A DNA stretch of 32,000 nt, taken from the NCBI GenBank assembly GCA_021650915.1, contig CP091279.1, positions 1,080,001 to 1,112,000 on the forward strand. Direction: 5' to 3'. The translations under genes and the position numbers were made by a program. How positions within the stretch are numbered: position 1 is the first letter of the stretch; each line of letters begins with the position of its first letter. Under the pieces are notes generated by a model. It saw only the letters and a list, made by a program, of their open reading frames with translations. It did not search any database and was not told the origin of the DNA. The stretch is from Candidatus Brocadia sp. (GTDB taxonomy: Bacteria; Planctomycetota; Brocadiia; Brocadiales; Brocadiaceae). Positions 1 to 32,000 of this stretch are shown one piece after another.

Positions 1-1
1 G

Positions 2-298
2 GGACTGGAATTTACCTTTGACTTTCAAATTGCTTACCGGCAAACTGAACTTTTAATTAAGGCATTTAACACAATAAATAAACTTAATCTTCCTCATTTT
101 CTCTTCACATGGGATGATGTTAAGCAAGTAAGAGAAAAACAAACCGAAAAAAAGGTAATTGGTCTGGCAGTAATCAATAACGAAGACCGTGAAGTGAAAG
201 ATGAATACCTTGAAGCCTTGCAAAACAAGGGTGCCGAGTTTATTTTATGGACGGAAAGAAATAGGCCAGAGAACATCAAAAAGCTGAAGGCGGCTTAA
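2..298 (+). CDS. 3' end of an upstream CDS cut by the window edge. Identity is unresolved; by position it could be hsdM or an R-M accessory gene.
   Basis: Frame 2 is open from the window edge to TAA at 296-298 (...NKGAEFILWTERNRPENIKKLKAA*). The stop overlaps the hsdS start in TAAAATG. No diagnostic motif is visible in the 98 codons present. Confidence 0.45.
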   Translation, partial: GLEFTFDFQIAYRQTELLIKAFNTINKLNLPHFLFTWDDVKQVREKQTEKKVIGLAVINNEDREVKDEYLEALQNKGAEFILWTERNRPENIKKLKAA

Positions 299-299
299 A

Positions 300-1478
300 A
301 TGTCTGAGTGGAAGGAATATAAATTTTCAGATTTTGTTCATATCAATCCTACCTTAAAGTTGAGTATAGGAGAAACATATTCTTTTGTTGAAATGAAAGA
401 CCTTAGTAACGGTCATAAATTCTGCACTCCGAGCATAGAAAGAAAACTAACAAGCGGTTCAAAATTTCAGGAAGGTGATACATTATTTGCTCGAATAACT
501 CCGTGTTTAGAGAATGGGAAAATATGTCAAGTACGTGGTTTAAAGAATGGTGTAGGTTTTGGCTCAACTGAATTTTTTGTTTTTCGCGGTAAGCATGATG
601 TTTCCGATAATGAATTTGTCTTTTATTTGTCTCGATGGGATGAAGTGCGGTCGTTTGCTGAAATGAATTTTGACGGAACATCTGGACGTCAAAGAGTTCC
701 AAAAGAATCACTTGACAATCTTTTTTTAAAATTACCCCCTCTCTCCGAACAAAAATCCATCGCCTCCATCCTCAGCAGCTTAGATGACAAGATAGACCTG
801 CTGCACCGTCAGAACAAAACCTTAGAGGCATTGGCGGAGACGTTGTTCAGGCAGTGGTTTGTGGAGGAAAATGAATCTTTGGAAATCGCAAAATTAAAAG
901 ACTTTTGTAATCATCTAAAGGCAAATGTCAATCCTTTAAAACAGCCTGACAAAATATTCCATCATTACAGCATACCTGCATTTGATGAAGGACAAGAACC
1001 TGAAATTACTCCAGGAAGAGAAATAAGAAGTAACAAGTATCAAATAAAGGAAGGTACAATTCTGATTTCAAAATTAAACCCTCGCTTCCCTCGTGTATGG
1101 CCGATTCTCGAAAATATCGGAAAAAATCATTCAATCTGTTCTACGGAATTTCAAGTTGTCGAACCAAAAGATTCAAAATACTTTGGATTTATCCTTTGCT
1201 TTCTAAAATCAAAAGCAGTAAAAGATGAATTAATTCAATCAACAAGTGGCACAAGTGGCAGTCATCAAAGAGTTAGTCCTGAAGATATTTTTAACTTAAC
1301 TATTCCTGTTACAAATGACGATAAGTTAAATGAATTCAATCTTATTACTAATCCATATTGGGATAAGATTAAAAATAACAAACGCCAAATCCGCACCCTC
1401 ATCCGTTTACGTGATACGCTCTTGCCCAAGCTGATGAACAGAGAGGTACGGGTTAAAGAGTTGGATTTACTTACTTAG
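300..1478 (+). CDS. hsdS: Type I restriction-modification specificity subunit HsdS
   Basis: 392 aa with two variable TRD halves separated by the classic central conserved region LPPLSEQKSIASILSSLDDKIDLLHRQNKTLEALAETLFRQWFVE. The matching C-terminal conserved helix is IRTLIRLRDTLLPKLMN. Confidence 0.93.
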   Translation: MSEWKEYKFSDFVHINPTLKLSIGETYSFVEMKDLSNGHKFCTPSIERKLTSGSKFQEGDTLFARITPCLENGKICQVRGLKNGVGFGSTEFFVFRGKHDVSDNEFVFYLSRWDEVRSFAEMNFDGTSGRQRVPKESLDNLFLKLPPLSEQKSIASILSSLDDKIDLLHRQNKTLEALAETLFRQWFVEENESLEIAKLKDFCNHLKANVNPLKQPDKIFHHYSIPAFDEGQEPEITPGREIRSNKYQIKEGTILISKLNPRFPRVWPILENIGKNHSICSTEFQVVEPKDSKYFGFILCFLKSKAVKDELIQSTSGTSGSHQRVSPEDIFNLTIPVTNDDKLNEFNLITNPYWDKIKNNKRQIRTLIRLRDTLLPKLMNREVRVKELDLLT

Positions 1479-1522
1479 ATAAAATGCTATGATCTTTTTC
1501 CAGGTAAAGCATTGGAGAAGCT

Positions 1523-4174
1523 ATGACAAACGATAGCAAGACTTACGAAATTTTCAAAAGCGGTAGCGCTTGGATACGTGCGGACTTTCATCTTCATACG
1601 AAGGCAGACAAAGAGTTCAAATATGACGGTAAAGAGAATGAGTTTGTAAATGCTTATGTTCAGCAATTGAGAGATGCTGGAATTTCCATTGGCGCTATTA
1701 CGAATCATAATAAATTTGATCTTGGCGAGTTTAAAGCCCTCAGGACTAAAGCACATAAAGAAGAAATTTTCCTTCTGCCAGGAATCGAGCTTTCAGTAAA
1801 GGATGGTTCAAATGGACTCCACACACTGGTTATTTTTAGTGATGAGTGGGTAATCAATCAAGAGAACACAGACTATATCAATAGTTTTCTGAGTGTGGCT
1901 TTTGCCGGTCAATCGAATTATGAGAATGAAAATGCCCGCACAAATCACGACCTGTTGGAGACCATCCGGGAGCTGGATAAATTCTCCAAGGAGTATTTTC
2001 TGATTTTTGCGCATGTAGAGGCAGATAATGGTTTGTGGGGCGGCTTCTCCGGAGGACGTATTCAGGAATTGGGTGAAAATGATTTATTTAAGCAGCGTAC
2101 CCTGGCATTTCAGAAAGTAATTACTCACGATGTTCCCGACCGTGTCTGTAGAACAAAGGTTCAAAAGTGGCTTGGTAGCTGGTATCCCGCAGAGGTGGAA
2201 GGCTCGGATTGCAAGGCCATTGATCAGATAGGCCAGGGTAAACCTATCTATCTGAAAGTCGGCAGCTTTACTTTTGAGGCAGTCAAGTATGCCTTGCGGG
2301 ATTTTCAAAATCGGGTCTCACAGGAAGTAAAAACATACAAACATTCCTATATCAGAAGTATTTCCTTCATGGGCGGCGTGCTGAATGGGAAAACCGTGCA
2401 TTTATCTCCGGAGCTTAACACCTTTATTGGTATTCGCGGTAGTGGAAAGTCTTCTATCCTTGAAGCGACCCGATATGTGCTGGATATTCATATTGACCAA
2501 AAAGACCCCGACAAGAAGTACAAAGAATCCTTGGTAGCCCATACTTTGGGCAGTGGTGGAAAGGCTATTATTCATGCGGTTGACCGTCATGGGCAGGAGT
2601 ATGAAATTCGCCGTATCCTTAATGAATATCCTGATGTGTATGTCAGGGGGGAAACCCATACCGGAATAAAAATCAGGGAAACTATTCTTCATAAGCCTAT
2701 TTATTTTGGACAAAAGGATCTTTCCAGAAGCGGTGAAGGTTTTGAAAAAGATCTTGTGGAAAAGTTGGTCGGGGAAAAGCTGGTAGATATACGACGCAGG
2801 ATTGAGGAACAGAAACAGCGAGTGCATGAGGTGGTTGATCACTTTCAAAAACTCGCAAATGTTGATGAGCAGAAAAAGGAATACGAAGGAAGGAAACAGG
2901 ACGCAGAATTTCGTTTGAAGATATTCAAGGATCACAGAGTGGAAGAAAAGCTTCAGAGACAGGTTGATTTCGAAGCAGATTCCAGAAAGATCGGACAAAT
3001 TGTTAAATTTATTGAAGGGTATCTTGCCGCATTAACTGAATTCATCAGCCGCTTTGAAGACGATTTTAATAACCTCAAAATTTATAAATCAAATCAGAAT
3101 GCCGTTTTTTTTGAAGTTTTTTTTGCCATCTATGAAAAATTAATTGTGGCATTTAAGGGTCTTAAGCAAAGTCTGGAATCAGGCAAGCTTGCATTGTCCG
3201 AATTGAAAAACAAGGCTAATGAATTTGACGCCCTAAAGAAGGGTCTCAAGGAAGAGTTTGCCGACGTTGAACGGAAGCTTGCTGAGGAACTGAGGATGAG
3301 CGGGGCTCAGTCTGTCCGACCGGATGATTTTATTAAACTTCGCAAGACGGTAGATCAGGCAAAACAGATGCTCGAACTTCTGGAAAAGCAACAGACGCAG
3401 AAAACCACGGTTAGAAATGAGCTTGCCAGGGAGTTATCGGCTTTGAATGAGCTATGGCATGAGGAGTTCAGGGCAATCCAGGCAGAGTTGGGAAAGATTA
3501 ACGTAAATCAACCCGCCTTGACGATTAGGTCAGATTACAAGGGAGAGAAAGAAGCTTTTGTTATATTTATGAAAGATATATTTAAAGGTAGCCGCATTAG
3601 AGAAAATGTCTTCCAGTTGTTGGCAGATACCTTTTCCGATTATGGTGGAATGTACCGCGATTTTGCAAAGGTCGAGACTATTCTTGGAAGTTCTTCAGAA
3701 ACATTTAAGCTGTATTTTAACGAAAACTTGAAAGGTCTGCTAACCTGGCAAGTGCCGAATAAATATACCATAAATTATCATGACAAAGAACTTAAACATC
3801 ACTCTCTTGGACAACGCGCATCTGCATTAATCCTTTTTGTTCTTAGTCAGAAGGAGAATGACGTTATCGTTATTGACCAACCGGAAGATGATCTTGATAA
3901 TCAAACGATTTATGAGGATGTCATCAAATTGATTCGTAGAATGAAATGCGGCACTCAGTTTATATTTGCAACCCACAACGCGAATCTCCCTGTCCTTGGT
4001 GATGCCGAACAGATTCATGCTTGTCGTTACTCTGATGAAAGCATACAACTGAAAACTGGCAGCATTGACAATCAGGACTTGCAAAATGAAATCATTAACA
4101 TCATGGAAGGCGGTGAAGAGGCGTTTCACCGACGCAAGGAGATATATCAACTATGGAACCCACAGAGCTTTTAG
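1523..4174 (+). CDS. PHP-domain phosphoesterase fused to an SMC/RecF-like ABC ATPase with a central coiled coil. This is the R-M-linked family that I recall, from memory only, NCBI naming TrlF-like AAA ATPase.
   Basis: 883 aa. The N-terminal PHP signature is WIRADFHLHTKAD...ITNHNKF...FAHVEADNG. Walker A is GIRGSGKSSILEA. A K/E/Q-rich coiled-coil stretch of ~250 aa follows. The C-terminal signature/Walker B/D-loop is SLGQRASALILFVL...VIVIDQPEDDLD...FIFATHNANLPVLGDAE. A GGAG RBS lies upstream of the ATG. Confidence 0.8.
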   Translation: MTNDSKTYEIFKSGSAWIRADFHLHTKADKEFKYDGKENEFVNAYVQQLRDAGISIGAITNHNKFDLGEFKALRTKAHKEEIFLLPGIELSVKDGSNGLHTLVIFSDEWVINQENTDYINSFLSVAFAGQSNYENENARTNHDLLETIRELDKFSKEYFLIFAHVEADNGLWGGFSGGRIQELGENDLFKQRTLAFQKVITHDVPDRVCRTKVQKWLGSWYPAEVEGSDCKAIDQIGQGKPIYLKVGSFTFEAVKYALRDFQNRVSQEVKTYKHSYIRSISFMGGVLNGKTVHLSPELNTFIGIRGSGKSSILEATRYVLDIHIDQKDPDKKYKESLVAHTLGSGGKAIIHAVDRHGQEYEIRRILNEYPDVYVRGETHTGIKIRETILHKPIYFGQKDLSRSGEGFEKDLVEKLVGEKLVDIRRRIEEQKQRVHEVVDHFQKLANVDEQKKEYEGRKQDAEFRLKIFKDHRVEEKLQRQVDFEADSRKIGQIVKFIEGYLAALTEFISRFEDDFNNLKIYKSNQNAVFFEVFFAIYEKLIVAFKGLKQSLESGKLALSELKNKANEFDALKKGLKEEFADVERKLAEELRMSGAQSVRPDDFIKLRKTVDQAKQMLELLEKQQTQKTTVRNELARELSALNELWHEEFRAIQAELGKINVNQPALTIRSDYKGEKEAFVIFMKDIFKGSRIRENVFQLLADTFSDYGGMYRDFAKVETILGSSSETFKLYFNENLKGLLTWQVPNKYTINYHDKELKHHSLGQRASALILFVLSQKENDVIVIDQPEDDLDNQTIYEDVIKLIRRMKCGTQFIFATHNANLPVLGDAEQIHACRYSDESIQLKTGSIDNQDLQNEIINIMEGGEEAFHRRKEIYQLWNPQSF

Positions 4175-5310
4175 AAATCGTTGGCCGTGACGAAGACAGC
4201 AATAATCAGTTCAAGGCGAATTTTCATAATGTTGACTCGCTGGCTGCTGAAATGGTTGCCTTTAGCAACAGCGGTGGAGGGCGGATTTTTATAGGCATTA
4301 CTAATGACGGGAGAATTACAGGATTAACGCGCCCGGATATGGGGCGGCTTAATCAGCTTGTTTCCAATGCGGCTTCGCAGTCTGTACGCCCTCCTATTAA
4401 TCCCCAGACTGAAAATGTGTCATTACCCGACGGGTTGGTCATGGTGGTTACCATACAGAAGGGTATCAGTAAACCTTATATGGATAATACCGGCGCAATC
4501 TGGGTAAAAAGTGGGTCTGATAAACGCAGGGTAACGTCTCGTGAAGAAATACAGCGGATGTATCAAAACGCGGGTCTTATTCATGGAGACGAAGTCCCTG
4601 CAAATGGAATGACTATAGGCGATCTGGATATGGATTATTTCCGGAGCTTTTTTAAGAAGCAGTATGGTGAATCTCTTGAGGAACAGAATTTGCCATTGAA
4701 TACCATTCTTGAAAATATGAATCTTCTGAAGGATGGTGTTCTGAAAGTTGCCGGTGCGCTGCTGTTTGCCAGAAGACAGGAATTTTACCTGCCTGCCTTT
4801 TGTGTTAAGTGTGTGACATATCCGGGAGATGATATCCATGCTTCAGAATACCGGGATAGCGAAGATATTACCGGCAAACTGGAGGAAGTATTCAACCGTT
4901 CGCTCGGTTTTATTACCAGAAACTTACGCCATATTCAGTATGACCAGAATGTGAACTCACCTGGTAGACTTGAAATTCCGAAAATCACCCTTGAGGAACT
5001 GCTAACAAATGCTTTGGTGCACCGTGATTATTTCGTTCTTGCGCCAGTTCGCATTTTCATCTTTAACAATCGCATTGAAATAATCAGTCCGGGGCATCTG
5101 CCAAATAACCTAACTATAGAGAATATCAAGAAAGGGAACTCGAATATCAGAAACCCAATCCTGACATCATTTGCAACGAAAATTCTGCCTTATCGTGGTT
5201 TAGGAAATGGTATTAGAAGGGCGATAAAGGAGTATAGTGACATCGAATTTGAAGATGACCAAGCGGGAAATGCCTTTAGGGTTATCATTCGCAGGTCATC
5301 TGATAAGTAG
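4153..5310 (+). CDS. AlbA_2 (Schlafen-like) domain plus HATPase_c_4 domain protein (COG2865-type putative nucleic-acid-binding protein that lacks the usual C-terminal HTH)
   Basis: 385 aa. The AlbA_2-type N-terminus is EDSNNQFKANFHN..LAAEMVAFSNSGGGRIFIGITNDG. The HATPase_c_4-type motif is EELLTNALVHRDY...IEIISPG. Its start overlaps the preceding gene by 22 nt, consistent with one operon. Confidence 0.75.
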   Translation: MEPTELLEIVGRDEDSNNQFKANFHNVDSLAAEMVAFSNSGGGRIFIGITNDGRITGLTRPDMGRLNQLVSNAASQSVRPPINPQTENVSLPDGLVMVVTIQKGISKPYMDNTGAIWVKSGSDKRRVTSREEIQRMYQNAGLIHGDEVPANGMTIGDLDMDYFRSFFKKQYGESLEEQNLPLNTILENMNLLKDGVLKVAGALLFARRQEFYLPAFCVKCVTYPGDDIHASEYRDSEDITGKLEEVFNRSLGFITRNLRHIQYDQNVNSPGRLEIPKITLEELLTNALVHRDYFVLAPVRIFIFNNRIEIISPGHLPNNLTIENIKKGNSNIRNPILTSFATKILPYRGLGNGIRRAIKEYSDIEFEDDQAGNAFRVIIRRSSDK

Positions 5311-5369
5311 GTTTTAAGTGTGGAAGATTCAACTATTCGAAAAATTTGAATAGTTCAAATGGTGAAGGA

Positions 5370-5930
5370 ATTGGTTTATAGTATTACTCCATAAAAACTT
5401 CTTTTTTCTGTAATGTTTTCTTTGTGATCTTTGTATAAAACTTTGCGTTCTTTGTGGTTGAACTTTTTTGGTTGCAACTGTGCTGCGTTATAATATTACT
5501 GTGTAAAAGCTTCTTTTTTTTGTAAGTTTTTTCACAAACCCCTTTCAGGAGGTACCGTTTTTTTATGAGTGAAAGATTGCTTCGCTTCACTCGCAATGAC
5601 AACATGCAGTGTACCATCAAAGTGCATGGTCGCTGTCATTGCGAGGGGCCTTTTCCGAAGCAATCTCCCCGCTTTCACAATGGAGAATTGGTTGCGGCCT
5701 TGCTGCGCTATAGTATTACTGTATAAAAACTTCTTTTTTCTGTGAGTTTTTTCACAAACCCCTTTCAGGAAGTACCGTTTTTTTATGAGTGAAAGATTGC
5801 TTCGCTTCACTCGCAATGACAACATGCAGTGTACCATCAAAATGCATGGCCGGTGTCATTGCGAGGGCCTTTTCCGAAGCAATCTCCCCGCTTTCATAAA
5901 GGAAATTTGGTTGCGGCTGTGCCGCGCTAT
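5370..5930 (+). repeat. Tandem array of a ~220-bp hairpin-containing repeat (MITE/REP-like): one truncated unit plus two full units
   Basis: Full units are at 5470-5689 and 5690-5908, each bounded by the ~22-bp motif GGTTGCGGCTGTGCCGCGCTAT (last copy 5909-5930). A truncated unit at ~5370-5469 shares TATAGTATTACT..AAAAACTTCTTTTTTCTGT. Each full unit carries the long imperfect inverted repeat AGATTGCTTCGCTTCACTCGCAATGACA...TGTCATTGCGAGGGCCTTTTCCGAAGCAATCT (5574-5666 and 5794-5885). Confidence 0.9.
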
Positions 5931-5971
5931 GATATGCAGATGTAATAATTCTAAAAGACAGGAGGTGTAAA

Positions 5972-6202
5972 ATGTTGTCAGTTAAAGGTACTTATAAGGA
6001 TGGAAAGGTGATTATTCAACAGGAGATAAAAACTGAAAAACCGATTAATGTGATAGTCACTTTTTTGGAAGAGGTAAAGACGCCTGGTGTAAGAAGACTT
6101 GACATAAACAAGTTCTCATTCAAAAAGGCAAGGAAGTTGTTGGAAGGTTATAAAGGGTCGTTAAGTGATGCGATCATAGAAGAGCGCAGGAGCGCTGTAT
6201 GA
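5972..6202 (+). CDS. Putative type II antitoxin (VapB-position partner of the downstream PIN gene)
   Basis: 76 aa. A GGAGG RBS lies 7 nt upstream. The short beta-strand-type N-terminus is MLSVKGTYKDGKVIIQQEI. The stop overlaps the PIN gene start in ATGA at 6199-6202. Confidence 0.6.
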   Translation: MLSVKGTYKDGKVIIQQEIKTEKPINVIVTFLEEVKTPGVRRLDINKFSFKKARKLLEGYKGSLSDAIIEERRSAV

Positions 6203-6624
6203 AGACTTTTCTGGATACTTCTTCTCTCATTAAGCTTTATCATCAGGAAGAAGGGGCTGATTTTGTAATGGATGCCCTTTCCAACGATATCGAAGAAATA
6301 CTCCTCTCAGAGCTTGCCGTTTTGGAATTCCGTTCTGCCTTATGGAAGAAGATAAGGGAAAAGGAGATAGAGGAGAAGGTAGCCATCGAAGTTATTCAAT
6401 GTTTCCAAAAAGACAGGGATAACTTCCAATGAATATTGTTGCAATCTGATATTGTCGAATCGGCTTCGTACTTACTGATGAAATACGGCAACCGTGGTTT
6501 AAGAACGTTAGATTCCCTGCAATTAGCAACAGCATTAACTTTGAGGGAAGAGAAATGTATTTTTTTTACCTCCGATAAGTTATTGCGGACTTTGTTTGCA
6601 GAAGAACAGCTTAAAGTTTTATAA
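6199..6624 (+). pseudogene. vapC: PIN-domain (VapC-type) toxin gene interrupted by one in-frame TGA at 6430-6432
   Basis: The N-terminal part is MKTFLDTSSLIKLYHQEEG, with the typical PIN acidic D5. The C-terminal part is LRTLDSLQLATAL...FFTSDKLL, carrying the conserved D. ORFs 6199-6432 and 6436-6624 are in the same frame and separated only by TGA. Confidence 0.7.
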
Positions 6625-6638
6625 AGGTTCGCTGTACG

Positions 6639-9600
6639 TTGAGCAAAATTACCGAAAGCGATATTGAACAATATACCATTGAGGAATTAAAAACCCTGGG
6701 CTTTCAGTTCCTTCACGGGCCAGATATTGCTCCCGATGGTGAGTTTCCCGAACGGCAGGCTTATAGTGACATTGTTTTGGTGGGCAGGCTTAGGGCTGCC
6801 ATTCAAAGGCTTAATCCAAACATCCCTGCGGGTGCCAGGGAACAGGCACTTCGTGAAGTGCAGCGTATAAATTCACCTGAATTGCTTACCAATAATGAGT
6901 CATTTCACCATTTCCTTACCGATGGTGTTCCAGTTACTTATCGTTCTCCTCTCCCTCTGGGAGAGGTTGGGAGAGGGTCTGATGAAAAATCAGATTACGT
7001 CTGGCTCATCGATTTTAACAATCCTCTCAACAATGAATTTCTGATGGTCAATCAGTACACGGTCATTGAGAACAACCAGAACAAACGGCCTGATATTTTA
7101 CTCTTTGTCAATGGCATTCCCTTAGTGCTGATTGAATTAAAAAATCCAGCAGATGAAAATGCTACCATCAAAAAGGCCTTTGACCAGATACAAACCTACA
7201 AGGCGACTATTCCAAGTCTTTTTACCTTCAACGCCTTTTGTGTTATTTCTGATGGTCACGAATGCAAGGCTGGCAGCACTTCGGCGGGTTACAATCGTTT
7301 TATGGCATGGAAGCTTGCAAACGGCAAAAAAGAGGTTTCAAAGTTTGTACCGGAGTTAGAAATCCTCATACAAGGGATGCTAAATCCCATCACCTTATTA
7401 GACCTTGTTCGCAACTTCATCGTATTTGAAAAATCTATTTCTACGAAACCCTCACCCTTACATCCCTCTCCCAGTGGGAGAGGGAACGCGGGAGAGGGTT
7501 CTGTCTTACAGATTGAAACGGTGAAGAAGGTGGCAGCCTATCATCAATATTATGCGGTCAATAAGGCTATCGAAAGTACCCTGCGGGCGGCAGGGTACTT
7601 TCAACCCTCCCTCAGTCCCTCCCAAAAGGAGGGAATCAATGCCTCTCCCTTTGTGAGAGATACAAGAGAGGGTGTTTGTAGAGAGAGTCATTATAGAGGT
7701 GGTTTGGTGTTTTCCGGGTTACTCAATAAGGCAAAAGAGTTAAGAAAAAAACAAACTCCGGCGGAAGAAGTGTTTTGGCAATTAGTGCGCGACAAAAAAT
7801 TCTTTGGTCTAAAATTCCGAAGACAACACCAGATTGGACCTTACATTGTTGACTTTTACTGCCACGAACATAAACTGATTGTTGAATTAGATGGAGAAAT
7901 TCATCAAATAGAAGGACAGCAAAAACATGATACAACGAAGGATAAATATCTTACCTCATTAGGAAACAAAGTTATTCGTTTCGCCAATAATGAGATTTTA
8001 ACCCAAACAGATAAAACCCTTGAAAAAATAGCCAATCTCCTCTCCCTTTGGGAGAGGTCGGGAGAGGGTAACGTAGGCAATAAAAAAGCAGGAGTTATTT
8101 GGCATACACAGGGTTCTGGGAAAAGCCTGAGCATGGTGTTTTATGCGGGCAAACTGATTACATCCGAGGCGATGCAAAATCCCACTATTGTTGTTATCAC
8201 TGACCGTAATGACCTGGATGACCAGTTGTTTGACACCTTTGCATCTTCAAAACAGTTGTTGAGGCAAGAGCCGGTGCAGGCAAGAGACAGGGAGGATTTG
8301 AAAGACCTGTTGAAAGTGGCTTCCGGCGGCATTGTGTTCACTACTATTCAAAAGTTTTTACCAGAAGCAGGTAAGGCAGCATACGATCGGCTTTCTGACA
8401 GGGACAACATCGTTGTTATAGCGGATGAAGCCCACAGAACCCAATATGGCTTTGAGGCAAAGTTGCATGACGAAAGAGACAAGGACACCAAAGAGGTCAT
8501 TGGAAAACGCATAGCCTACGGCTTTGCCAAGTATATGAGAGATGCCTTACCCAATGCGACTTACATTGGTTTTACCGGCACACCCATTGAAAGCACAGAC
8601 GTAAACACCCCGGCAGTATTTGGGCAGTATGTTGACATATACGATATTTCACAATCAGTCGCCGATGGCGCCACCGTTAAGATTTATTACGAAAGCCGTC
8701 TGGCAAAGGTCAATCTGGATGAAGAAGGCAGACGGTTGATTGAGGAGTTTGATAAAGAGCTTGAAGAAGATGAGGAAATAACCGACAAGCAAAGGGCTAA
8801 AGCCAAGTGGACAAAGCTTGAGGCCATTGTAGGCAATCAGGAAAGGATAAAAAACCTGGCCAGGGATATTGTTACTCATTTTGAGCAGCGTCAAGCGGTA
8901 TTTGATGGTAAGGCTATGATTGTAGCGATGAGTCGCAGGATTGCAGTTGACCTCTACAATGAGATCATCAAGTTAAGACCGGAGTGGTATAATGACGACC
9001 TGACCAAGGGCGTAATCAAAGTTATTATGACTGCATCCAGTGCCGATGGCCCTGTTATGCAGAAGCAGCACACCACGAAAACACAACGCAAGGCTTTATC
9101 TGATAGAATGAAAGACCCGGCAGACCCCTTGAAACTGGTTGTTGTTCGGGATATGTGGCTTACGGGTTTTGATGCGCCTTGTTTGCATACGCTTTATGTA
9201 GATAAACCCATGAGAGGTCACAATCTGATGCAAGCCATAGCACGGGTAAACAGGATATTCAAAGACAAACCCGGTGGTTTAGTGGTGGATTATTTAGGCA
9301 TTGCAACTGACCTCAAAAAGGCATTGGCCTTCTATGCCGATTCAGGGGGAAAAGGCGATCCGGCAGAGAGCCAGGAAAAGGCCGTTGAGATGTTTATTGA
9401 AAAATTGGAGGTAGTACGCCAACTCTTCCTTGAAGAAAGCAAAACAAAAGAAGTTATCCTTGCCGCAGAACCTACCGCTTATTATGGCAACTATCCGGGA
9501 ACAGGCTTTAATTACAAGCGTTTCTTTTCAGCGTCACCCAAAGAAAAACTTTCGATCATCTTGCAGGCAGAGGAACATATTTTGGGTCTGGCAGATGGTA

Positions 9601-10214
9601 AGAACCGTTTTATCAATGAGGTAACATTGCTTAGTAAGGCTTTTGCCTTGTCCATACCTCACGAAAAAGCATTGGCGGTAAAAGATGAAGTTGCATTCTT
9701 TCAGGCTGTAAAGGCACGGCTTGTAAAGTTTATAAGCGACGGCACAGGCAGGTCAGATATAGATATCGAGACGGCCATAAAGCAGATAATCGACGAGGCA
9801 TTGAGTTCAGACCAGGTTGTAGATATTTTTGATGCAGCAGGTATAAAAAAGCCTGAGATATCCATTTTGTCTGAGGAATTTTTGTTAGAGATACAGGGAA
9901 TGAAGCATCAGAACCTTGCCCTTGAATTGTTGAAGCGAATCCTCAATGACGAAATCAGAAGCCGTTCAAAAACTAACCTGGTGAGAAGTAAGGCATTGCT
10001 TGAAATGCTTGAGACCACCATCAAAAAGTATCAGAACAATTTGCTTTCAGCCGCCGAAATTATTCAGAAATTGATTGAGTTAGCCAGAGAGATCAAGACA
10101 GAAGACCGAAGAGGTGTAAAACTTGGTTTGTCCGAAGATGAATTGGCTTTCTACGATGCGTTGGAGACGAACAACAGTGCAGTTCAGGTTTTAGGTGATG
10201 AACGGCTCAGATTG
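6639..10214 (+). CDS. hsdR: Type I restriction endonuclease subunit HsdR, 5' exon. It carries in-frame insertions and is interrupted by a group II intron; the exon end is approximate.
   Basis: TTG start. The N-terminus is [24 protein letters not shown]. The nuclease-core region is [20 protein letters not shown]. Helicase motifs are [13 protein letters not shown] (I), [13 protein letters not shown] (II), IGFTGTP (III) and QAIARVNR (VI). HsdR homology ends at ...[24 protein letters not shown], and the ORF then runs 9 more codons into the intron to a TGA at 10239-10241. Confidence 0.9.
6948..6978 (+). repeat. 31-nt palindromic mini-element, copy 1, in frame inside hsdR
   Basis: Sequence CCTCTCCCTCTGGGAGAGGTTGGGAGAGGGT, translated as [12 protein letters not shown]. 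It interrupts the conserved ...PVTYR / ...YVWLIDF N-terminal region. Confidence 0.85.
7464..7499 (+). repeat. 36-nt palindromic mini-element, copy 2, in frame inside hsdR
   Basis: Sequence CCCTCTCCCAGTGGGAGAGGGAACGCGGGAGAGGGT, translated as [13 protein letters not shown]. It contains a perfect 9-bp hairpin, CCCTCTCCC/GGGAGAGGG. Confidence 0.85.
7642..7673 (+). repeat. Degenerate copy 3 of the palindromic mini-element, at the left edge of the DUF559 module
   Basis: Sequence CCTCTCCCTTTGTGAGAGATACAAGAGAGGGT. It has the same ends as the other copies, but the G-rich arms are decayed. Confidence 0.6.
7731..8035 (+). other. DUF559 (Vsr-like/restriction-endonuclease-fold) domain encoded in frame inside hsdR
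   Basis: [59 protein letters not shown]...[19 protein letters not shown] matches the DUF559 pattern (R..T.aE..LW..Lr...f.RQ..ig.yivDF.c....l.iElDG..H). It sits between the conserved [13 protein letters not shown] segment and helicase motif I. Confidence 0.8.
8039..8069 (+). repeat. 31-nt palindromic mini-element, copy 4, at the right edge of the DUF559 module
   Basis: Sequence CCTCTCCCTTTGGGAGAGGTCGGGAGAGGGT, translated as [12 protein letters not shown]. Confidence 0.85.
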
Positions 10215-12214
10215 GCGTGCCTTGAAGTATGGGATACCTGAGTGGTTGAAAATATCACCTCTGCGAGCCTAAATCCTCGTAGAGAAGTTTGTACCTATGC
10301 GTATACAAAGGAGCAATCCGTGTGCGTAGAAGGATAGCGTATTCCCGTGAGGGGTATGACGGAGTTACGAGGTACAGACGACCTTTTGGGGTGTATGAAT
10401 ATGGCGTGTTAGTTCGTGCCAACTGCCCTTTCTCAGTAAAGCACTGACAAATGTCCTTGTTGGAGATGATGCAAGCGATTCGGTGAAAACATCTCTGGAT
10501 AATGCGTTTGAACATACATCACGAAGGGAAAAGGGGTAATCCATATGACCGGGGGAGGACTTACGTCTTGGGAAGAAATTCCCTAACAGCGAGGTATAAG
10601 GGAAATCCGAAATCCAAGCTGTATGAGATGGTGACGGACGACTGGCTCTCACAGGTCTGTCTTTGAAGTCGTCAGCAGTGCTCATAATAGTTTCTGGTGT
10701 AAGCCGGAAATGAAGGGGCATAACCGTAGTGGAGTTGATGAAAGTGGTAGATTGAATACGTTCCATGAGAAAAGAGACTCTTTGCATGGGCAAGTAGTAG
10801 CAAGAGCCTCTCTTGTTTTGCCTCTGTCAGGAGGAATCTCGACTCAGGAAACACGATTGACAAGTCTATTATCCGGAATCAATCAAAAGGAACATATCGG
10901 GAGATGCTTAAGTATCATTCTTTAAGAGACAAGGTATTCAGTCTGAGAAACCTTTATGCGGCTTTTGGGCACGTAAAGAAGAATAAAGGCAAGGCTGGTC
11001 TCGACAGGGTAAGTATTAAGCAGTTTGAAAGTGACCTTGAGAATAATCTACAAGCTATTCACAAGGAACTGAAAACCGCCATATACAACCCTGCGCCCGT
11101 CTTAAGGGTCTACATTCCCAAAGGCAGGCATGACAAGAGACCTCTTGGCATTCCCATTGTCAAGGACAGGGTAGTACAGCAGGCGTTCAGACAAATCATA
11201 GAGCCAATATTCGAGAAAGAATTCTCGGATAACAGCTTTGGATTTCGTCCAAACAGATGCTGTCATGATGCTATCAAACGGATTGAACAGTATAAGCAGC
11301 AAGGGTATCGGAACATTTTGGACGCCGATATAAAGGCGTTCTATGACACCATACCTCACAAGCTTATCATGAACTCCTTGCGTGAGAAAATCGCTGACGG
11401 ATGGGTGTTGAACAGTATCGAGAACATGCTCAAGGCAGGGGTCATGGAGAACGGCATCGTGCACGAGACAAATCAAGGCACTCCGCAAGGAGGCGTCATA
11501 TCCCCCTTGCTTGCAAACCTTATCGGTGACATCATCGACAAGGAGCTTGAAAAGGCAGGATATAAATTTGTCCGCTATGCCGATGACTTCATTGTCATGA
11601 CTAAAACAAAAGAAGAACTCCCTACCGCCCTTCAGTACGTCAAAGAAATCATCGAAGGGAAACTTGAAATGAAGCTGAGCGAGGATAAAACCAGGCTCAC
11701 CAACTTCAAACGAGGCTTCCGGTTTCTCGGATATAATTTCATGGGCAAGAACAAGGGTGTAAGCATGAAATCCCTGGACAAACTCAAGGACGCCGTTAGA
11801 GACATCACCAAACGCACACAAGGCGTCAACCTGCAAGCCGTCATTGATACATTAAATCCTGTCATAAGGGGACATGTCAACTATTTTCGGCTGGGCAATG
11901 TACAAACGGTATATCGCTCGTTAGACTGCTGGGTACGCATGAGACTGAGAAGTTTCAAGTTTTCGAGAAAATGGAAAACTGACAACAAACGTTTCCCGGT
12001 ACACCGATTCTTTAAGATGGGGTTACTCTCATTTGAAAGAGAATTTCTTAAGGCACGTGCGAAGGCATGATAGTTTACTTTTCTCTGCTCCAGAGCAACA
12101 CTATGGGGTCGCTAACTACGGGAAAGCCGTATGGTTTAAAAGGATACTTTGTCACGTTGTCCAAAGTATCTGGCGACGATTGGGGGTTGGAGGCGGTTCG
12201 CCTCCTTCCTACCA
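10215..12214 (+). mobile_element. Group II intron (~2.0 kb) inserted in the 3' part of hsdR; boundaries are good to about +/-6 nt
   Basis: An RT/maturase ORF lies inside it. HsdR homology stops at ~10211-10217 and resumes at ~12213-12218. About 690 nt of structured non-coding sequence precede the ORF. The 3' end is GGAGGCGGTTCGCCTCCTTCCTAC (a hairpin followed by a ..AC end). The 5' end reads GCGTGCC rather than a clean GTGYG. Confidence 0.75.
10904..12070 (+). CDS. Group II intron reverse transcriptase/maturase (no endonuclease domain)
   Basis: 388 aa. Motifs are RPLGIPIVKDRVVQQA (RT2), FGFRPNR (RT3), DADIKAFYDTIPH (RT4), GTPQGGVISPLLANL (RT4-5) and VRYADDFIV (RT5 YADD). The X/maturase region is LNPVIRGHVNYFRLGN. 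Confidence 0.95.
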   Translation: MLKYHSLRDKVFSLRNLYAAFGHVKKNKGKAGLDRVSIKQFESDLENNLQAIHKELKTAIYNPAPVLRVYIPKGRHDKRPLGIPIVKDRVVQQAFRQIIEPIFEKEFSDNSFGFRPNRCCHDAIKRIEQYKQQGYRNILDADIKAFYDTIPHKLIMNSLREKIADGWVLNSIENMLKAGVMENGIVHETNQGTPQGGVISPLLANLIGDIIDKELEKAGYKFVRYADDFIVMTKTKEELPTALQYVKEIIEGKLEMKLSEDKTRLTNFKRGFRFLGYNFMGKNKGVSMKSLDKLKDAVRDITKRTQGVNLQAVIDTLNPVIRGHVNYFRLGNVQTVYRSLDCWVRMRLRSFKFSRKWKTDNKRFPVHRFFKMGLLSFEREFLKARAKA

Positions 12215-12424
12215 GCTATTGCACGGGAAATTGCGGAGAAGGTAAAGGCCAATGCAACGATAGATTGGACTATTCGGGAAAGTGCCAGGGCAAAGCTGAT
12301 GGTACTGGTAAGAAGAACTTTAAACAAATACGGGTATCCACCAGACAAGCAGCAAAAGGCAATTGACACCGTTTTGAAACAAGCAGAGGTACTGGCGGAT
12401 TACGTTGTTCGAGTCAAAGGATAA
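12215..12424 (+). CDS. hsdR: hsdR 3' exon (conserved HsdR C-terminal region); start approximate
   Basis: [63 protein letters not shown] is the conserved type I R-subunit C-terminus that normally follows ..LGDE.L... In-frame junctions exist, for example 10214|12215. Confidence 0.85.
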
Positions 12425-12477
12425 TACGTTACTACTATCGTTAGCTAAGGCGGTATTTAGGGGATCGCAATTGAAAA

Positions 12478-12711
12478 TGCGCAGACGCATATAGTATTAC
12501 TGTATGAAAACTTCTTTTTTTTGTAAGGTTTTTCACAAACCACTTTCAGGAGGTGCCGTTTTTTATGAGGGAAAGATTGCTTCGCTTCACTCGCAATGAC
12601 AACATGCAGTGTACCATCAGAGTGCATGGCCGGTGTCATTGCGAGGGCCTTTTCCGAAGCAATCTCCCCGCTTTCATAAAGGAAATTTGGTTGCGGCTGT
12701 GCCGCGCTATG
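12478..12711 (+). repeat. Solo copy of the ~220-bp hairpin repeat, same orientation as the 5370-5930 array
   Basis: Positions 12618-12711 are identical to 5838-5931 (GGCCGGTGTCATTGCGAGGGCCTTTTCCGAAGCAATCTCCCCGCTTTCATAAAGGAAATTTGGTTGCGGCTGTGCCGCGCTATG). The rest is more than 90 percent similar by eye. The hairpin is at 12574-12665. Confidence 0.9.
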
Positions 12712-12742
12712 TATAGTCTTTGCAAATTATGAAGTTCACGCT

Positions 12743-14149
12743 TTTGTTAGCAAATATTTGGTAGAGTAGAAAAAGAGAGACTTGGTTAAAGAAAAAGCCC
12801 TCCAAATATGGTAAAAAATAGTTTTGATACAAGAAACTAAACCATAAAGAGAAGGAGGGCTATATGGGAGCAACCCCATGCACAGATGGTATCACAATAG
12901 AATTTGGTTGTCAAATTCGGGTTGAATTAAAGGACGGCAGCCTGGAGTCGATTCTCAAGGCATTTTGCAAGATACTGCCGGAGATATTAAGGGATTTTAT
13001 TCAGAAGATCGTGGTTGGTTTTGGTGAGAGTGCGATGGCGCAATCACGGAAGCCATTTTGCTGCGACGAATGTGGGAATGACAAGGAGTTTATCTGGAAG
13101 ACGAGGCATGGAAAAGAGACGAAGATACTGACGGTCTTTCAGTGGTTGAGATTAGAGCAGTTGCAGGTGCAGTGCAAGAGGTGCGGTCATAAGATGTATA
13201 TAACGCGAAAGCTTCTGGGGATGGAGCGGATGAAGCGAATACCACCGGAGACGTATCGGAAGCTTGGGCTGGTAGGATCGTTAACGACCTACCGGGTAGC
13301 GAAGAAGATCGTGTCGATGTTTGGCTGGACAGTAGACAAGATGACGATATGGAAATCGGTACAAAAGACGGCAGCAGAGATAGATTTTCAACTCGACGAG
13401 AAGGGACTTCCCCTGGGAGAAGCAGACGGGACAGGGGTAGGGATTAAGGGGATAGCCAAACGAGGCAAGGAACTCAAGGTCTTTGTGCAATACAAGAGCG
13501 GTGGAGGGGTGAGAGTGGCAGGGCTTGACATAGGGGATTACAACGGTAGTTGGGATAAGCTTTTTGGTAAGAGTGTTAAGGTGTTCAGGAAGTTTTCCCG
13601 GTTTCTTTTGATAACCGATGGAGACACCTCTATTTTGGATAGTTTGAAAGGGAAGATCAAGGTGCTTGTACAGAGATGTTTGTGGCATATTCCGTATCAG
13701 GCAAAGTATGTATTGTGGCAAGATGGGGTCAAGAGCAAGGGGAAAGAATGGCTGGAGGTGATGTCGGAGCTTATGGAGGTCTGTGCGATACGGCCATTGG
13801 TTGATTGTCAGAAGACCATCGAGAAAATGATAGAGTCCAAGAGGAAACGATTGGATGCGGTGATTCAGCATTGTTTGTCGAAGGGATATGCTCATACCGC
13901 ATCCTATCTTGAGAATGCCAGGCCTGATATGTTTACGGCGATAGAAAAGAGGCTCAATGGCAGAACGACAAGTAAAGTAGAGCGCGTCATGCGTACGGTT
14001 AACCTGCGGGTGAATGTGAGCAAATGGAGTGTTGCTGGGGCGCTGAACGTTACCAAAATTCGGCTTGCCTATTACTACAACGGCTTTGATGCGTGACAAC
14101 TATACATTGGAGGACTTTTCTCAGGTCTCCACTTGACAACGCTACTAAA
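12743..14149 (+). mobile_element. Insertion sequence, copy 1 (intact). The right end is defined by comparison with copy 2; the left end is only estimated.
   Basis: It is near-identical to the inverted copy at 30700-32000, and identity stops at ...CACTTGACAACGCTACTAAA (14149). The left end is guessed from a weak terminal inverted-repeat match (TTTTGTTAGC at ~12742 versus TTTAGTAGC). Confidence 0.7.
12864..14096 (+). CDS. IS transposase, probably DDE-type, with an N-terminal zinc ribbon. Family not assigned; possibly ISLre2/ISKra4-like, at low confidence.
   Basis: 410 aa. A GGAGGG RBS precedes it. The zinc ribbon is CCDECG...CKRCG. Candidate acidic catalytic residues lie in EADGTGV and LLITDGDTS. 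A second, almost identical copy exists in the window. Confidence 0.8.
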   Translation: MGATPCTDGITIEFGCQIRVELKDGSLESILKAFCKILPEILRDFIQKIVVGFGESAMAQSRKPFCCDECGNDKEFIWKTRHGKETKILTVFQWLRLEQLQVQCKRCGHKMYITRKLLGMERMKRIPPETYRKLGLVGSLTTYRVAKKIVSMFGWTVDKMTIWKSVQKTAAEIDFQLDEKGLPLGEADGTGVGIKGIAKRGKELKVFVQYKSGGGVRVAGLDIGDYNGSWDKLFGKSVKVFRKFSRFLLITDGDTSILDSLKGKIKVLVQRCLWHIPYQAKYVLWQDGVKSKGKEWLEVMSELMEVCAIRPLVDCQKTIEKMIESKRKRLDAVIQHCLSKGYAHTASYLENARPDMFTAIEKRLNGRTTSKVERVMRTVNLRVNVSKWSVAGALNVTKIRLAYYYNGFDA

Positions 14150-14153
14150 TATT

Positions 14154-16157
14154 TTACGGTAATTTAACATTATAGTCCAACTTCATCGCAGTATCTCCGG
14201 CATCCTTGTCAATCTTAATTGGCAGACGCCAGGCGACCGCATCAATGAAACACGCCCCCATGTTGTCCTCTCTGCAATAGTAGAAGCTCGTGGATATTTT
14301 TACATCGGCGCTTTGTACATCAGCGCCTGTCTTAAAGGATACCCTTACCGGAAGTGCGGGTTTTTCGAGATTCACGTCCTGATTCCCCTGCTCGATCTGA
14401 ATACCGCTGCCCGTCTCAACACGATATATCAGGAGGGCATCGGGGTTCAGGTGATAGCCCTTGGGAAGGTTGATATTGATCGTCAACTGGATGATTGCAT
14501 CAGCTTTCAAGATCTTTAAAGGCACATCCACAAACTTTGCAAACGAGGGGATTGCAGTCCCTGCAACCTCTTTTGCAATCGCTGGTTTCAGCCCTTTCAG
14601 CTTTAAAGTATGTACCTCCTTCGTTTTCATGTCCACAATACGGATAGCGTGGTTGTTTGTATCGGCAACATACATCGTATTGCCGGCAACACTGAGACCT
14701 CCCGGTTCATAGAATTGAGGATCCTTGCCGTCTGCATGCCCCGGTTTCCCGCTACCGGCAAACGTTCTGCACGTTTTGTCCAGAGGATTTAAAACCTTGA
14801 TCTTATGATTATAGGTATCCGCTATATAGATAAGGCCGTTGTGATTAAAGACGCCAAGCGGATGTTGTAAACGCACCTCGTCTCCCTGTCCATCTACATC
14901 TCCAAAGACAAAGAGGTCCTTCCCTACTACCGTCTTTACCTCCTTCCTTTCAAGGTCTGCGTAACGGACAGAGCTGACCTCACTGTCTGCAAAATAGAGT
15001 TTTGTGCCGGAGATCGTTATCCCGCTGGGCTGAGCCAGGGCGGCCTTATCGAACGCACCGTCAATGCGTCCCTCCTTACCGCTGCCGGCAAAGGGCTGGA
15101 AAACGGTGGTCTCCAGATCCATTACCCAAATCTGGTGTGCGCCGGCCATGGCGATGTAGAGTTGCCCTTCTAAATGCACCAGGTCCCAGGGTGAATTCAG
15201 GGGCGATACTGTTCCCATGCCTCCGGACTCCATAAAGCCCGCCTGTTTGCCAGTGCCAGCAATGGTTTTCACGGTCTTTGTCTTTAAATCCAATTTACGA
15301 ATGAGATGGTTCTCCGTATCTGCCACATATAAGGTATCACCCTGGAGCGCCATTCCTTGTGGATGATGAAAGCTGGCGTCCGCAAATGCACCATCGTGTC
15401 TGCCTGCTTTACCATTGCCGGCAATGGCCAGTGTCCCTCCTTCCTGATTGGTTATCACAATTCGGTTATGATTGGAGTCAGCAATAAATATCCGATCCGA
15501 CCTCTCGTCGGCAAGTACCTTTCCGGGAAAAGAAAGGAGACTGCGACCGAGTTTGTATTTCTCTAAAGAGATGGGTATAGGGGTTTCATTGATGAGATTT
15601 TTCGAACGATAATCGGAGATCATCTGACCAATGAGTTTGTCGAGAATCTCGTAATGGCCTTCACCGGTATCCGATCCTACCACGTATCCGTCAGGGTCGA
15701 TCAGGACGAGCGTAGGCCATGCCCTGGCGCCGTAGGCCTCCCAGATAGCGAAATTGCTGTCATTAACCACCGGGTGCTCAATCTCGTACCGGAGGATGGC
15801 CTGCCGGATATTATCGGCGTCCCGTTCATTTTCAAATTTTGCCGAATGCACGCCGATAACCACGAGTTCGTTTGGATATTTTGCCTCCAGCTTTTTCAGG
15901 TCGGGAATGATGTGCATGCAATTAATGCAGCAATAGGTCCAAAAATCGAGCAGCACAACTTTCCCTTTTAGTTCAGCCAGGGTCAGGGGTTTTGAAACAT
16001 TGAGCCAGGCCGTGCCACCCGTTAATTCAGCGGCCGGAGTCTTTTTTTTCTGCGCCGATGTCACGGGCATTTCTCCATAGGAAAAGAGGAAGAGCGTCAA
16101 AATAAGAAAGAGTGACGTTCGGGGTAAGCGTCCGACAAATGATCGTATCTGTTTCAT
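14154..16157 (-). CDS. Secreted thioredoxin-like (TlpA/redoxin, CxxC) domain fused to an NHL-repeat beta-propeller (NHLRC2-like)
   Basis: I chose the start at MKQIRSFVGRLPRTSLFLILTLFLFSYG (signal-peptide-like, AAGGA upstream) rather than the ORF-track start at 16274. The thioredoxin motif is LLDFWTYCCINCMH. NHL-type repeats recur (FHHPQGMAL..LYVADTENHLIRK, LNSPWDL, LAQPSGI, LQHPLGV..IYIADTYNHKIKV, FYEPGGL..MYVADTNNHAIRI). Confidence 0.88.
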   Translation of the reverse strand: MKQIRSFVGRLPRTSLFLILTLFLFSYGEMPVTSAQKKKTPAAELTGGTAWLNVSKPLTLAELKGKVVLLDFWTYCCINCMHIIPDLKKLEAKYPNELVVIGVHSAKFENERDADNIRQAILRYEIEHPVVNDSNFAIWEAYGARAWPTLVLIDPDGYVVGSDTGEGHYEILDKLIGQMISDYRSKNLINETPIPISLEKYKLGRSLLSFPGKVLADERSDRIFIADSNHNRIVITNQEGGTLAIAGNGKAGRHDGAFADASFHHPQGMALQGDTLYVADTENHLIRKLDLKTKTVKTIAGTGKQAGFMESGGMGTVSPLNSPWDLVHLEGQLYIAMAGAHQIWVMDLETTVFQPFAGSGKEGRIDGAFDKAALAQPSGITISGTKLYFADSEVSSVRYADLERKEVKTVVGKDLFVFGDVDGQGDEVRLQHPLGVFNHNGLIYIADTYNHKIKVLNPLDKTCRTFAGSGKPGHADGKDPQFYEPGGLSVAGNTMYVADTNNHAIRIVDMKTKEVHTLKLKGLKPAIAKEVAGTAIPSFAKFVDVPLKILKADAIIQLTININLPKGYHLNPDALLIYRVETGSGIQIEQGNQDVNLEKPALPVRVSFKTGADVQSADVKISTSFYYCREDNMGACFIDAVAWRLPIKIDKDAGDTAMKLDYNVKLP

Positions 16158-16664
16158 AGTTATTTGGTATCCTTTTTTCGTTTGAAAAGATATTTCCCAT
16201 AAAAGAGAAAGGCAACCACGATTAATGATATCACACTCAAAATGAAATAGATGACTTCCATCGCTTCGCTCCATTCTTAACTGAAAACATCATTTCAATC
16301 CCTGAATATCCTTTAAGTATTGTTTCGATTCTATCAGCCCTTCGCAGGCTATCAAGGAAATTTTATCATTGCAGAGCTGCCGGTATTGTTTTATTATTCT
16401 GGAATGAGCGTGTAAAGGTTATCGTTAGGGTTCACTTTATTTAGAGAAATTTGCGGCAGCGTGGGTTAAGTCTGTCCTGGATTTTGCGAAGGGCGAAGCA
16501 AAACCGTCATCGATAAATACGGTGGTGCAGACCTCCCTGTAGGCTTTGTTGTGAGATCAGTCGAACGATGCGACGAAAAACCAGTGCCTGAACCCGTCTT
16601 GATAACGTGATGCTTTCAGCACGAAGGCCATTTCCTGTACCTCTAAAATGCGAAATTCGTCTCC

Positions 16665-19199
16665 ATGAAACTGATCAGAAAGGCGCTTCTTTACTCAGTC
16701 GTGGCTGCATTCATTGGTGTTTTTCTGGCGAGTATCGCGTATGTATGCGTTCCCATCTTTCTTGAAAAAATCCTGCTTCCCCGCCTTGTCAAAAGTATCG
16801 GATTTGCCAATTCAACCGGCGAGGTGCGCAAATTCGGCCTGACCAGACTCGATATGGCCTCCCTGCGGTGGGGAGAACTCAAAAATCCTTTTCTCTTGCT
16901 GGACTCAGTACGAGTCGATTATTCATTACCTGGTTTATTGAAAAAGCATATTAAAAAGATCATTGTCAGTGGCGTTGAAATCAGGGCTGAATATAAAGAT
17001 GGCTCTTTCGTGTTTCCCGGAGTAGATTTTGGAAATATTTTTCAAAGCCCCGCAGAGACAAAATCAGAAAATCCGGACGTTTCGTACCAGGAATGGTTAC
17101 CGATCAGTTTTGATGAATTTGAAATCCGGAATGCCACGATGATACTAACTTCGGGCAATACCGATTTTAGAATTCCCTTCAGTATAAAGGCAATGCCTAT
17201 TCCGGGAGATAAAAAATATAACCTTACAGGTTATACGATGCAAGCAGAGATAAATATGAATTTCAATGACTCACAAACGGCGCTCAATGCCGCTTCACGG
17301 GCAGACATTCATTCAACCGTAAATTTTCAATCGAACGAAATAAGCATGAGATTTACCTTCCCTGACCTGAATCTGACATACCAGGGATACCAACTCCGGA
17401 ACTCTCCCGGCAATACGCCACTAAGTATAGAAATGCGAAAGAAACAGGATGCTCTCCATGTCAACTTCTCCCGTTTTTGTATTCCCTCCCCTTTTCCCGT
17501 TGAAATTTCTATGGATAGGAATACTGATTGGCGCATTCGTTTTACGCAGAAAGGAATGGATGCACAAGGCGTGTTATACATAAATTTCCAGAATGAAATC
17601 CCGGATGCTGCCTCTGATTTTGGATTAAAAATTTCTGACCCCGAATTGATACCCATAAAGTTTCGGGGACAGAAACAGGGAAATACCTGGAATTTTTCGT
17701 TAAATTCTTTACGATTAAAAAAGCCACTCAAATTTCTCAGACAAAGAGAATCAATCAGTCTTTATCCTGAACGATTTTCCTGCAGGGGAAAAGGATCGGC
17801 ATCACAGGGGGGTGTGCGATTCGCGCTGAAGATGTCTGATATTGCTTATGATTCGGACGCCCTTCAGATGAGCAGTCCCAATATGCTGATATATGGTAAT
17901 ACGAGAATACAAAGTTCACGCAGTCCTCTCATTAAGGCCTTTATGAAATTAACCGATGCCGAAGTCAAAAGCGGAGGATTCTCCGCAGAAAAAATAGATG
18001 CGGAGATGCCCTTTCAATGGCCGTACCCTTCTGACGAAAAGGATTTGGCTGAGTCTAACGACAAAGAAAAACGGTACTTTACTATTGATAGGGTAAAATA
18101 TTATGATATGGACATTGGAACCATTGCTTCTACACTTTATCAGGATGGGATGGGCATTCGTTTTACCGGACAATACGCTGAGGTACTCCCAAGTTTTCAC
18201 CTTGATTTCTCAGGAAGAGCCGGAATAACCGATGCTGGTGATTTTGTAACAAACATTGATTTCCAAACGCCTGAGCCAGAGGTGATTACAAAAATCGACC
18301 TGGGAAAGTTTTCATCCCAATTGACAAATATCTATTTTGATGGCAATATCGGCATGAGCGGCAGTTGCCAGGTAACCGGCAGCACGGTAACCAGCAATGC
18401 GGTATTATCAACGCATAATGCAAAGATAGAGATCCCCGGAAAACAGATGGCGCTTGAGGGTATTGATCTGGATCTGAAGCTGCGGGATCTTTACCAATTT
18501 TACAGCGCACCCGACCAGGTGTTGAAATTTAAACGGTTTGCCTGGGGAGATATAGAGCTAAACGAAGGAGAGGTTTTGTTTCAAATAGAATCGTTATCAT
18601 CCTTTTTCCTGAAAAAAAGCAGTTTTTCCTGGTGTGGCGGCCACGTGTATACCCATGGCTCACAAATTACCTCCGGTAAAAGGGAGATTGACATTATTTG
18701 TTATTGTGATCGTCTTAAACTTGCAACCCTGTTAAAACAGTTTAACGCTGCAAGCGCTGAAGGTGGCGGTGAAATGAATGGACGCATCCCTATAAATTAC
18801 AAGGATGGGAAACTAAAAATCCATGACGGTTTCCTCTATTCTACTCCCGGCGAAGGAGGCACGATACGTTTTCACACGGACACCCTCATACCAGGAGCAT
18901 CAGGCGTTCAGCAGAGCATTCAAATGCAAATTGCCCAGGAGGCGCTGAAAAATTTTACCTATGACTGGGCAAGGCTTTCATTAATGAGCCAAGATGAGGA
19001 TCTTGTGATTCGTATGCAGATGGACGGAAGGCCTGCCGGGCCACTGCCTTTTGGTTATAGCAAAAATGCCGGTCTCGTAAAAATAGAACAACCACGCGCC
19101 TCTTTCCAGGGGATACTTTTTCATATTAATTTTAAACTGCCACTTGATAAGATGCTCTATTATGGTTCCGGCTTCAGTGGGTTTTTACAAAATAAATAA
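16665..19199 (+). CDS. ydbH: YdbH-family (AsmA-like, dicarboxylate-transport-domain) envelope protein
   Basis: 844 aa with an N-terminal TM helix (LLYSVVAAFIGVFLASIAYVCVPIF). The C-terminal YdbH-type region is GGEMNGRIPINYKDGKLKIHDGFLYSTPGEGGTIRF...ALKNFTYDWARLSL. ynbE- and ydbL-like genes follow, as in the E. coli ydbH-ynbE-ydbL operon. Confidence 0.8.
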   Translation: MKLIRKALLYSVVAAFIGVFLASIAYVCVPIFLEKILLPRLVKSIGFANSTGEVRKFGLTRLDMASLRWGELKNPFLLLDSVRVDYSLPGLLKKHIKKIIVSGVEIRAEYKDGSFVFPGVDFGNIFQSPAETKSENPDVSYQEWLPISFDEFEIRNATMILTSGNTDFRIPFSIKAMPIPGDKKYNLTGYTMQAEINMNFNDSQTALNAASRADIHSTVNFQSNEISMRFTFPDLNLTYQGYQLRNSPGNTPLSIEMRKKQDALHVNFSRFCIPSPFPVEISMDRNTDWRIRFTQKGMDAQGVLYINFQNEIPDAASDFGLKISDPELIPIKFRGQKQGNTWNFSLNSLRLKKPLKFLRQRESISLYPERFSCRGKGSASQGGVRFALKMSDIAYDSDALQMSSPNMLIYGNTRIQSSRSPLIKAFMKLTDAEVKSGGFSAEKIDAEMPFQWPYPSDEKDLAESNDKEKRYFTIDRVKYYDMDIGTIASTLYQDGMGIRFTGQYAEVLPSFHLDFSGRAGITDAGDFVTNIDFQTPEPEVITKIDLGKFSSQLTNIYFDGNIGMSGSCQVTGSTVTSNAVLSTHNAKIEIPGKQMALEGIDLDLKLRDLYQFYSAPDQVLKFKRFAWGDIELNEGEVLFQIESLSSFFLKKSSFSWCGGHVYTHGSQITSGKREIDIICYCDRLKLATLLKQFNAASAEGGGEMNGRIPINYKDGKLKIHDGFLYSTPGEGGTIRFHTDTLIPGASGVQQSIQMQIAQEALKNFTYDWARLSLMSQDEDLVIRMQMDGRPAGPLPFGYSKNAGLVKIEQPRASFQGILFHINFKLPLDKMLYYGSGFSGFLQNK

Positions 19200-19270
19200 T
19201 TCCTAAAAAAACGTACCACAAAAATTCGTTATGAAATTGGATTATTTCAAAAAAAAATAAGGAGGATCAG

Positions 19271-19507
19271 ATGAAACGAGCGTTCGTAGTGTCTTGCATG
19301 GTGTTTTTTGTGTATTCTCTGGGATGCAAAACGGAACACAAGGTGGAAGTGGAAGTAAAGCCCATGCAAATTACGATAGATGTTAATATCCGGATAGACC
19401 GTCAATTGGAAGATTTCTTTGGCAACCTGGATGAGGCCGCAAAAAGTATCAGCAGTGGCACATCTGACGCTGGAAAAACGGAAGAGTCAAATAAACCTGC
19501 TCAATAA
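19271..19507 (+). CDS. ynbE: YnbE-family small lipoprotein
   Basis: 78 aa. A GGAGGA RBS precedes it. The lipobox is YSLGC. The YnbE-like core is VEVKPMQITIDVNIRIDRQLEDFF. Confidence 0.8.
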   Translation: MKRAFVVSCMVFFVYSLGCKTEHKVEVEVKPMQITIDVNIRIDRQLEDFFGNLDEAAKSISSGTSDAGKTEESNKPAQ

Positions 19508-19553
19508 AGGAAGATTGTATCTTGTATATAGCCATACTATAAAGGAGATGAAC

Positions 19554-19934
19554 ATGAAAACAAAGAGGAGTATGTCTTTTTTTATTATTACCGTTATCGG
19601 GATCATTCTTGCAAGCGCTCCCTCTCGTGCCCAGGATATAAATGCAATAAAGGTGCAAATGGAAAAGCGACTCCCGCATATTGTTGAGTTAAAGTCGAAG
19701 GGGATTGTCGGGGAGGATAAAATGGGGTATCTGCAGTTTGTCGGTGGAAAGCGGGAGAATGATGATGTTGTTCAGGCAGAAAATCAGGATAGAAAAAAGG
19801 TTTATGAAGCAATTGCCCAAAAAGAAGGAGCGACCGTAGAGCAAGTGGGTCAGCGCAGGGCGCTACAGATCGCTGCTAAGGCAAAGAAGGGTGAATGGTT
19901 GCAGGATCAAAATGGGAAATGGTACCAAAAATAG
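19554..19934 (+). CDS. ydbL: YdbL-family (DUF1318) periplasmic protein
   Basis: I chose the start at ATG 19554, 6 nt after AAGGAG, which gives MKTKRSMSFFIITVIGIILASAPSRAQ (signal peptide). The DUF1318-type core is LKSKGIVGEDKMGYL...VVQAENQDRKKVYEAIAQKEG. The ORF-track start at 19419 overlaps ynbE and is unlikely. Confidence 0.82.
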   Translation: MKTKRSMSFFIITVIGIILASAPSRAQDINAIKVQMEKRLPHIVELKSKGIVGEDKMGYLQFVGGKRENDDVVQAENQDRKKVYEAIAQKEGATVEQVGQRRALQIAAKAKKGEWLQDQNGKWYQK

Positions 19935-20030
19935 TGGTCATTGCAAAAGGTCGGCACACATAAACCTCTTTCAAGGTTTAATCACCAGGGCCGTGCGGGA
20001 AAAAATGAAATGTCTGGGAGGCCAATAGAA

Positions 20031-20067
20031 TTAACCCTGTCAGGATTTAAAATCCTGACAGGGTTAA
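20031..20067. repeat. 37-nt near-perfect palindrome (18-nt arms, 1-nt spacer) downstream of ydbL; possible terminator or protein-binding site
   Basis: Sequence TTAACCCTGTCAGGATTT-A-AAATCCTGACAGGGTTAA. It lies ~95 nt after the ydbL stop. No U-tract follows (CTTCCTATTG). Confidence 0.6.
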
Positions 20068-20535
20068 CTTCCTATTGTATGCATCTGACCTTTGTCTTTC
20101 ACAGCTCATCCAGGGCATGCATTGCTTAACCTTCGATAAGATAAAGAGAAGGACGAAAAAGAGGCATTAGCATTTCTGAGGAATGTTGAAGAATTTAAAA
20201 AAATTGATGAGAAAATATGGAGATAAATAATCGTTATAGTCTGCAAGCCTTGATCTGTGCGTTTTAGAACGAGAAATGATATAGCGATTATTTTTGCAAT
20301 TAAGCACCAGGATACAAAAAAGAAAAAATTCCAAAAAAACTCGAAGCATTAAACAAACAATCCGTTGTCGAATAATGAAGGTTTGACACTGACCCTCCTT
20401 TCCTGGAGAGAAAACGATTACGGGAAAAACTGAAAGGGCGACAAGCATTTTTCTCGGATTACCAAAAGAGTTGCAGTTGACTTGTAAGCAATAAAGACTT
20501 GCCCCCTTTTGATTCGTCTCGAATTGTGGATTTGT

Positions 20536-20847
20536 ATGGAGGAAATACTGGTGACGTTAGAAGAGATTAAGAAGGTTGCAATTCCAGCTTGTAGGGAGTT
20601 TAATGTTAAAAAATTGGATATCTTTGGATCACTTGCGCGCGGAGAAGTGACTTCCGGGAGCGATGTAGATTTGCTCGTTGAATTTGAGAACCCCGCTTTG
20701 AATCCTGCAAAAAGGTACTTTGGACTGCTGCATCGGCTTGAGGATACTTTGCATTGTGAAGTTGACCTGCTTACAATCAATGGGCTAAGGAATCCCTATT
20801 TTCACAGCCATGTATTAAAGGAAAAGATTACCATCTATGAGGGATGA
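20536..20847 (+). CDS. mntA: MNT-type nucleotidyltransferase (antitoxin of an MNT/HEPN pair)
   Basis: The motif is LDIFGSLARGEVTSGSDVDLLVEF (GS-x9-11-DxD). I chose the start at MEEILVTLEEIKK. The stop overlaps the HEPN gene start by 11 nt. Confidence 0.85.
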   Translation: MEEILVTLEEIKKVAIPACREFNVKKLDIFGSLARGEVTSGSDVDLLVEFENPALNPAKRYFGLLHRLEDTLHCEVDLLTINGLRNPYFHSHVLKEKITIYEG

Positions 20848-21193
20848 AATCATAAAGTATCTCTTTGACATCAAAGAAGCATCTTTAGCTATTTTCCAAT
20901 TTGTGCACGGGAAGAAGTTTGAAGATTACGAACAGGACGAATTACTTCGGAGTGGCGTCGAGAGAAAGTTTGAGATCATTGGAGAAGCGCTGAACAGGAT
21001 CAAAAATGAAGATGCTGCTGTACTCGATAAGATAAGAGATTATCGCAACATTGTATCTTTCAGGAACATTCTCGCACATGGTTACGATACCGTTGACGAC
21101 AGAATCGTATGAGGAATCATTGAAGAGAACTTGGGTAATTTGCTCGAAGATATCAAGAGATTGAGTGAGCAGCAAGAATTAACCCTGAACTAA
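20837..21193 (+). pseudogene. hepT: HEPN/DUF86 (HepT-type) toxin gene with an in-frame TGA at 21110-21112
   Basis: The RX4HXY motif is FRNILAHGYDTVDDRIV, followed by TGA. The same frame then continues GIIEENLGNLLEDIKRLSEQQELTLN to TAA at 21191-21193. In DUF86 proteins a Trp follows this segment (..vd.e.vW.ii...lp.L). Confidence 0.75.
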
Positions 21194-21268
21194 TCAAAAT
21201 AAAAATTTAAGTGATAAGAGTGTAACTTTTAAAATGCACTTTCAGTCTTCCCAGAATTCTCGTGCTGA

Positions 21269-21427
21269 TATATTGAGGCGTTCGAAGAGTTTCGATGTCA
21301 TGAGAGAACCAGGAGACCACTTGGCACTGATAGTTTTATAGCCAAGCTTGAAAATGTCCCTGGAAGAATGCTCAATAAGCTGAAACCAGGCCCAAAGGTG
21401 CTTCGAAAGAAAAATAAGAATCTCTGA
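21269..21427 (+). pseudogene. C-terminal remnant of a Y1/IS200-like (RAYT-type) transposase-like gene
   Basis: The open frame YIEAFEEFRCHERTRRPLGTDSFIAKLENVPGRMLNKLKPGPKVLRKKNKNL* has no start codon. The tail pattern tgRPlGs..Fi.klE...gR.l...kpGpK is one I recall from that family. No upstream catalytic part is present. Confidence 0.4.
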
Positions 21428-21940
21428 AATTAAGTATGGTGTCCGTACGCAGTAACATTTGTTTATTCTTACGGGTTAAAGTCCCGTCCGGGGAATTATC
21501 CGTTCACCCCGGTAGTTCAAGGGAGCGGCGTCTGAGCAATCAGGGGTCGTAAGTTCCCAATTGGCAAAACCGCAGGCCGCAGCGCAAGCGAACCTACAAG
21601 TAGCCTCGTCAATACAAATTGAAGATGCCGACCCCGTGGACACGTGGGGAAGGCCGAAGATTGCAGACTCAGGCAACGGAAGGAGTCTGTAATATCTTCC
21701 GGGGTAGCAGGGGCGGTATGCAGTGGAAGATAAACAGACCAGTGCTGGAGACCCTATGCAGTAATGTTTGAGGGGCATAAACCGCTCTGTATAAGGAAAC
21801 GAAATCACAGCGGGCTGTATAGGGAGTCGGAGGGGTTCATGATACCGTTTGAGGACAAGGGACAACAAAACCCTGTTCGAGGAAAGGAACCCTGCTTTGT
21901 TCATGCAACCGAAGAGTAGAGGAAAAGGGAGATTGCAGAA

Positions 21941-23257
21941 ATGCTAACAACCCCGGAAAAGATCAGGATACTACAGAGGAAGCTATACCGAAAGGCCAAG
22001 CAAGAACCAACCTACCGCTTCTACGCCCTCTATGACAAGGTATTCCGGGCAGACATCCTCAGTCATGCTTACACCCTTGTCCGTGCCAACAAAGGGAGCG
22101 CCGGGATAGACGGCGTAACCTTCGAGGCCATCGAGGAAAGAGAAGGGGTATCCGCCTTTCTGGCGGAACTGCAAGAAGCACTCAGGAGCAAGACCTATCA
22201 AGCAAGCCCTGTAAAACGAGTAATGATACCCAAGACGGACGGAACGGAACGCCCGTTAGGCATTCCCACCATCCGTGACAGGGTAGCGCAGATGGCCGTA
22301 AAACTGGTCATAGAACCCATTTTTGAAGCCGATTTCTGCGAATGTTCATACGGGTTCAGGCCGAAGAAATCTGCCCACGATGCCGTAGATGACGTAGCAT
22401 ATACCCTCAACAAGGGATATACCGAAATCATAGACGCCGACCTGTCCAAATACTTTGACACCATCCCCCATGCCAAGCTTATGGCTGTGGTAGCAGAGCG
22501 CATCAGTGACGGTGAGATACTGCACCTGATAAAGACGTGGCTCAAGGCTCCGGTCATAGAAAAAGGCAGAGACGGAAAACAAAGGAACATCGGCGGAGGT
22601 AAAGGGAACCGGAAAGGCACACCTCAAGGAGGAGTAATCTCACCGTTACTAGCCAATCTCTACCTGCACCTCCTGGACAGGATATGGGAGAGACATCGAC
22701 TGGAGAAGAAACTCGGAGCCAGATTAGTACGCTTTGCCGATGACTTTGTCGTACTGTGCAGGCAAGGAACTGAACAGCCAATGGCGATAACAAAGCGGGT
22801 GCTGGACAAACTGGGACTGACGTTAAACGAGGCAAAGAGCCGTGTAGTAGACGCCATGAAAGAGGGATTTACCTTTCTTGGGTTTGAACTTCAAAAGAGG
22901 AAGAATTGGCGCACGGGGAAGAGTTATCCCCATGTTCAGCCGTCGAAGAAATCTCTCAAGAAGATAAAAGACCACATTACGGCACTTACCAGCAGGAACA
23001 GGTCCCCTCTACCGTTTGAAGCGATAGTCAAAGAGGTGAATACGGCACTGATAGGATGGACAGGATACTTCCATTATCGCAATTGCAGCAGAGTCCTCAA
23101 GCAAGTAAGAGAACACGCTCAATTCCGGCTTCGGATACACCTGTACAGACGTCATAAAATCAGAGACAGGAAGACAGGGCTTAAGCGATACACAAACAGC
23201 ATGTTATATGAGAGATATGGTCTTTACAAAGTGCCGACCACAGCGGTATGGAGATAG
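21941..23257 (+). CDS. Group II intron reverse transcriptase/maturase (no En domain)
   Basis: 438 aa. Motifs are RPLGIPTIRDRVAQMA, YGFRPKKSAHDA, DADLSKYFDTIPH, GTPQGGVISPLLANLYL and VRFADDFVV (FADD variant). The maturase X region is ALIGWTGYFHYRN. Confidence 0.95.
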   Translation: MLTTPEKIRILQRKLYRKAKQEPTYRFYALYDKVFRADILSHAYTLVRANKGSAGIDGVTFEAIEEREGVSAFLAELQEALRSKTYQASPVKRVMIPKTDGTERPLGIPTIRDRVAQMAVKLVIEPIFEADFCECSYGFRPKKSAHDAVDDVAYTLNKGYTEIIDADLSKYFDTIPHAKLMAVVAERISDGEILHLIKTWLKAPVIEKGRDGKQRNIGGGKGNRKGTPQGGVISPLLANLYLHLLDRIWERHRLEKKLGARLVRFADDFVVLCRQGTEQPMAITKRVLDKLGLTLNEAKSRVVDAMKEGFTFLGFELQKRKNWRTGKSYPHVQPSKKSLKKIKDHITALTSRNRSPLPFEAIVKEVNTALIGWTGYFHYRNCSRVLKQVREHAQFRLRIHLYRRHKIRDRKTGLKRYTNSMLYERYGLYKVPTTAVWR

Positions 23258-23285
23258 CGCATGCCTTATGGTGAAGGGCATCGGA

Positions 23286-23318
23286 AAGCCGTGTGCGGGA
23301 AAACCGCAAGCACGGTTT
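23286..23318 (+). ncRNA. Group II intron domain V (catalytic hairpin) of intron 2
   Basis: AAGCCGUGU-GCGG-GAAAA-CCGC-AA-GCACGGUUU. It has a 9-bp lower stem with the AGC triad, a 2-nt AA bulge, a 4-bp upper stem and a GAAA-type loop. I paired it by hand. Confidence 0.85.
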
Positions 23319-23447
23319 GATGAGGGAGGACTGGCGAAATAGCATGGTGAGGCTACTGAGGCACTGCCAGACGAAAGGGGCAGAAACAGATAGGCCAACC
23401 TAAACTATAGATAGCCAGTTCCCTACTCTACCCGAAATTGCCATGAG

Positions 23448-23777
23448 ATGATGGTTGCTCAAATGGCTCATGCCGTGGAAGGAGCACAGCTTGCTACCGC
23501 TATGATTCGAGCAGAATATGCAATGGAGAACGAAAGGATTAGAAATCTTTTTTTAACAACGTTTTCTTATGATGTGCCACAGAAACTTTCAGCCCTCTCA
23601 AAGATGCTTTCATCATTATTAGCTGATGAGCAGATGGGACCTGACAGAAAGACAAAGATTGTGAAACAGATTCATTCCGAAGTGGAACAGTTAAATACCC
23701 TTTCTGCTGAGCTGCACACCATACTTAAATCCCGATCGAATGTCATTCCAGATGAAGGAAAAGCCGCGAAGCCTTAA
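23448..23777 (+). CDS. Hypothetical protein (109 aa, helical/coiled-coil-like), convergent with the helicase operon
   Basis: Only an ORF with plausible composition. There is no clear RBS and no recognised motif. The frame is open back to 23415, inside the possible intron 3' end. Confidence 0.3.
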   Translation: MMVAQMAHAVEGAQLATAMIRAEYAMENERIRNLFLTTFSYDVPQKLSALSKMLSSLLADEQMGPDRKTKIVKQIHSEVEQLNTLSAELHTILKSRSNVIPDEGKAAKP

Positions 23778-23818
23778 TAAAAAGCAGCATGGCAAAACAG
23801 CGATCATTCAATATTGTT

Positions 23819-24007
23819 CTATATCGAATAAACGCCATCCCGCTTTTGAATGGATATTCCCCAGTCTGTTTGATTAATCCTCTTTACTTCAAAAACCTCG
23901 TGTCCTTTGAATCTCACGGCTTTTGTCATCTCATTTACGGTCACTTCGGAGTCGGATAACGGACGGGTGATCCTGGCATTTTGAAAGATCTTCCTAAACC
24001 TTCTCAT
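23819..24007 (-). CDS. Small hypothetical protein (62 aa), last gene of the candidate system
   Basis: Its ATG lies 14 nt inside the 3' end of the helicase gene (23994-24007 overlap), which suggests coupling. The sequence is MRRFRKIFQNARITRPLSDSEVTVNEMTKAVRFKGHEVFEVKRINQTDWGISIQKRDGVYSI, with no recognised motif. Confidence 0.45.
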   Translation of the reverse strand: MRRFRKIFQNARITRPLSDSEVTVNEMTKAVRFKGHEVFEVKRINQTDWGISIQKRDGVYSI

Positions 24008-26858
24008 GGGTAATCCCTTCCCTTATAGCCAAATTAAACATCAGTGCCTCAGCGGCTTCTTCGGGAAACGGAACTCGTGATGCAAGCCTTTCTGTCGTTT
24101 TTGCATCCAGTTTGTATTTCTCACCCATGACAACTTTAAACCAGCGTTCTCGATCCATAACCACACGATACATCTTCTCATCCTGGGTTTCTGAAATGAA
24201 GGGAAAATATATGTGTATTGGTTTGCCACACTTCTCCACCTTGGCGCCAATCCGATCAATGCGGCCGGTTCTTTGCTCTAACGTGCTCGGATTCCAGCAG
24301 AGATCATGATGAATAACGTAGCGGCAATTGAGGTGCAGATCGACGCCCTCCGCCATAACACTGCTGGCGACCAAAACATCAGGGTAAAAAGGCGTATTAA
24401 AAGTGAGCATGATTTTCTGACGGGATTCCTGTTTCGTGGTTCCATTTATCAACCTCACATTGGGCAAAAGCCGCTCACTTTTCTCCCCTTGCAATTCATC
24501 CTCGGTGTATGCTTTGGCTATATCCACACCCATAAAACTTCCTGTTTGGATGGACAGCAAGGCATCTGCAAAATCCCTCCTTTCTGCTTCTCCACAGTGA
24601 TTCTGTAAAAAGTCAAGGAAGTGTATAAGTGATTCCTGAAGCGAAAGACCGCTACCGTCTTTTGCATGAAAAATTGCCTCAAAATCGTTTTCGTCTAATT
24701 TGGTTTTTTCGAGGGGAAAATACCGAATGAGAAACGTGGGGGTGCGCAAATACCTTCGCACAATATCCAGCATTTCCGCCTCATGTATTTGTAGCGCGGG
24801 ATATGTCCGAATCATACTTGCAATTCTCTCATCCGTTACCAACCGCAGTTTCGAGTCCTGATCCAAAAATCTTGTCCCAATTTTTTCCAGTCTGTCCATG
24901 ACCTCGTCAGATGCACACCCAATTTTTTTTGCGCCTAGCTCACGAATCTTGTTGCGCATGGCTTCTGAAATGTATTGCCGTAATACCTTACCAGTTGCAA
25001 CATAGTGACAAAAAATCAGGACCTTTTCACCTTGAAGCCATAAAGCAATTACTTTATCGACAGTGGCCTTCACTTTTGGATGCAGTTCATAGTACGCGGA
25101 ATCCTTTTGAGGTAATGACCGCTCCAGTTGATTCAAATACCATTCTAAGGCTGGATCTTCCTTCAAATTTAGATTCGACTCGTCATCAGTATCATCGTCG
25201 TCTGTAGGCCTCACATCTTGCCGGTCTTTTCTCGTCTTCAGGAAGGCTTCATAACTGGATGCCAGTCCCTCTGAGAAAAAGGGTCTGGACTCTGGGTTTA
25301 GCGCGACCAGTCTGGCGGATAGGAGAAATGGCAAAAGTGACGTTCCTGCGATATCAAGTCCCTCTGTAAGGCATTCGTTGTTTTCACGTATCATCGATTT
25401 TCCCACAAAGCGCTTGCGTCGTTCAATCAAACCCTCCTTGAACGGTACCTGTTTTGGACGCATGTGTCGTACCACCCATTTTTTCAACGATGCCTCAGCG
25501 TCTTTCATTCGCTGTTTCGTTTGTCCGTAGGATTTAATCGCCAACGAGACAGATGGTGTAAGTCCAATCTGATTAGATCGGACAATAGACCACCATTCAT
25601 GGACCGATGTCAACTTTTGCCCATTCACCAGTAAATCATCCTCGTTCAAACGTTCCCAATCATGATCAAGTCTTACGGCCGCCTCCTGAGCCTGATCAAG
25701 TTTAGTCTTCAGATCGGACAATTCAGCTTGAAAATGGGCTAGCCCACCCGCAGGAGCCGTCGAATTCTTCCACGATATCCCCTGAAATCGCTCAATAACG
25801 GAACATAATTCATAATGTCCTAACTGGAACGGCGTTGCGGTGAGAAAAATCATACGTTCGAACATGCCTGCAAGATGTCCTTTGAGTTGTAGTTCCTCGG
25901 CATCATCTTCGGCATCCTTCGATTGAAACAGTGATTTTGATTGAAATAATGACGCAAGTTTTGTATCAGGATTTTTGAGATGATGCGCTTCATCCAGAAT
26001 TAATAAAGGCAATTGAATCTGTAAATTGGCCAGGCATTTTACCCAAACTTCCCGGATTTCATCGTTCAGGATATGGCGTGCATCAAGGATTCTGTCATCA
26101 AGGTTTTTCGACTCTCTCTGAGGTATTTCCCGAATCTTCTCATAAAGGGATTGAACCTCTATCTCCTTAAGCGCATCCTTTACACCCTTTGGTACAGGGT
26201 CATCTTTTTCCTCAACACCAAATTTCTTCAAAATACCACGCCATTTTTCGGTATCCGAATACAGCAATTTCTCCCAAAGCTCTTCGCCATGACGATCATA
26301 CTTCGTAATCCTTAAAAGTCGGCTAAGCACACGATACAAAGCCCTTTTAAGGCGGTCTGTATCCCAACGGCGATGAAGGGCACGCTGTATCAGTGCCAGC
26401 TTGATCCAAACACCGGAGTCATCCGTTAATCCCCGGCTCATCGCGCCGTGCGTCAGAAAAACGATAGATTTTCGATCTTCTTTCTTATCATCAAGGAGTT
26501 TCAGAAAATCAACACCGGTTTCAGCGCGATCACAACGTATAGATGCGGATAGAGGCTCTGGTAAGCATTTTTCTCTAAACACTTCGAAATCCCGCGGCCA
26601 CTTTTCTTTCAGCGTCGAAGGAACCATAACAACAACCGGTCTTTTCTTTTTGTCGTTCGTGGTAACTGACAGGGCAACGGCAATGGCTACAAACGTCTTA
26701 CCCATACCGACCTCATCGGCAAGGATCAATCCCGGTTGATTCTCCAATCGGCGTAATATTTCTTTTGCGGTGCGTTGCTGTCGTTCGGCATCGTTTTCTG
26801 ATATGCGCCCCTTAACAAAAAGATTGATCGCGTCGTTGTAAGGATAGAGATAACTCAT
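23994..26858 (-). CDS. SNF2-type superfamily-2 helicase/translocase (954 aa)
   Basis: Motif I is LILADEVGMGKTFVAIA, motif II is LLILDEAHHLKN, motif III is IFLTATPFQL, motif V region is ASSVMAEGVDLH, and motif VI is WNPSTLEQRTGRIDRIG. A long, ~350-aa insertion lies between motifs III and IV. The start overlaps the PLD gene stop in ATGA. Confidence 0.9.
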   Translation of the reverse strand: MSYLYPYNDAINLFVKGRISENDAERQQRTAKEILRRLENQPGLILADEVGMGKTFVAIAVALSVTTNDKKKRPVVVMVPSTLKEKWPRDFEVFREKCLPEPLSASIRCDRAETGVDFLKLLDDKKEDRKSIVFLTHGAMSRGLTDDSGVWIKLALIQRALHRRWDTDRLKRALYRVLSRLLRITKYDRHGEELWEKLLYSDTEKWRGILKKFGVEEKDDPVPKGVKDALKEIEVQSLYEKIREIPQRESKNLDDRILDARHILNDEIREVWVKCLANLQIQLPLLILDEAHHLKNPDTKLASLFQSKSLFQSKDAEDDAEELQLKGHLAGMFERMIFLTATPFQLGHYELCSVIERFQGISWKNSTAPAGGLAHFQAELSDLKTKLDQAQEAAVRLDHDWERLNEDDLLVNGQKLTSVHEWWSIVRSNQIGLTPSVSLAIKSYGQTKQRMKDAEASLKKWVVRHMRPKQVPFKEGLIERRKRFVGKSMIRENNECLTEGLDIAGTSLLPFLLSARLVALNPESRPFFSEGLASSYEAFLKTRKDRQDVRPTDDDDTDDESNLNLKEDPALEWYLNQLERSLPQKDSAYYELHPKVKATVDKVIALWLQGEKVLIFCHYVATGKVLRQYISEAMRNKIRELGAKKIGCASDEVMDRLEKIGTRFLDQDSKLRLVTDERIASMIRTYPALQIHEAEMLDIVRRYLRTPTFLIRYFPLEKTKLDENDFEAIFHAKDGSGLSLQESLIHFLDFLQNHCGEAERRDFADALLSIQTGSFMGVDIAKAYTEDELQGEKSERLLPNVRLINGTTKQESRQKIMLTFNTPFYPDVLVASSVMAEGVDLHLNCRYVIHHDLCWNPSTLEQRTGRIDRIGAKVEKCGKPIHIYFPFISETQDEKMYRVVMDRERWFKVVMGEKYKLDAKTTERLASRVPFPEEAAEALMFNLAIREGITHEKV

Positions 26859-28939
26859 TTCAAAGACTCCCGGAATGCCTTCAATACGTAAGCTTTAATT
26901 AGGTCATCCGATATCTGAATGGATGGTAAAATCGTCTCTTTAATTTCACGAATGATTTTACGGAGTTCCTCCGCGACATCCTCACGCTTTAGGCTTCTGT
27001 GGGCATCCTCATTAGGATTAATTCGCCCCAGTTCAAGTAAAATTTCGGCTACTAAGAACGCCTTCTCATCCTCCGACTTGCCTTCCCTGATAATGGTCTG
27101 GGCTAGGGTAAGAACACCAATAGGCCCGCGAAGCCTCCAATTGAGCGATTCTTTTGTGTAAAACGGCCTTTCCAACCTATCCTTCAGCGATCGGAGAACC
27201 CATGATATCTTACGGGTACGCTGGAATAAAAACTTCGTCGTATCAACCTTTTGATGAGGATCTATGACAACGTCAGGTTTATTGAGTTGTTGTTTCTTCT
27301 TTAGCCATATGCCTATAACCTGGTGCAGCGGACGGGCTGAGGTAAGAATAGACATCAAGATTTCCAAAGGCAGGTCTTTGAGTTCAGGCGGCGGTGGAAG
27401 GGCTGAAGCGCTTTCAATATTCACGGGCCACCAGGCAGGATTCTTTGCGCCATCCCAGATCACATGAAATCCAGAAGGTGGCAAATCTGATTTCCATGCC
27501 AGGCGTTGTGCAAGGGGTTTACCATCTTCTACCCATTTTCTTTCGTCATAAAAGACTTCCTTTCCCTCTTTCTGCGATAGGGAAAAGCCCTTCGGTAGGT
27601 CTTGAGAACTGAAATGGAATCGGACAAACGATACCATATGCTCATCCCGGCCGTAAATGGCATAACCAAATACGGATGGGAGCAGTGCGGGGCACTCTGA
27701 ATCCGGTTCGTCTTCATTGGCTTGCCTATCCCATACGGTATACTCATCAATTGCCAAATAATCCTTTGACAAAGAGCTTTTTTCGAACATGTTGACTGCG
27801 GCTCTATTTTGCGTGCGGGATGCCATGTAGATAATATTTGCTTCAAAATTGGTGGTACTTCCAACACCTGTGCCCGACGCGGTAAAGTTGCTTGAGCCTA
27901 TGACGTAGAGCGCCCATTCATCATTCTGAAGCCATATCGACTTCATATGCAAAGGCCGGATCGTTTTGATTTCTTTTGTATCAAAACATTCTATTACCCT
28001 GGCAAAACGGATATCGACACTACTTCGCTGATTAGGCGCTGATTCCAGGAGACTTTTCGGGGCGCTTACAATCAGTTGCTTTTTGTCTTTGTTATCCTCC
28101 GCATGAACATAATAGCAGACACTAGCCGCTCCACGCTGGTTTAAGACCTCCCATATCTTTTTTGCCGGAATATTTGGTGAATCCGGCGAATCAAAAAATG
28201 GACTCGTGATCCACGCATAATCGGGCGGTCTCGATGACGCTTGATTCCAATAATTTCTGACTTGATCAAAGAGATCAGGCTTTCCGGAGCCTAAAAGCAA
28301 AGGATGGATTCGAACATCTCTGCCACCCCTGTATGGTTCAATGCGTCCCCAATTTCTGGTGCGTTTCCCGATATCTGTTAGAAAATTATGCCATCTGCTA
28401 ACTTCTGGTTGATCAGGGGAATTGGTACAACGATCGACCATCTCTTTTAAGAAATCCAGGATAGACTTTAGCACTGCCATTGGAATATCCGAACCTCCGT
28501 GGAAATCCAGAGAACCAAAGATTTCCTGATTCATCCGGTATCCCTGTTCGGTAAGATTGGCCGATCCCACGATCACCCTGACACAGTTTGACCAGCAAAG
28601 AACGGATATTTTTGCGTGCATAATCGCTTTTGGTATTCGGGACGGTATGATGTCCCACCGCAAGTTTCGGGCGCCCTTGCAGTGATGCTGGTCAACAAGT
28701 ACCGATATACACTGAACAGAGGACATCTTTTCTTCCCGTTCAACAAGAAATACTGAGCCGTCGTTGTCGGGGTCGGATTCCATCCTGAGAAAACGGCTCA
28801 GGCAATCCTCCTCAAAAAATACGGGTGAAAATGTATAGGTAGTGGCTATACAGCCGATTGGCTCCCCGGCATCGGGTGGCGGAGACCAATAATCAATGAG
28901 CTTTGCGTATCCCGTATGCTGATTGTTGGTTCTACTCAT
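26855..28939 (-). CDS. PLD-superfamily (double HKD-like) nuclease-type protein with an uncharacterised ~330-aa C-terminal region (694 aa)
   Basis: There are two HxK...GSxN motifs: HAKISVLCWSNCVRVIVGSANLT (~aa 108-130) and HMKSIWLQNDEWALYVIGSSNFT (~aa 331-353). The start ATG overlaps the stop of the upstream gene (ATGAGTAG, 28932-28939). Confidence 0.85.
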   Translation of the reverse strand: MSRTNNQHTGYAKLIDYWSPPPDAGEPIGCIATTYTFSPVFFEEDCLSRFLRMESDPDNDGSVFLVEREEKMSSVQCISVLVDQHHCKGARNLRWDIIPSRIPKAIMHAKISVLCWSNCVRVIVGSANLTEQGYRMNQEIFGSLDFHGGSDIPMAVLKSILDFLKEMVDRCTNSPDQPEVSRWHNFLTDIGKRTRNWGRIEPYRGGRDVRIHPLLLGSGKPDLFDQVRNYWNQASSRPPDYAWITSPFFDSPDSPNIPAKKIWEVLNQRGAASVCYYVHAEDNKDKKQLIVSAPKSLLESAPNQRSSVDIRFARVIECFDTKEIKTIRPLHMKSIWLQNDEWALYVIGSSNFTASGTGVGSTTNFEANIIYMASRTQNRAAVNMFEKSSLSKDYLAIDEYTVWDRQANEDEPDSECPALLPSVFGYAIYGRDEHMVSFVRFHFSSQDLPKGFSLSQKEGKEVFYDERKWVEDGKPLAQRLAWKSDLPPSGFHVIWDGAKNPAWWPVNIESASALPPPPELKDLPLEILMSILTSARPLHQVIGIWLKKKQQLNKPDVVIDPHQKVDTTKFLFQRTRKISWVLRSLKDRLERPFYTKESLNWRLRGPIGVLTLAQTIIREGKSEDEKAFLVAEILLELGRINPNEDAHRSLKREDVAEELRKIIREIKETILPSIQISDDLIKAYVLKAFRESLK

Positions 28940-30254
28940 TACTGACTCGTTTCAAATCTCTTAAAAATGACCAGATGGCATTCGTGCGGTAGGGATGCAC
29001 GTACGAATCATCCATACGCGCAGGTTCATCCCTCCGGTACAAAGGACGAACACAGTACGTATTATCATCATATCGGTCTATCCATGGATTCTTGCCAAGC
29101 GGAGGTTTTTTCTTTTGCACGGCAAAATGATGCTCCAGGAGTTGCCCAACCCAGGTTTCACAATTTCCGTTGACCCGAAGATCCCCAAATCCGTCAATAA
29201 ATCCCGACGCATAGCCAGAAAGGTGCAACCGATCGTATGCCTTTGAAAAGGCATCCGGCACATCTTTATGGGCATGTTTTACCGCCTCAAGACCAGCGAG
29301 TTCCTTTATATTGGTTTTTCTCTGTTTACCGCTCATATACCAGAGACAATCATCGAATGCGTCTTGAATCAGGCGGGCAAAGTGTTCGTATGACCTGATG
29401 CATTCCAGGAGTTCTCTTAGATCAGGAGAAGCCGATTTCAATAAAGCAACATGCAGTTCTTTTTCGGCCTGATTTTTTAGCCATAAGCGGCTTCCTTCAT
29501 TCGAAATAAGAAAACGGATTATTTGACTTCGGTTGGAAGACGGTTCTTCGCACAGCATGATAAAAAGAGACTCGTTTTCTTTTGCTTTCGCACGATAGGG
29601 AGCAAACTTTTCCGCGATGATGCTGTTCCACTTCCAGTTCCATTCACGGGCCACCCCGCTTTTGGTCAGGCCATCTTTCACTGCATTTGTTAAAGCCTGA
29701 CGAAGACTAGAACCTGGACCTTGTTCCCGTGAGCAGAAACCGGCAAGGTCTTGTTCGGTTTCCCAAATACGTATAAGACAGTTGCCGGCTTCACCCAATC
29801 TTCCCTGACGGAGGATATCCAGGTCTTCAGCCAGCGTGCGATAGACACCATGAAATCCAAAAACGGAAGGTGCCTTCAGGTAGTTTTGGGCGCACAGAGG
29901 TTTCCCCTTTCGCATCGCATCGGTTGCTTTTTCACGACCGGGAAGTCCCAATATTTCGCTCGTTGCATTCCGGAAAGTTCCGACAAGCGCTTGAACAGCG
30001 TACCACTCATACACCTGATACGGCGGGGTAATCCCATCCCCGGCAACCTGATCATCGTCAAATTCAGCACAAACAAAGGCGCCTGCTGCCATCGCGGTCA
30101 AGAAGCGCGGGTGTCTCATACGTTCGCGGACGCCTGGCACAAGCCTTGTGCCAAGGCGATCAGCGATTAAAGACAATCCCAAAGGATCGAGCGAGCCTTC
30201 GCTGTCAGCTACTTTATCATATTCGGTTAATAAGGGTGCAAGTTCTGTCATCAT
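28932..30254 (-). CDS. Hypothetical protein (440 aa), first gene of the candidate system; no recognised domain
   Basis: A long ORF with uniform composition, coupled to the PLD gene. The N-terminal segment is DSEGSLDPLGLSLIADRLGTRLVPGVRERMRHPRFLTAMAAGAFV. I saw no P-loop, no nuclease motif and no Cys cluster. Confidence 0.75.
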   Translation of the reverse strand: MMTELAPLLTEYDKVADSEGSLDPLGLSLIADRLGTRLVPGVRERMRHPRFLTAMAAGAFVCAEFDDDQVAGDGITPPYQVYEWYAVQALVGTFRNATSEILGLPGREKATDAMRKGKPLCAQNYLKAPSVFGFHGVYRTLAEDLDILRQGRLGEAGNCLIRIWETEQDLAGFCSREQGPGSSLRQALTNAVKDGLTKSGVAREWNWKWNSIIAEKFAPYRAKAKENESLFIMLCEEPSSNRSQIIRFLISNEGSRLWLKNQAEKELHVALLKSASPDLRELLECIRSYEHFARLIQDAFDDCLWYMSGKQRKTNIKELAGLEAVKHAHKDVPDAFSKAYDRLHLSGYASGFIDGFGDLRVNGNCETWVGQLLEHHFAVQKKKPPLGKNPWIDRYDDNTYCVRPLYRRDEPARMDDSYVHPYRTNAIWSFLRDLKRVSNE

Positions 30255-30314
30255 TGTGGATGAGATATGGATAGGTGAAATGTTGGGAAAGTGCTTTTTG
30301 AAATTGTCTTGTCA

Positions 30315-30716
30315 TTATGCTGAGAAATTTTTCTTAACGTACTCTATCGTATATTCAAATAATGGCCTGGCATTCTTTACAAAATTCCTTATCTCTTCCC
30401 ATCGAATATCCAGATATTCGTGCGTAATAATGTTTCGTAACCTGGCAAATTCACACGATCTTTCGACAGTGTTTTTATCAAATTCATGGAAAGACATAAA
30501 CGATCTCAAAACCTCTCTGTAAGTGCCCGGTAAAGATTTTTTTTCGGACGCCAGGAGAATTCGTACGACATCAATTGAGGCATTGACGATATTTTCTCTC
30601 CAATGCTCTGAACTTCTCCGCCTTACCCTGTCATTCTGGTATTCATCCCAACTGAGTTCCAGATAAATATTCCAGTCAGCGAGTTCGTTCGTCAAAAATT
30701 TTAGTAGCGTTGTCAA
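30315..30716 (-). pseudogene. Orphan HEPN/DUF86 gene, 5'-truncated by the IS end. The first 17 nt of the ORF, including its TTG start, are IS sequence.
   Basis: The RX4HXY motif is ARLRNIITHEYLDIRWEEI. The IS copy-2 terminus lies at 30700, so the codons for MTTLLK derive from the IS end. No MNT partner is adjacent. The stop lies 60 nt upstream of the 440-aa gene, on the same strand. Confidence 0.65.
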
Positions 30717-32000
30717 GTGGAGACCTGAGAAAAGTCCTCCAATGTATAGTTGTCACGCATCAAAGCCGTTGTAGTAATAGGCAAGCCGAATTTTGGTAAC
30801 GTTCAGCGCCCCGGCAACACTCCATTTGCTCACATTCACCCGCAGGTTAACCGTACGCATGACGCGCTCTACTTTACTTGTCGTTCTGCCATTGAGCCTC
30901 TTTTCTATCGCCGTAAACATATCAGGCCTGGCATTCTCAAGATAGGATGCGGTATGAGTATATCCCTTCGACAAACAATGCTGAATCACCGCATCCAATC
31001 GTTTCCTCTTGGACTCTATCATTTTCTCGATGGTCTTCTGACAATCAACCAATGGCCGTATCGCACAGACCTCCATAAGCTCCGACATCACCTCCAGCCA
31101 TTCTTTCCCCCTTGCTCTTGACCCCATCTTGCCACAATACATACTTTGCCTGATACGGAATATGCCACAAACATCTCTGTACAAGCACCTTGATCTTACC
31201 TTTCAAACTATCCAAAATAGAGGTGTCTCCATCGGTTATCAAAAGAAACTGGGAAAACTTCCTGAACACCTTAACACTCTTACCAAAAAGCTTATCCCAA
31301 CTACCGTTGTAATCCCCTATGTCAAGCCCTGCCACTCTCACCCCTCCACCGCTCTTGTATTGCACAAAGACCTTGAGTTCCTTGCCTCGTTTGGCTATCC
31401 CCTTAATCCCTACCCCTGTCCCGTCTGCTTCTCCCAGGGGAAGTCCCTTCTCGTCGAGTTGAAAATCTATCTCTGCTGCCGTCTTTTGTACCGATTTCCC
31501 TATCGTCATCTTGTCTACTGTCCAGCCAAACATCGACACGATCTTCTTCGCTACCCGGTAGGTCGTTAACGATCCTACCAGCCCAAGCTTCCGATACGTC
31601 TCCGGTGGTATTCGCTTCATCCGCTCCATCCCCAGAAGCTTTCGCGTTATATACATCTTATGACCGCACCTCTTGCACTGCACCTGCAACTGCTCTAATC
31701 TCAACCACTGAAAGACCGTCAGTATCTTCGTCTCTTTTCCATGCCTCGTCTTCCAGATAAACTCCTTGTCATTCCCACATTCGTCGCAGCAAAATGGCTT
31801 CCGTGATTGCGCCATCGCACTCTCACCAAAACCAACCACGATCTTCTGAATAAAATCCCTTAATATCTCCGGCAGTATCTTGCAAAATGCCTTGAGAATC
31901 GACTCCAGGCTGCCGTCCTTTAATTCAACCCGAATTTGACAACCAAATTCTATTGTGATACCATCTGTGCATGGGGTTGCTCCCATATAGCCCTCCTTCT
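30700..32000 (-). mobile_element. Insertion sequence, copy 2. It is inverted relative to copy 1 and runs off the window end.
   Basis: It is the reverse complement of 12850-14149 with only a few differences by eye (W>G, R>Q and A>T substitutions and one extra C/G at 31107-31111). Confidence 0.85.
30753..31986 (-). pseudogene. IS transposase gene, frameshifted copy
   Basis: It is split into 313-aa and 143-aa ORFs. Copy 2 has a run of five C at 31107-31111 (GGGGG on the coding strand) where copy 1 has GGGG at 13759-13762. Everything else is co-linear with the 410-aa transposase. Confidence 0.85.

Follow-up and report, generated by a model that had tools for sequence, protein, structure and literature searches.

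Background

TrlF and TrlG were named in Photorhabdus laumondii DJC, where the TRL operon trlR-trlF-trlG lies between polA and dsbA (Hapeshi et al. 2020, PMC7554251). The sole phenotype on record for the TrlF-TrlG pair comes from Photorhabdus, whose growth it arrests at 36 C (PMC7554251). Stable temperature-tolerant mutants all fall in trlG and none in trlF, a gene of roughly twice the length; deletion of the whole operon likewise confers temperature tolerance (PMC7554251). A second point of reference is Ppl, described in a review as an NTP-inhibited 3'-5' ssDNA exonuclease that requires 3'-OH ends, the free ends being generated by endonucleases (PMC12904381).

Defence genes embedded in restriction-modification (R-M), BREX, and DISARM operons have been surveyed by Payne et al. 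2024 (bioRxiv 10.1101/2024.01.29.577857). Their table of embedded genes includes the TrlG of an IncC plasmid (WP_015056404.1, family FAM_00002); TrlFG is named neither among their HEC systems nor in the main text (bioRxiv 10.1101/2024.01.29.577857). PADLOC-DB v2 holds no full-length model matching TrlF or TrlG.

The window, which here means the whole 32,000-nucleotide stretch of Candidatus Brocadia DNA that was analysed, carries a trlF-trlG pair within a type I R-M locus. The pair itself had been described before, as the trlF-trlG module of the Photorhabdus "temperature restriction locus" (PMC7554251). What is new here is the 4-28-nt overlap of the two genes in all 68 pairs examined, a 3.76-kb exchange block, the bias of pairs to R-M and BREX operons, and a Gln-for-Glu motif in TrlG. 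The reading best suited to these data, with a probability of roughly 60%, is an autonomous, Ppl-related TrlF-TrlG cassette, probably directed against phages or other mobile genetic elements, that forms an extra layer between hsdS and hsdR.

Organization of the locus

The genes of the locus share the forward strand. trlF (1523..4174, 883 aa) encodes a PHP phosphoesterase joined to an SMC/Rad50-like ABC ATPase with a coiled-coil insert, and trlG (4153..5310, 385 aa) encodes a Schlafen-like AlbA_2 domain followed by a GHKL-like HATPase_c_4 domain (Pfam). The 3' end of trlF and the start of trlG overlap by 22 nt (4153..4174, forward strand). Upstream is hsdS (300..1478; Pfam Methylase_S; PADLOC Specificity_I, 221 bits), and downstream is the first exon of hsdR (6639..10241; TIGR00348, 598 bits; PADLOC REase_I, 1181 bits). 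The sequence-only reading had described two overlapping genes lodged between hsdS and hsdR, which is borne out. It had also called the genes uncharacterised and taken the name TrlF to reflect R-M linkage; both genes already had names, and TrlF is called after the Photorhabdus temperature restriction locus (PMC7554251).

The trlF start (1523) lies 44 nt past the hsdS stop (1478), and this gap contains no ORF, so a trlR-like small regulator is absent upstream of trlF. The left edge of the window holds the 3' end of a DUF1828/DUF1829 gene (PDC-M24B; 2..298, forward strand), another embedded cassette. The 1.3 kb between trlG and hsdR contain a repeat array with a unit of about 220 bp (5370..5930, no strand), in which ORF translations are duplicated, and then a toxin-antitoxin-like pair (5972..6624, forward strand) formed by a vapB-like ORF (5972-6202) and a PIN-domain ORF (6199-6624; Pfam, 28.6 bits). 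The PIN-domain ORF is broken by an in-frame TGA at 6430-6432, and the PIN gene call in the sister assembly L116 has the same truncation.

The host type I R-M locus is composite. Its hsdS is intact; codon 94 of hsdM is a premature in-frame TAG but reads TGG in four sister assemblies; and hsdR bears a DUF559 insert at residues 363-468 and is interrupted by a group II intron, with a group II reverse transcriptase at 10904-12070, downstream of the first exon. Both trlF and trlG are intact in the same genome as the apparently broken hsdM.

The pair as a two-gene cassette

TrlG directly follows TrlF in 68 of the 75 loci where the arrangement could be judged, and the two genes overlap in every pair examined (68/68), by 4, 10, 13, 19, 22, or 28 nt. 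This conserved overlap makes translational coupling likely. The arrangement exceeds chance, because the same pair and overlap recur in dozens of unrelated contigs. Loci in different operons share 3.76 kb of DNA homology at 82-87% identity between unrelated flanks, beginning at the trlF start and stopping about 20 nt short of the trlG stop. This block, a near-exact fit to trlF plus trlG, is the unit exchanged between unrelated operons.

Structure of TrlF

The 883-aa protein belongs to the TrlF family: an N-terminal PHP phosphoesterase precedes an ABC ATPase of the SMC/Rad50 type that contains a coiled coil. NCBIfam NF045780 (TrlF_fam_ATP) matches it at 564.2 bits, with a curated cut-off of 350 bits, and residues 14-876 cover profile positions 2-944. 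TrlF homologues at 60-82% identity are found across phyla.

The PHP domain (1568..2332, forward strand) spans about residues 16-270. Pfam PHP matches residues 23-151 at 24.5 bits, slightly below the gathering score of 26.4, and the assignment stands despite this because D21, H23, H25, H62, E89, H100, H164, and D229 are invariant in 27 homologues, AF2 pLDDT is about 90 across residues 16-270, and Foldseek finds resemblance to the PHP of RNase AM (7ug9) and to Pol III alpha PHP domains.

The N-terminal half of the ATPase head (2348..2722, forward strand) contains Walker A (GIRGSGKS, residues 303-310) and the Q-loop (Q397). The coiled-coil insert follows (2741..3508, forward strand), with long helices in the AF2 model over residues 407-662. 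The C-terminal half of the head (3755..4162, forward strand) contains the signature SLGQR (761-765), Walker B (IDQPEDDLD, 784-792, within VIVIDQPEDDLD at residues 781-792), and the H-loop (H818), and Pfam AAA_21 matches residues 757-822. Walker A, Q397, SLGQR, Walker B, and H818 are all invariant in the 27 homologues. Both head stretches align with SMC and Rad50 heads in profile alignments. Outside the PHP domain, Foldseek matches are to SMC, JetC, MukB, and Rad50 heads, from an AF2 model that is poor for the ATPase head and of low confidence in its N-terminal half.

TrlF is the sister family of Ppl, a validated anti-phage protein. Models of Ppl match it at both ends, with 152.9 bits for NCBIfam NF042955 and 111.8 bits for PADLOC. 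An assignment of TrlF as Ppl itself was rejected, the NF042955 score being far under that model's cut-off of 1000, and for the same reason Ppl biochemistry may not transfer to TrlF.

Structure of TrlG

By profiles and its structural model, TrlG is a nucleic-acid-binding protein of the Schlafen fold that also has a GHKL-like domain. The AlbA_2/Schlafen-core domain (4192..4533, forward strand) covers residues 14-127 (Pfam, 75.9 bits), and the HATPase_c_4 domain (5044..5250, forward strand) covers residues 298-366 (Pfam, 55.3 bits). With the AF2 model (pLDDT 89), Foldseek matches 3LMM across the entire protein (E 8e-20). The N-terminal domain has the Schlafen core fold, matching SLFN5/11/12/13/14 at probability 1.00 (E 1e-5 to 5e-4), and the C-terminal part matches histidine-kinase CA domains. 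The PHP, ATPase, AlbA_2, and HATPase_c_4 domains proposed by the sequence-only reading were correctly called, as were the Walker motifs and coiled coil of TrlF.

Profile alignment to an SLFN11 structure places TrlG E14-x4-Q19-F-K21 opposite the E-x4-E-F-K of Schlafen RNases. Across 62 TrlG sequences, E14 and K21 never change, and position 19 is Gln in at least 90%. The third acidic position of the Schlafen triad (TrlG residues 50-52) varies, and the full catalytic E-x4-E ... D triad is absent. TrlG may not be a nuclease, because Gln replaces the second catalytic Glu of Schlafen RNases; a TrlG paralogue in the same genome retains Glu at the Q19 position. For the HATPase_c_4 (GHKL-like) part of TrlG, E282, N286, H290, R291, and G314 are invariant.

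Genomic contexts and distribution

More than half of the pairs examined (34/61) are co-directional with, and within 5 kb of, R-M, BREX, or SNF2/DUF1156 genes, where R-M comprises type I, ISP, MmeI-type, and type III; for solo TrlF the count is 2/16. Of the 61 pair loci, 26 have a DNA methyltransferase no more than 5 kb away, which is co-directional in 25, and the shell from 5 to 10 kb around the pair loci contains none. By rough estimate, about 6% of random 20-kb windows of this R-M-rich genome would contain a methyltransferase. The earlier proposal had hinged on preferential linkage to R-M or defence loci, and the link of pairs to R-M and BREX proved strong and repeated. That pairs are so much more often linked to methylation-based operons than solo TrlF suggests a functional connection with these systems and not just hitch-hiking, a point against the autonomous reading.

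Embedded cassettes usually sit between a methylase and a nuclease or helicase gene, and 4-nt overlaps with the neighbours are frequent. Type I loci with an embedded pair are L032, L040-L045, L065, L093, L112, and an IncC Tn7-like element; the order hsdS-trlF-trlG-...-hsdR is common to the present locus, L093, and L112. Pairs are also embedded in type ISP, MmeI-type, and type III loci, in SNF2/DUF1156 operons, and in BREX, with the order pglX-trlF-trlG-pglZ-brxL. These contexts are scattered across the TrlF tree, and near-identical cassettes are found in both type I and MmeI-type operons.

About half of the pairs have no R-M- or BREX-type neighbour within 10 kb, which argues for an autonomous module and not an obligate R-M accessory. 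The more specific proposal of the sequence-only reading, a second effector layer or an anti-anti-restriction back-up coupled to R-M, found no support. Stand-alone pairs occur in Desulfobacca, in a TA/IS island, and in a SIR2-TPR/RHS island. The pair is present on 234 plasmids, 169 of them conjugative. Distribution is patchy: of 401 genomes of the phylum, 28 have a TrlF above the cut-off, as does one of eight other genomes of the genus. Solo TrlF genes are found on plasmids as well, and one solo member of the family (465 bits) occupies the gpA-gpQ slot of a P2-like Yersinia phage. This slot is reportedly a defence hotspot of P2-like phages, as attributed to Rousset et al. in 2022.

Functional interpretation

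In the preferred reading, the two genes form a module that is exchanged horizontally, is translationally coupled, and has here been inserted between hsdS and hsdR. A TrlF dimer would sense DNA ends or nucleotide state in the manner of Ppl, and its PHP exonuclease would then degrade DNA. TrlG would be the growth-arresting partner, restrained or directed by TrlF; it is the candidate effector because the Photorhabdus temperature-tolerant mutants map to trlG (PMC7554251). Residence in methylation-based defence operons would let the cassette be co-expressed and co-transferred as a further, independent layer, acting without need for the R-M enzyme. Autonomy is suggested by the stand-alone pairs, the plasmid occurrences, and the patchy distribution. 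The defence flavour, which the sequence-only reading had proposed and which we judge reasonable, derives from the distant Ppl match, the biochemistry of Ppl, and the solo TrlF in the P2-like phage slot.

It is unlikely, by comparison, that the pair guards methylation-based immunity as PrrC and PARIS do, with TrlFG silent while the host R-M or BREX system works. A phage disabling that system, for example by an Ocr/ArdA DNA mimic or SAM depletion, would release TrlG and/or the TrlF nuclease, and infection would be stopped. Such a role fits the embedding in type I, ISP, MmeI-type, type III, BREX, and SNF2/DUF1156 operons and a link that follows TrlG, being frequent for pairs and rare for solo TrlF. 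It also fits the weak AriA-like similarity in the TrlF ATPase head, and Payne et al. 2024 discuss back-up by embedded ABC-ATPase systems, citing PrrC/EcoprrI and Ocr-triggered PARIS (bioRxiv 10.1101/2024.01.29.577857). However, about half of the pairs lack such a neighbour within 10 kb, near-identical cassettes in type I and MmeI-type operons fit badly with a specific protein-protein match to one enzyme, and trlFG is intact here although hsdM appears broken.

A role as a restriction helper is more doubtful still. TrlF, as an end-binding ATPase and PHP exonuclease, would process restriction-made DNA ends or stalled complexes together with TrlG, so that the invader is destroyed where the break might otherwise have been repaired. 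The reported need of Ppl for endonuclease-made 3'-OH ends would suit this, as would the Rad50/SbcC-like architecture with a nuclease, which recalls Mre11-Rad50, and the majority of host systems are DNA-cleaving translocases. BREX, which is not known to cleave DNA, is nevertheless among the hosts of the cassette; a partner enzyme is moreover lacking both for stand-alone pairs and for the solo TrlF of plasmids and the phage hotspot.

A non-defence role, with TrlG as a regulator and TrlF as a repair or restriction-alleviation enzyme that limits R-M self-damage or answers stress such as heat, is improbable as well. In its favour, COG2865 proteins carry transcription-factor annotations, the family is labelled a transcriptional regulator or RNA-binding protein by eggNOG and NCBI, the TrlG Schlafen motif lacks the second Glu, and TrlG residues 335-380 (helix-helix-strand-strand in AF2) could form a small winged helix. 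Against it, TrlG is without the HTH_24 domain of longer COG2865 proteins, conjugative plasmids, TA/IS islands, and the P2-like phage slot are unexpected places for a repair helper, growth arrest in Photorhabdus is a cost of carriage (PMC7554251), and the closest characterised relative, Ppl, is an anti-phage nuclease.

Comparison with known systems

As in the Photorhabdus TRL, trlG lies directly downstream of trlF and TrlG is of the same length class. Its domains take the same positions, AlbA_2 at 14-128 and HATPase_c_4 at 298-365 in Photorhabdus and at 14-127 and 298-366 here. Unlike the Photorhabdus operon, the present one is without trlR, and the pair resides in a type I R-M locus and not between polA and dsbA. 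TrlG resembles the bacterial COG2865 protein DIP2311 (PDB 3LMM) over its whole length. Eukaryotic SLFN11/12/13/14 have Glu at the second catalytic position, where TrlG has Gln.

The combination of an ABC ATPase and a second protein that is possibly a toxic effector is common to TrlF-TrlG and to PARIS (AriA and AriB), Gabija, Lamassu, and Septu. In contrast to these systems, the TrlF ATPase itself bears a nuclease domain and there is no TOPRIM partner. Short AriA and GajA matches (22-32 bits, PADLOC) lie in the Walker B/signature region of TrlF; PARIS was rejected as an assignment, since the AriA matches reach 26-32 bits over only about 60 residues and the partner is Schlafen-like, not TOPRIM. 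Like PrrC in EcoprrI, the classic embedded case, trlF-trlG is co-directional with and nested between type I subunits, but it has no anticodon-nuclease domain. TrlF and the Ppl of E. coli P2-like prophages are built alike, at about 880 aa, with PHP at the N-terminus followed by an ABC ATPase that contains a coiled coil; Ppl is a single-gene system, whereas TrlF is here coupled to TrlG.

The trlF-trlG pair and its locus

The trlF-trlG pair (TrlFG) embedded between hsdS and hsdR of the type I restriction-modification (R-M) operon is another copy of an already named gene pair whose function is predicted. Its two open reading frames, trlF (1523-4174, 883 aa) and trlG (4153-5310, 385 aa), lie on the forward strand and overlap by 22 nt, as the sequence-only reading had described them. 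That reading had also called the genes uncharacterised and taken the name TrlF to refer to R-M linkage; neither statement holds, because the pair has been named trlF-trlG and “Trl” stands for temperature restriction locus, after the operon trlR-trlF-trlG that halts growth of Photorhabdus laumondii at 36 °C (PMC7554251).

Upstream of trlF are hsdS (300-1478), the end of a DUF1828/DUF1829 gene (PADLOC PDC-M24B) and, outside the window, hsdM (G000:C1:1076930-1078975 in the window's own genome; window -3070 to -1025). Downstream of trlG follow, in order, a 220-bp repeat array, a vapB-like open reading frame, a PIN-domain open reading frame (6199-6624) split by an in-frame TGA (6430-6432), and hsdR, with a DUF559 insert and a group II intron that interrupts the gene. 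The sister assembly L116 shows the same shortened 77-aa PIN gene call. At least three embedded cassettes are thus stacked in the type I locus (PDC-M24, TrlFG, and a VapBC-like one). The order hsdM-DUF6978-DUF1828/1829-hsdS-trlF-trlG is retained at 99% identity in four sister assemblies and, with different flanking genes, in a relative with 81% TrlF identity. A promoter and terminator scan of positions 1-6800 performed no better than on shuffled sequence and is uninformative on operon structure.

In the window's genome, hsdM has an in-frame TAG at codon 94 (W94*, window -2791); all four sister assemblies (L116-L119) have TGG at this codon and differ from the window's hsdM at just 8 further bases in 2046. 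If the TAG is real, it has probably disabled the methylase here and, with it, the type I enzyme as a whole; alternatively, the TAG may be an assembly error. In this same strain trlF and trlG are both intact, with every family-invariant residue present. By profile searches the genome is very rich in R-M genes: hsdM-, hsdS-, or hsdR-like genes occupy some six distinct regions, and N6_N4-methylase/ResIII pairs lie at about 1.39 Mb and 3.98 Mb.

Structure of TrlF

TrlF is covered end to end by the NCBIfam model “TrlF family AAA-like ATPase” (NF045780; 564 bits versus a cut-off of 350). Pfam places a PHP domain at residues 23-151, at 24.5 bits slightly under the 26.4-bit threshold, SMC_N at the Walker A motif, and AAA_21 at the Walker B motif; the motifs read in the protein are GIRGSGKS and VIVIDQPEDDLD. 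Within an alignment of 27 homologues (60-82% identity), both the PHP metal ligands (D21, H23, H25, H62, E89, H100, H164, and D229) and the ATPase motifs (Walker A, Q397, SLGQR, DQPEDD, and H818) are invariant, and the proposed fusion of a PHP domain to an SMC/Rad50-like ATPase is borne out. Sister NCBIfam models match more weakly (Spaf_1101, 169 bits; Ppl, 153 bits with a cut-off of 1000). Membership of Ppl was rejected on score and architecture, as was membership of PARIS, PADLOC PDC-M49, and mad3.

The AlphaFold model of TrlF has a mean pLDDT of 72, with a PHP domain near 90, confident long helices at 407-662, and a poor ATPase head, from which no conclusions are therefore taken. Foldseek matches to this model include the coiled-coil-bearing heads of SMC, JetC, MukB, and Rad50 and the PHP domains of RNase AM and Pol III alpha; a Ppl structure was not found among them. 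Searching the PDB by sequence gave no match, and a profile search returned weak SMC/Rad50 head matches alone.

Structure of TrlG

Both domains proposed for the second protein are found by Pfam, AlbA_2 at residues 14-127 and HATPase_c_4 at 298-366; Photorhabdus TrlG has the same two at 14-128 and 298-365 (PMC7554251). The TrlG model (pLDDT 89) resembles, over its whole length, the uncharacterised protein DIP2311 (PDB 3LMM), and Foldseek matches its N-terminus to the Schlafen core of SLFN5/11/12/13/14, and later parts of the protein to histidine-kinase ATP-binding domains. When TrlG is aligned by profile to Schlafen structures, its E14-x4-Q19-F-K21 falls on the catalytic E-x4-E-F-K motif of SLFN11. 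Of these residues, E14 and K21 never vary among 62 TrlG sequences, and at least 90% have Q19. As the second Glu of the motif is changed to Gln, the reading of TrlG as a catalytically standard Schlafen RNase was set aside. Because Q19 replaces this catalytic residue, TrlG may bind nucleic acid instead of cleaving it, to judge from the motif.

Host operons and exchange of the cassette

TrlF-TrlG is widespread; one homologue search returned at least 4,985 TrlF homologues. The loci fetched comprised 80 metagenome loci with TrlF at 43-63% identity and four assembly loci; a single-protein query of genome contigs had yielded one locus, and an alignment query of metagenome contigs the 80. A TrlG homologue directly follows TrlF in 68 fetched loci and is absent from seven with enough downstream DNA. 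In every one of the 68 pairs the end of trlF runs past the trlG start; the overlap measures 13, 19, 22, or 28 nt, apart from one pair with 4 nt and one with 10 nt. Where near-identical TrlFs lie in different operons, DNA homology runs from the trlF start to about 20 nt before the trlG stop; the shared block is 3.76 kb at 82-87% identity, and the flanks share nothing. Since homology is bounded by the two genes, trlF and trlG together are the unit that is exchanged.

Neighbouring genes, read by profile searches and Pfam scans, place the cassette in diverse operons. These include type I R-M systems ordered hsdR-trlF-trlG-hsdS-AAA_13-hsdM (L040-L045) or hsdS-trlF-hsdR (L032), type ISP enzymes (L018 and L085), type III systems ordered mod-trlFG-res (e.g., L089), BREX (brxC...pglX-trlF-trlG-pglZ-brxL, L047), and SNF2-helicase/DUF1156-methylase operons (L055, L066, and L079). 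A recurring operon (L034, L038, L046, and L078, at about 3800-13800 in each) has an MmeI-type enzyme, a DEAD-box helicase-like gene, and a T5orf172/MUG113 gene followed by trlF-trlG; here the T5orf172 gene and the start of trlF share 4 nt. At a BREX-like locus (L068:6378-8615; a pglX-like gene, trlF, a 745-aa open reading frame, and brxL), TrlG is absent and the 745-aa product has no Pfam match.

IncC plasmids such as pNDM-1_Dok01 (L108, NC_018994.1, 158137-178764) carry HTH-hsdR-trlF-trlG-hsdS-AAA_13-hsdM as cargo of a Tn7-like element, which has tnsA/B/C/D-like genes; the same operon recurs in the metagenome loci L040-L045. The 371-aa AAA_13 ATPase gene between hsdS and hsdM (L042:6701-7816, L043:15041-16156, and L108:14047-15162) is a second embedded gene in such type I operons.

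The link to R-M loci, which the sequence-only reading had put forward as a check, is real; its interpretation is partly supported, with the coupling of the pair to the R-M system a candidate role. Among the 61 loci flanked by 3 kb or more of sequence, a DNA methyltransferase lies within 5 kb in 26 (within 500 nt in 16 of these, and co-directional with the cassette in 25), none was found between 5 and 10 kb away, and 32 loci contain a component of R-M, BREX, or helicase type. As background, the 4.05-Mb genome of the window, itself unusually rich in R-M genes, contains 11 methyltransferase matches, so that about 6% of random 20-kb stretches would include one. The contexts are scattered on the TrlF tree: type I loci fall at four or more separate positions, type III loci at five or more, and BREX loci at three. 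An IMG/VR contig whose TrlF is just 41% identical shows the order of the window, hsdM-hsdS-...-trlF-trlG-hsdR.

Distribution of paired and solo TrlF

TrlF exceeds the family cut-off in 28 of 401 Planctomycetota genomes (7%) and in one of eight other genomes of the genus, and is therefore an accessory gene. In PLSDB it is recorded on 234 plasmids, IncC plasmids such as pNDM-1_Dok01 among them. The pair also stands alone: its neighbours are housekeeping genes in Desulfobacca, and other copies lie within a TA/IS island and a SIR2-TPR/RHS island. Solo TrlF is found on the IncF plasmid pMAR2, on Listeria plasmids, at several metagenome loci, and between gpA and gpQ of the P2-like Yersinia phage vB_YenM_42.18 (L120, 8621-11239; 465 bits), a position that Rousset et al. 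(2022) reportedly found to be a defence hotspot of P2-like phages. All these solo proteins clear the TrlF cut-off and none that of Ppl. The phage gene is annotated as “chromosome partition protein.”

The Planctomycetota genomes served as an independent sample; as phmmer queries with proteins of the window lacked the sensitivity to pick up their divergent TrlFs, profile HMMs were used for these. Of 20 TrlF loci fetched from them, nine have TrlG, six of which are in methylase/SNF2, type III, or BREX operons, and 11 are solo, one of which is near R-M genes. When both sets are combined, a link to methylation-based systems is seen for 34 of 61 pairs versus only 2 of 16 solo TrlFs (Fisher p = 0.002, indicative only, since related loci are counted as independent). 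The tie to these systems thus seems to travel with TrlG. Consistent with this, the window's genome encodes a second AlbA_2/HATPase_c_4 protein (402 aa, 30% identical to TrlG; L011, G000:C1:3973200-3979728), which retains the canonical E-x4-E-F-K and is embedded between the ResIII (res) and N6_N4 methyltransferase (mod) genes of a type III system that lacks a neighbouring TrlF. As this case illustrates, a COG2865-type protein can also be embedded in an R-M locus by itself.

About 25 Planctomycetota genomes encode proteins of roughly 640 aa (e.g., G014:C42:50455-52305 and G315:C2:4872-6728) that match the TrlF model over positions 287-944 alone, scoring about 280-325 bits; judged by this coverage, they look like PHP-less, ATPase-only relatives of TrlF.

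Function and relation to known systems

The sole recorded phenotype of TrlF-TrlG is the temperature limit of an insect pathogen (PMC7554251). In Photorhabdus, stable temperature-tolerant mutants all fell in trlG and none in trlF, the neighbouring gene called “histidinol phosphatase,” although trlF is about twice as long; deletion of the whole operon likewise conferred tolerance (PMC7554251). From these genetics we infer that the arrest persists when TrlF is lost, that TrlG is the growth-arresting component, and that TrlF is either dispensable for arrest or a restraint on it.

The pair was absent from every defence catalogue searched. NCBI annotates such pairs on many plasmids as “TrlF family AAA-like ATPase” and “RNA-binding domain-containing protein.” The TrlG of pNDM-1_Dok01 (WP_015056404.1) is in the supplementary embedded-gene table of Payne et al. 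2024 as family FAM_00002, and that study does not single out the pair.

The best reading is that TrlF-TrlG would act as an autonomous Ppl-like module. A TrlF dimer would sense DNA ends or nucleotide state and then degrade DNA, with TrlG beside it as a coupled effector or adaptor, and the cassette would sit inside methylation-based defence operons by reason of joint expression and transfer. Its main competitor is a reading of the pair as a true guard of methylation-based systems, like PrrC or PARIS, and the bias to methylation-based operons, specific to pairs, keeps it alive. On a further reading, which we consider improbable, TrlG-type Schlafen-like proteins with TrlF as a nuclease-ATPase arm would be dedicated to surveillance of SAM-dependent methylation-based immunity (type I, ISP, IIL, and III R-M, BREX, and DISARM-like systems), answering its block or bypass with growth arrest and DNA degradation. 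Were this so, the “temperature restriction” of Photorhabdus would be heat-triggered autoimmunity of a defence module, setting the thermal niche.

The nearest characterised relative of TrlF is the anti-phage PHP and ATPase protein Ppl. Ppl is described as a 3'-5' ssDNA exonuclease that requires 3'-OH ends and is held off by NTPs on its PHP and NTPase domains (PMC12904381), and phage Bas63 carries a counter-gene to it (PMC11482910). If TrlF-TrlG is a defence module, it provides a clean case of a cassette seamlessly swapped among different restriction and BREX operons, bacterial Schlafen-fold proteins acquire a role beside a nuclease-ATPase, and the Ppl family gains a two-gene branch.

Follow-up and report, generated by a model that had tools for sequence, protein, structure and literature searches.

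The question raised by this locus is how a gene can carry several short palindromes with C-rich and G-rich arms inside its reading frame, and what these palindromes are. The gene lies in a 32,000-nucleotide stretch of DNA from Candidatus Brocadia sp. (the window, in what follows). Its ORF, 6639-10241 (+), is identified as HsdR by the Pfam domains HSDR_N, SWI2_SNF2, T1R_D3-like and T1RH-like_C, and the C-terminal 60% of the protein is 90-95% identical to its homologues. After about codon 1192 the hsdR ORF is interrupted by an insert of ~2 kb that carries a group II intron reverse transcriptase, beyond which the end of the gene was recovered by tblastn (Table 1). A permissive scan of 10150-12900 gave no Rfam match to an intron RNA, and neither tblastn of the HsdR tail nor reading of the sequence allowed the exact ends of the group II intron in hsdR to be fixed.

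An initial annotation of the window had placed copies of a palindromic mini-element at 6948-6978, 7464-7499, 7642-7673 and 8039-8069 and had proposed that a tiny mobile or templated insertion element was inserted there four times. The sequence reads as described at each of these positions, both translations given for the copies are correct, and the palindromic in-frame repeats do leave the hsdR ORF intact, with neither a stop nor a break of frame. The count of four insertions has to be revised. What we find are two solo copies and a larger unit with a DUF559 domain, to which the remaining copies belong as its ends and as a degenerate repeat in its interior; an inverted copy (7604-7636), an outer arm (7448-7457), the DUF559 domain itself and the insert that splits hsdR had gone unseen.

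Table 1. Features of the hsdR locus, in window coordinates except where amino acids (aa) are indicated; TM, triplex motif
Feature	Position	Strand	Remarks
hsdR, first part	6639..10241	+	1200 codons to intron-created stop; host of all TM/DUF559 elements
Pfam domains in HsdR	HSDR_N 4-219; DUF559 363-468; SWI2_SNF2 466-711; T1R_D3-like 812-885; T1RH-like_C 902-1192 (aa)		
Solo TM, HsdR site 1	6945..6978	+	C arm CCTCTCCC, loop TCT, G arm GGGAGAGG, TT, third arm GGGAGAGGGT; 12-residue peptide
Solo nested TM, HsdR site 2	7448..7499	+	outer C arm ACCCTCACCC, inner hairpin CCCTCTCCC-AGT-GGGAGAGGG, AACGC, outer G arm GGGAGAGGGT; 18-residue peptide
Whole DUF559/TM module	7604..8069	+	466 nt, about 155 codons; in frame with hsdR
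Left end of DUF559 module, inverted TM	7604..7636	-	ACCCTCCC-TCAGT-CCCTCCC-AAAA-GGAGGGA; 11-residue peptide
Degenerate TM inside left part of module	7642..7673	+	CCTCTCCCTTTGTGAGAGATACAAGAGAGGGT; family D2, 81%
DUF559 coding segment (Vsr-like, PD-(D/E)XK-fold endonuclease)	7692..8042	+	in frame with hsdR
Right end of DUF559 module, direct TM	8036..8069	+	CCTCTCCC-TTT-GGGAGAGG-TC-GGGAGAGGGT; 12-residue peptide
Group II intron-like insert splitting hsdR	10215..12218	+	approximate boundaries; RT/maturase ORF 10904-12070; Pfam RVT_1, GIIM
hsdR, last ~65 codons (68 in the tblastn match)	12219..12415 (tblastn match 12209-12412)	+	tblastn, 90% identity to C-terminus of homologues

The concentration of these repeats in a single gene exceeds the chance expectation. 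Exact GGGAGAGG octamers number 10 in the 32-kb window, against 0.94 expected, and all of them lie within 6948-8067, in hsdR; none of 100 dinucleotide shuffles of the window reached 10 matches. The whole window contains four pyrimidine/purine hairpins whose stem reaches 6 bp or more, again all in hsdR, compared with a mean of 0.14 in shuffles. One gene, hsdR, holds all five TM copies of the window, and the octamer and hairpin scans detected no further copy in the remaining 28 kb.

The five copies are variations on one design. The solo TM at site 1 has no outer C arm, whereas at site 2 the C-rich arm ACCCTCACCC (7448-7457) turns the copy into a nested double-stem hairpin of 52 nt, for which DNA folding that took in Watson-Crick hairpins only predicts -19 kcal/mol (z = -5.0, with 0 of 200 shuffles folding as well); the G-rich half of the same copy is a canonical G4 motif (G3-AGA-G3-AACGC-G3-AGA-G3). 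The inverted copy at 7604-7636 has two C arms (ACCCTCCC and CCCTCCC) and the G arm GGAGGGA, a variant with a GGGAGGG stem, and pairs with 8042-8069 as inverted repeat I1. Homologue P0008 carries three tandem left copies where the window has the degenerate copy 7642-7673. On inspection, the purine blocks GGGAGAGG(G) and GGGAGAGGG are mirror-symmetric, the arrangement that allows G.G:C and A.A:T (or T.A:T) triads. All three direct copies have the rare third arm GGGAGAGGGT in place of GGGTGAGGG, with an A replacing a T, and this removes the only possible stop codon (TGA). Another palindrome, TACCCTGCGGGCGGCAGGGTA at the left junction (7576-7597), was dropped because it is not conserved in homologues.

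Known since the 1990s, repeats of the BoxC/PIT/TM family are present in bacterial genomes by the hundreds and have been tied to genome instability; to our knowledge, neither their function nor their way of spreading has been found. The mini-element of the window is this known G/C-rich intrastrand triplex motif, here in an in-frame DUF559 setting. The one C-rich and two G-rich arms recognized in the initial annotation are exactly the triplex-forming design of the TM family, and the copies at 6948-6978, 7464-7499 and 8039-8069, as well as the inverted one at 7604-7636, fit the TM rule of three successive blocks (one pyrimidine, two purine), each about 8-10 nt long, with loops of 1-6 nt between them. 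A pattern derived from the window copies, CCTCTCCC-N3-GGGAGAGG-N1-6-GGGNGAGGG, retrieves canonical TMs in Enterobacteriaceae, Pseudomonas and other taxa and matches both the TM_ECO (PMC4666352) and the cHPG (bioRxiv 10.1101/032615) motifs. It is found at 120 or more loci in GTDB species genomes, across nearly all phyla, and the exact motif occurs in at least 120 viral contigs as well. Just two things set the window copies apart from the published consensus (GGGAGAGGG-TTA/CC-GGGTGAGGG after CCCTCTCCC): an A instead of a T in the third arm, and an arm length of 8 nt.

TM_ECO represents the BoxC/PIT family in E. coli and more than 260 other bacteria (Holder et al. 2015, PMC4666352), the repeats having also been treated by Hoyne/Maher 2000, as cited in PMC4666352. 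Formation of an intrastrand triplex by single-stranded TM_ECO was demonstrated with CD and NMR (PMC4666352), and the TM architecture is a G-quadruplex motif too, as set out for the "G4-hairpin-duplex switch" motifs cHPG1/2 (bioRxiv 10.1101/032615). The window copies share with TM_ECO, which can be written CCCTCTCCC-N3-GGGAGAGGG-N2-3-GGG(G)TGAGGG, the single pyrimidine arm and the two mirror-repeat purine arms, the existence of nested or paired versions and the wide distribution; they differ from it in their 8-nt arms and third arm GGGAGAGGGT and, above all, in their setting. In E. coli the copies are described as always intergenic and without a mobility gene (PMC4666352), whereas those of the window are all in frame in hsdR and frame a DUF559 nuclease gene. 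Genic copies occur in other genomes too, and solo TMs lie in frame in IleRS, a MeaB-mutase fusion, a YgiQ radical-SAM enzyme and an Eco57I-type methylase. Such in-frame genic TMs (including those in IleRS, MetRS and a radical-SAM enzyme) appear to have been unreported so far. The tiny mobile element of the initial annotation is not new but belongs to the published BoxC/PIT/TM family (PMC4666352), and its active mobility is something that we infer from comparative patterns.

Some of these patterns come from HsdR orthologues. The closest HsdR backbones (P0003, P0004 and P0005) lack exactly the segment of the module, 7604-8069, though the backbone of the window protein is P0003-like (pS 0.29) right up to both module junctions. 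DUF559-bearing HsdRs of several phyla, only 65-80% identical to the window protein, have the same module ends; the left end reads PSLxPSQ(R/K/G)EG / CCCTCCC...GGGAGGG in every one examined, and an equivalent of the right-end TM was found in all that were compared. Site 2 exists in three states, being empty in P0003, P0002 and P0034, filled by the solo nested TM in the window, P0006, P0007, P0008 and P0058, and filled by the full DUF559 module in L132, L133 and L140. Fixed sites in hsdR are, in other words, polymorphic for the presence and absence of these elements, as is seen for homing endonucleases and inteins, and the view that an inserted element is tolerated by the coding sequence is borne out at identical sites among orthologues. 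Filled and empty sites differ by replacement or insertion within about 2 codons with no clear duplication, and their comparison in HsdR yielded no convincing target-site duplication or defined cleavage site. The site-1 TM is missing from most HsdR homologues and persists in decayed form in the closest relatives, P0003-5. The orthologous copy in P0003 has decayed, whereas that of the window is 94% identical over 34 nt to the module right end, 8036-8069 (repeat family D1); together with the third arm GGGAGAGGGT shared by all three direct copies, this suggests that the TM copies within hsdR evolve in concert, homogenised by gene conversion. An AlphaFold2 model of HsdR built on a 13-sequence alignment puts sites 1 and 2 between predicted strand pairs, with a mean pLDDT of 43 that is too poor for placing the insertions on surface loops.

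The same comparison disposes of one explanation, that these stretches are ordinary low-complexity linkers or chance palindromes with no identity as an element. Like many linkers, the TM peptides are rich in Pro, Gly, Ser and Glu. In the orthologues, however, Pro/Gly/Glu-rich segments and palindrome are either both present or both absent, so that the segments do not behave as ordinary linkers, and the palindrome is preserved where the peptides differ. The copies are indeed read in different phases, as first noted, and the elements are conserved as nucleotides, not as peptides. Taken with the octamer and hairpin excesses in the window and with the matches in at least 120 species genomes and at least 120 viral contigs, this refutes the linker or chance explanation, to which we attach practically no probability.

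The DUF559 domain (PF04480) in HsdR lies between the inverted TM 7604-7636 and the direct TM 8039-8069 and is recognized at aa 363-468 with E = 6e-36 (a score of 123 bits where the gathering cutoff is 20.6, over positions 5-108 of the 109 in the profile); it also aligns to the endonuclease-like protein 3HRL (E = 3.7e-18). The columns that are invariant in DUF559 alignment A2 (E25, D54, E65, D67, H71, D80 and others) are all kept in the window copy, and some of these conserved acidic and histidine residues are presumably catalytic. With a pN/pS of 0.12-0.33, DUF559 is maintained as a protein under purifying selection. Such selection and the prevalence of restriction-modification hosts also fit a recruited functional domain, and in this respect weigh against a selfish element. 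The module junctions read ...AAGYFQ|PSLSPSQ... and ...SGEGN|VGNKK...; inspection of them revealed no intein splicing motif and no Rfam intron RNA covers the region, so an intein or intron was rejected as the vehicle. An Rfam scan of the window and 12 loci at gathering thresholds found no family over the element.

Insights into the relationship between DUF559 and the repeats can be drawn from 80 metagenomic DUF559 loci, namely those most similar to the window's domain. A perfect pyrimidine/purine hairpin lies within 250 nt of DUF559 on the upstream side in 49 of the 80, on the downstream side in 46 and on both sides in 32; the density of hairpins is 3.04 per kb within this distance as against 0.094 per kb in the outer flanks, a 32-fold difference. 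The geometry is fixed: the upstream TM is inverted, the downstream one direct. Where hairpins fall inside ORFs that carry DUF559, each of the three reading phases is used (41, 22 and 32 cases), which places the conservation of TMs at the level of nucleotides and not of peptides. Flanking TMs are likewise found around standalone DUF559 genes of Acinetobacter and a sphingomonad, and E. coli ycjD, also a DUF559 gene, has a degenerate hairpin at its end and a canonical TM about 170 nt downstream. The hosts of DUF559 are many and unrelated, and the domain is always in frame: HsdM (26 loci), HsdR (22 loci, at three or more positions), HsdS (7 loci), Eco57I/MmeI-type enzymes, an N6_N4 methyltransferase, MetRS (twice), GlgB and ThiC. 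The nearest relative of a DUF559 domain resides in another host class in 27 of the 80 cases, the domain tree being one without bootstrap support, and the HsdM-hosted L138 and L151 have a DUF559 clade (64-78% aa identity) and distinctive end variants in common with the HsdR-hosted L132 and L133. Direct composite repeats of roughly 100 nt flank DUF559 in L137, L169, L187, L181 and L185, a pattern that gain and loss by recombination would be expected to leave. The 32-fold enrichment, the multi-host in-frame modules, the TMs around ycjD and the three states of HsdR site 2 appear to be unreported so far; none of the papers found to mention DUF559 was concerned with repeats, and the follow-up literature on "intrastrand triplex" did not mention a protein partner.

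Two further explanations must be weighed against these data. In one, DUF559 was recruited by restriction-modification enzymes as a nuclease or DNA-sensing domain, with the TM stretches serving as flexible linkers, and the fusion has been inherited vertically and by transfer of whole restriction-modification systems. This would agree with the location of 55 of 62 embedded DUF559 domains in restriction-modification proteins (HsdM, HsdR, HsdS, MmeI/Eco57I-type, N6_N4 methyltransferase), with the low pN/pS and retained residues, and with the wide occurrence of an HsdR-DUF559 architecture that is annotated as such by JGI. The bias toward restriction-modification hosts, however, follows from the query used, because the 80 loci were chosen by their similarity to the window domain. 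Moreover, a recruited domain would hardly be expected at three or more positions of HsdR and in HsdM and HsdS besides, nor in MetRS, GlgB and ThiC, to which a nuclease is of no benefit; the closest HsdR backbones do without DUF559, and the supposed linkers are DNA palindromes read in three phases that are also found, between genes, around standalone DUF559 genes. We regard functional fusion as distinctly improbable.

In the other explanation, the TMs arise and spread through host replication and repair (breaks at hairpins, triplexes or G4 structures, slippage, templated repair) and mark fragile, insertion-permissive sites at which DUF559 merely lands or persists, with no enzymatic tie between the two. 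TMs do form very stable non-B structures in vitro, and raised local instability at E. coli TM loci with no mobility genes nearby has been described (PMC4666352). Most TMs, in addition, have no adjoining DUF559: among the matches listed, the domain lies within 300 nt of a TM at 3 of the 120 loci from genomes and at 1 of the 120 from viral contigs, which leaves about 97-99% of these copies, in genomes and viral contigs, with no DUF559 within that distance. The link between TM and DUF559 is visible solely from the DUF559 side, as only few TMs adjoin the domain. Seen from that side, fragile sites alone do not readily account for an enrichment that is specific to DUF559 flanks and has an inverted-upstream, direct-downstream geometry, or for end variants that co-segregate with DUF559 clades across host genes, and unless there is horizontal spread or a partner specific for the sequence, it is difficult to see why stretches of ~30 nt should be near-identical over many phyla. 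This second explanation is, in our estimation, unlikely.

The interpretation that we favor, with a probability of roughly 0.6, is that a selfish DUF559/repeat element, tolerated by translation, has colonised hsdR in two forms, one of them a miniature derivative of the other. The long form would be the segment 7604-8069, in which a DUF559 endonuclease is held between inverted TMs, and the short form the solo TM, as at site 1 (6945-6978) and in the nested palindrome of site 2 (7448-7499). Since neither form has stops in the frame used and their lengths are multiples of three, the ribosome reads through both; the TMs would become loops rich in Pro, Ser, Gly, Glu and Arg, and DUF559 an extra folded domain between the nuclease and motor domains of HsdR. 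As judged from the sequences compared, both the mobility and its mechanism are conjectural: the module might spread by nuclease-initiated, recombination-dependent copying, either homing-like or Campbell-like between TM units, and solo TMs might result from recombination between the hairpins flanking DUF559 (much as solo LTRs do), from mobilisation in trans (as with MITEs or REPs), or from both.

That TMs frame an in-frame DUF559 suggests that the latter may be the missing partner protein of the repeat family. DUF559 could then be dedicated to mobilising, copying or maintaining BoxC/PIT/TM repeats, the two constituting, throughout bacteria, an autonomous element and its miniature counterpart on the lines of RAYT and REP, able to live in frame in genes, essential ones included, and to give the host protein an additional folded nuclease domain or a short loop, with the solo repeats as footprints of the pair or as satellites mobilised in trans. 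We offer this extension tentatively, at somewhat less than even odds. If DUF559 acts on the many TMs that have no DUF559 neighbor, it must do so in trans. The main TM study never saw a mobility activity near TMs (PMC4666352) and, in E. coli, recorded local instability but no movement of TM_ECO from one locus to another (Holder et al., PMC4666352).

Several known systems resemble parts of this scenario. Rickettsia palindromic elements (RPEs), which Ogata and colleagues are said to have described in 2000, are reportedly palindromic repeats that lie in frame in genes, including essential ones, and are translated as loops. RPEs are 100-150 bp long and are not known outside Rickettsia and relatives, and we know of no partner protein for them; TMs measure about 30-50 bp, range across bacteria and are associated with DUF559. 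The resemblance, a palindrome in frame in conserved genes without disruption of the ORF, is one of functional analogy only, with no sequence relationship. Short GC-rich hairpins that invade coding sequence are also known as the GC-rich mobile clusters, double-hairpin elements and "byp" elements of fungal mitochondria; all of these are mitochondrial, and the "byp" elements are skipped by the ribosome, while the window TMs are translated. In REPtrons, reportedly defined by Nunvar and colleagues in 2010, many short palindromes are served by few protein genes, the RAYT gene being flanked by inverted repeat copies. The same autonomous/non-autonomous logic may apply to the window, where a protein-coding segment is flanked by inverted TM copies. 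REPs, however, are extragenic, and RAYT belongs with the HUH/Y1 transposases (IS200/IS605 family), whereas the window protein is predicted from its sequence to be a Vsr-like PD-(D/E)XK nuclease; the Pfam scan of HsdR returned DUF559 and no Y1_Tnp. Relative to MITEs, the module has terminal inverted TMs but no clear target duplication, and some loci have the composite direct repeats mentioned above. With homing endonucleases and inteins the module shares a nuclease gene whose presence at a fixed site of conserved genes varies, flanking residues that change with it and a related fold, the Vsr-like EDxHD homing family (I-Bth0305I) having been listed with VSR/DUF559 (PMC3424549); it differs from them in that it stays in the protein, uses many insertion sites and has structured repeats as its ends.

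Restriction enzymes and essential genes, those for aminoacyl-tRNA synthetases among them, can thus accommodate short structured repeats, and a whole nuclease domain, within their reading frames. For protein evolution, TM/DUF559 insertions would be a source of new loops and domains, and restriction-modification systems would be vehicles for selfish DNA; as a matter of annotation, the proteins called "HsdR/very-short-patch-repair fusion" are probably invaded genes. The specific association of TM and DUF559, conserved in its geometry, gives both of these orphans a testable hypothesis, YcjD of E. coli being a tractable member of the DUF559 family.

The hsdR gene of the window was described in the initial annotation as carrying four palindromic stretches, read as a new mini-element with one C-rich and two G-rich arms. 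On re-reading of the sequence the four stretches agree with that description and the arm design is correct, but the element is not new: this design is the one published for the G/C-rich intrastrand triplex motif (TM), and the mini-element therefore belongs to the known repeat family TM_ECO, formerly BoxC and PIT, which it matches in sequence as well (Holder et al. 2015, PMC4666352). The exact octamer GGGAGAGG, with an expectation of 0.94 for the 32-kb window, occurs 10 times, all 10 within 6948-8067 and thus in hsdR, and none of 100 shuffles attains this count. A generic search of the entire window for pyrimidine-arm hairpins found four, each in hsdR (shuffle mean 0.14). Chance is excluded as an explanation of these repeats.

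Overlooked in the initial annotation were an inverted fifth TM, the outer C arm of the TM at site 2 and a complete DUF559 domain, which is placed between the inverted TM and the TM at 8039-8069 (see the table). With its outer arm the site-2 TM is a nested double-stem hairpin (DNA fold -19 kcal/mol, z = -5.0). The window hsdR thus contains two solo TMs and a DUF559 module whose ends are TMs inverted relative to each other, and translation runs through all of these; the TM is stop-free in five of six frames, and an A-for-T variant in the window clears the stop from the sixth. In all three direct window copies the third arm is GGGAGAGGGT, an unusual variant, as the third arm of other lineages is GGGTGAGGGT. 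The site-1 TM, moreover, is 94% identical to the right end of the module, and both observations point to homogenization of the TM copies within this gene. At the module's left junction there is a different small palindrome, TACCCTGC-GGGCG-GCAGGGTA (7576-7597), with a similar sequence 755 nt upstream (6821-6843); it shows no conservation among homologues and is probably due to chance.

Features of the window and of one E. coli K-12 comparison locus
Feature	Position	Details
hsdR ORF	6639-10241	Pfam HSDR_N, SWI2_SNF2, T1R_D3-like, T1RH-like_C
Site 1, solo TM	6945-6978	
Site 2, solo nested TM	7448-7499	
Outer C arm of site 2	7448-7457	ACCCTCACCC
DUF559 module	7604-8069	
Inverted TM	7604-7636	two C arms, one G arm; stem variant CCCTCCC/GGGAGGG
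DUF559 domain, complete	aa 363-468 of HsdR	PF04480, E = 6e-36
Group II intron-like insert, ~2 kb	10215-12218 (boundaries approximate)	splits hsdR after about codon 1192; RT/maturase ORF 10904-12070
hsdR tail	12209-12412	last ~65 codons, continuing downstream of insert
410-aa ORF	12864-14096	no Pfam match; belongs to a 90%-identity cluster represented several times on this 4.05-Mb Candidatus Brocadia contig
Second group II intron	21478-23431	Rfam RF02005 at 21478-21714, RF00029 at 23284-23431; RT/maturase ORF 21941-23257
ycjD-fabI spacer	L128, E. coli K-12 NC_000913.3 1351200-1351470	in order: decayed second ycjD 3' end (GGAGACGGTGCTGGAGAATATTC...), decayed TM, intact BoxC/TM

Orthologues were compared by protein alignment and through the DNA of seven homologues; a structure model of HsdR was of too low a quality for the insertions to be placed on it. 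The close HsdRs found by homology search are of two kinds, ~1075-1085 aa without DUF559 and 1215-1300 aa with it. The nearest backbones (P0003, P0004 and P0005; 90-95% identity over the C-terminal 60%) lack DUF559, and the DUF559-bearing proteins come from several phyla, with 65-80% identity to the window protein. In these proteins the module has a constant position, between ...AIESTxxAxG and a 17-aa segment, and its boundaries are invariably ACCCTCCC..CCCTCCC-N4-GGGAGGG (PSLxPSQREG) on the left and CCTCTCCC-N3-GGGAGAGG..GGG(A/T)GAGGGT on the right. The window backbone is P0003-like as far as both junctions, and P0003-5 are cleanly without the module (STIEASGKG|GTKKG). Site 2 exists in three states: without an insertion (P0002, P0003, P0034), with a solo TM of identical nested design (the window, P0006, P0007, P0008 and P0058, of which P0007 is closely related to P0034), and with a full DUF559 module (the HsdRs of L132, L133 and L140). 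At site 1, among the HsdRs compared, a TM is present in the window and, decayed, in P0003-5, but in no other. The corresponding peptide segments without the palindrome were found in none of the orthologues, and on this point the earlier interpretation of the stretches as inserted elements stands. The P0008 gene (L005, codons 304-354) has three tandem left-end hairpins before DUF559 (PSLGPSQREG / SPNPSQREG / SLNPSQREG), and the repeat has thus been amplified locally within coding sequence. Immediately upstream of the P0003 hsdR, the closest DUF559-less homologue, are an IS200/IS605-type Y1 transposase gene and a RhuM gene (L001, 1850-2311); RhuM is also 5' of hsdR in L002 and L007.

The TM is known from >260 genomes, is linked to local genomic instability, has no promoter or terminator activity, and as a single strand folds in vitro into a stable triplex that was undetected in vivo; its 23 copies in E. 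coli K-12 were reported as intergenic without exception (PMC4666352; bioRxiv 10.1101/032615). Its G-rich half, GGGAGAGGG-TTA/CC-GGGTGAGGG, has been described as a G-quadruplex/hairpin switch (Doluca and colleagues, bioRxiv 10.1101/032615). No Rfam family matches the element. With one genome per GTDB species, the exact pattern was found at no fewer than 120 loci, usually, among the matches listed, as (C)CCTCTCCC-N3-GGGAGAGGG-N2-3-GGGGTGAGGG; these matches include Pseudomonas, Xanthomonas, Enterobacteriaceae, Acinetobacter, Planctomycetota, Chloroflexota, Acidobacteriota, Cyanobacteria, Bifidobacterium, Akkermansia and others, and IMG/VR viral contigs add at least 120 loci. In three Pseudomonas loci (L009, L025, L080) the TMs are repeated in tandem every ~110-150 nt and are preceded by ~45 nt of conserved flank (..tcttccaggtcgacgta..cctcggtcggcc), which suggests a longer repeat unit in this genus; the same loci have matches to the C4 antisense RNA (phage P1/P7-type).

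The window copies depart from the reported intergenic habit, and in-frame copies within genes are new with respect to the published TM literature. Among the TM matches listed from genomes, 33 of 152 lie deep within stop-to-stop ORFs ≥250 codons long, and Pfam domains on both sides confirm as genuine hosts an IleRS, a MeaB-methylmalonyl-CoA-mutase fusion, a YgiQ radical-SAM enzyme, an Eco57I-type methylase and a molybdopterin/cytochrome c protein. Hairpins in DUF559-carrying ORFs are translated in every phase (41, 22 and 32 cases), as PSPxGRG, xSQREG or PLPxGEG, and are conserved as nucleotides.

Metagenome contigs were scanned with the DUF559 profile and the best 80 loci by similarity to the window domain were taken, a sample biased towards its relatives. 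Perfect pyrimidine/purine hairpins (stem ≥7 bp, ≤250 nt from DUF559) lie upstream in 49/80, downstream in 46/80 and on both sides in 32/80, with a density of 3.04 per kb close to DUF559, 32-fold above the 0.094 per kb of the outer flanks. Usually the upstream TM is inverted and the downstream one direct, an order reversed in a more distant DUF559 subgroup; a few loci have ~100-nt composite units [TM(-)-spacer-TM(+)] as direct repeats on either side. HsdM-hosted L138 and L151 fall into one DUF559 clade with HsdR-hosted L132 and L133, and all four have the same distinctive ends, TCCCTCCC..GGGAGGGA on the left and TCTCTCCC-N3-GGGAGAGACGGAAGAGAGGGT on the right, so that the module ends travel together with the gene. 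Such fixed geometry and co-segregating ends argue against the TMs being autonomous fragile sites where DUF559 merely lands, an explanation that we regard as improbable despite the published instability and the excess of solo TMs, which among the matches listed are far more numerous than DUF559 genes.

DUF559 is embedded in longer ORFs at 62 of the 80 loci, most often in HsdM (26), HsdR (22, at three or more positions, including within SWI2_SNF2 and before EcoEI_R_C) and HsdS (7); other hosts are Eco57I/MmeI-type enzymes, an N6_N4 methyltransferase, MetRS, GlgB and ThiC, and the genome scan added a second MetRS with a full module (L019). Of the 80 domains, 27 have their nearest relative in a different host class, and hosts are interleaved in a neighbor-joining tree without bootstrap support. 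TMs also flank standalone DUF559 genes of Acinetobacter, a sphingomonad (where the gene lies between rph and rdgB) and E. coli K-12. In E. coli the 3' end of ycjD falls within a degenerate hairpin, and ~170 nt farther downstream, past a duplicated ycjD 3'-end fragment, there is a canonical TM; the ycjD-fabI spacer has the appearance of a relic, left by a DUF559/TM unit that was repeatedly inserted or duplicated in tandem. The window DUF559, whose closest match among solved structures is the 'endonuclease-like protein' 3HRL from Neisseria, keeps every column invariant in the domain alignment, and pN/pS is 0.12-0.33 for DUF559 versus 0.09-0.20 for host parts; the domain is thus maintained as a protein. 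Such purifying selection and the bias towards restriction-modification genes fit a recruited functional domain with TM-encoded linkers, but the many insertion positions, the other hosts, the intergenic copies and 'linkers' kept as DNA in three phases make this an unlikely explanation.

Module and solo TMs occur in many unrelated genes and intergenically, and their presence is polymorphic at fixed sites. We favor, with a probability of about 60%, a selfish element in two forms. Its nuclease would initiate copying of the module, either by homing-like gene conversion, proposed because a few flanking HsdR residues change along with it, or by TM units recombining with one another, a route that would account for the direct composite repeats and easy loss. 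Recombination of the two inner hairpins flanking DUF559 would leave outer C arm, hairpin and outer G arm, exactly the nested palindrome seen at site 2. That DUF559 is an enzyme acting on TMs is a more tentative proposal; a Vsr-like nuclease could plausibly recognize TM structure (hairpin/cruciform, triplex or G4), and since solo TMs vastly exceed DUF559 genes, any action on them would be in trans, as for REP/RAYT or MITEs. Among the openly accessible papers searched, none that mentions DUF559 deals with repeats, and none that builds on the triplex study identifies a protein partner. The module-repeat relation resembles REP/RAYT, although DUF559 is not a Y1 transposase; the module resembles homing endonuclease genes, but is without an intron or intein; and Rickettsia palindromic elements behave similarly (in-frame, tolerated) but are unrelated.

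The neighborhood of hsdR on this Candidatus Brocadia chromosome is of the defense type (hsdS, an AAA_21/SMC-like ATPase and a Schlafen/AlbA_2 protein, with SNF2 and PLD genes farther off). The 410-aa ORF, whose cluster includes UJS20764, UJS21660, UJS20282 and others, probably belongs to a mobile element present in several copies. In the group II intron-like insert of hsdR, Rfam finds no RNA domains of an intron. Together with the TMs and the DUF559 module, this insert would give one restriction gene three kinds of selfish DNA.

Follow-up and report, generated by a model that had tools for sequence, protein, structure and literature searches.

Elements that share parts of the arrangement described here

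REP/RAYT systems (REPINs) combine a short palindromic repeat, scattered through the genome, with a nuclease-type gene that lies between inverted copies of it; the RAYTs are HUH/Y1 enzymes and the REPs are extragenic. The insert described here, in a window of 32,000 nucleotides from a Candidatus Brocadia genome, likewise has a short palindromic repeat and a nuclease-type gene between inverted copies, however, its enzyme is a putative PD-(D/E)XK nuclease and its repeat units lie inside genes. Rickettsia palindromic elements are selfish sequences, known from Rickettsia only, that sit in-frame in protein genes, add peptide loops and carry no enzyme. The insert resembles them as palindromic DNA in coding sequence with the frame kept, but it has a full enzyme domain between the repeats and belongs to a system found in many phyla.

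TMECO/BoxC repeats, with the consensus CCCTCNCCC N3-6 GGGNGAGGG N3 GGGNGAGGG, are catalogued from hundreds of genomes. Holder et al. (2015) assigned them neither a function nor an associated gene (PMC4666352). In that study E. coli units formed an intrastrand triplex in vitro, a property shown for these units only, while no stable triplex was observed in vivo, and TM sites in E. coli were hot spots of local rearrangement (PMC4666352). The mini-elements of the window and both ends of our insert fit the consensus, and the published repeats also occur as inverted pairs and at unstable loci. The published units were described as intergenic, mainly from Proteobacteria and Cyanobacteria and with no associated gene, whereas those in the window are translated as part of a coding sequence and form terminal inverted repeats around a DUF559 domain.

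The EDxHD/Vsr-like homing endonucleases (I-Bth0305I, PMC3239194) share with the insert a Vsr-fold catalytic domain with similar acidic and His residues, seen in a Foldseek match to 3R3P, as well as the use of the same site in homologous genes and a presence that varies between close alleles. Inserts standing alone, outside any intron or intein, have been noted in this family (Dassa et al. 2009, PMC2677866). Unlike these enzymes, the window ORF is fused in-frame to its host with no intron, intein or separate gene, modules of its type use many insertion sites and have conserved terminal inverted repeats, and in sequence it resembles DUF559/YcjD (3HRL) and not the EDxHD enzymes. I-Bth0305I has a NUMOD/HTH DNA-binding domain, whereas Pfam and AF2 revealed no separate region of this kind in the window insert.

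The domain itself is a full-length member of the DUF559/YcjD family (PF04480, 3HRL, E. coli YcjD), whose members are usually annotated as small free-standing proteins, whereas this copy is an internal module of HsdR. Terminal inverted repeats, together with full and internally deleted forms at equivalent sites (locus L057 compared with L071 and L052), recall a transposon with MITE-like derivatives, but profile searches for an enzyme of this kind gave DUF559 alone and no DDE, HUH, serine or tyrosine transposase. The DUF559 family, whose function is unknown, is very large: ~24,000 clusters at 50% identity match this single module. Its physical link with BoxC/TM yields a testable hypothesis for both; an incomplete literature search returned no paper linking DUF559 to TMECO/BoxC repeats or to HsdR.

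The hsdR insert and its putative nuclease domain

The host reading frame (Table 1) encodes HsdR, with HSDR_N, SWI2_SNF2/ResIII, T1R_D3 and T1RH-like_C domains by Pfam and 598 bits to the TIGR00348 hsdR profile. The match to an intact HsdR stops at ~10208 and picks up at 12218 (tblastn with the P0003 C-terminus as query). An earlier note made on this DNA had claimed ~160 extra codons upstream of helicase motif I, and this was borne out: between AIESTLRA and the following conserved 12-residue segment the window HsdR has 167 residues, compared with 9 in 70 insert-free homologues, a net gain of 158 codons directly ahead of the motif. In a DNA alignment with the closest empty allele, L001, the inserted 480 nt stand in place of 6 nt, and differences between the two alleles concentrate at the two junctions.

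Table 1. Features of the window hsdR and its insert (positions in the window)
Feature	Position	Strand	Structure or evidence
hsdR reading frame	6639..10241	+	exon 1 plus read-through into group II intron; Pfam domains, TIGR00348, tblastn
Solo TM/BoxC unit	6945..6978	+	Y arm 6948-6955, R arm 6959-6966, second R arm 6969-6978; N-domain loop 'e'
Double-armed solo TM unit	7448..7499	+	outer arm ACCCTCACCC 7448-7457, hairpin 7463-7485, outer arm GGGAGAGGGT 7490-7499
Junction hairpin	7572..7602	+	13 bp, perfect, 100% complementary; straddles left junction
Whole inserted segment	7596..8075	+	DNA alignment with closest empty allele L001
Left terminal inverted repeat	7604..7634	+	one TM unit, reversed; outer arm ACCCTCCCTC 7604-7613, hairpin 7616-7634
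Extra degenerate TM unit	7642..7673	+	nested between left repeat and DUF559; 2 mismatches
Putative DUF559 (YcjD-like, Vsr-fold) nuclease domain	7725..8042	+	Pfam, invariant columns, PDB 3HRL, AF2, Foldseek, dN/dS
Right terminal inverted repeat	8039..8069	+	one TM unit; Y arm 8039-8046, R arm 8050-8057, outer arm GGGAGAGGGT 8060-8069

An insert of this kind could in principle be removed after transcription or translation, as an intron or intein is, leaving mature HsdR without it. Its ends can pair with each other and each is also a hairpin, which in an RNA could draw the two ends close to one another. Against removal, Pfam found no Hint/intein domain in hsdR, and the junction residues are Gly/Tyr and Val/Gly. 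No Rfam family reached its gathering score in 7400-8250 and no intron was found there; at E below 1 the matches were of a hairpin type and at chance level, including three to whalefall-1 at repeat units. The ORF fills nearly all of the 480 nt, and dozens of lineages keep the frame open across it, a constraint that splicing would not impose. We therefore consider removal extremely improbable, and the earlier suggestion of an in-frame invasion without an intein is supported by the lack of Hint and intron matches and by the empty closest allele.

The DUF559 assignment, also made in the earlier note, held in HMM search: PF04480 matches HsdR residues 363-468 with E 6e-36 over profile positions 5-108 of 109, and scores 123 bits where the curated cut-off is 20.6. 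The NCBIfam profile PRK09767 scores 76 bits, under its own cut-off of 218, so the module is a DUF559 member but not a YcjD equivalog. PDB entry 3HRL matches at E 7e-29. In the AF2 model the DUF559 core has a pLDDT of 85-96, and Foldseek TM scores for it are 0.88 to 3HRL, 0.72 to 3R3P and 0.5 to Vsr, from which the insert is predicted to have a Vsr-type alpha/beta nuclease fold. The ~115-residue catalytic core alone is predicted to be folded, with disordered flanking peptides. Five D/E/H columns are invariant across 20 modules (D88, E99, D101, H105 and D114 in insert numbering; D405, E416, D418, H422 and D431 in HsdR), and catalytic residues are thus retained, a point that the earlier note had raised. 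With dN/dS of 0.07-0.18, similar to that of the host gene, the putative nuclease domain evolves under purifying selection.

The full-length AlphaFold model of HsdR (mean pLDDT 57, pTM 0.31) is too poor for domain placement; it shows no more than an independently folded DUF559 core and repeat peptides modelled with low confidence. A PADLOC match to DpdF (E 5e-5) was weak and we do not regard it as meaningful.

Repeat units in and around the insert

The earlier note had placed the module between a degenerate copy of a palindromic mini-element at 7642 and an intact copy at 8039. Repeats do flank the module, as inverted TM units, and the intact copy is the right end. Its left partner, however, is the 7604-7634 unit, with which it pairs over 28 nt at 75% complementarity; the 7642 copy is an extra, nested unit and was dropped as the left boundary, the insert starting at 7596 relative to L001. 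This nested unit is found in L003/L004, the nearest relative, and is missing from L002. A small hairpin reported at 7616-7634 is present and belongs to the left unit. Besides the inverted pairing, the hairpin portions of both ends repeat each other in direct orientation.

By sequence, the mini-element and both insert ends are the published G/C-rich intrastrand-triplex motif TMECO/BoxC. With arms of 8 nt, the consensus fits the solo units at 6945-6978 and 7463-7499 as well as the right end (8039-8069) and the reversed left end (7604-7634), and CCTCTCCCnnnGGGAGAGG has 4 copies in the window, all within hsdR, vs 0 expected by chance. One DNA repeat is translated in all three frames inside this single hsdR, giving peptides of 10 residues at the right end, 11 residues at 6945-6978 and 18 residues at 7448-7499.

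Both solo units of the window hsdR sit in loops that full modules occupy in other loci. In loop 'e', the position of the first, L057 has a complete DUF559 module and L052 and L071 have repeat-only units, and the junctions of L057 and L071/L052 are identical. The second, with a predicted fold of -19 kcal/mol (z -5.2), takes the place of the loop KKEDPKTGIT at site 'd', which is occupied by full modules in L007, L008, L011, L014, L016 and L032. While the earlier note supposed that the DUF559 module was carried in by the repeat, the data better fit a DUF559 cassette for which the repeats are terminal inverted repeats and the solo units are derivatives or landing pads.

At the left junction, the insert begins with 13 nt, GCAGGGTACTTTC, that pair with the host codons GAAAGTACCCTGC. 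Together with the left terminal repeat hairpin this junction hairpin folds with z -7, and L005 and L006 have analogous host/filler junction hairpins that differ in sequence. Both the junction hairpin and the TMECO/BoxC identity were absent from the earlier note.

The repeats might instead be the active party, either because they are unstable and recombine readily or because another enzyme moves them, with the DUF559 ORF trapped as cargo and its nuclease activity playing no role in spread. The E. coli rearrangement hot spots fit this, as do solo TM units that far outnumber cassettes and the 23 TM units of E. coli K-12, which has one DUF559 gene. The direct repeats at the end hairpins point the same way, since slippage between them could delete or capture the interior. 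Arbitrary cargo, however, predicts other genes between inverted TM units, and across the phyla and host genes that we examined the interior is always DUF559; the selection on this nuclease and its invariant catalytic residues also speak against a passenger. On balance we find it unlikely that the nuclease is mere cargo.

Distribution, age and proposed spread of the module

Across 80 loci from many phyla we found ~65 related modules with the layout TM unit, DUF559, inverted TM unit. Among hairpins just upstream of the modules the outer arm is 5′ in 36 cases vs 7, and among those just downstream it is 3′ in 35 vs 3 (Fisher p 2e-12). A single ~35-nt end consensus is common to ~55 modules from many phyla, and free-standing DUF559 copies share the same ends as the fused ones. 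In E. coli, ycjD terminates within a degenerate TM, and TMECO no. 9 lies ~170 nt downstream. The modules are housed in HsdR (at least 4 sites), HsdM and HsdS, in large methylases, RecG and a SpoU methylase, and in a class I tRNA synthetase. A single HsdR can contain two of them, and one protein has three tandem DUF559 domains. In the DUF559 tree the modules of R, M, S and free-standing genes are intermixed. No target-site duplication was evident in 21 modules, a search that could draw on one empty-site comparison (L001).

The same-site fusion in HsdR could be a single ancient event, inherited vertically with occasional loss, to which the repeats are incidental. The fusion is indeed widespread (50 of the top 120 HsdR matches, from many phyla), some such proteins are already annotated by JGI as 'R subunit/very-short-patch-repair endonuclease', and in the host tree most insert-bearing HsdRs cluster, with 3 changes sufficing. 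The earlier note had named a widespread fusion without flanking repeats as the pattern of an ordinary domain architecture; the fusion is widespread, but the flanking repeats are never missing and the distribution is patchy, not clade-wise. The window HsdR and P0002 are each nested among insert-free HsdRs in trees that are neighbor-joining, from short alignments and with no support values. The closest allele, L001, is without the insert and retains the ancestral loop of 9 residues, and vertical inheritance with precise losses would need repeated exact restoration of that loop. Other sites and host genes are also used, and P0114 has another DUF559 lineage, with other repeats, in the same HsdR loop. 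An ancient single fusion is thus largely refuted, and we give it very little chance of being correct.

Synonymous divergence of the window hsdR is 0.34-0.38 from insert-free L001, the closer of the two, and 0.38-0.48 from insert-bearing L003. The module's own dS between the window and L003 is 0.29, and an insert common to a MAG at dS ~0.29 is not very recent, contrary to the recent insertion that the earlier note supposed.

Alternatively, DUF559 may have been recruited by restriction-modification complexes as a working second nuclease or a regulatory module, with the repeat peptides as flexible linkers and the differences between genes as shuffling of a useful domain. Most close relatives are in HsdR, HsdM and HsdS of one complex or in other restriction-modification enzymes; 66 of 82 modules are in such genes, which could mean that these enzymes benefit from the domain and that it is not selfish; the bias is also due in part to our HsdR-borne search query. 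The invariant catalytic residues, the low dN/dS and the mostly intact host frames agree with a working domain, and in other defence systems Vsr-like domains fused to helicases act as the effectors (PMC11090510). Linkers, however, need no inverted palindromic DNA. The reading of one repeat in all three frames, together with Y/R hairpins 9x denser in host ORFs than in flanking DNA, indicates a DNA-level element and not a linker. The same cassette is also in RecG, the SpoU methylase and the tRNA synthetase, in a broken hsdR (L003) and in free-standing copies with the same ends, and very close alleles work without it. Recruitment by the host therefore seems rather unlikely to us as the main explanation.

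We think it probable that the insert represents one copy of a selfish nuclease cassette that sits in-frame, has repeat-only derivatives and has spread by recombination. Such a cassette would be a small Vsr-fold nuclease gene (DUF559, YcjD family) without its own start or stop codon, bounded by two inverted TMECO/BoxC units. It would land in, or be copied into, surface loops, above all those of restriction-modification genes, and would survive only where the whole unit keeps frame. The nuclease would be made as part of the host protein and the repeat DNA would become disordered Pro/Gly-rich linkers, while solo TM units in the same genes would be internal-deletion derivatives of the cassette or its landing sites. 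Most likely, the nuclease would cut at or near TM units, and repair of the break would copy a template that carries the cassette, with homology supplied by the ~35-nt TM units; this would amount to homing with the repeat itself as target. Where two alleles of a gene are involved, their flanks could recombine by the ordinary homologous route with the same outcome.

The architecture is conserved across phyla and patchily distributed, it has changed host and site repeatedly, and its nuclease is under purifying selection; for mobility, repeat-targeted cutting with copy-repair appears to us the most likely mechanism. A PD-(D/E)XK nuclease is by itself incapable of strand transfer, which counts against a selfish cassette, as do the failure to find a target-site duplication and the absence of a stable triplex in vivo in the study of Holder et al. 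HsdR genes are also mosaic, their N and C parts differing in history, so ordinary recombination alone could yield the patchy pattern. If the selfish reading is true, a nuclease gene can live inside genes without an intron or intein as a tolerated, translated loop domain, restriction-modification genes are its preferred home, and many HsdR/HsdM/HsdS-DUF559 fusions and Pro/Gly-rich insertions are mobile DNA and not designed architecture.

A broader and more tentative proposal, which we regard as possible but doubtful, is that DUF559/YcjD nucleases are the missing protein partner of BoxC/TM repeats, and that the two jointly form a new class of mobile element in bacteria and some archaea. Its ends would be triplex- or hairpin-forming repeats, its sole gene a Vsr-fold nuclease translated within the host protein, and its short derivatives the BoxC/TM repeats that cause local genome instability; it would move by repeat-targeted cleavage and copy-repair, and the host-flank palindrome at 7572-7602, with its L005 and L006 counterparts, would be the scar of a hairpin or fold-back step. 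In E. coli, ycjD terminates within a degenerate TM, and TMECO no. 9 lies ~170 nt downstream.

The DUF559 insert in hsdR

We aligned HsdR of the window to its 120 best database relatives and found that the segment from AIESTLRA to the next conserved block spans 167 residues here; 49 other proteins have 147 to 230 residues there and 70 have exactly 9. At the DNA level, positions 7596-8075 (480 nt) stand for 6 nt of the closest insert-free allele (L001), which is ~90% identical over the whole gene. Together, these alignments establish that the extra DUF559-bearing segment described in the earlier note is real. The domain assignment holds as well, with a complete Pfam DUF559 at HsdR residues 363-468 (E 6e-36, profile positions 5-108 of 109), in an ORF that scores 598 bits against NCBIfam TIGR00348 (hsdR). 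Residues 266 and 482 align opposite residues 266 and 300 of EcoR124I HsdR, a segment that, in that structure, connects helicase domain 1 with the nuclease domain; the full-length HsdR model was too poor to place the insert further. AlphaFold modeled the insert core confidently, with disordered flanks.

Features of the window (+, forward strand)
Feature	Position	Strand	Remarks
hsdS	300-1478		Methylase_S
AAA_21/SMC-like ATPase	1523-4174		between hsdS and hsdR
Schlafen/AlbA_2 protein	4153-5310		between hsdS and hsdR
Small ORFs	5972-6624		between hsdS and hsdR
hsdR ORF	6639-10241	+	type I restriction subunit; Pfam HSDR_N, SWI2_SNF2/ResIII, T1R_D3-like, T1RH-like_C
Solo units in hsdR	6945-6978 and 7448-7499		loops occupied by full modules in other loci
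Junction hairpin	7572-7602		perfect, 13 bp; last host codons paired with first inserted bases
Left-end TM unit	7604-7634		includes the "small hairpin" of the earlier note
Nested degenerate TM unit	7642-7673		also in the nearest relative; absent from L002, another insert-bearing relative
Right-end TM unit	8039-8069		inverted partner of 7604-7634
RT/maturase ORF (RVT_1 + GIIM)	10904-12070		in hsdR intron-like segment
Second group II intron	21478-23431		Rfam group-II-D1D4-6 (21478-21714), Intron_gpII (23284-23431)
RT/maturase ORF of second intron	21941-23257

We lean towards reading the insert as a selfish nuclease cassette carried in-frame, whose terminal inverted repeats are TM/BoxC units and whose derivatives or landing sites are the solo units (those without DUF559). 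A cut would be made at the repeat, and the break would then be mended by copy-repair with the repeat serving as homology. The catalytic residues are all kept: insert residues D88, E99, D101, H105 and D114 (HsdR 405, 416, 418, 422 and 431) do not vary across 20 modules. Among solved structures, 3HRL (E 7e-29, TM 0.88) is the closest, followed by the homing endonuclease I-Bth0305I and Vsr, and published Vsr-like "EDxHD" homing endonucleases are an earlier case in which this fold drives gene mobility (PMC3239194, PMC2677866). The dN/dS of DUF559 is 0.07-0.18, similar to that of its host; that the module is a domesticated accessory domain is a minor possibility, and one compatible with the selfish cassette.

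Ends of the module and the TM/BoxC repeat

Four copies of CCTCTCCCnnnGGGAGAGG are present in the 32 kb, where zero would be expected, and all fall inside hsdR. In a TM unit, a C/T arm and a G/A arm flank a loop of 3-4 nt, and a second G/A ("outer") arm follows. The left-end unit is an inverted copy of the right-end unit (28 nt, 75% complementary), and both outer arms are directed away from the DUF559 gene. The earlier note had bounded the insert by copies at 7642 and 8039; the intact right copy stands as a boundary, and the left boundary moves outward to the 7604-7634 unit, with the 7642 copy as a nested extra.

The same arrangement recurs across loci, where perfect pyrimidine/purine hairpins number 0.73 per kb in host ORFs versus 0.08 per kb outside and cluster on either side of the DUF559 core, no more than 30 nt from it. 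The outer arm is 5′ in 36 versus 7 hairpins just upstream and 3′ in 35 versus 3 just downstream (Fisher p 2e-12), while solo units take both orientations about equally (30 versus 27). Approximately 55 left and right ends yield one consensus, CCCCTCTCCC nnn GGGAGAGGGG nn GGGGGTGAGGGT, with termini A|CCCTC and GAGGG|T. Repeat DNA is translated in three frames within the window's hsdR, all three readings also occur at the right-end repeat of homologues, and the repeat regions differ from the nearest relative by 0 and 1 synonymous changes, small numbers set against dS of 0.3-0.5 elsewhere. The module ends are conserved as DNA and are more than linkers. Removal of the insert by splicing we find scarcely credible.

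At the left junction, the first 13 nt of the insert are the exact reverse complement of the host codons just before. Hairpins of other sequence stand at this junction in two other loci, L005 and L006 (GAGAGTA.../...TACTCTC; GAAAACCCTA/TAGGGTTTTC), so the filler mirrors the host flank, whatever its sequence. It could be what a hairpin or fold-back step left behind, or a structure kept by selection.

Judged by sequence, the mini-element is the published TMECO/BoxC repeat, CCCTCNCCC N3-6 GGGNGAGGG N3 GGGNGAGGG, described together with a mention of "BoxC structures" (Holder et al. 2015, PMC4666352). That study counted 3610 copies in 262 proteobacterial genomes, observed an intrastrand triplex in vitro, found that the repeats mark unstable loci in E. 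coli and reported no consensus function among flanking genes; the words "endonuclease" and "DUF559" are absent from its text. In E. coli K-12, ycjD (annotated DUF559; the only gene checked there) ends within a degenerate TM unit, whose loop contains the ycjD stop codon, and TMECO no. 9, a complete unit, lies ~170 nt downstream. At this locus (L084, NC_000913.3 1351040-1351830), a partial duplicate of the ycjD 3′ end lies between the gene and TMECO no. 9. The repeat is already known, as is the HsdR-DUF559 architecture, visible in databases (JGI protein names); our literature search, incomplete in coverage, found no DUF559-TM/BoxC link or cassette anatomy.

Three of the window's TM units (7604-7637, 7448-7486 and 8036-8069) each produce a weak, sub-threshold Rfam match to whalefall-1 (RF01762; 15-20 bits versus gathering 37). 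In the whalefall-1 consensus, AGGGUGAGG comes after a CU-rich hairpin, and the family may have been built on a relative of the TM repeat.

Hosts and probable movement of the module

Scanning a module profile against one genome per species gave 80 loci, from Planctomycetota, Verrucomicrobiota, Acidobacteriota, Cyanobacteria, Bacteroidota, Nitrospirota, Elusimicrobia, archaeal Methanophagales and others. Host ORFs, defined by extending each match to flanking stop codons and then clustered, were long for 66 of 82 modules and were HsdR-like (35 loci), HsdM-like (23), HsdS-like (5) or large methylases (3), a bias that is partly a product of the query. Two HsdR genes hold two modules apiece, and at least four HsdR sites are used: one ahead of motif I, one ahead of the DEAH box, one flanked by FIVFEK and IKKLAAYHQ, and two N-domain loops. 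An all-against-library search matched 24,352 cluster representatives; among the best 139, 55 are at least 300 aa, mostly HsdS, HsdM, HsdR and methylases, with RecG, SpoU methylase, class I tRNA synthetase, and Eco57I-type and type ISP enzymes as other hosts. In close relatives of the module (P0241, P0335, P0344, P0345), DUF559 lies in-frame inside RecG and inside a SpoU rRNA methylase, begins a class I aminoacyl-tRNA synthetase fragment, and forms three tandem domains in one 377-aa protein.

The window protein and another insert-bearing HsdR, P0002, are each nested among insert-free proteins in a host C-terminal-part tree, and a DUF559-core tree mixes modules from R, M and S genes with those of free-standing genes (both trees without support values). 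In P0114, the same HsdR loop is occupied by a different DUF559 lineage (36% identity) with other repeat peptides. An ordinary old architecture is, in our view, very unlikely. Host dS is lower between the window and insert-free L001 (0.34 and 0.38) than between the window and L003, the nearest insert-bearing relative (0.38 and 0.48; module dS 0.29), which implies either transfer of the module between alleles or its exact removal. Recombination is involved in both cases. Differences from L001 concentrate at both junctions (TLRA-AG, KKA-GVI versus TIEA-SG, KKG-GVV), and comparison with L002 gives a mosaic, with dS of ~2.1 in the module, 1.3 in the host N-part and 0.65 in the C-part.

Full and repeat-only forms share sites. 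Between the same host junctions, L071 and L052 have a double-armed repeat unit alone and their relative L057 a full module, and the loops of the window's two solo units carry full modules in L057 and in L007, L008, L011, L014, L016 and L032. This is the pattern of an autonomous element with short derivatives. A passenger gene between active repeats, also compatible with the selfish cassette, is a slightly slimmer possibility than domestication. In the MAG locus L003/L004 (Planctomycetota, GCA_023261465.1), hsdR has the same three inserted elements and is called as three ORFs (201, 280 and 781 aa), which may reflect frameshifts or assembly errors.

Other features of the window

hsdR is interrupted a second time near its 3′ end (10209-12217), by an apparent group II intron: similarity to intact HsdR halts at ~10208 and picks up again at 12218-12412, and Rfam gave no match at gathering score for this copy. 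hsdM is absent from the 32-kb window. The small ORFs upstream of hsdR are, as a guess from their peptides only, an antitoxin and a split PIN-type toxin. Between 5384 and 5840, two overlapping minus-strand ORFs have nearly identical first 24 residues (MMVHCMLSLRVKRSNLSLIKKRY), suggesting that the intergenic stretch contains a direct repeat of ~150 nt.

Follow-up and report, generated by a model that had tools for sequence, protein, structure and literature searches.

Does the run of overlapping genes near one end of a 32,000-nucleotide stretch of Candidatus Brocadia DNA (the window) encode a defence system, which of these genes belong to it, and does the system already have a name? The ORF list places four ORFs here, all on the minus strand: gene A (440 aa, 28932-30254), gene B (694 aa, 26855-28939), gene C (954 aa, 23994-26858) and a 62-aa ORF (23819-24007). 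These coordinates are exactly those of the original prediction, which had seen in the four genes a single coupled expression unit and a candidate for an undescribed, distinct system. Read from the window letters, A and B overlap in ATGAGTAG, B and C in ATGA, and C and the 62-aa ORF in the 14-nt ATGAGAAGGTTTAG, likewise as first described.

Homologues of the 440-aa gene were kept next to PLD and SNF2 genes in about 80 loci with enough DNA, and in essentially all of these A, B and C had the same order and strand. The loci come from more than ten phyla, among them Planctomycetota, Desulfobacterota, Verrucomicrobiota, Acidobacteriota, Bacteroidota, Nitrospirota, Chloroflexota and Proteobacteria. 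The A-B overlap recurs in 48 of 78 related loci and the B-C ATGA overlap in 41 of 70, by a count in which, of the possible starts, the one closest to the preceding stop codon was taken, a choice biased toward small gaps. A, B and C are one conserved module, translationally coupled beyond chance, and A, proposed earlier to be its specific component, is the conserved third gene across loci. No conserved gene was found upstream or downstream of the module in about 70 loci. The cassette measures 6.26 kb; DNA homology to other Brocadia species runs from the start codon of A to the stop codon of C and no further, the similarity of ~89% breaking off near 24000, where the helicase gene ends, and the flanks differ even among Brocadia species.

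The proposal of a single coupled unit therefore stands for A-B-C and falls for the fourth gene. A tblastn search returned no match to the 62-aa ORF in any of 82 related loci, including the Brocadia relatives that are ~89% identical in DNA as far as the end of the helicase gene, and in a clustering of about 15 billion proteins its product forms a cluster of one. The ORF lies in strain-specific DNA beside a group II intron end (23284-23431). A four-gene system in which the 62-aa protein served as coupled regulator or as an antitoxin-like subunit would account for the 14-nt overlap with the helicase stop, for the purine-rich stretch GGGAAGGGA that precedes the ATG and for the annotation of the ORF as a gene in deposited B. 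fulgida genomes; given its absence from all 82 loci, the singleton cluster and the lack of any conserved gene downstream in the family, we regard such a system as extremely improbable. Judged by these comparisons, the 62-aa ORF is an orphan outside the system.

Gene C is predicted to be a SNF2-family SF2 ATPase/translocase. It contains the Pfam domains SNF2-rel_dom, ResIII and Helicase_C, and its SNF2/SF2 motif set is complete, as had been noted: GMGKT (Walker A/motif I, residues 51-55, 26694-26708, minus strand), DEAHH (motif II, residues 289-293, 25980-25994, minus strand), TATP (residue 340) and QRTGRIDRIG (motif VI, residues 862-871, 24246-24275, minus strand). Its PADLOC matches are led by PDC-M27C (5.7e-40), with DrmD (7.6e-29) and ZacC (3.3e-26) behind; for all three, the best-scoring stretches fall in the C-terminal lobe of the helicase. 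C further shows similarity to remodelers of the RapA, Rad26 and Rad54 type.

Both HKD motifs expected in gene B were confirmed, the first at H108-x-K110...GSAN128 (28556-28618, minus strand) and the second at H331-x-K333...GSSN351 (27887-27949, minus strand), and residues H108, K110, S126 and N128 together with H331, K333, G348, S349 and N351 are invariant in 55 homologues. B matches Pfam PLDc_2 (2.6e-10) and the PADLOC models ZacB (9.4e-13), DrmC (1e-5) and PDC-M27B (1.3e-5); the ZacB match covers model positions 163-349 of 586, the PDC-M27B match has no single stretch that is significant alone, and a C-terminal region of ~300 aa lies outside the best-scoring matches to both. The structural model (pLDDT 86.7) is a single chain in which the PLD lobes are followed by a C-terminal beta-sandwich and helical domain. 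Over the PLD lobes, Foldseek matched it to Tdp1 (1.9e-10) and also to PLD3, the resemblance to Tdp1 being that of the PLD fold in general (TM about 0.45, 10-12% identity). Given the invariant H, K and N of both motifs and the fold of the DNA-acting Tdp1/PLD3, B is predicted to be an active PLD-family nuclease. Among its homologues, one carries a precomputed Pfam PF06087 (Tyr-DNA phosphodiesterase) assignment. As a counterpoint to a defence reading, the enzyme that B matches best in structure, Tdp1, acts in DNA repair, and a repair role would fit B too.

Gene A encodes a protein 100% identical to Ca. Brocadia fulgida BROFUL_01525, from a family of 982 clusters at 50% identity (E<=1e-3). As first judged, neither it nor the 62-aa protein has a recognisable family in Pfam or NCBIfam, and DUF6361, the Pfam domain that defines ZacA, was undetected in A and 66 relatives even at E<=1. 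The sole PADLOC match of the window protein is to PDC-M27A (E=7e-4, residues 4-37, ~34 N-terminal residues); it has none to the ZacA model. In two profile scans of relatives, PDC-M27A was matched by 34 of 66 (close relatives) and 8 of 66 (best 5.9e-7) and ZacA by 1 of 66 and 5 of 66 (best 5.1e-5). Besides single matches to Cmr5 and RT_UG33, these were the only two of 5027 models that the family matched, weakly and within the N-terminal ~35-65 residues. The AlphaFold2 model is all-alpha (pLDDT 91.7) and found no fold match in the PDB. A sister family of A, which comes from an operon on a Methylocystis plasmid, is homologous to it across ~400 columns (hhalign probability 98.5%, E 2e-15) and matches the same two models, PDC-M27A and ZacA (best ZacA value 1.2e-5). 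Since the two families are homologous end to end at 15-18% identity, very low sequence identity would be normal in the A superfamily. The HMM models support a likely reading of A as the system-specific third subunit, in a position like that of ZacA or PDC-M27A.

Such a layout is that of Azaca, which the original prediction had itself raised as a named system that might refute it and which reportedly goes back to Millman et al. 2022. PDC-M27, for its part, is an unpublished and unvalidated 'phage defence candidate' of PADLOC-DB v2 with A, B and C models, absent from the searchable literature. Azaca consists of ZacA (DUF6361), ZacB (PLD) and ZacC (SF2 helicase). Its protection against T4 exceeds 10^6-fold, and for phage T4 DNA to be cleaved in vitro, ZacA, ZacB and ZacC are all required, as are the PLD site and the Walker A motif of ZacC (bioRxiv 10.1101/2025.07.10.664194). 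The cassette has the same gene order, in which an uncharacterised protein of ~400 aa comes first, then the PLD nuclease and then the SF2 helicase, and it likewise lacks a methylase; ZacB, ZacC and, for some A-family members, ZacA models are matched. B and C, however, match over part of the length only and score far from member level; the B chain exceeds the ZacB model by about 100 aa, and the best match to that model stops short of the C-terminal beta-sandwich/helical region; C is nearer to PDC-M27C and DrmD than to ZacC; and the A protein of the window lacks both a ZacA match and DUF6361. Likewise, the PDC-M27 models give the best match of C and the only one of A, but at the scores of a sister family, below member level. 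Calling the system undescribed and distinct was thus too strong, as Azaca and PDC-M27 share its gene content and their models are matched by the A family, B and C; PADLOC scores none of the three at member level.

Because it matches the models of Azaca and PDC-M27 much too weakly to count as a member, A-B-C would be a new family of the Azaca kind, and an unnamed, widespread family distantly related to Azaca is the best reading. An independently assembled PLD and SNF2 system that converged on the Azaca architecture, its A sharing just a short docking motif with ZacA/PDC-M27A, would also explain why the model matches are confined to residues 4-37 of the window A (PDC-M27A) and 27-91 of the Methylocystis A protein (ZacA), why DUF6361 and a PDB fold are missing from A, and why the ~300-aa end of B is uncovered. 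We think this unlikely, as all three genes have their best or only defence-HMM likeness to the same two systems in identical gene order, and the two A families compared are homologous end to end despite their divergence. In our judgement, the stretch 23994-30254 (minus strand) probably works against phages or plasmids as a three-gene cassette that is complete in itself, and represents a hitherto unnamed family of the Azaca kind.

The cassette had also been set apart from DISARM and Mokosh, and rightly so. By it neither drmA, drmB nor a methylase is conserved, and its NCBIfam scores are far below cut-off (DrmC 22.8 vs 133, DrmD 119 vs 610). Class 1 DISARM does pair a PLD protein (DrmC) with an SNF2 helicase (DrmD) in a defence context, and the HMM matches are weak for the one and moderate for the other, but DrmC is short and single-HKD (PADLOC models 153-256 positions, NCBIfam 236), against 694 aa and two HKD motifs in B. 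Could A-B-C be a degenerate or minimal DISARM (drmC + drmD) or a Dpd-type (dpdK + dpdE) remnant that lost its other components? The matches of B to DrmC and DpdK (0.006) and of C to DrmD (119 bits in NCBIfam) and DpdE (78 bits) point that way, yet the Dpd scores too lie far below curated cut-offs (DpdE 78 vs 500, DpdK 16 vs 100), DrmA, DrmB/DUF1998, a methylase and dpdA-C are not conserved beside the cassette in about 70 loci, a conserved A gene takes their place at every locus, and conservation over more than ten phyla speaks against a remnant, which we consider very improbable. As to Mokosh, its helicase is SF1 whereas C is SNF2-type, and no Mokosh model is among the PADLOC matches listed for B and C. 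Hachiman HamAB, Mokosh, the PLD-helicase fusions NF042964 and Zorya ZorD resemble the cassette in directing an NTP-driven helicase/translocase and a nuclease effector against foreign DNA; they differ from it, however, in nuclease fold or in helicase superfamily, the Hachiman nuclease being DUF1837 and that of ZorD Mrr-like, and none of the four has an A-type third subunit.

Within the family of the Azaca kind, the best reading of function is that A-B-C cuts foreign DNA as an ATP-driven nuclease complex with no methylase. From one translationally coupled transcript A, B and C would be made together, and they would probably act as one complex; C, as an SNF2-type ATPase, would bind and translocate on double-stranded DNA; the two HKD half-sites of B would combine into a single active site that needs no metal and cleaves DNA via a phospho-histidine intermediate; and A, as a non-enzymatic or sensor/adaptor subunit, would be indispensable and license the cut. 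The N-terminal tail of A is a candidate docking peptide, as it is conserved but predicted to be disordered. Because no methyltransferase travels with the cassette, self and non-self would not be set by host methylation but probably by a feature of the invading DNA, either base hypermodification, in the style of type IV restriction, or a replication/entry structure. We infer complex formation, the DNA target and the need for all three proteins from BmAzaca, and functional statements on the Brocadia-type family are made by analogy.

Gene neighbourhoods make a defence role likely. Defence genes were present in 8 of 10 sampled neighbourhoods of A-B-C loci: Zorya; type III R-M and SIR2-HerA; TIR, WYL and HsdM; DEAD/MZB and TIR; DEAD-YjiV and PDDEXK; ARPP-1 and DEAD/MZB; Gabija-like OLD-TOPRIM and UvrD, directly upstream; and SACS and SNF2. 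The other two held no clear defence genes, only housekeeping or mobile ones, and would suit a DNA-repair or genome-maintenance module in which a Tdp1-like PLD protein clears protein-DNA adducts or blocked ends and an SNF2 translocase clears or recognises stalled complexes, with no part in immunity. The Tdp1 structures that top the Foldseek matches of B, PF06087 on its homologue and the remodeler-like C fit such a module as well. We hold it to be quite improbable in view of the eight neighbourhoods with defence genes, the patchy distribution (173 confirmed matches in 185,579 species genomes, a lower bound from a pattern-based scan), flanks that vary even between Brocadia species, the joint HMM likeness of A, B and C solely to defence systems, and a Tdp1 likeness of the general PLD-fold kind.

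In the window itself, the defence island around the cassette is looser than proposed. An MNT/HepT pair (20509-21112), an orphan HepT (30315-30716) and a group II intron do lie close by, but the closest system of several genes with a clear defence role, the type I R-M (hsdS 300-1478, hsdR 6639-10241), ends 13.7 kb from the cassette with housekeeping-type genes (NHL/thioredoxin, YdbH-like, DUF1318) in between, and the VapBC-like pair is located inside the R-M cluster. Probable transposase remnants, judged by eye, are also found close to the cassette.

Checking the sequence bore out four predicted co-directional minus-strand ORFs with overlapping starts and stops: A (28932-30254, 440 aa), B (26855-28939, a 694-aa double-HKD PLD protein), C (23994-26858, a 954-aa SNF2 helicase) and D (23819-24007, 62 aa), which overlap in ATGAGTAG (A/B), ATGA (B/C) and ATGAGAAGGTTTAG (C/D). 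A profile search with the A family against one-genome-per-species contigs yielded 173 confirmed relatives, and 80 loci were retrieved. Wherever the DNA suffices, tblastn with the window proteins recovered A, directly followed by B and then C on the same strand, in approximately 80 loci, with homologue identities of 33-87%. Among the phyla represented are Planctomycetota, Desulfobacterota, Verrucomicrobiota, Acidobacteriota, Bacteroidota, Nitrospirota, Chloroflexota, Ignavibacteriota, Bdellovibrionota and Spirochaetota, as well as Alpha-, Beta- and Gammaproteobacteria. A and B overlap in 48 of 78 loci, gaps of 0-7 nt being the other frequent spacings, and the 4-nt ATGA overlap of B and C recurs in 41 of 70; both counts used the start codon closest to the upstream stop and are thus biased towards small gaps. 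Independent gene calls of ten metagenomic or genomic loci contain the same A/B/C overlaps. Conservation of A-B-C across approximately 80 loci, together with the gene neighbourhoods described below, supports the interpretation of the locus as a candidate defence system with A as its specific third component.

The limits of this unit were apparent from close relatives. Against six other genomes of the Brocadia lineage, the window's DNA is 82-90% similar only from the A start (30251) to the C stop (~24000), and the flanks beyond these two points are unrelated; the shared DNA therefore defines a discrete 6.26-kb cassette (23994-30254). ORF clustering across 55-69 loci revealed no accessory gene conserved upstream of A or downstream of C, and a promoter and terminator scan was uninformative, with counts at shuffle level. 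The three-gene A-B-C cassette has sharp boundaries, has been widely transferred and is usually found among defence systems. The 62-aa gene D, originally proposed as a fourth component, has to be dropped: it had no tblastn match in 82 related loci, is situated in strain-specific DNA that is missing from the closest relatives, forms a one-member cluster among ~15 billion proteins, and belongs to no Pfam or NCBIfam family. With the C stop on one side and a group II intron's 3' end (Rfam Intron_gpII, 23284-23431) on the other, D is best regarded as an ORF that is orphan or spurious. An orphan HepT gene (30315-30716, minus strand), 61 nt upstream of A and without an MNT partner, was also rejected as a component, as the related loci, Brocadia relatives included, showed no conserved co-directional gene upstream of A.

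Some copies of the cassette are damaged. In locus L045 (3616-4387), B residues 1-166 adjoin C residues 856-945, an internal deletion in a decayed cassette; in another decayed cassette, that of Planctomycetia H5_AMX3 (L005), B is truncated and C is missing. In L002, B and C are each split into shorter gene calls, suggesting frameshifts or assembly errors, while the operon is intact in L001. Protein A is 100% identical to BROFUL_01525 of the anammox planctomycete Candidatus Brocadia fulgida. B. fulgida BROFUL_01524, as deposited, is only 469 aa long and matches 62% of B at 100% identity. No contig recorded for it exceeds 7.7 kb, and the protein collection searched lacks the exact C helicase sequence. 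The older public B. fulgida assembly may truncate or fragment the A-B-C operon.

Both B and C contain the motifs ascribed to them. The two HKD motifs of B, H108-A-K110...GSAN128 and H331-M-K333...GSSN351, keep the same H, K, S and N in all 55 aligned homologues, and the protein matches Pfam PLDc_2 at 2.6e-10. Its structural model (pLDDT 86.7) has three parts: a two-lobed PLD domain (residues ~25-400; Foldseek matches to Tdp1 at E 1.9e-10, PLD3 and PLD1), a beta-sandwich (~424-508) and a helical domain (~525-693). The last two are strongly conserved among the 55 homologues, and no relative of either was identified by Foldseek with the whole model, which matched the PLD fold only. C has the full SNF2 motif set (GMGKT at residue 51, DEAHH at 289, TATP at 340 and QRTGRIDRIG at 862) and matches Pfam SNF2-rel_dom, ResIII and Helicase_C. 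Long insertions separate motif I from II and motif III from IV in this SNF2-family ATPase, whose sequence matches in the PDB (Rad54, Rad26, RapA and ZorD-like helicases) span the C-terminal lobe only. Sequence searches found no Azaca-like complex among PDB entries.

Protein A belongs to a large family (982 clusters at 50% identity with E<=1e-3; 391 with E<=1e-30) of uniform length (~430-450 aa) that carries no Pfam annotation. A itself has no Pfam match at E<=0.01 and no NCBIfam family. An AlphaFold2 model built on a 66-sequence alignment (pLDDT 91.7, pTM 0.88) predicts an almost wholly alpha-helical protein with one small beta-hairpin (residues 392-402); residues 1 to ~19 are predicted to be disordered, yet their sequence is conserved. 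Foldseek found no match for the model in the PDB (best E 0.33), and a profile search of PDB sequences returned nothing credible. Thirteen columns (P24, R45, E83, W84, Y125, L126, G133, W164, E290, H376, Q380, K383 and R423) are invariant down to ~30% identity.

We weighed the known PLD-helicase systems against the cassette. DISARM was rejected because the cassette lacks DrmA (helicase), DrmB (DUF1998) and a methyltransferase, and no neighbour is conserved across loci; the NCBIfam scores fall far short of the cut-offs, with B reaching 22.8 bits against DrmC (cut-off 133) and C reaching 119 against DrmD (cut-off 610). Mokosh was rejected too: it pairs or fuses an SF1-type MkoA-like RNA helicase with a PLD nuclease, whereas C is an SNF2-family SF2 protein, and no Mokosh model occurred among the PADLOC matches of B or the best 25 of 44 for C. 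The Dpd restriction module was excluded on NCBIfam scores of 78 bits for DpdE (cut-off 500) and 16 for DpdK (cut-off 100), and we found no dpd genes in the window.

One of the closest known systems is Azaca. It consists of ZacA (DUF6361), ZacB (PLD) and ZacC (SF2 helicase), protects against T4 by more than 10^6-fold, and cleaves T4 DNA in vitro in a reaction that needs all three Zac proteins, the PLD active site and the ZacC Walker A motif (bioRxiv 10.1101/2025.07.10.664194). Such activity and ZacABC-dependent DNA cleavage are known for BmAzaca only. The name Azaca is absent from the text of the Millman preprint. Like Azaca, the cassette comprises, in this order, an uncharacterised protein, a PLD nuclease and an SF2 helicase, encoded co-directionally and without a methylase; unlike ZacA, the window's A has neither DUF6361 nor a PADLOC ZacA match. 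A second candidate, PDC-M27, is one of the PDC-x entries, which are unpublished PADLOC candidates, and was not mentioned in the literature searched.

Searches of PADLOC-DB v2 pointed to these two systems for all three genes. B matched ZacB (9.4e-13), DrmC (1e-5) and PDC-M27B (1.3e-5); ZacB is its top match, yet scores just 45.9 bits over model positions 163-349 of 586, and no stretch of the PDC-M27B match is significant by itself. The 954-aa C matched PDC-M27C best (5.7e-40, 135 bits), ahead of DrmD (7.6e-29) and ZacC (3.3e-26, 90 bits). A matched PDC-M27A at 7e-4 over residues 4-37 only. Among its relatives, PDC-M27A was matched by 34 of 66 close (best 5.9e-7) and 8 of 66 distant ones, and ZacA, weakly, by 1 of 66 close and 5 of 66 distant ones (best 5.1e-5). 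Other PADLOC matches in the A family were of single members to Cmr5 and RT_UG33, and no other model recurs. DUF6361 was not among the families matched by 66 A relatives at E<=1 (25 of 29 families shown; the other four were single-member). Judged by sequence, the A-B-C architecture is that of Azaca and PDC-M27, although the scores of A, B and C against both appear to lie far below member level. The library models used here appear not to recognise the family as a member, the PADLOC matches being weak and partial and Pfam and NCBIfam giving nothing for A. The original prediction of an undescribed, distinct system holds only in part: the family is unnamed, but by architecture and by its weak, partial HMM matches it is of the Azaca/PDC-M27 kind.

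A further branch emerged from plasmids. In a tblastn search of PLSDB with A, B and C, the only operon found was on a 127-kb plasmid of Methylocystis sp. MJC1 (NZ_CP107561.1, 6613-10076 and across the origin; L083), encoding a 446-aa protein, a 707-aa ZacB-like protein and a helicase; it represents another divergent branch. The helicase gene crosses the record origin and has no annotation in PLSDB. Upstream of the operon are genes for a QueC-like '7-cyano-7-deazaguanine synthase', an XRE regulator and a Fic protein. A homologue search from the Methylocystis A-type protein retrieved a second Pfam-less family and no DUF6361 proteins; ZacA was matched by 6 of 59 of its members (best 1.2e-5) and PDC-M27A by 4 of 59. 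The Methylocystis-type and Brocadia-type A families are homologous over ~400 columns (hhalign probability 98.5%, E 2.2e-15, 15% identity). At the level of sequence, the simplest picture would be an A-PLD-SNF2 superfamily with at least four branches (Azaca, PDC-M27, Brocadia-type and Methylocystis-type), in which the likeness between the A family and ZacA is one of short, weak HMM matches.

We inspected genes within 10 kb of the cassette in ten loci, and defence-like neighbourhoods accounted for eight. The neighbours were Zorya-like genes (a ZorA-like protein and an SNF2 helicase; L001); Type III R-M, SIR2-HerA and UvrD (L084); TIR, a WYL regulator and HsdM (L085); a DEAD/MZB helicase, TIR and Toprim (L086); housekeeping genes only (L087); transposases and TumE (L088); an 1847-aa DEAD/YjiV_N helicase and PD-(D/E)XK (L089); ARPP-1 and a 1796-aa DEAD/MZB helicase (L090); a Gabija-like OLD-TOPRIM ATPase and UvrD, directly upstream (L091); and SACS with SNF2 (L092). 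A scan of IMG/VR viral contigs found no relative of the cassette.

Given the conserved start/stop overlaps, A, B and C would be co-translated in balanced amounts, as suits a complex. If BmAzaca is a guide, C may supply ATP-dependent DNA engagement or translocation, while B would perform metal-independent PLD cleavage with a single-chain, two-HKD active site and A would be an obligatory third subunit. The conserved N-terminus of A, predicted to be disordered, is the sole part shared with PDC-M27A and ZacA at the HMM level and is therefore a plausible docking peptide, and the invariant polar residues of A could form a recognition pocket. Neighbour clustering found no methyltransferase linked to the cassette in any locus, so discrimination would not depend on a cognate methylation mark; most likely, the system would instead recognise either DNA modification, in the type IV-like manner suggested for Azaca and T4 DNA, or DNA structure.

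The fold of A has no solved relative, and its invariant polar residues (R45, E83, H376, Q380, K383 and R423) may mark a ligand- or DNA-binding pocket. It is conceivable, if somewhat doubtful, that A-B-C is an independent, unnamed defence family of at least 173 species and more than ten phyla, in which A is a new kind of sensor gating a PLD-SNF2 nuclease machine, has at most a docking motif in common with ZacA, and confers a target specificity unlike Azaca's preference for T4-type DNA. Under the superfamily picture, naming and testing the A-B-C family would broaden the Azaca-type class, of which one example has been studied, into a superfamily. Comparison of its branches could clarify the role of the enigmatic A/ZacA subunit and show how a methylase-free nuclease-translocase complex tells foreign DNA from its own. 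For anammox and other environmental bacteria that are hard to culture, and whose phage defences have received little study, the cassette would be a further defence system. Its value is for defence-system catalogues and the role of ZacA-type subunits rather than as a new principle.

The surrounding DNA holds further defence and mobile genes. Upstream of the orphan HepT, two ORFs (30753-31986) without credible Pfam matches may, by eye only, be disrupted transposase fragments. On the other side of the cassette, a 109-aa ORF (23448-23777, plus strand) converges on it; this ORF has no Pfam match, falls in a three-member cluster and is a fragment of an 'osmosensitive K+ channel histidine kinase' in one source's annotation. 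Next to it is a plus-strand group II intron (~21478-23431) with an RT ORF (21941-23257), Rfam group-II-D1D4-6 (21478-21714) and Intron_gpII domain V/VI (23284-23431), the end of which recurs elsewhere in other Brocadia genomes. A plus-strand MNT/HepT toxin-antitoxin pair (20509-21112) follows, its MNT being NTP_transf_2 (PADLOC PDC-S09, 1.3e-24), and the RT/maturase ORF of another group II intron lies at 10904-12070 (plus strand).

A type I R-M cluster (hsdS 300-1478; hsdR 6639-10241) ends 13.7 kb from the cassette, with NHL/thioredoxin, YdbH-like and DUF1318 genes in between. Its plus-strand HsdR is unusually long (1200 aa); residues 363-468, which separate HSDR_N from the SWI2/SNF2 ATPase, are an inserted DUF559 (Vsr-like endonuclease) domain. 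Between hsdS and hsdR, an 883-aa PHP and ABC-ATPase (AAA_21/SMC_N) protein (1523-4174, plus strand; PADLOC Ppl 6.8e-33 and PDC-M49A) and a 385-aa Schlafen/AlbA_2 and HATPase_c_4 protein (4153-5310, plus strand) look like a defence gene pair within the R-M system. The cluster also contains a possible disrupted VapBC pair (5972-6624, plus strand): a 76-aa antitoxin-like ORF and, after it, what by eye is a PIN/VapC-like protein, which a stop at ~6433 breaks into ORFs of 77 and 62 aa. A short dispersed or tandem repeat separates the Schlafen-like gene from the VapB-like ORF at 5384-5970; its duplicated sequence produces near-identical spurious minus-strand ORF starts (MMVHCMLSLRVKRSNLSLIKKRY...).
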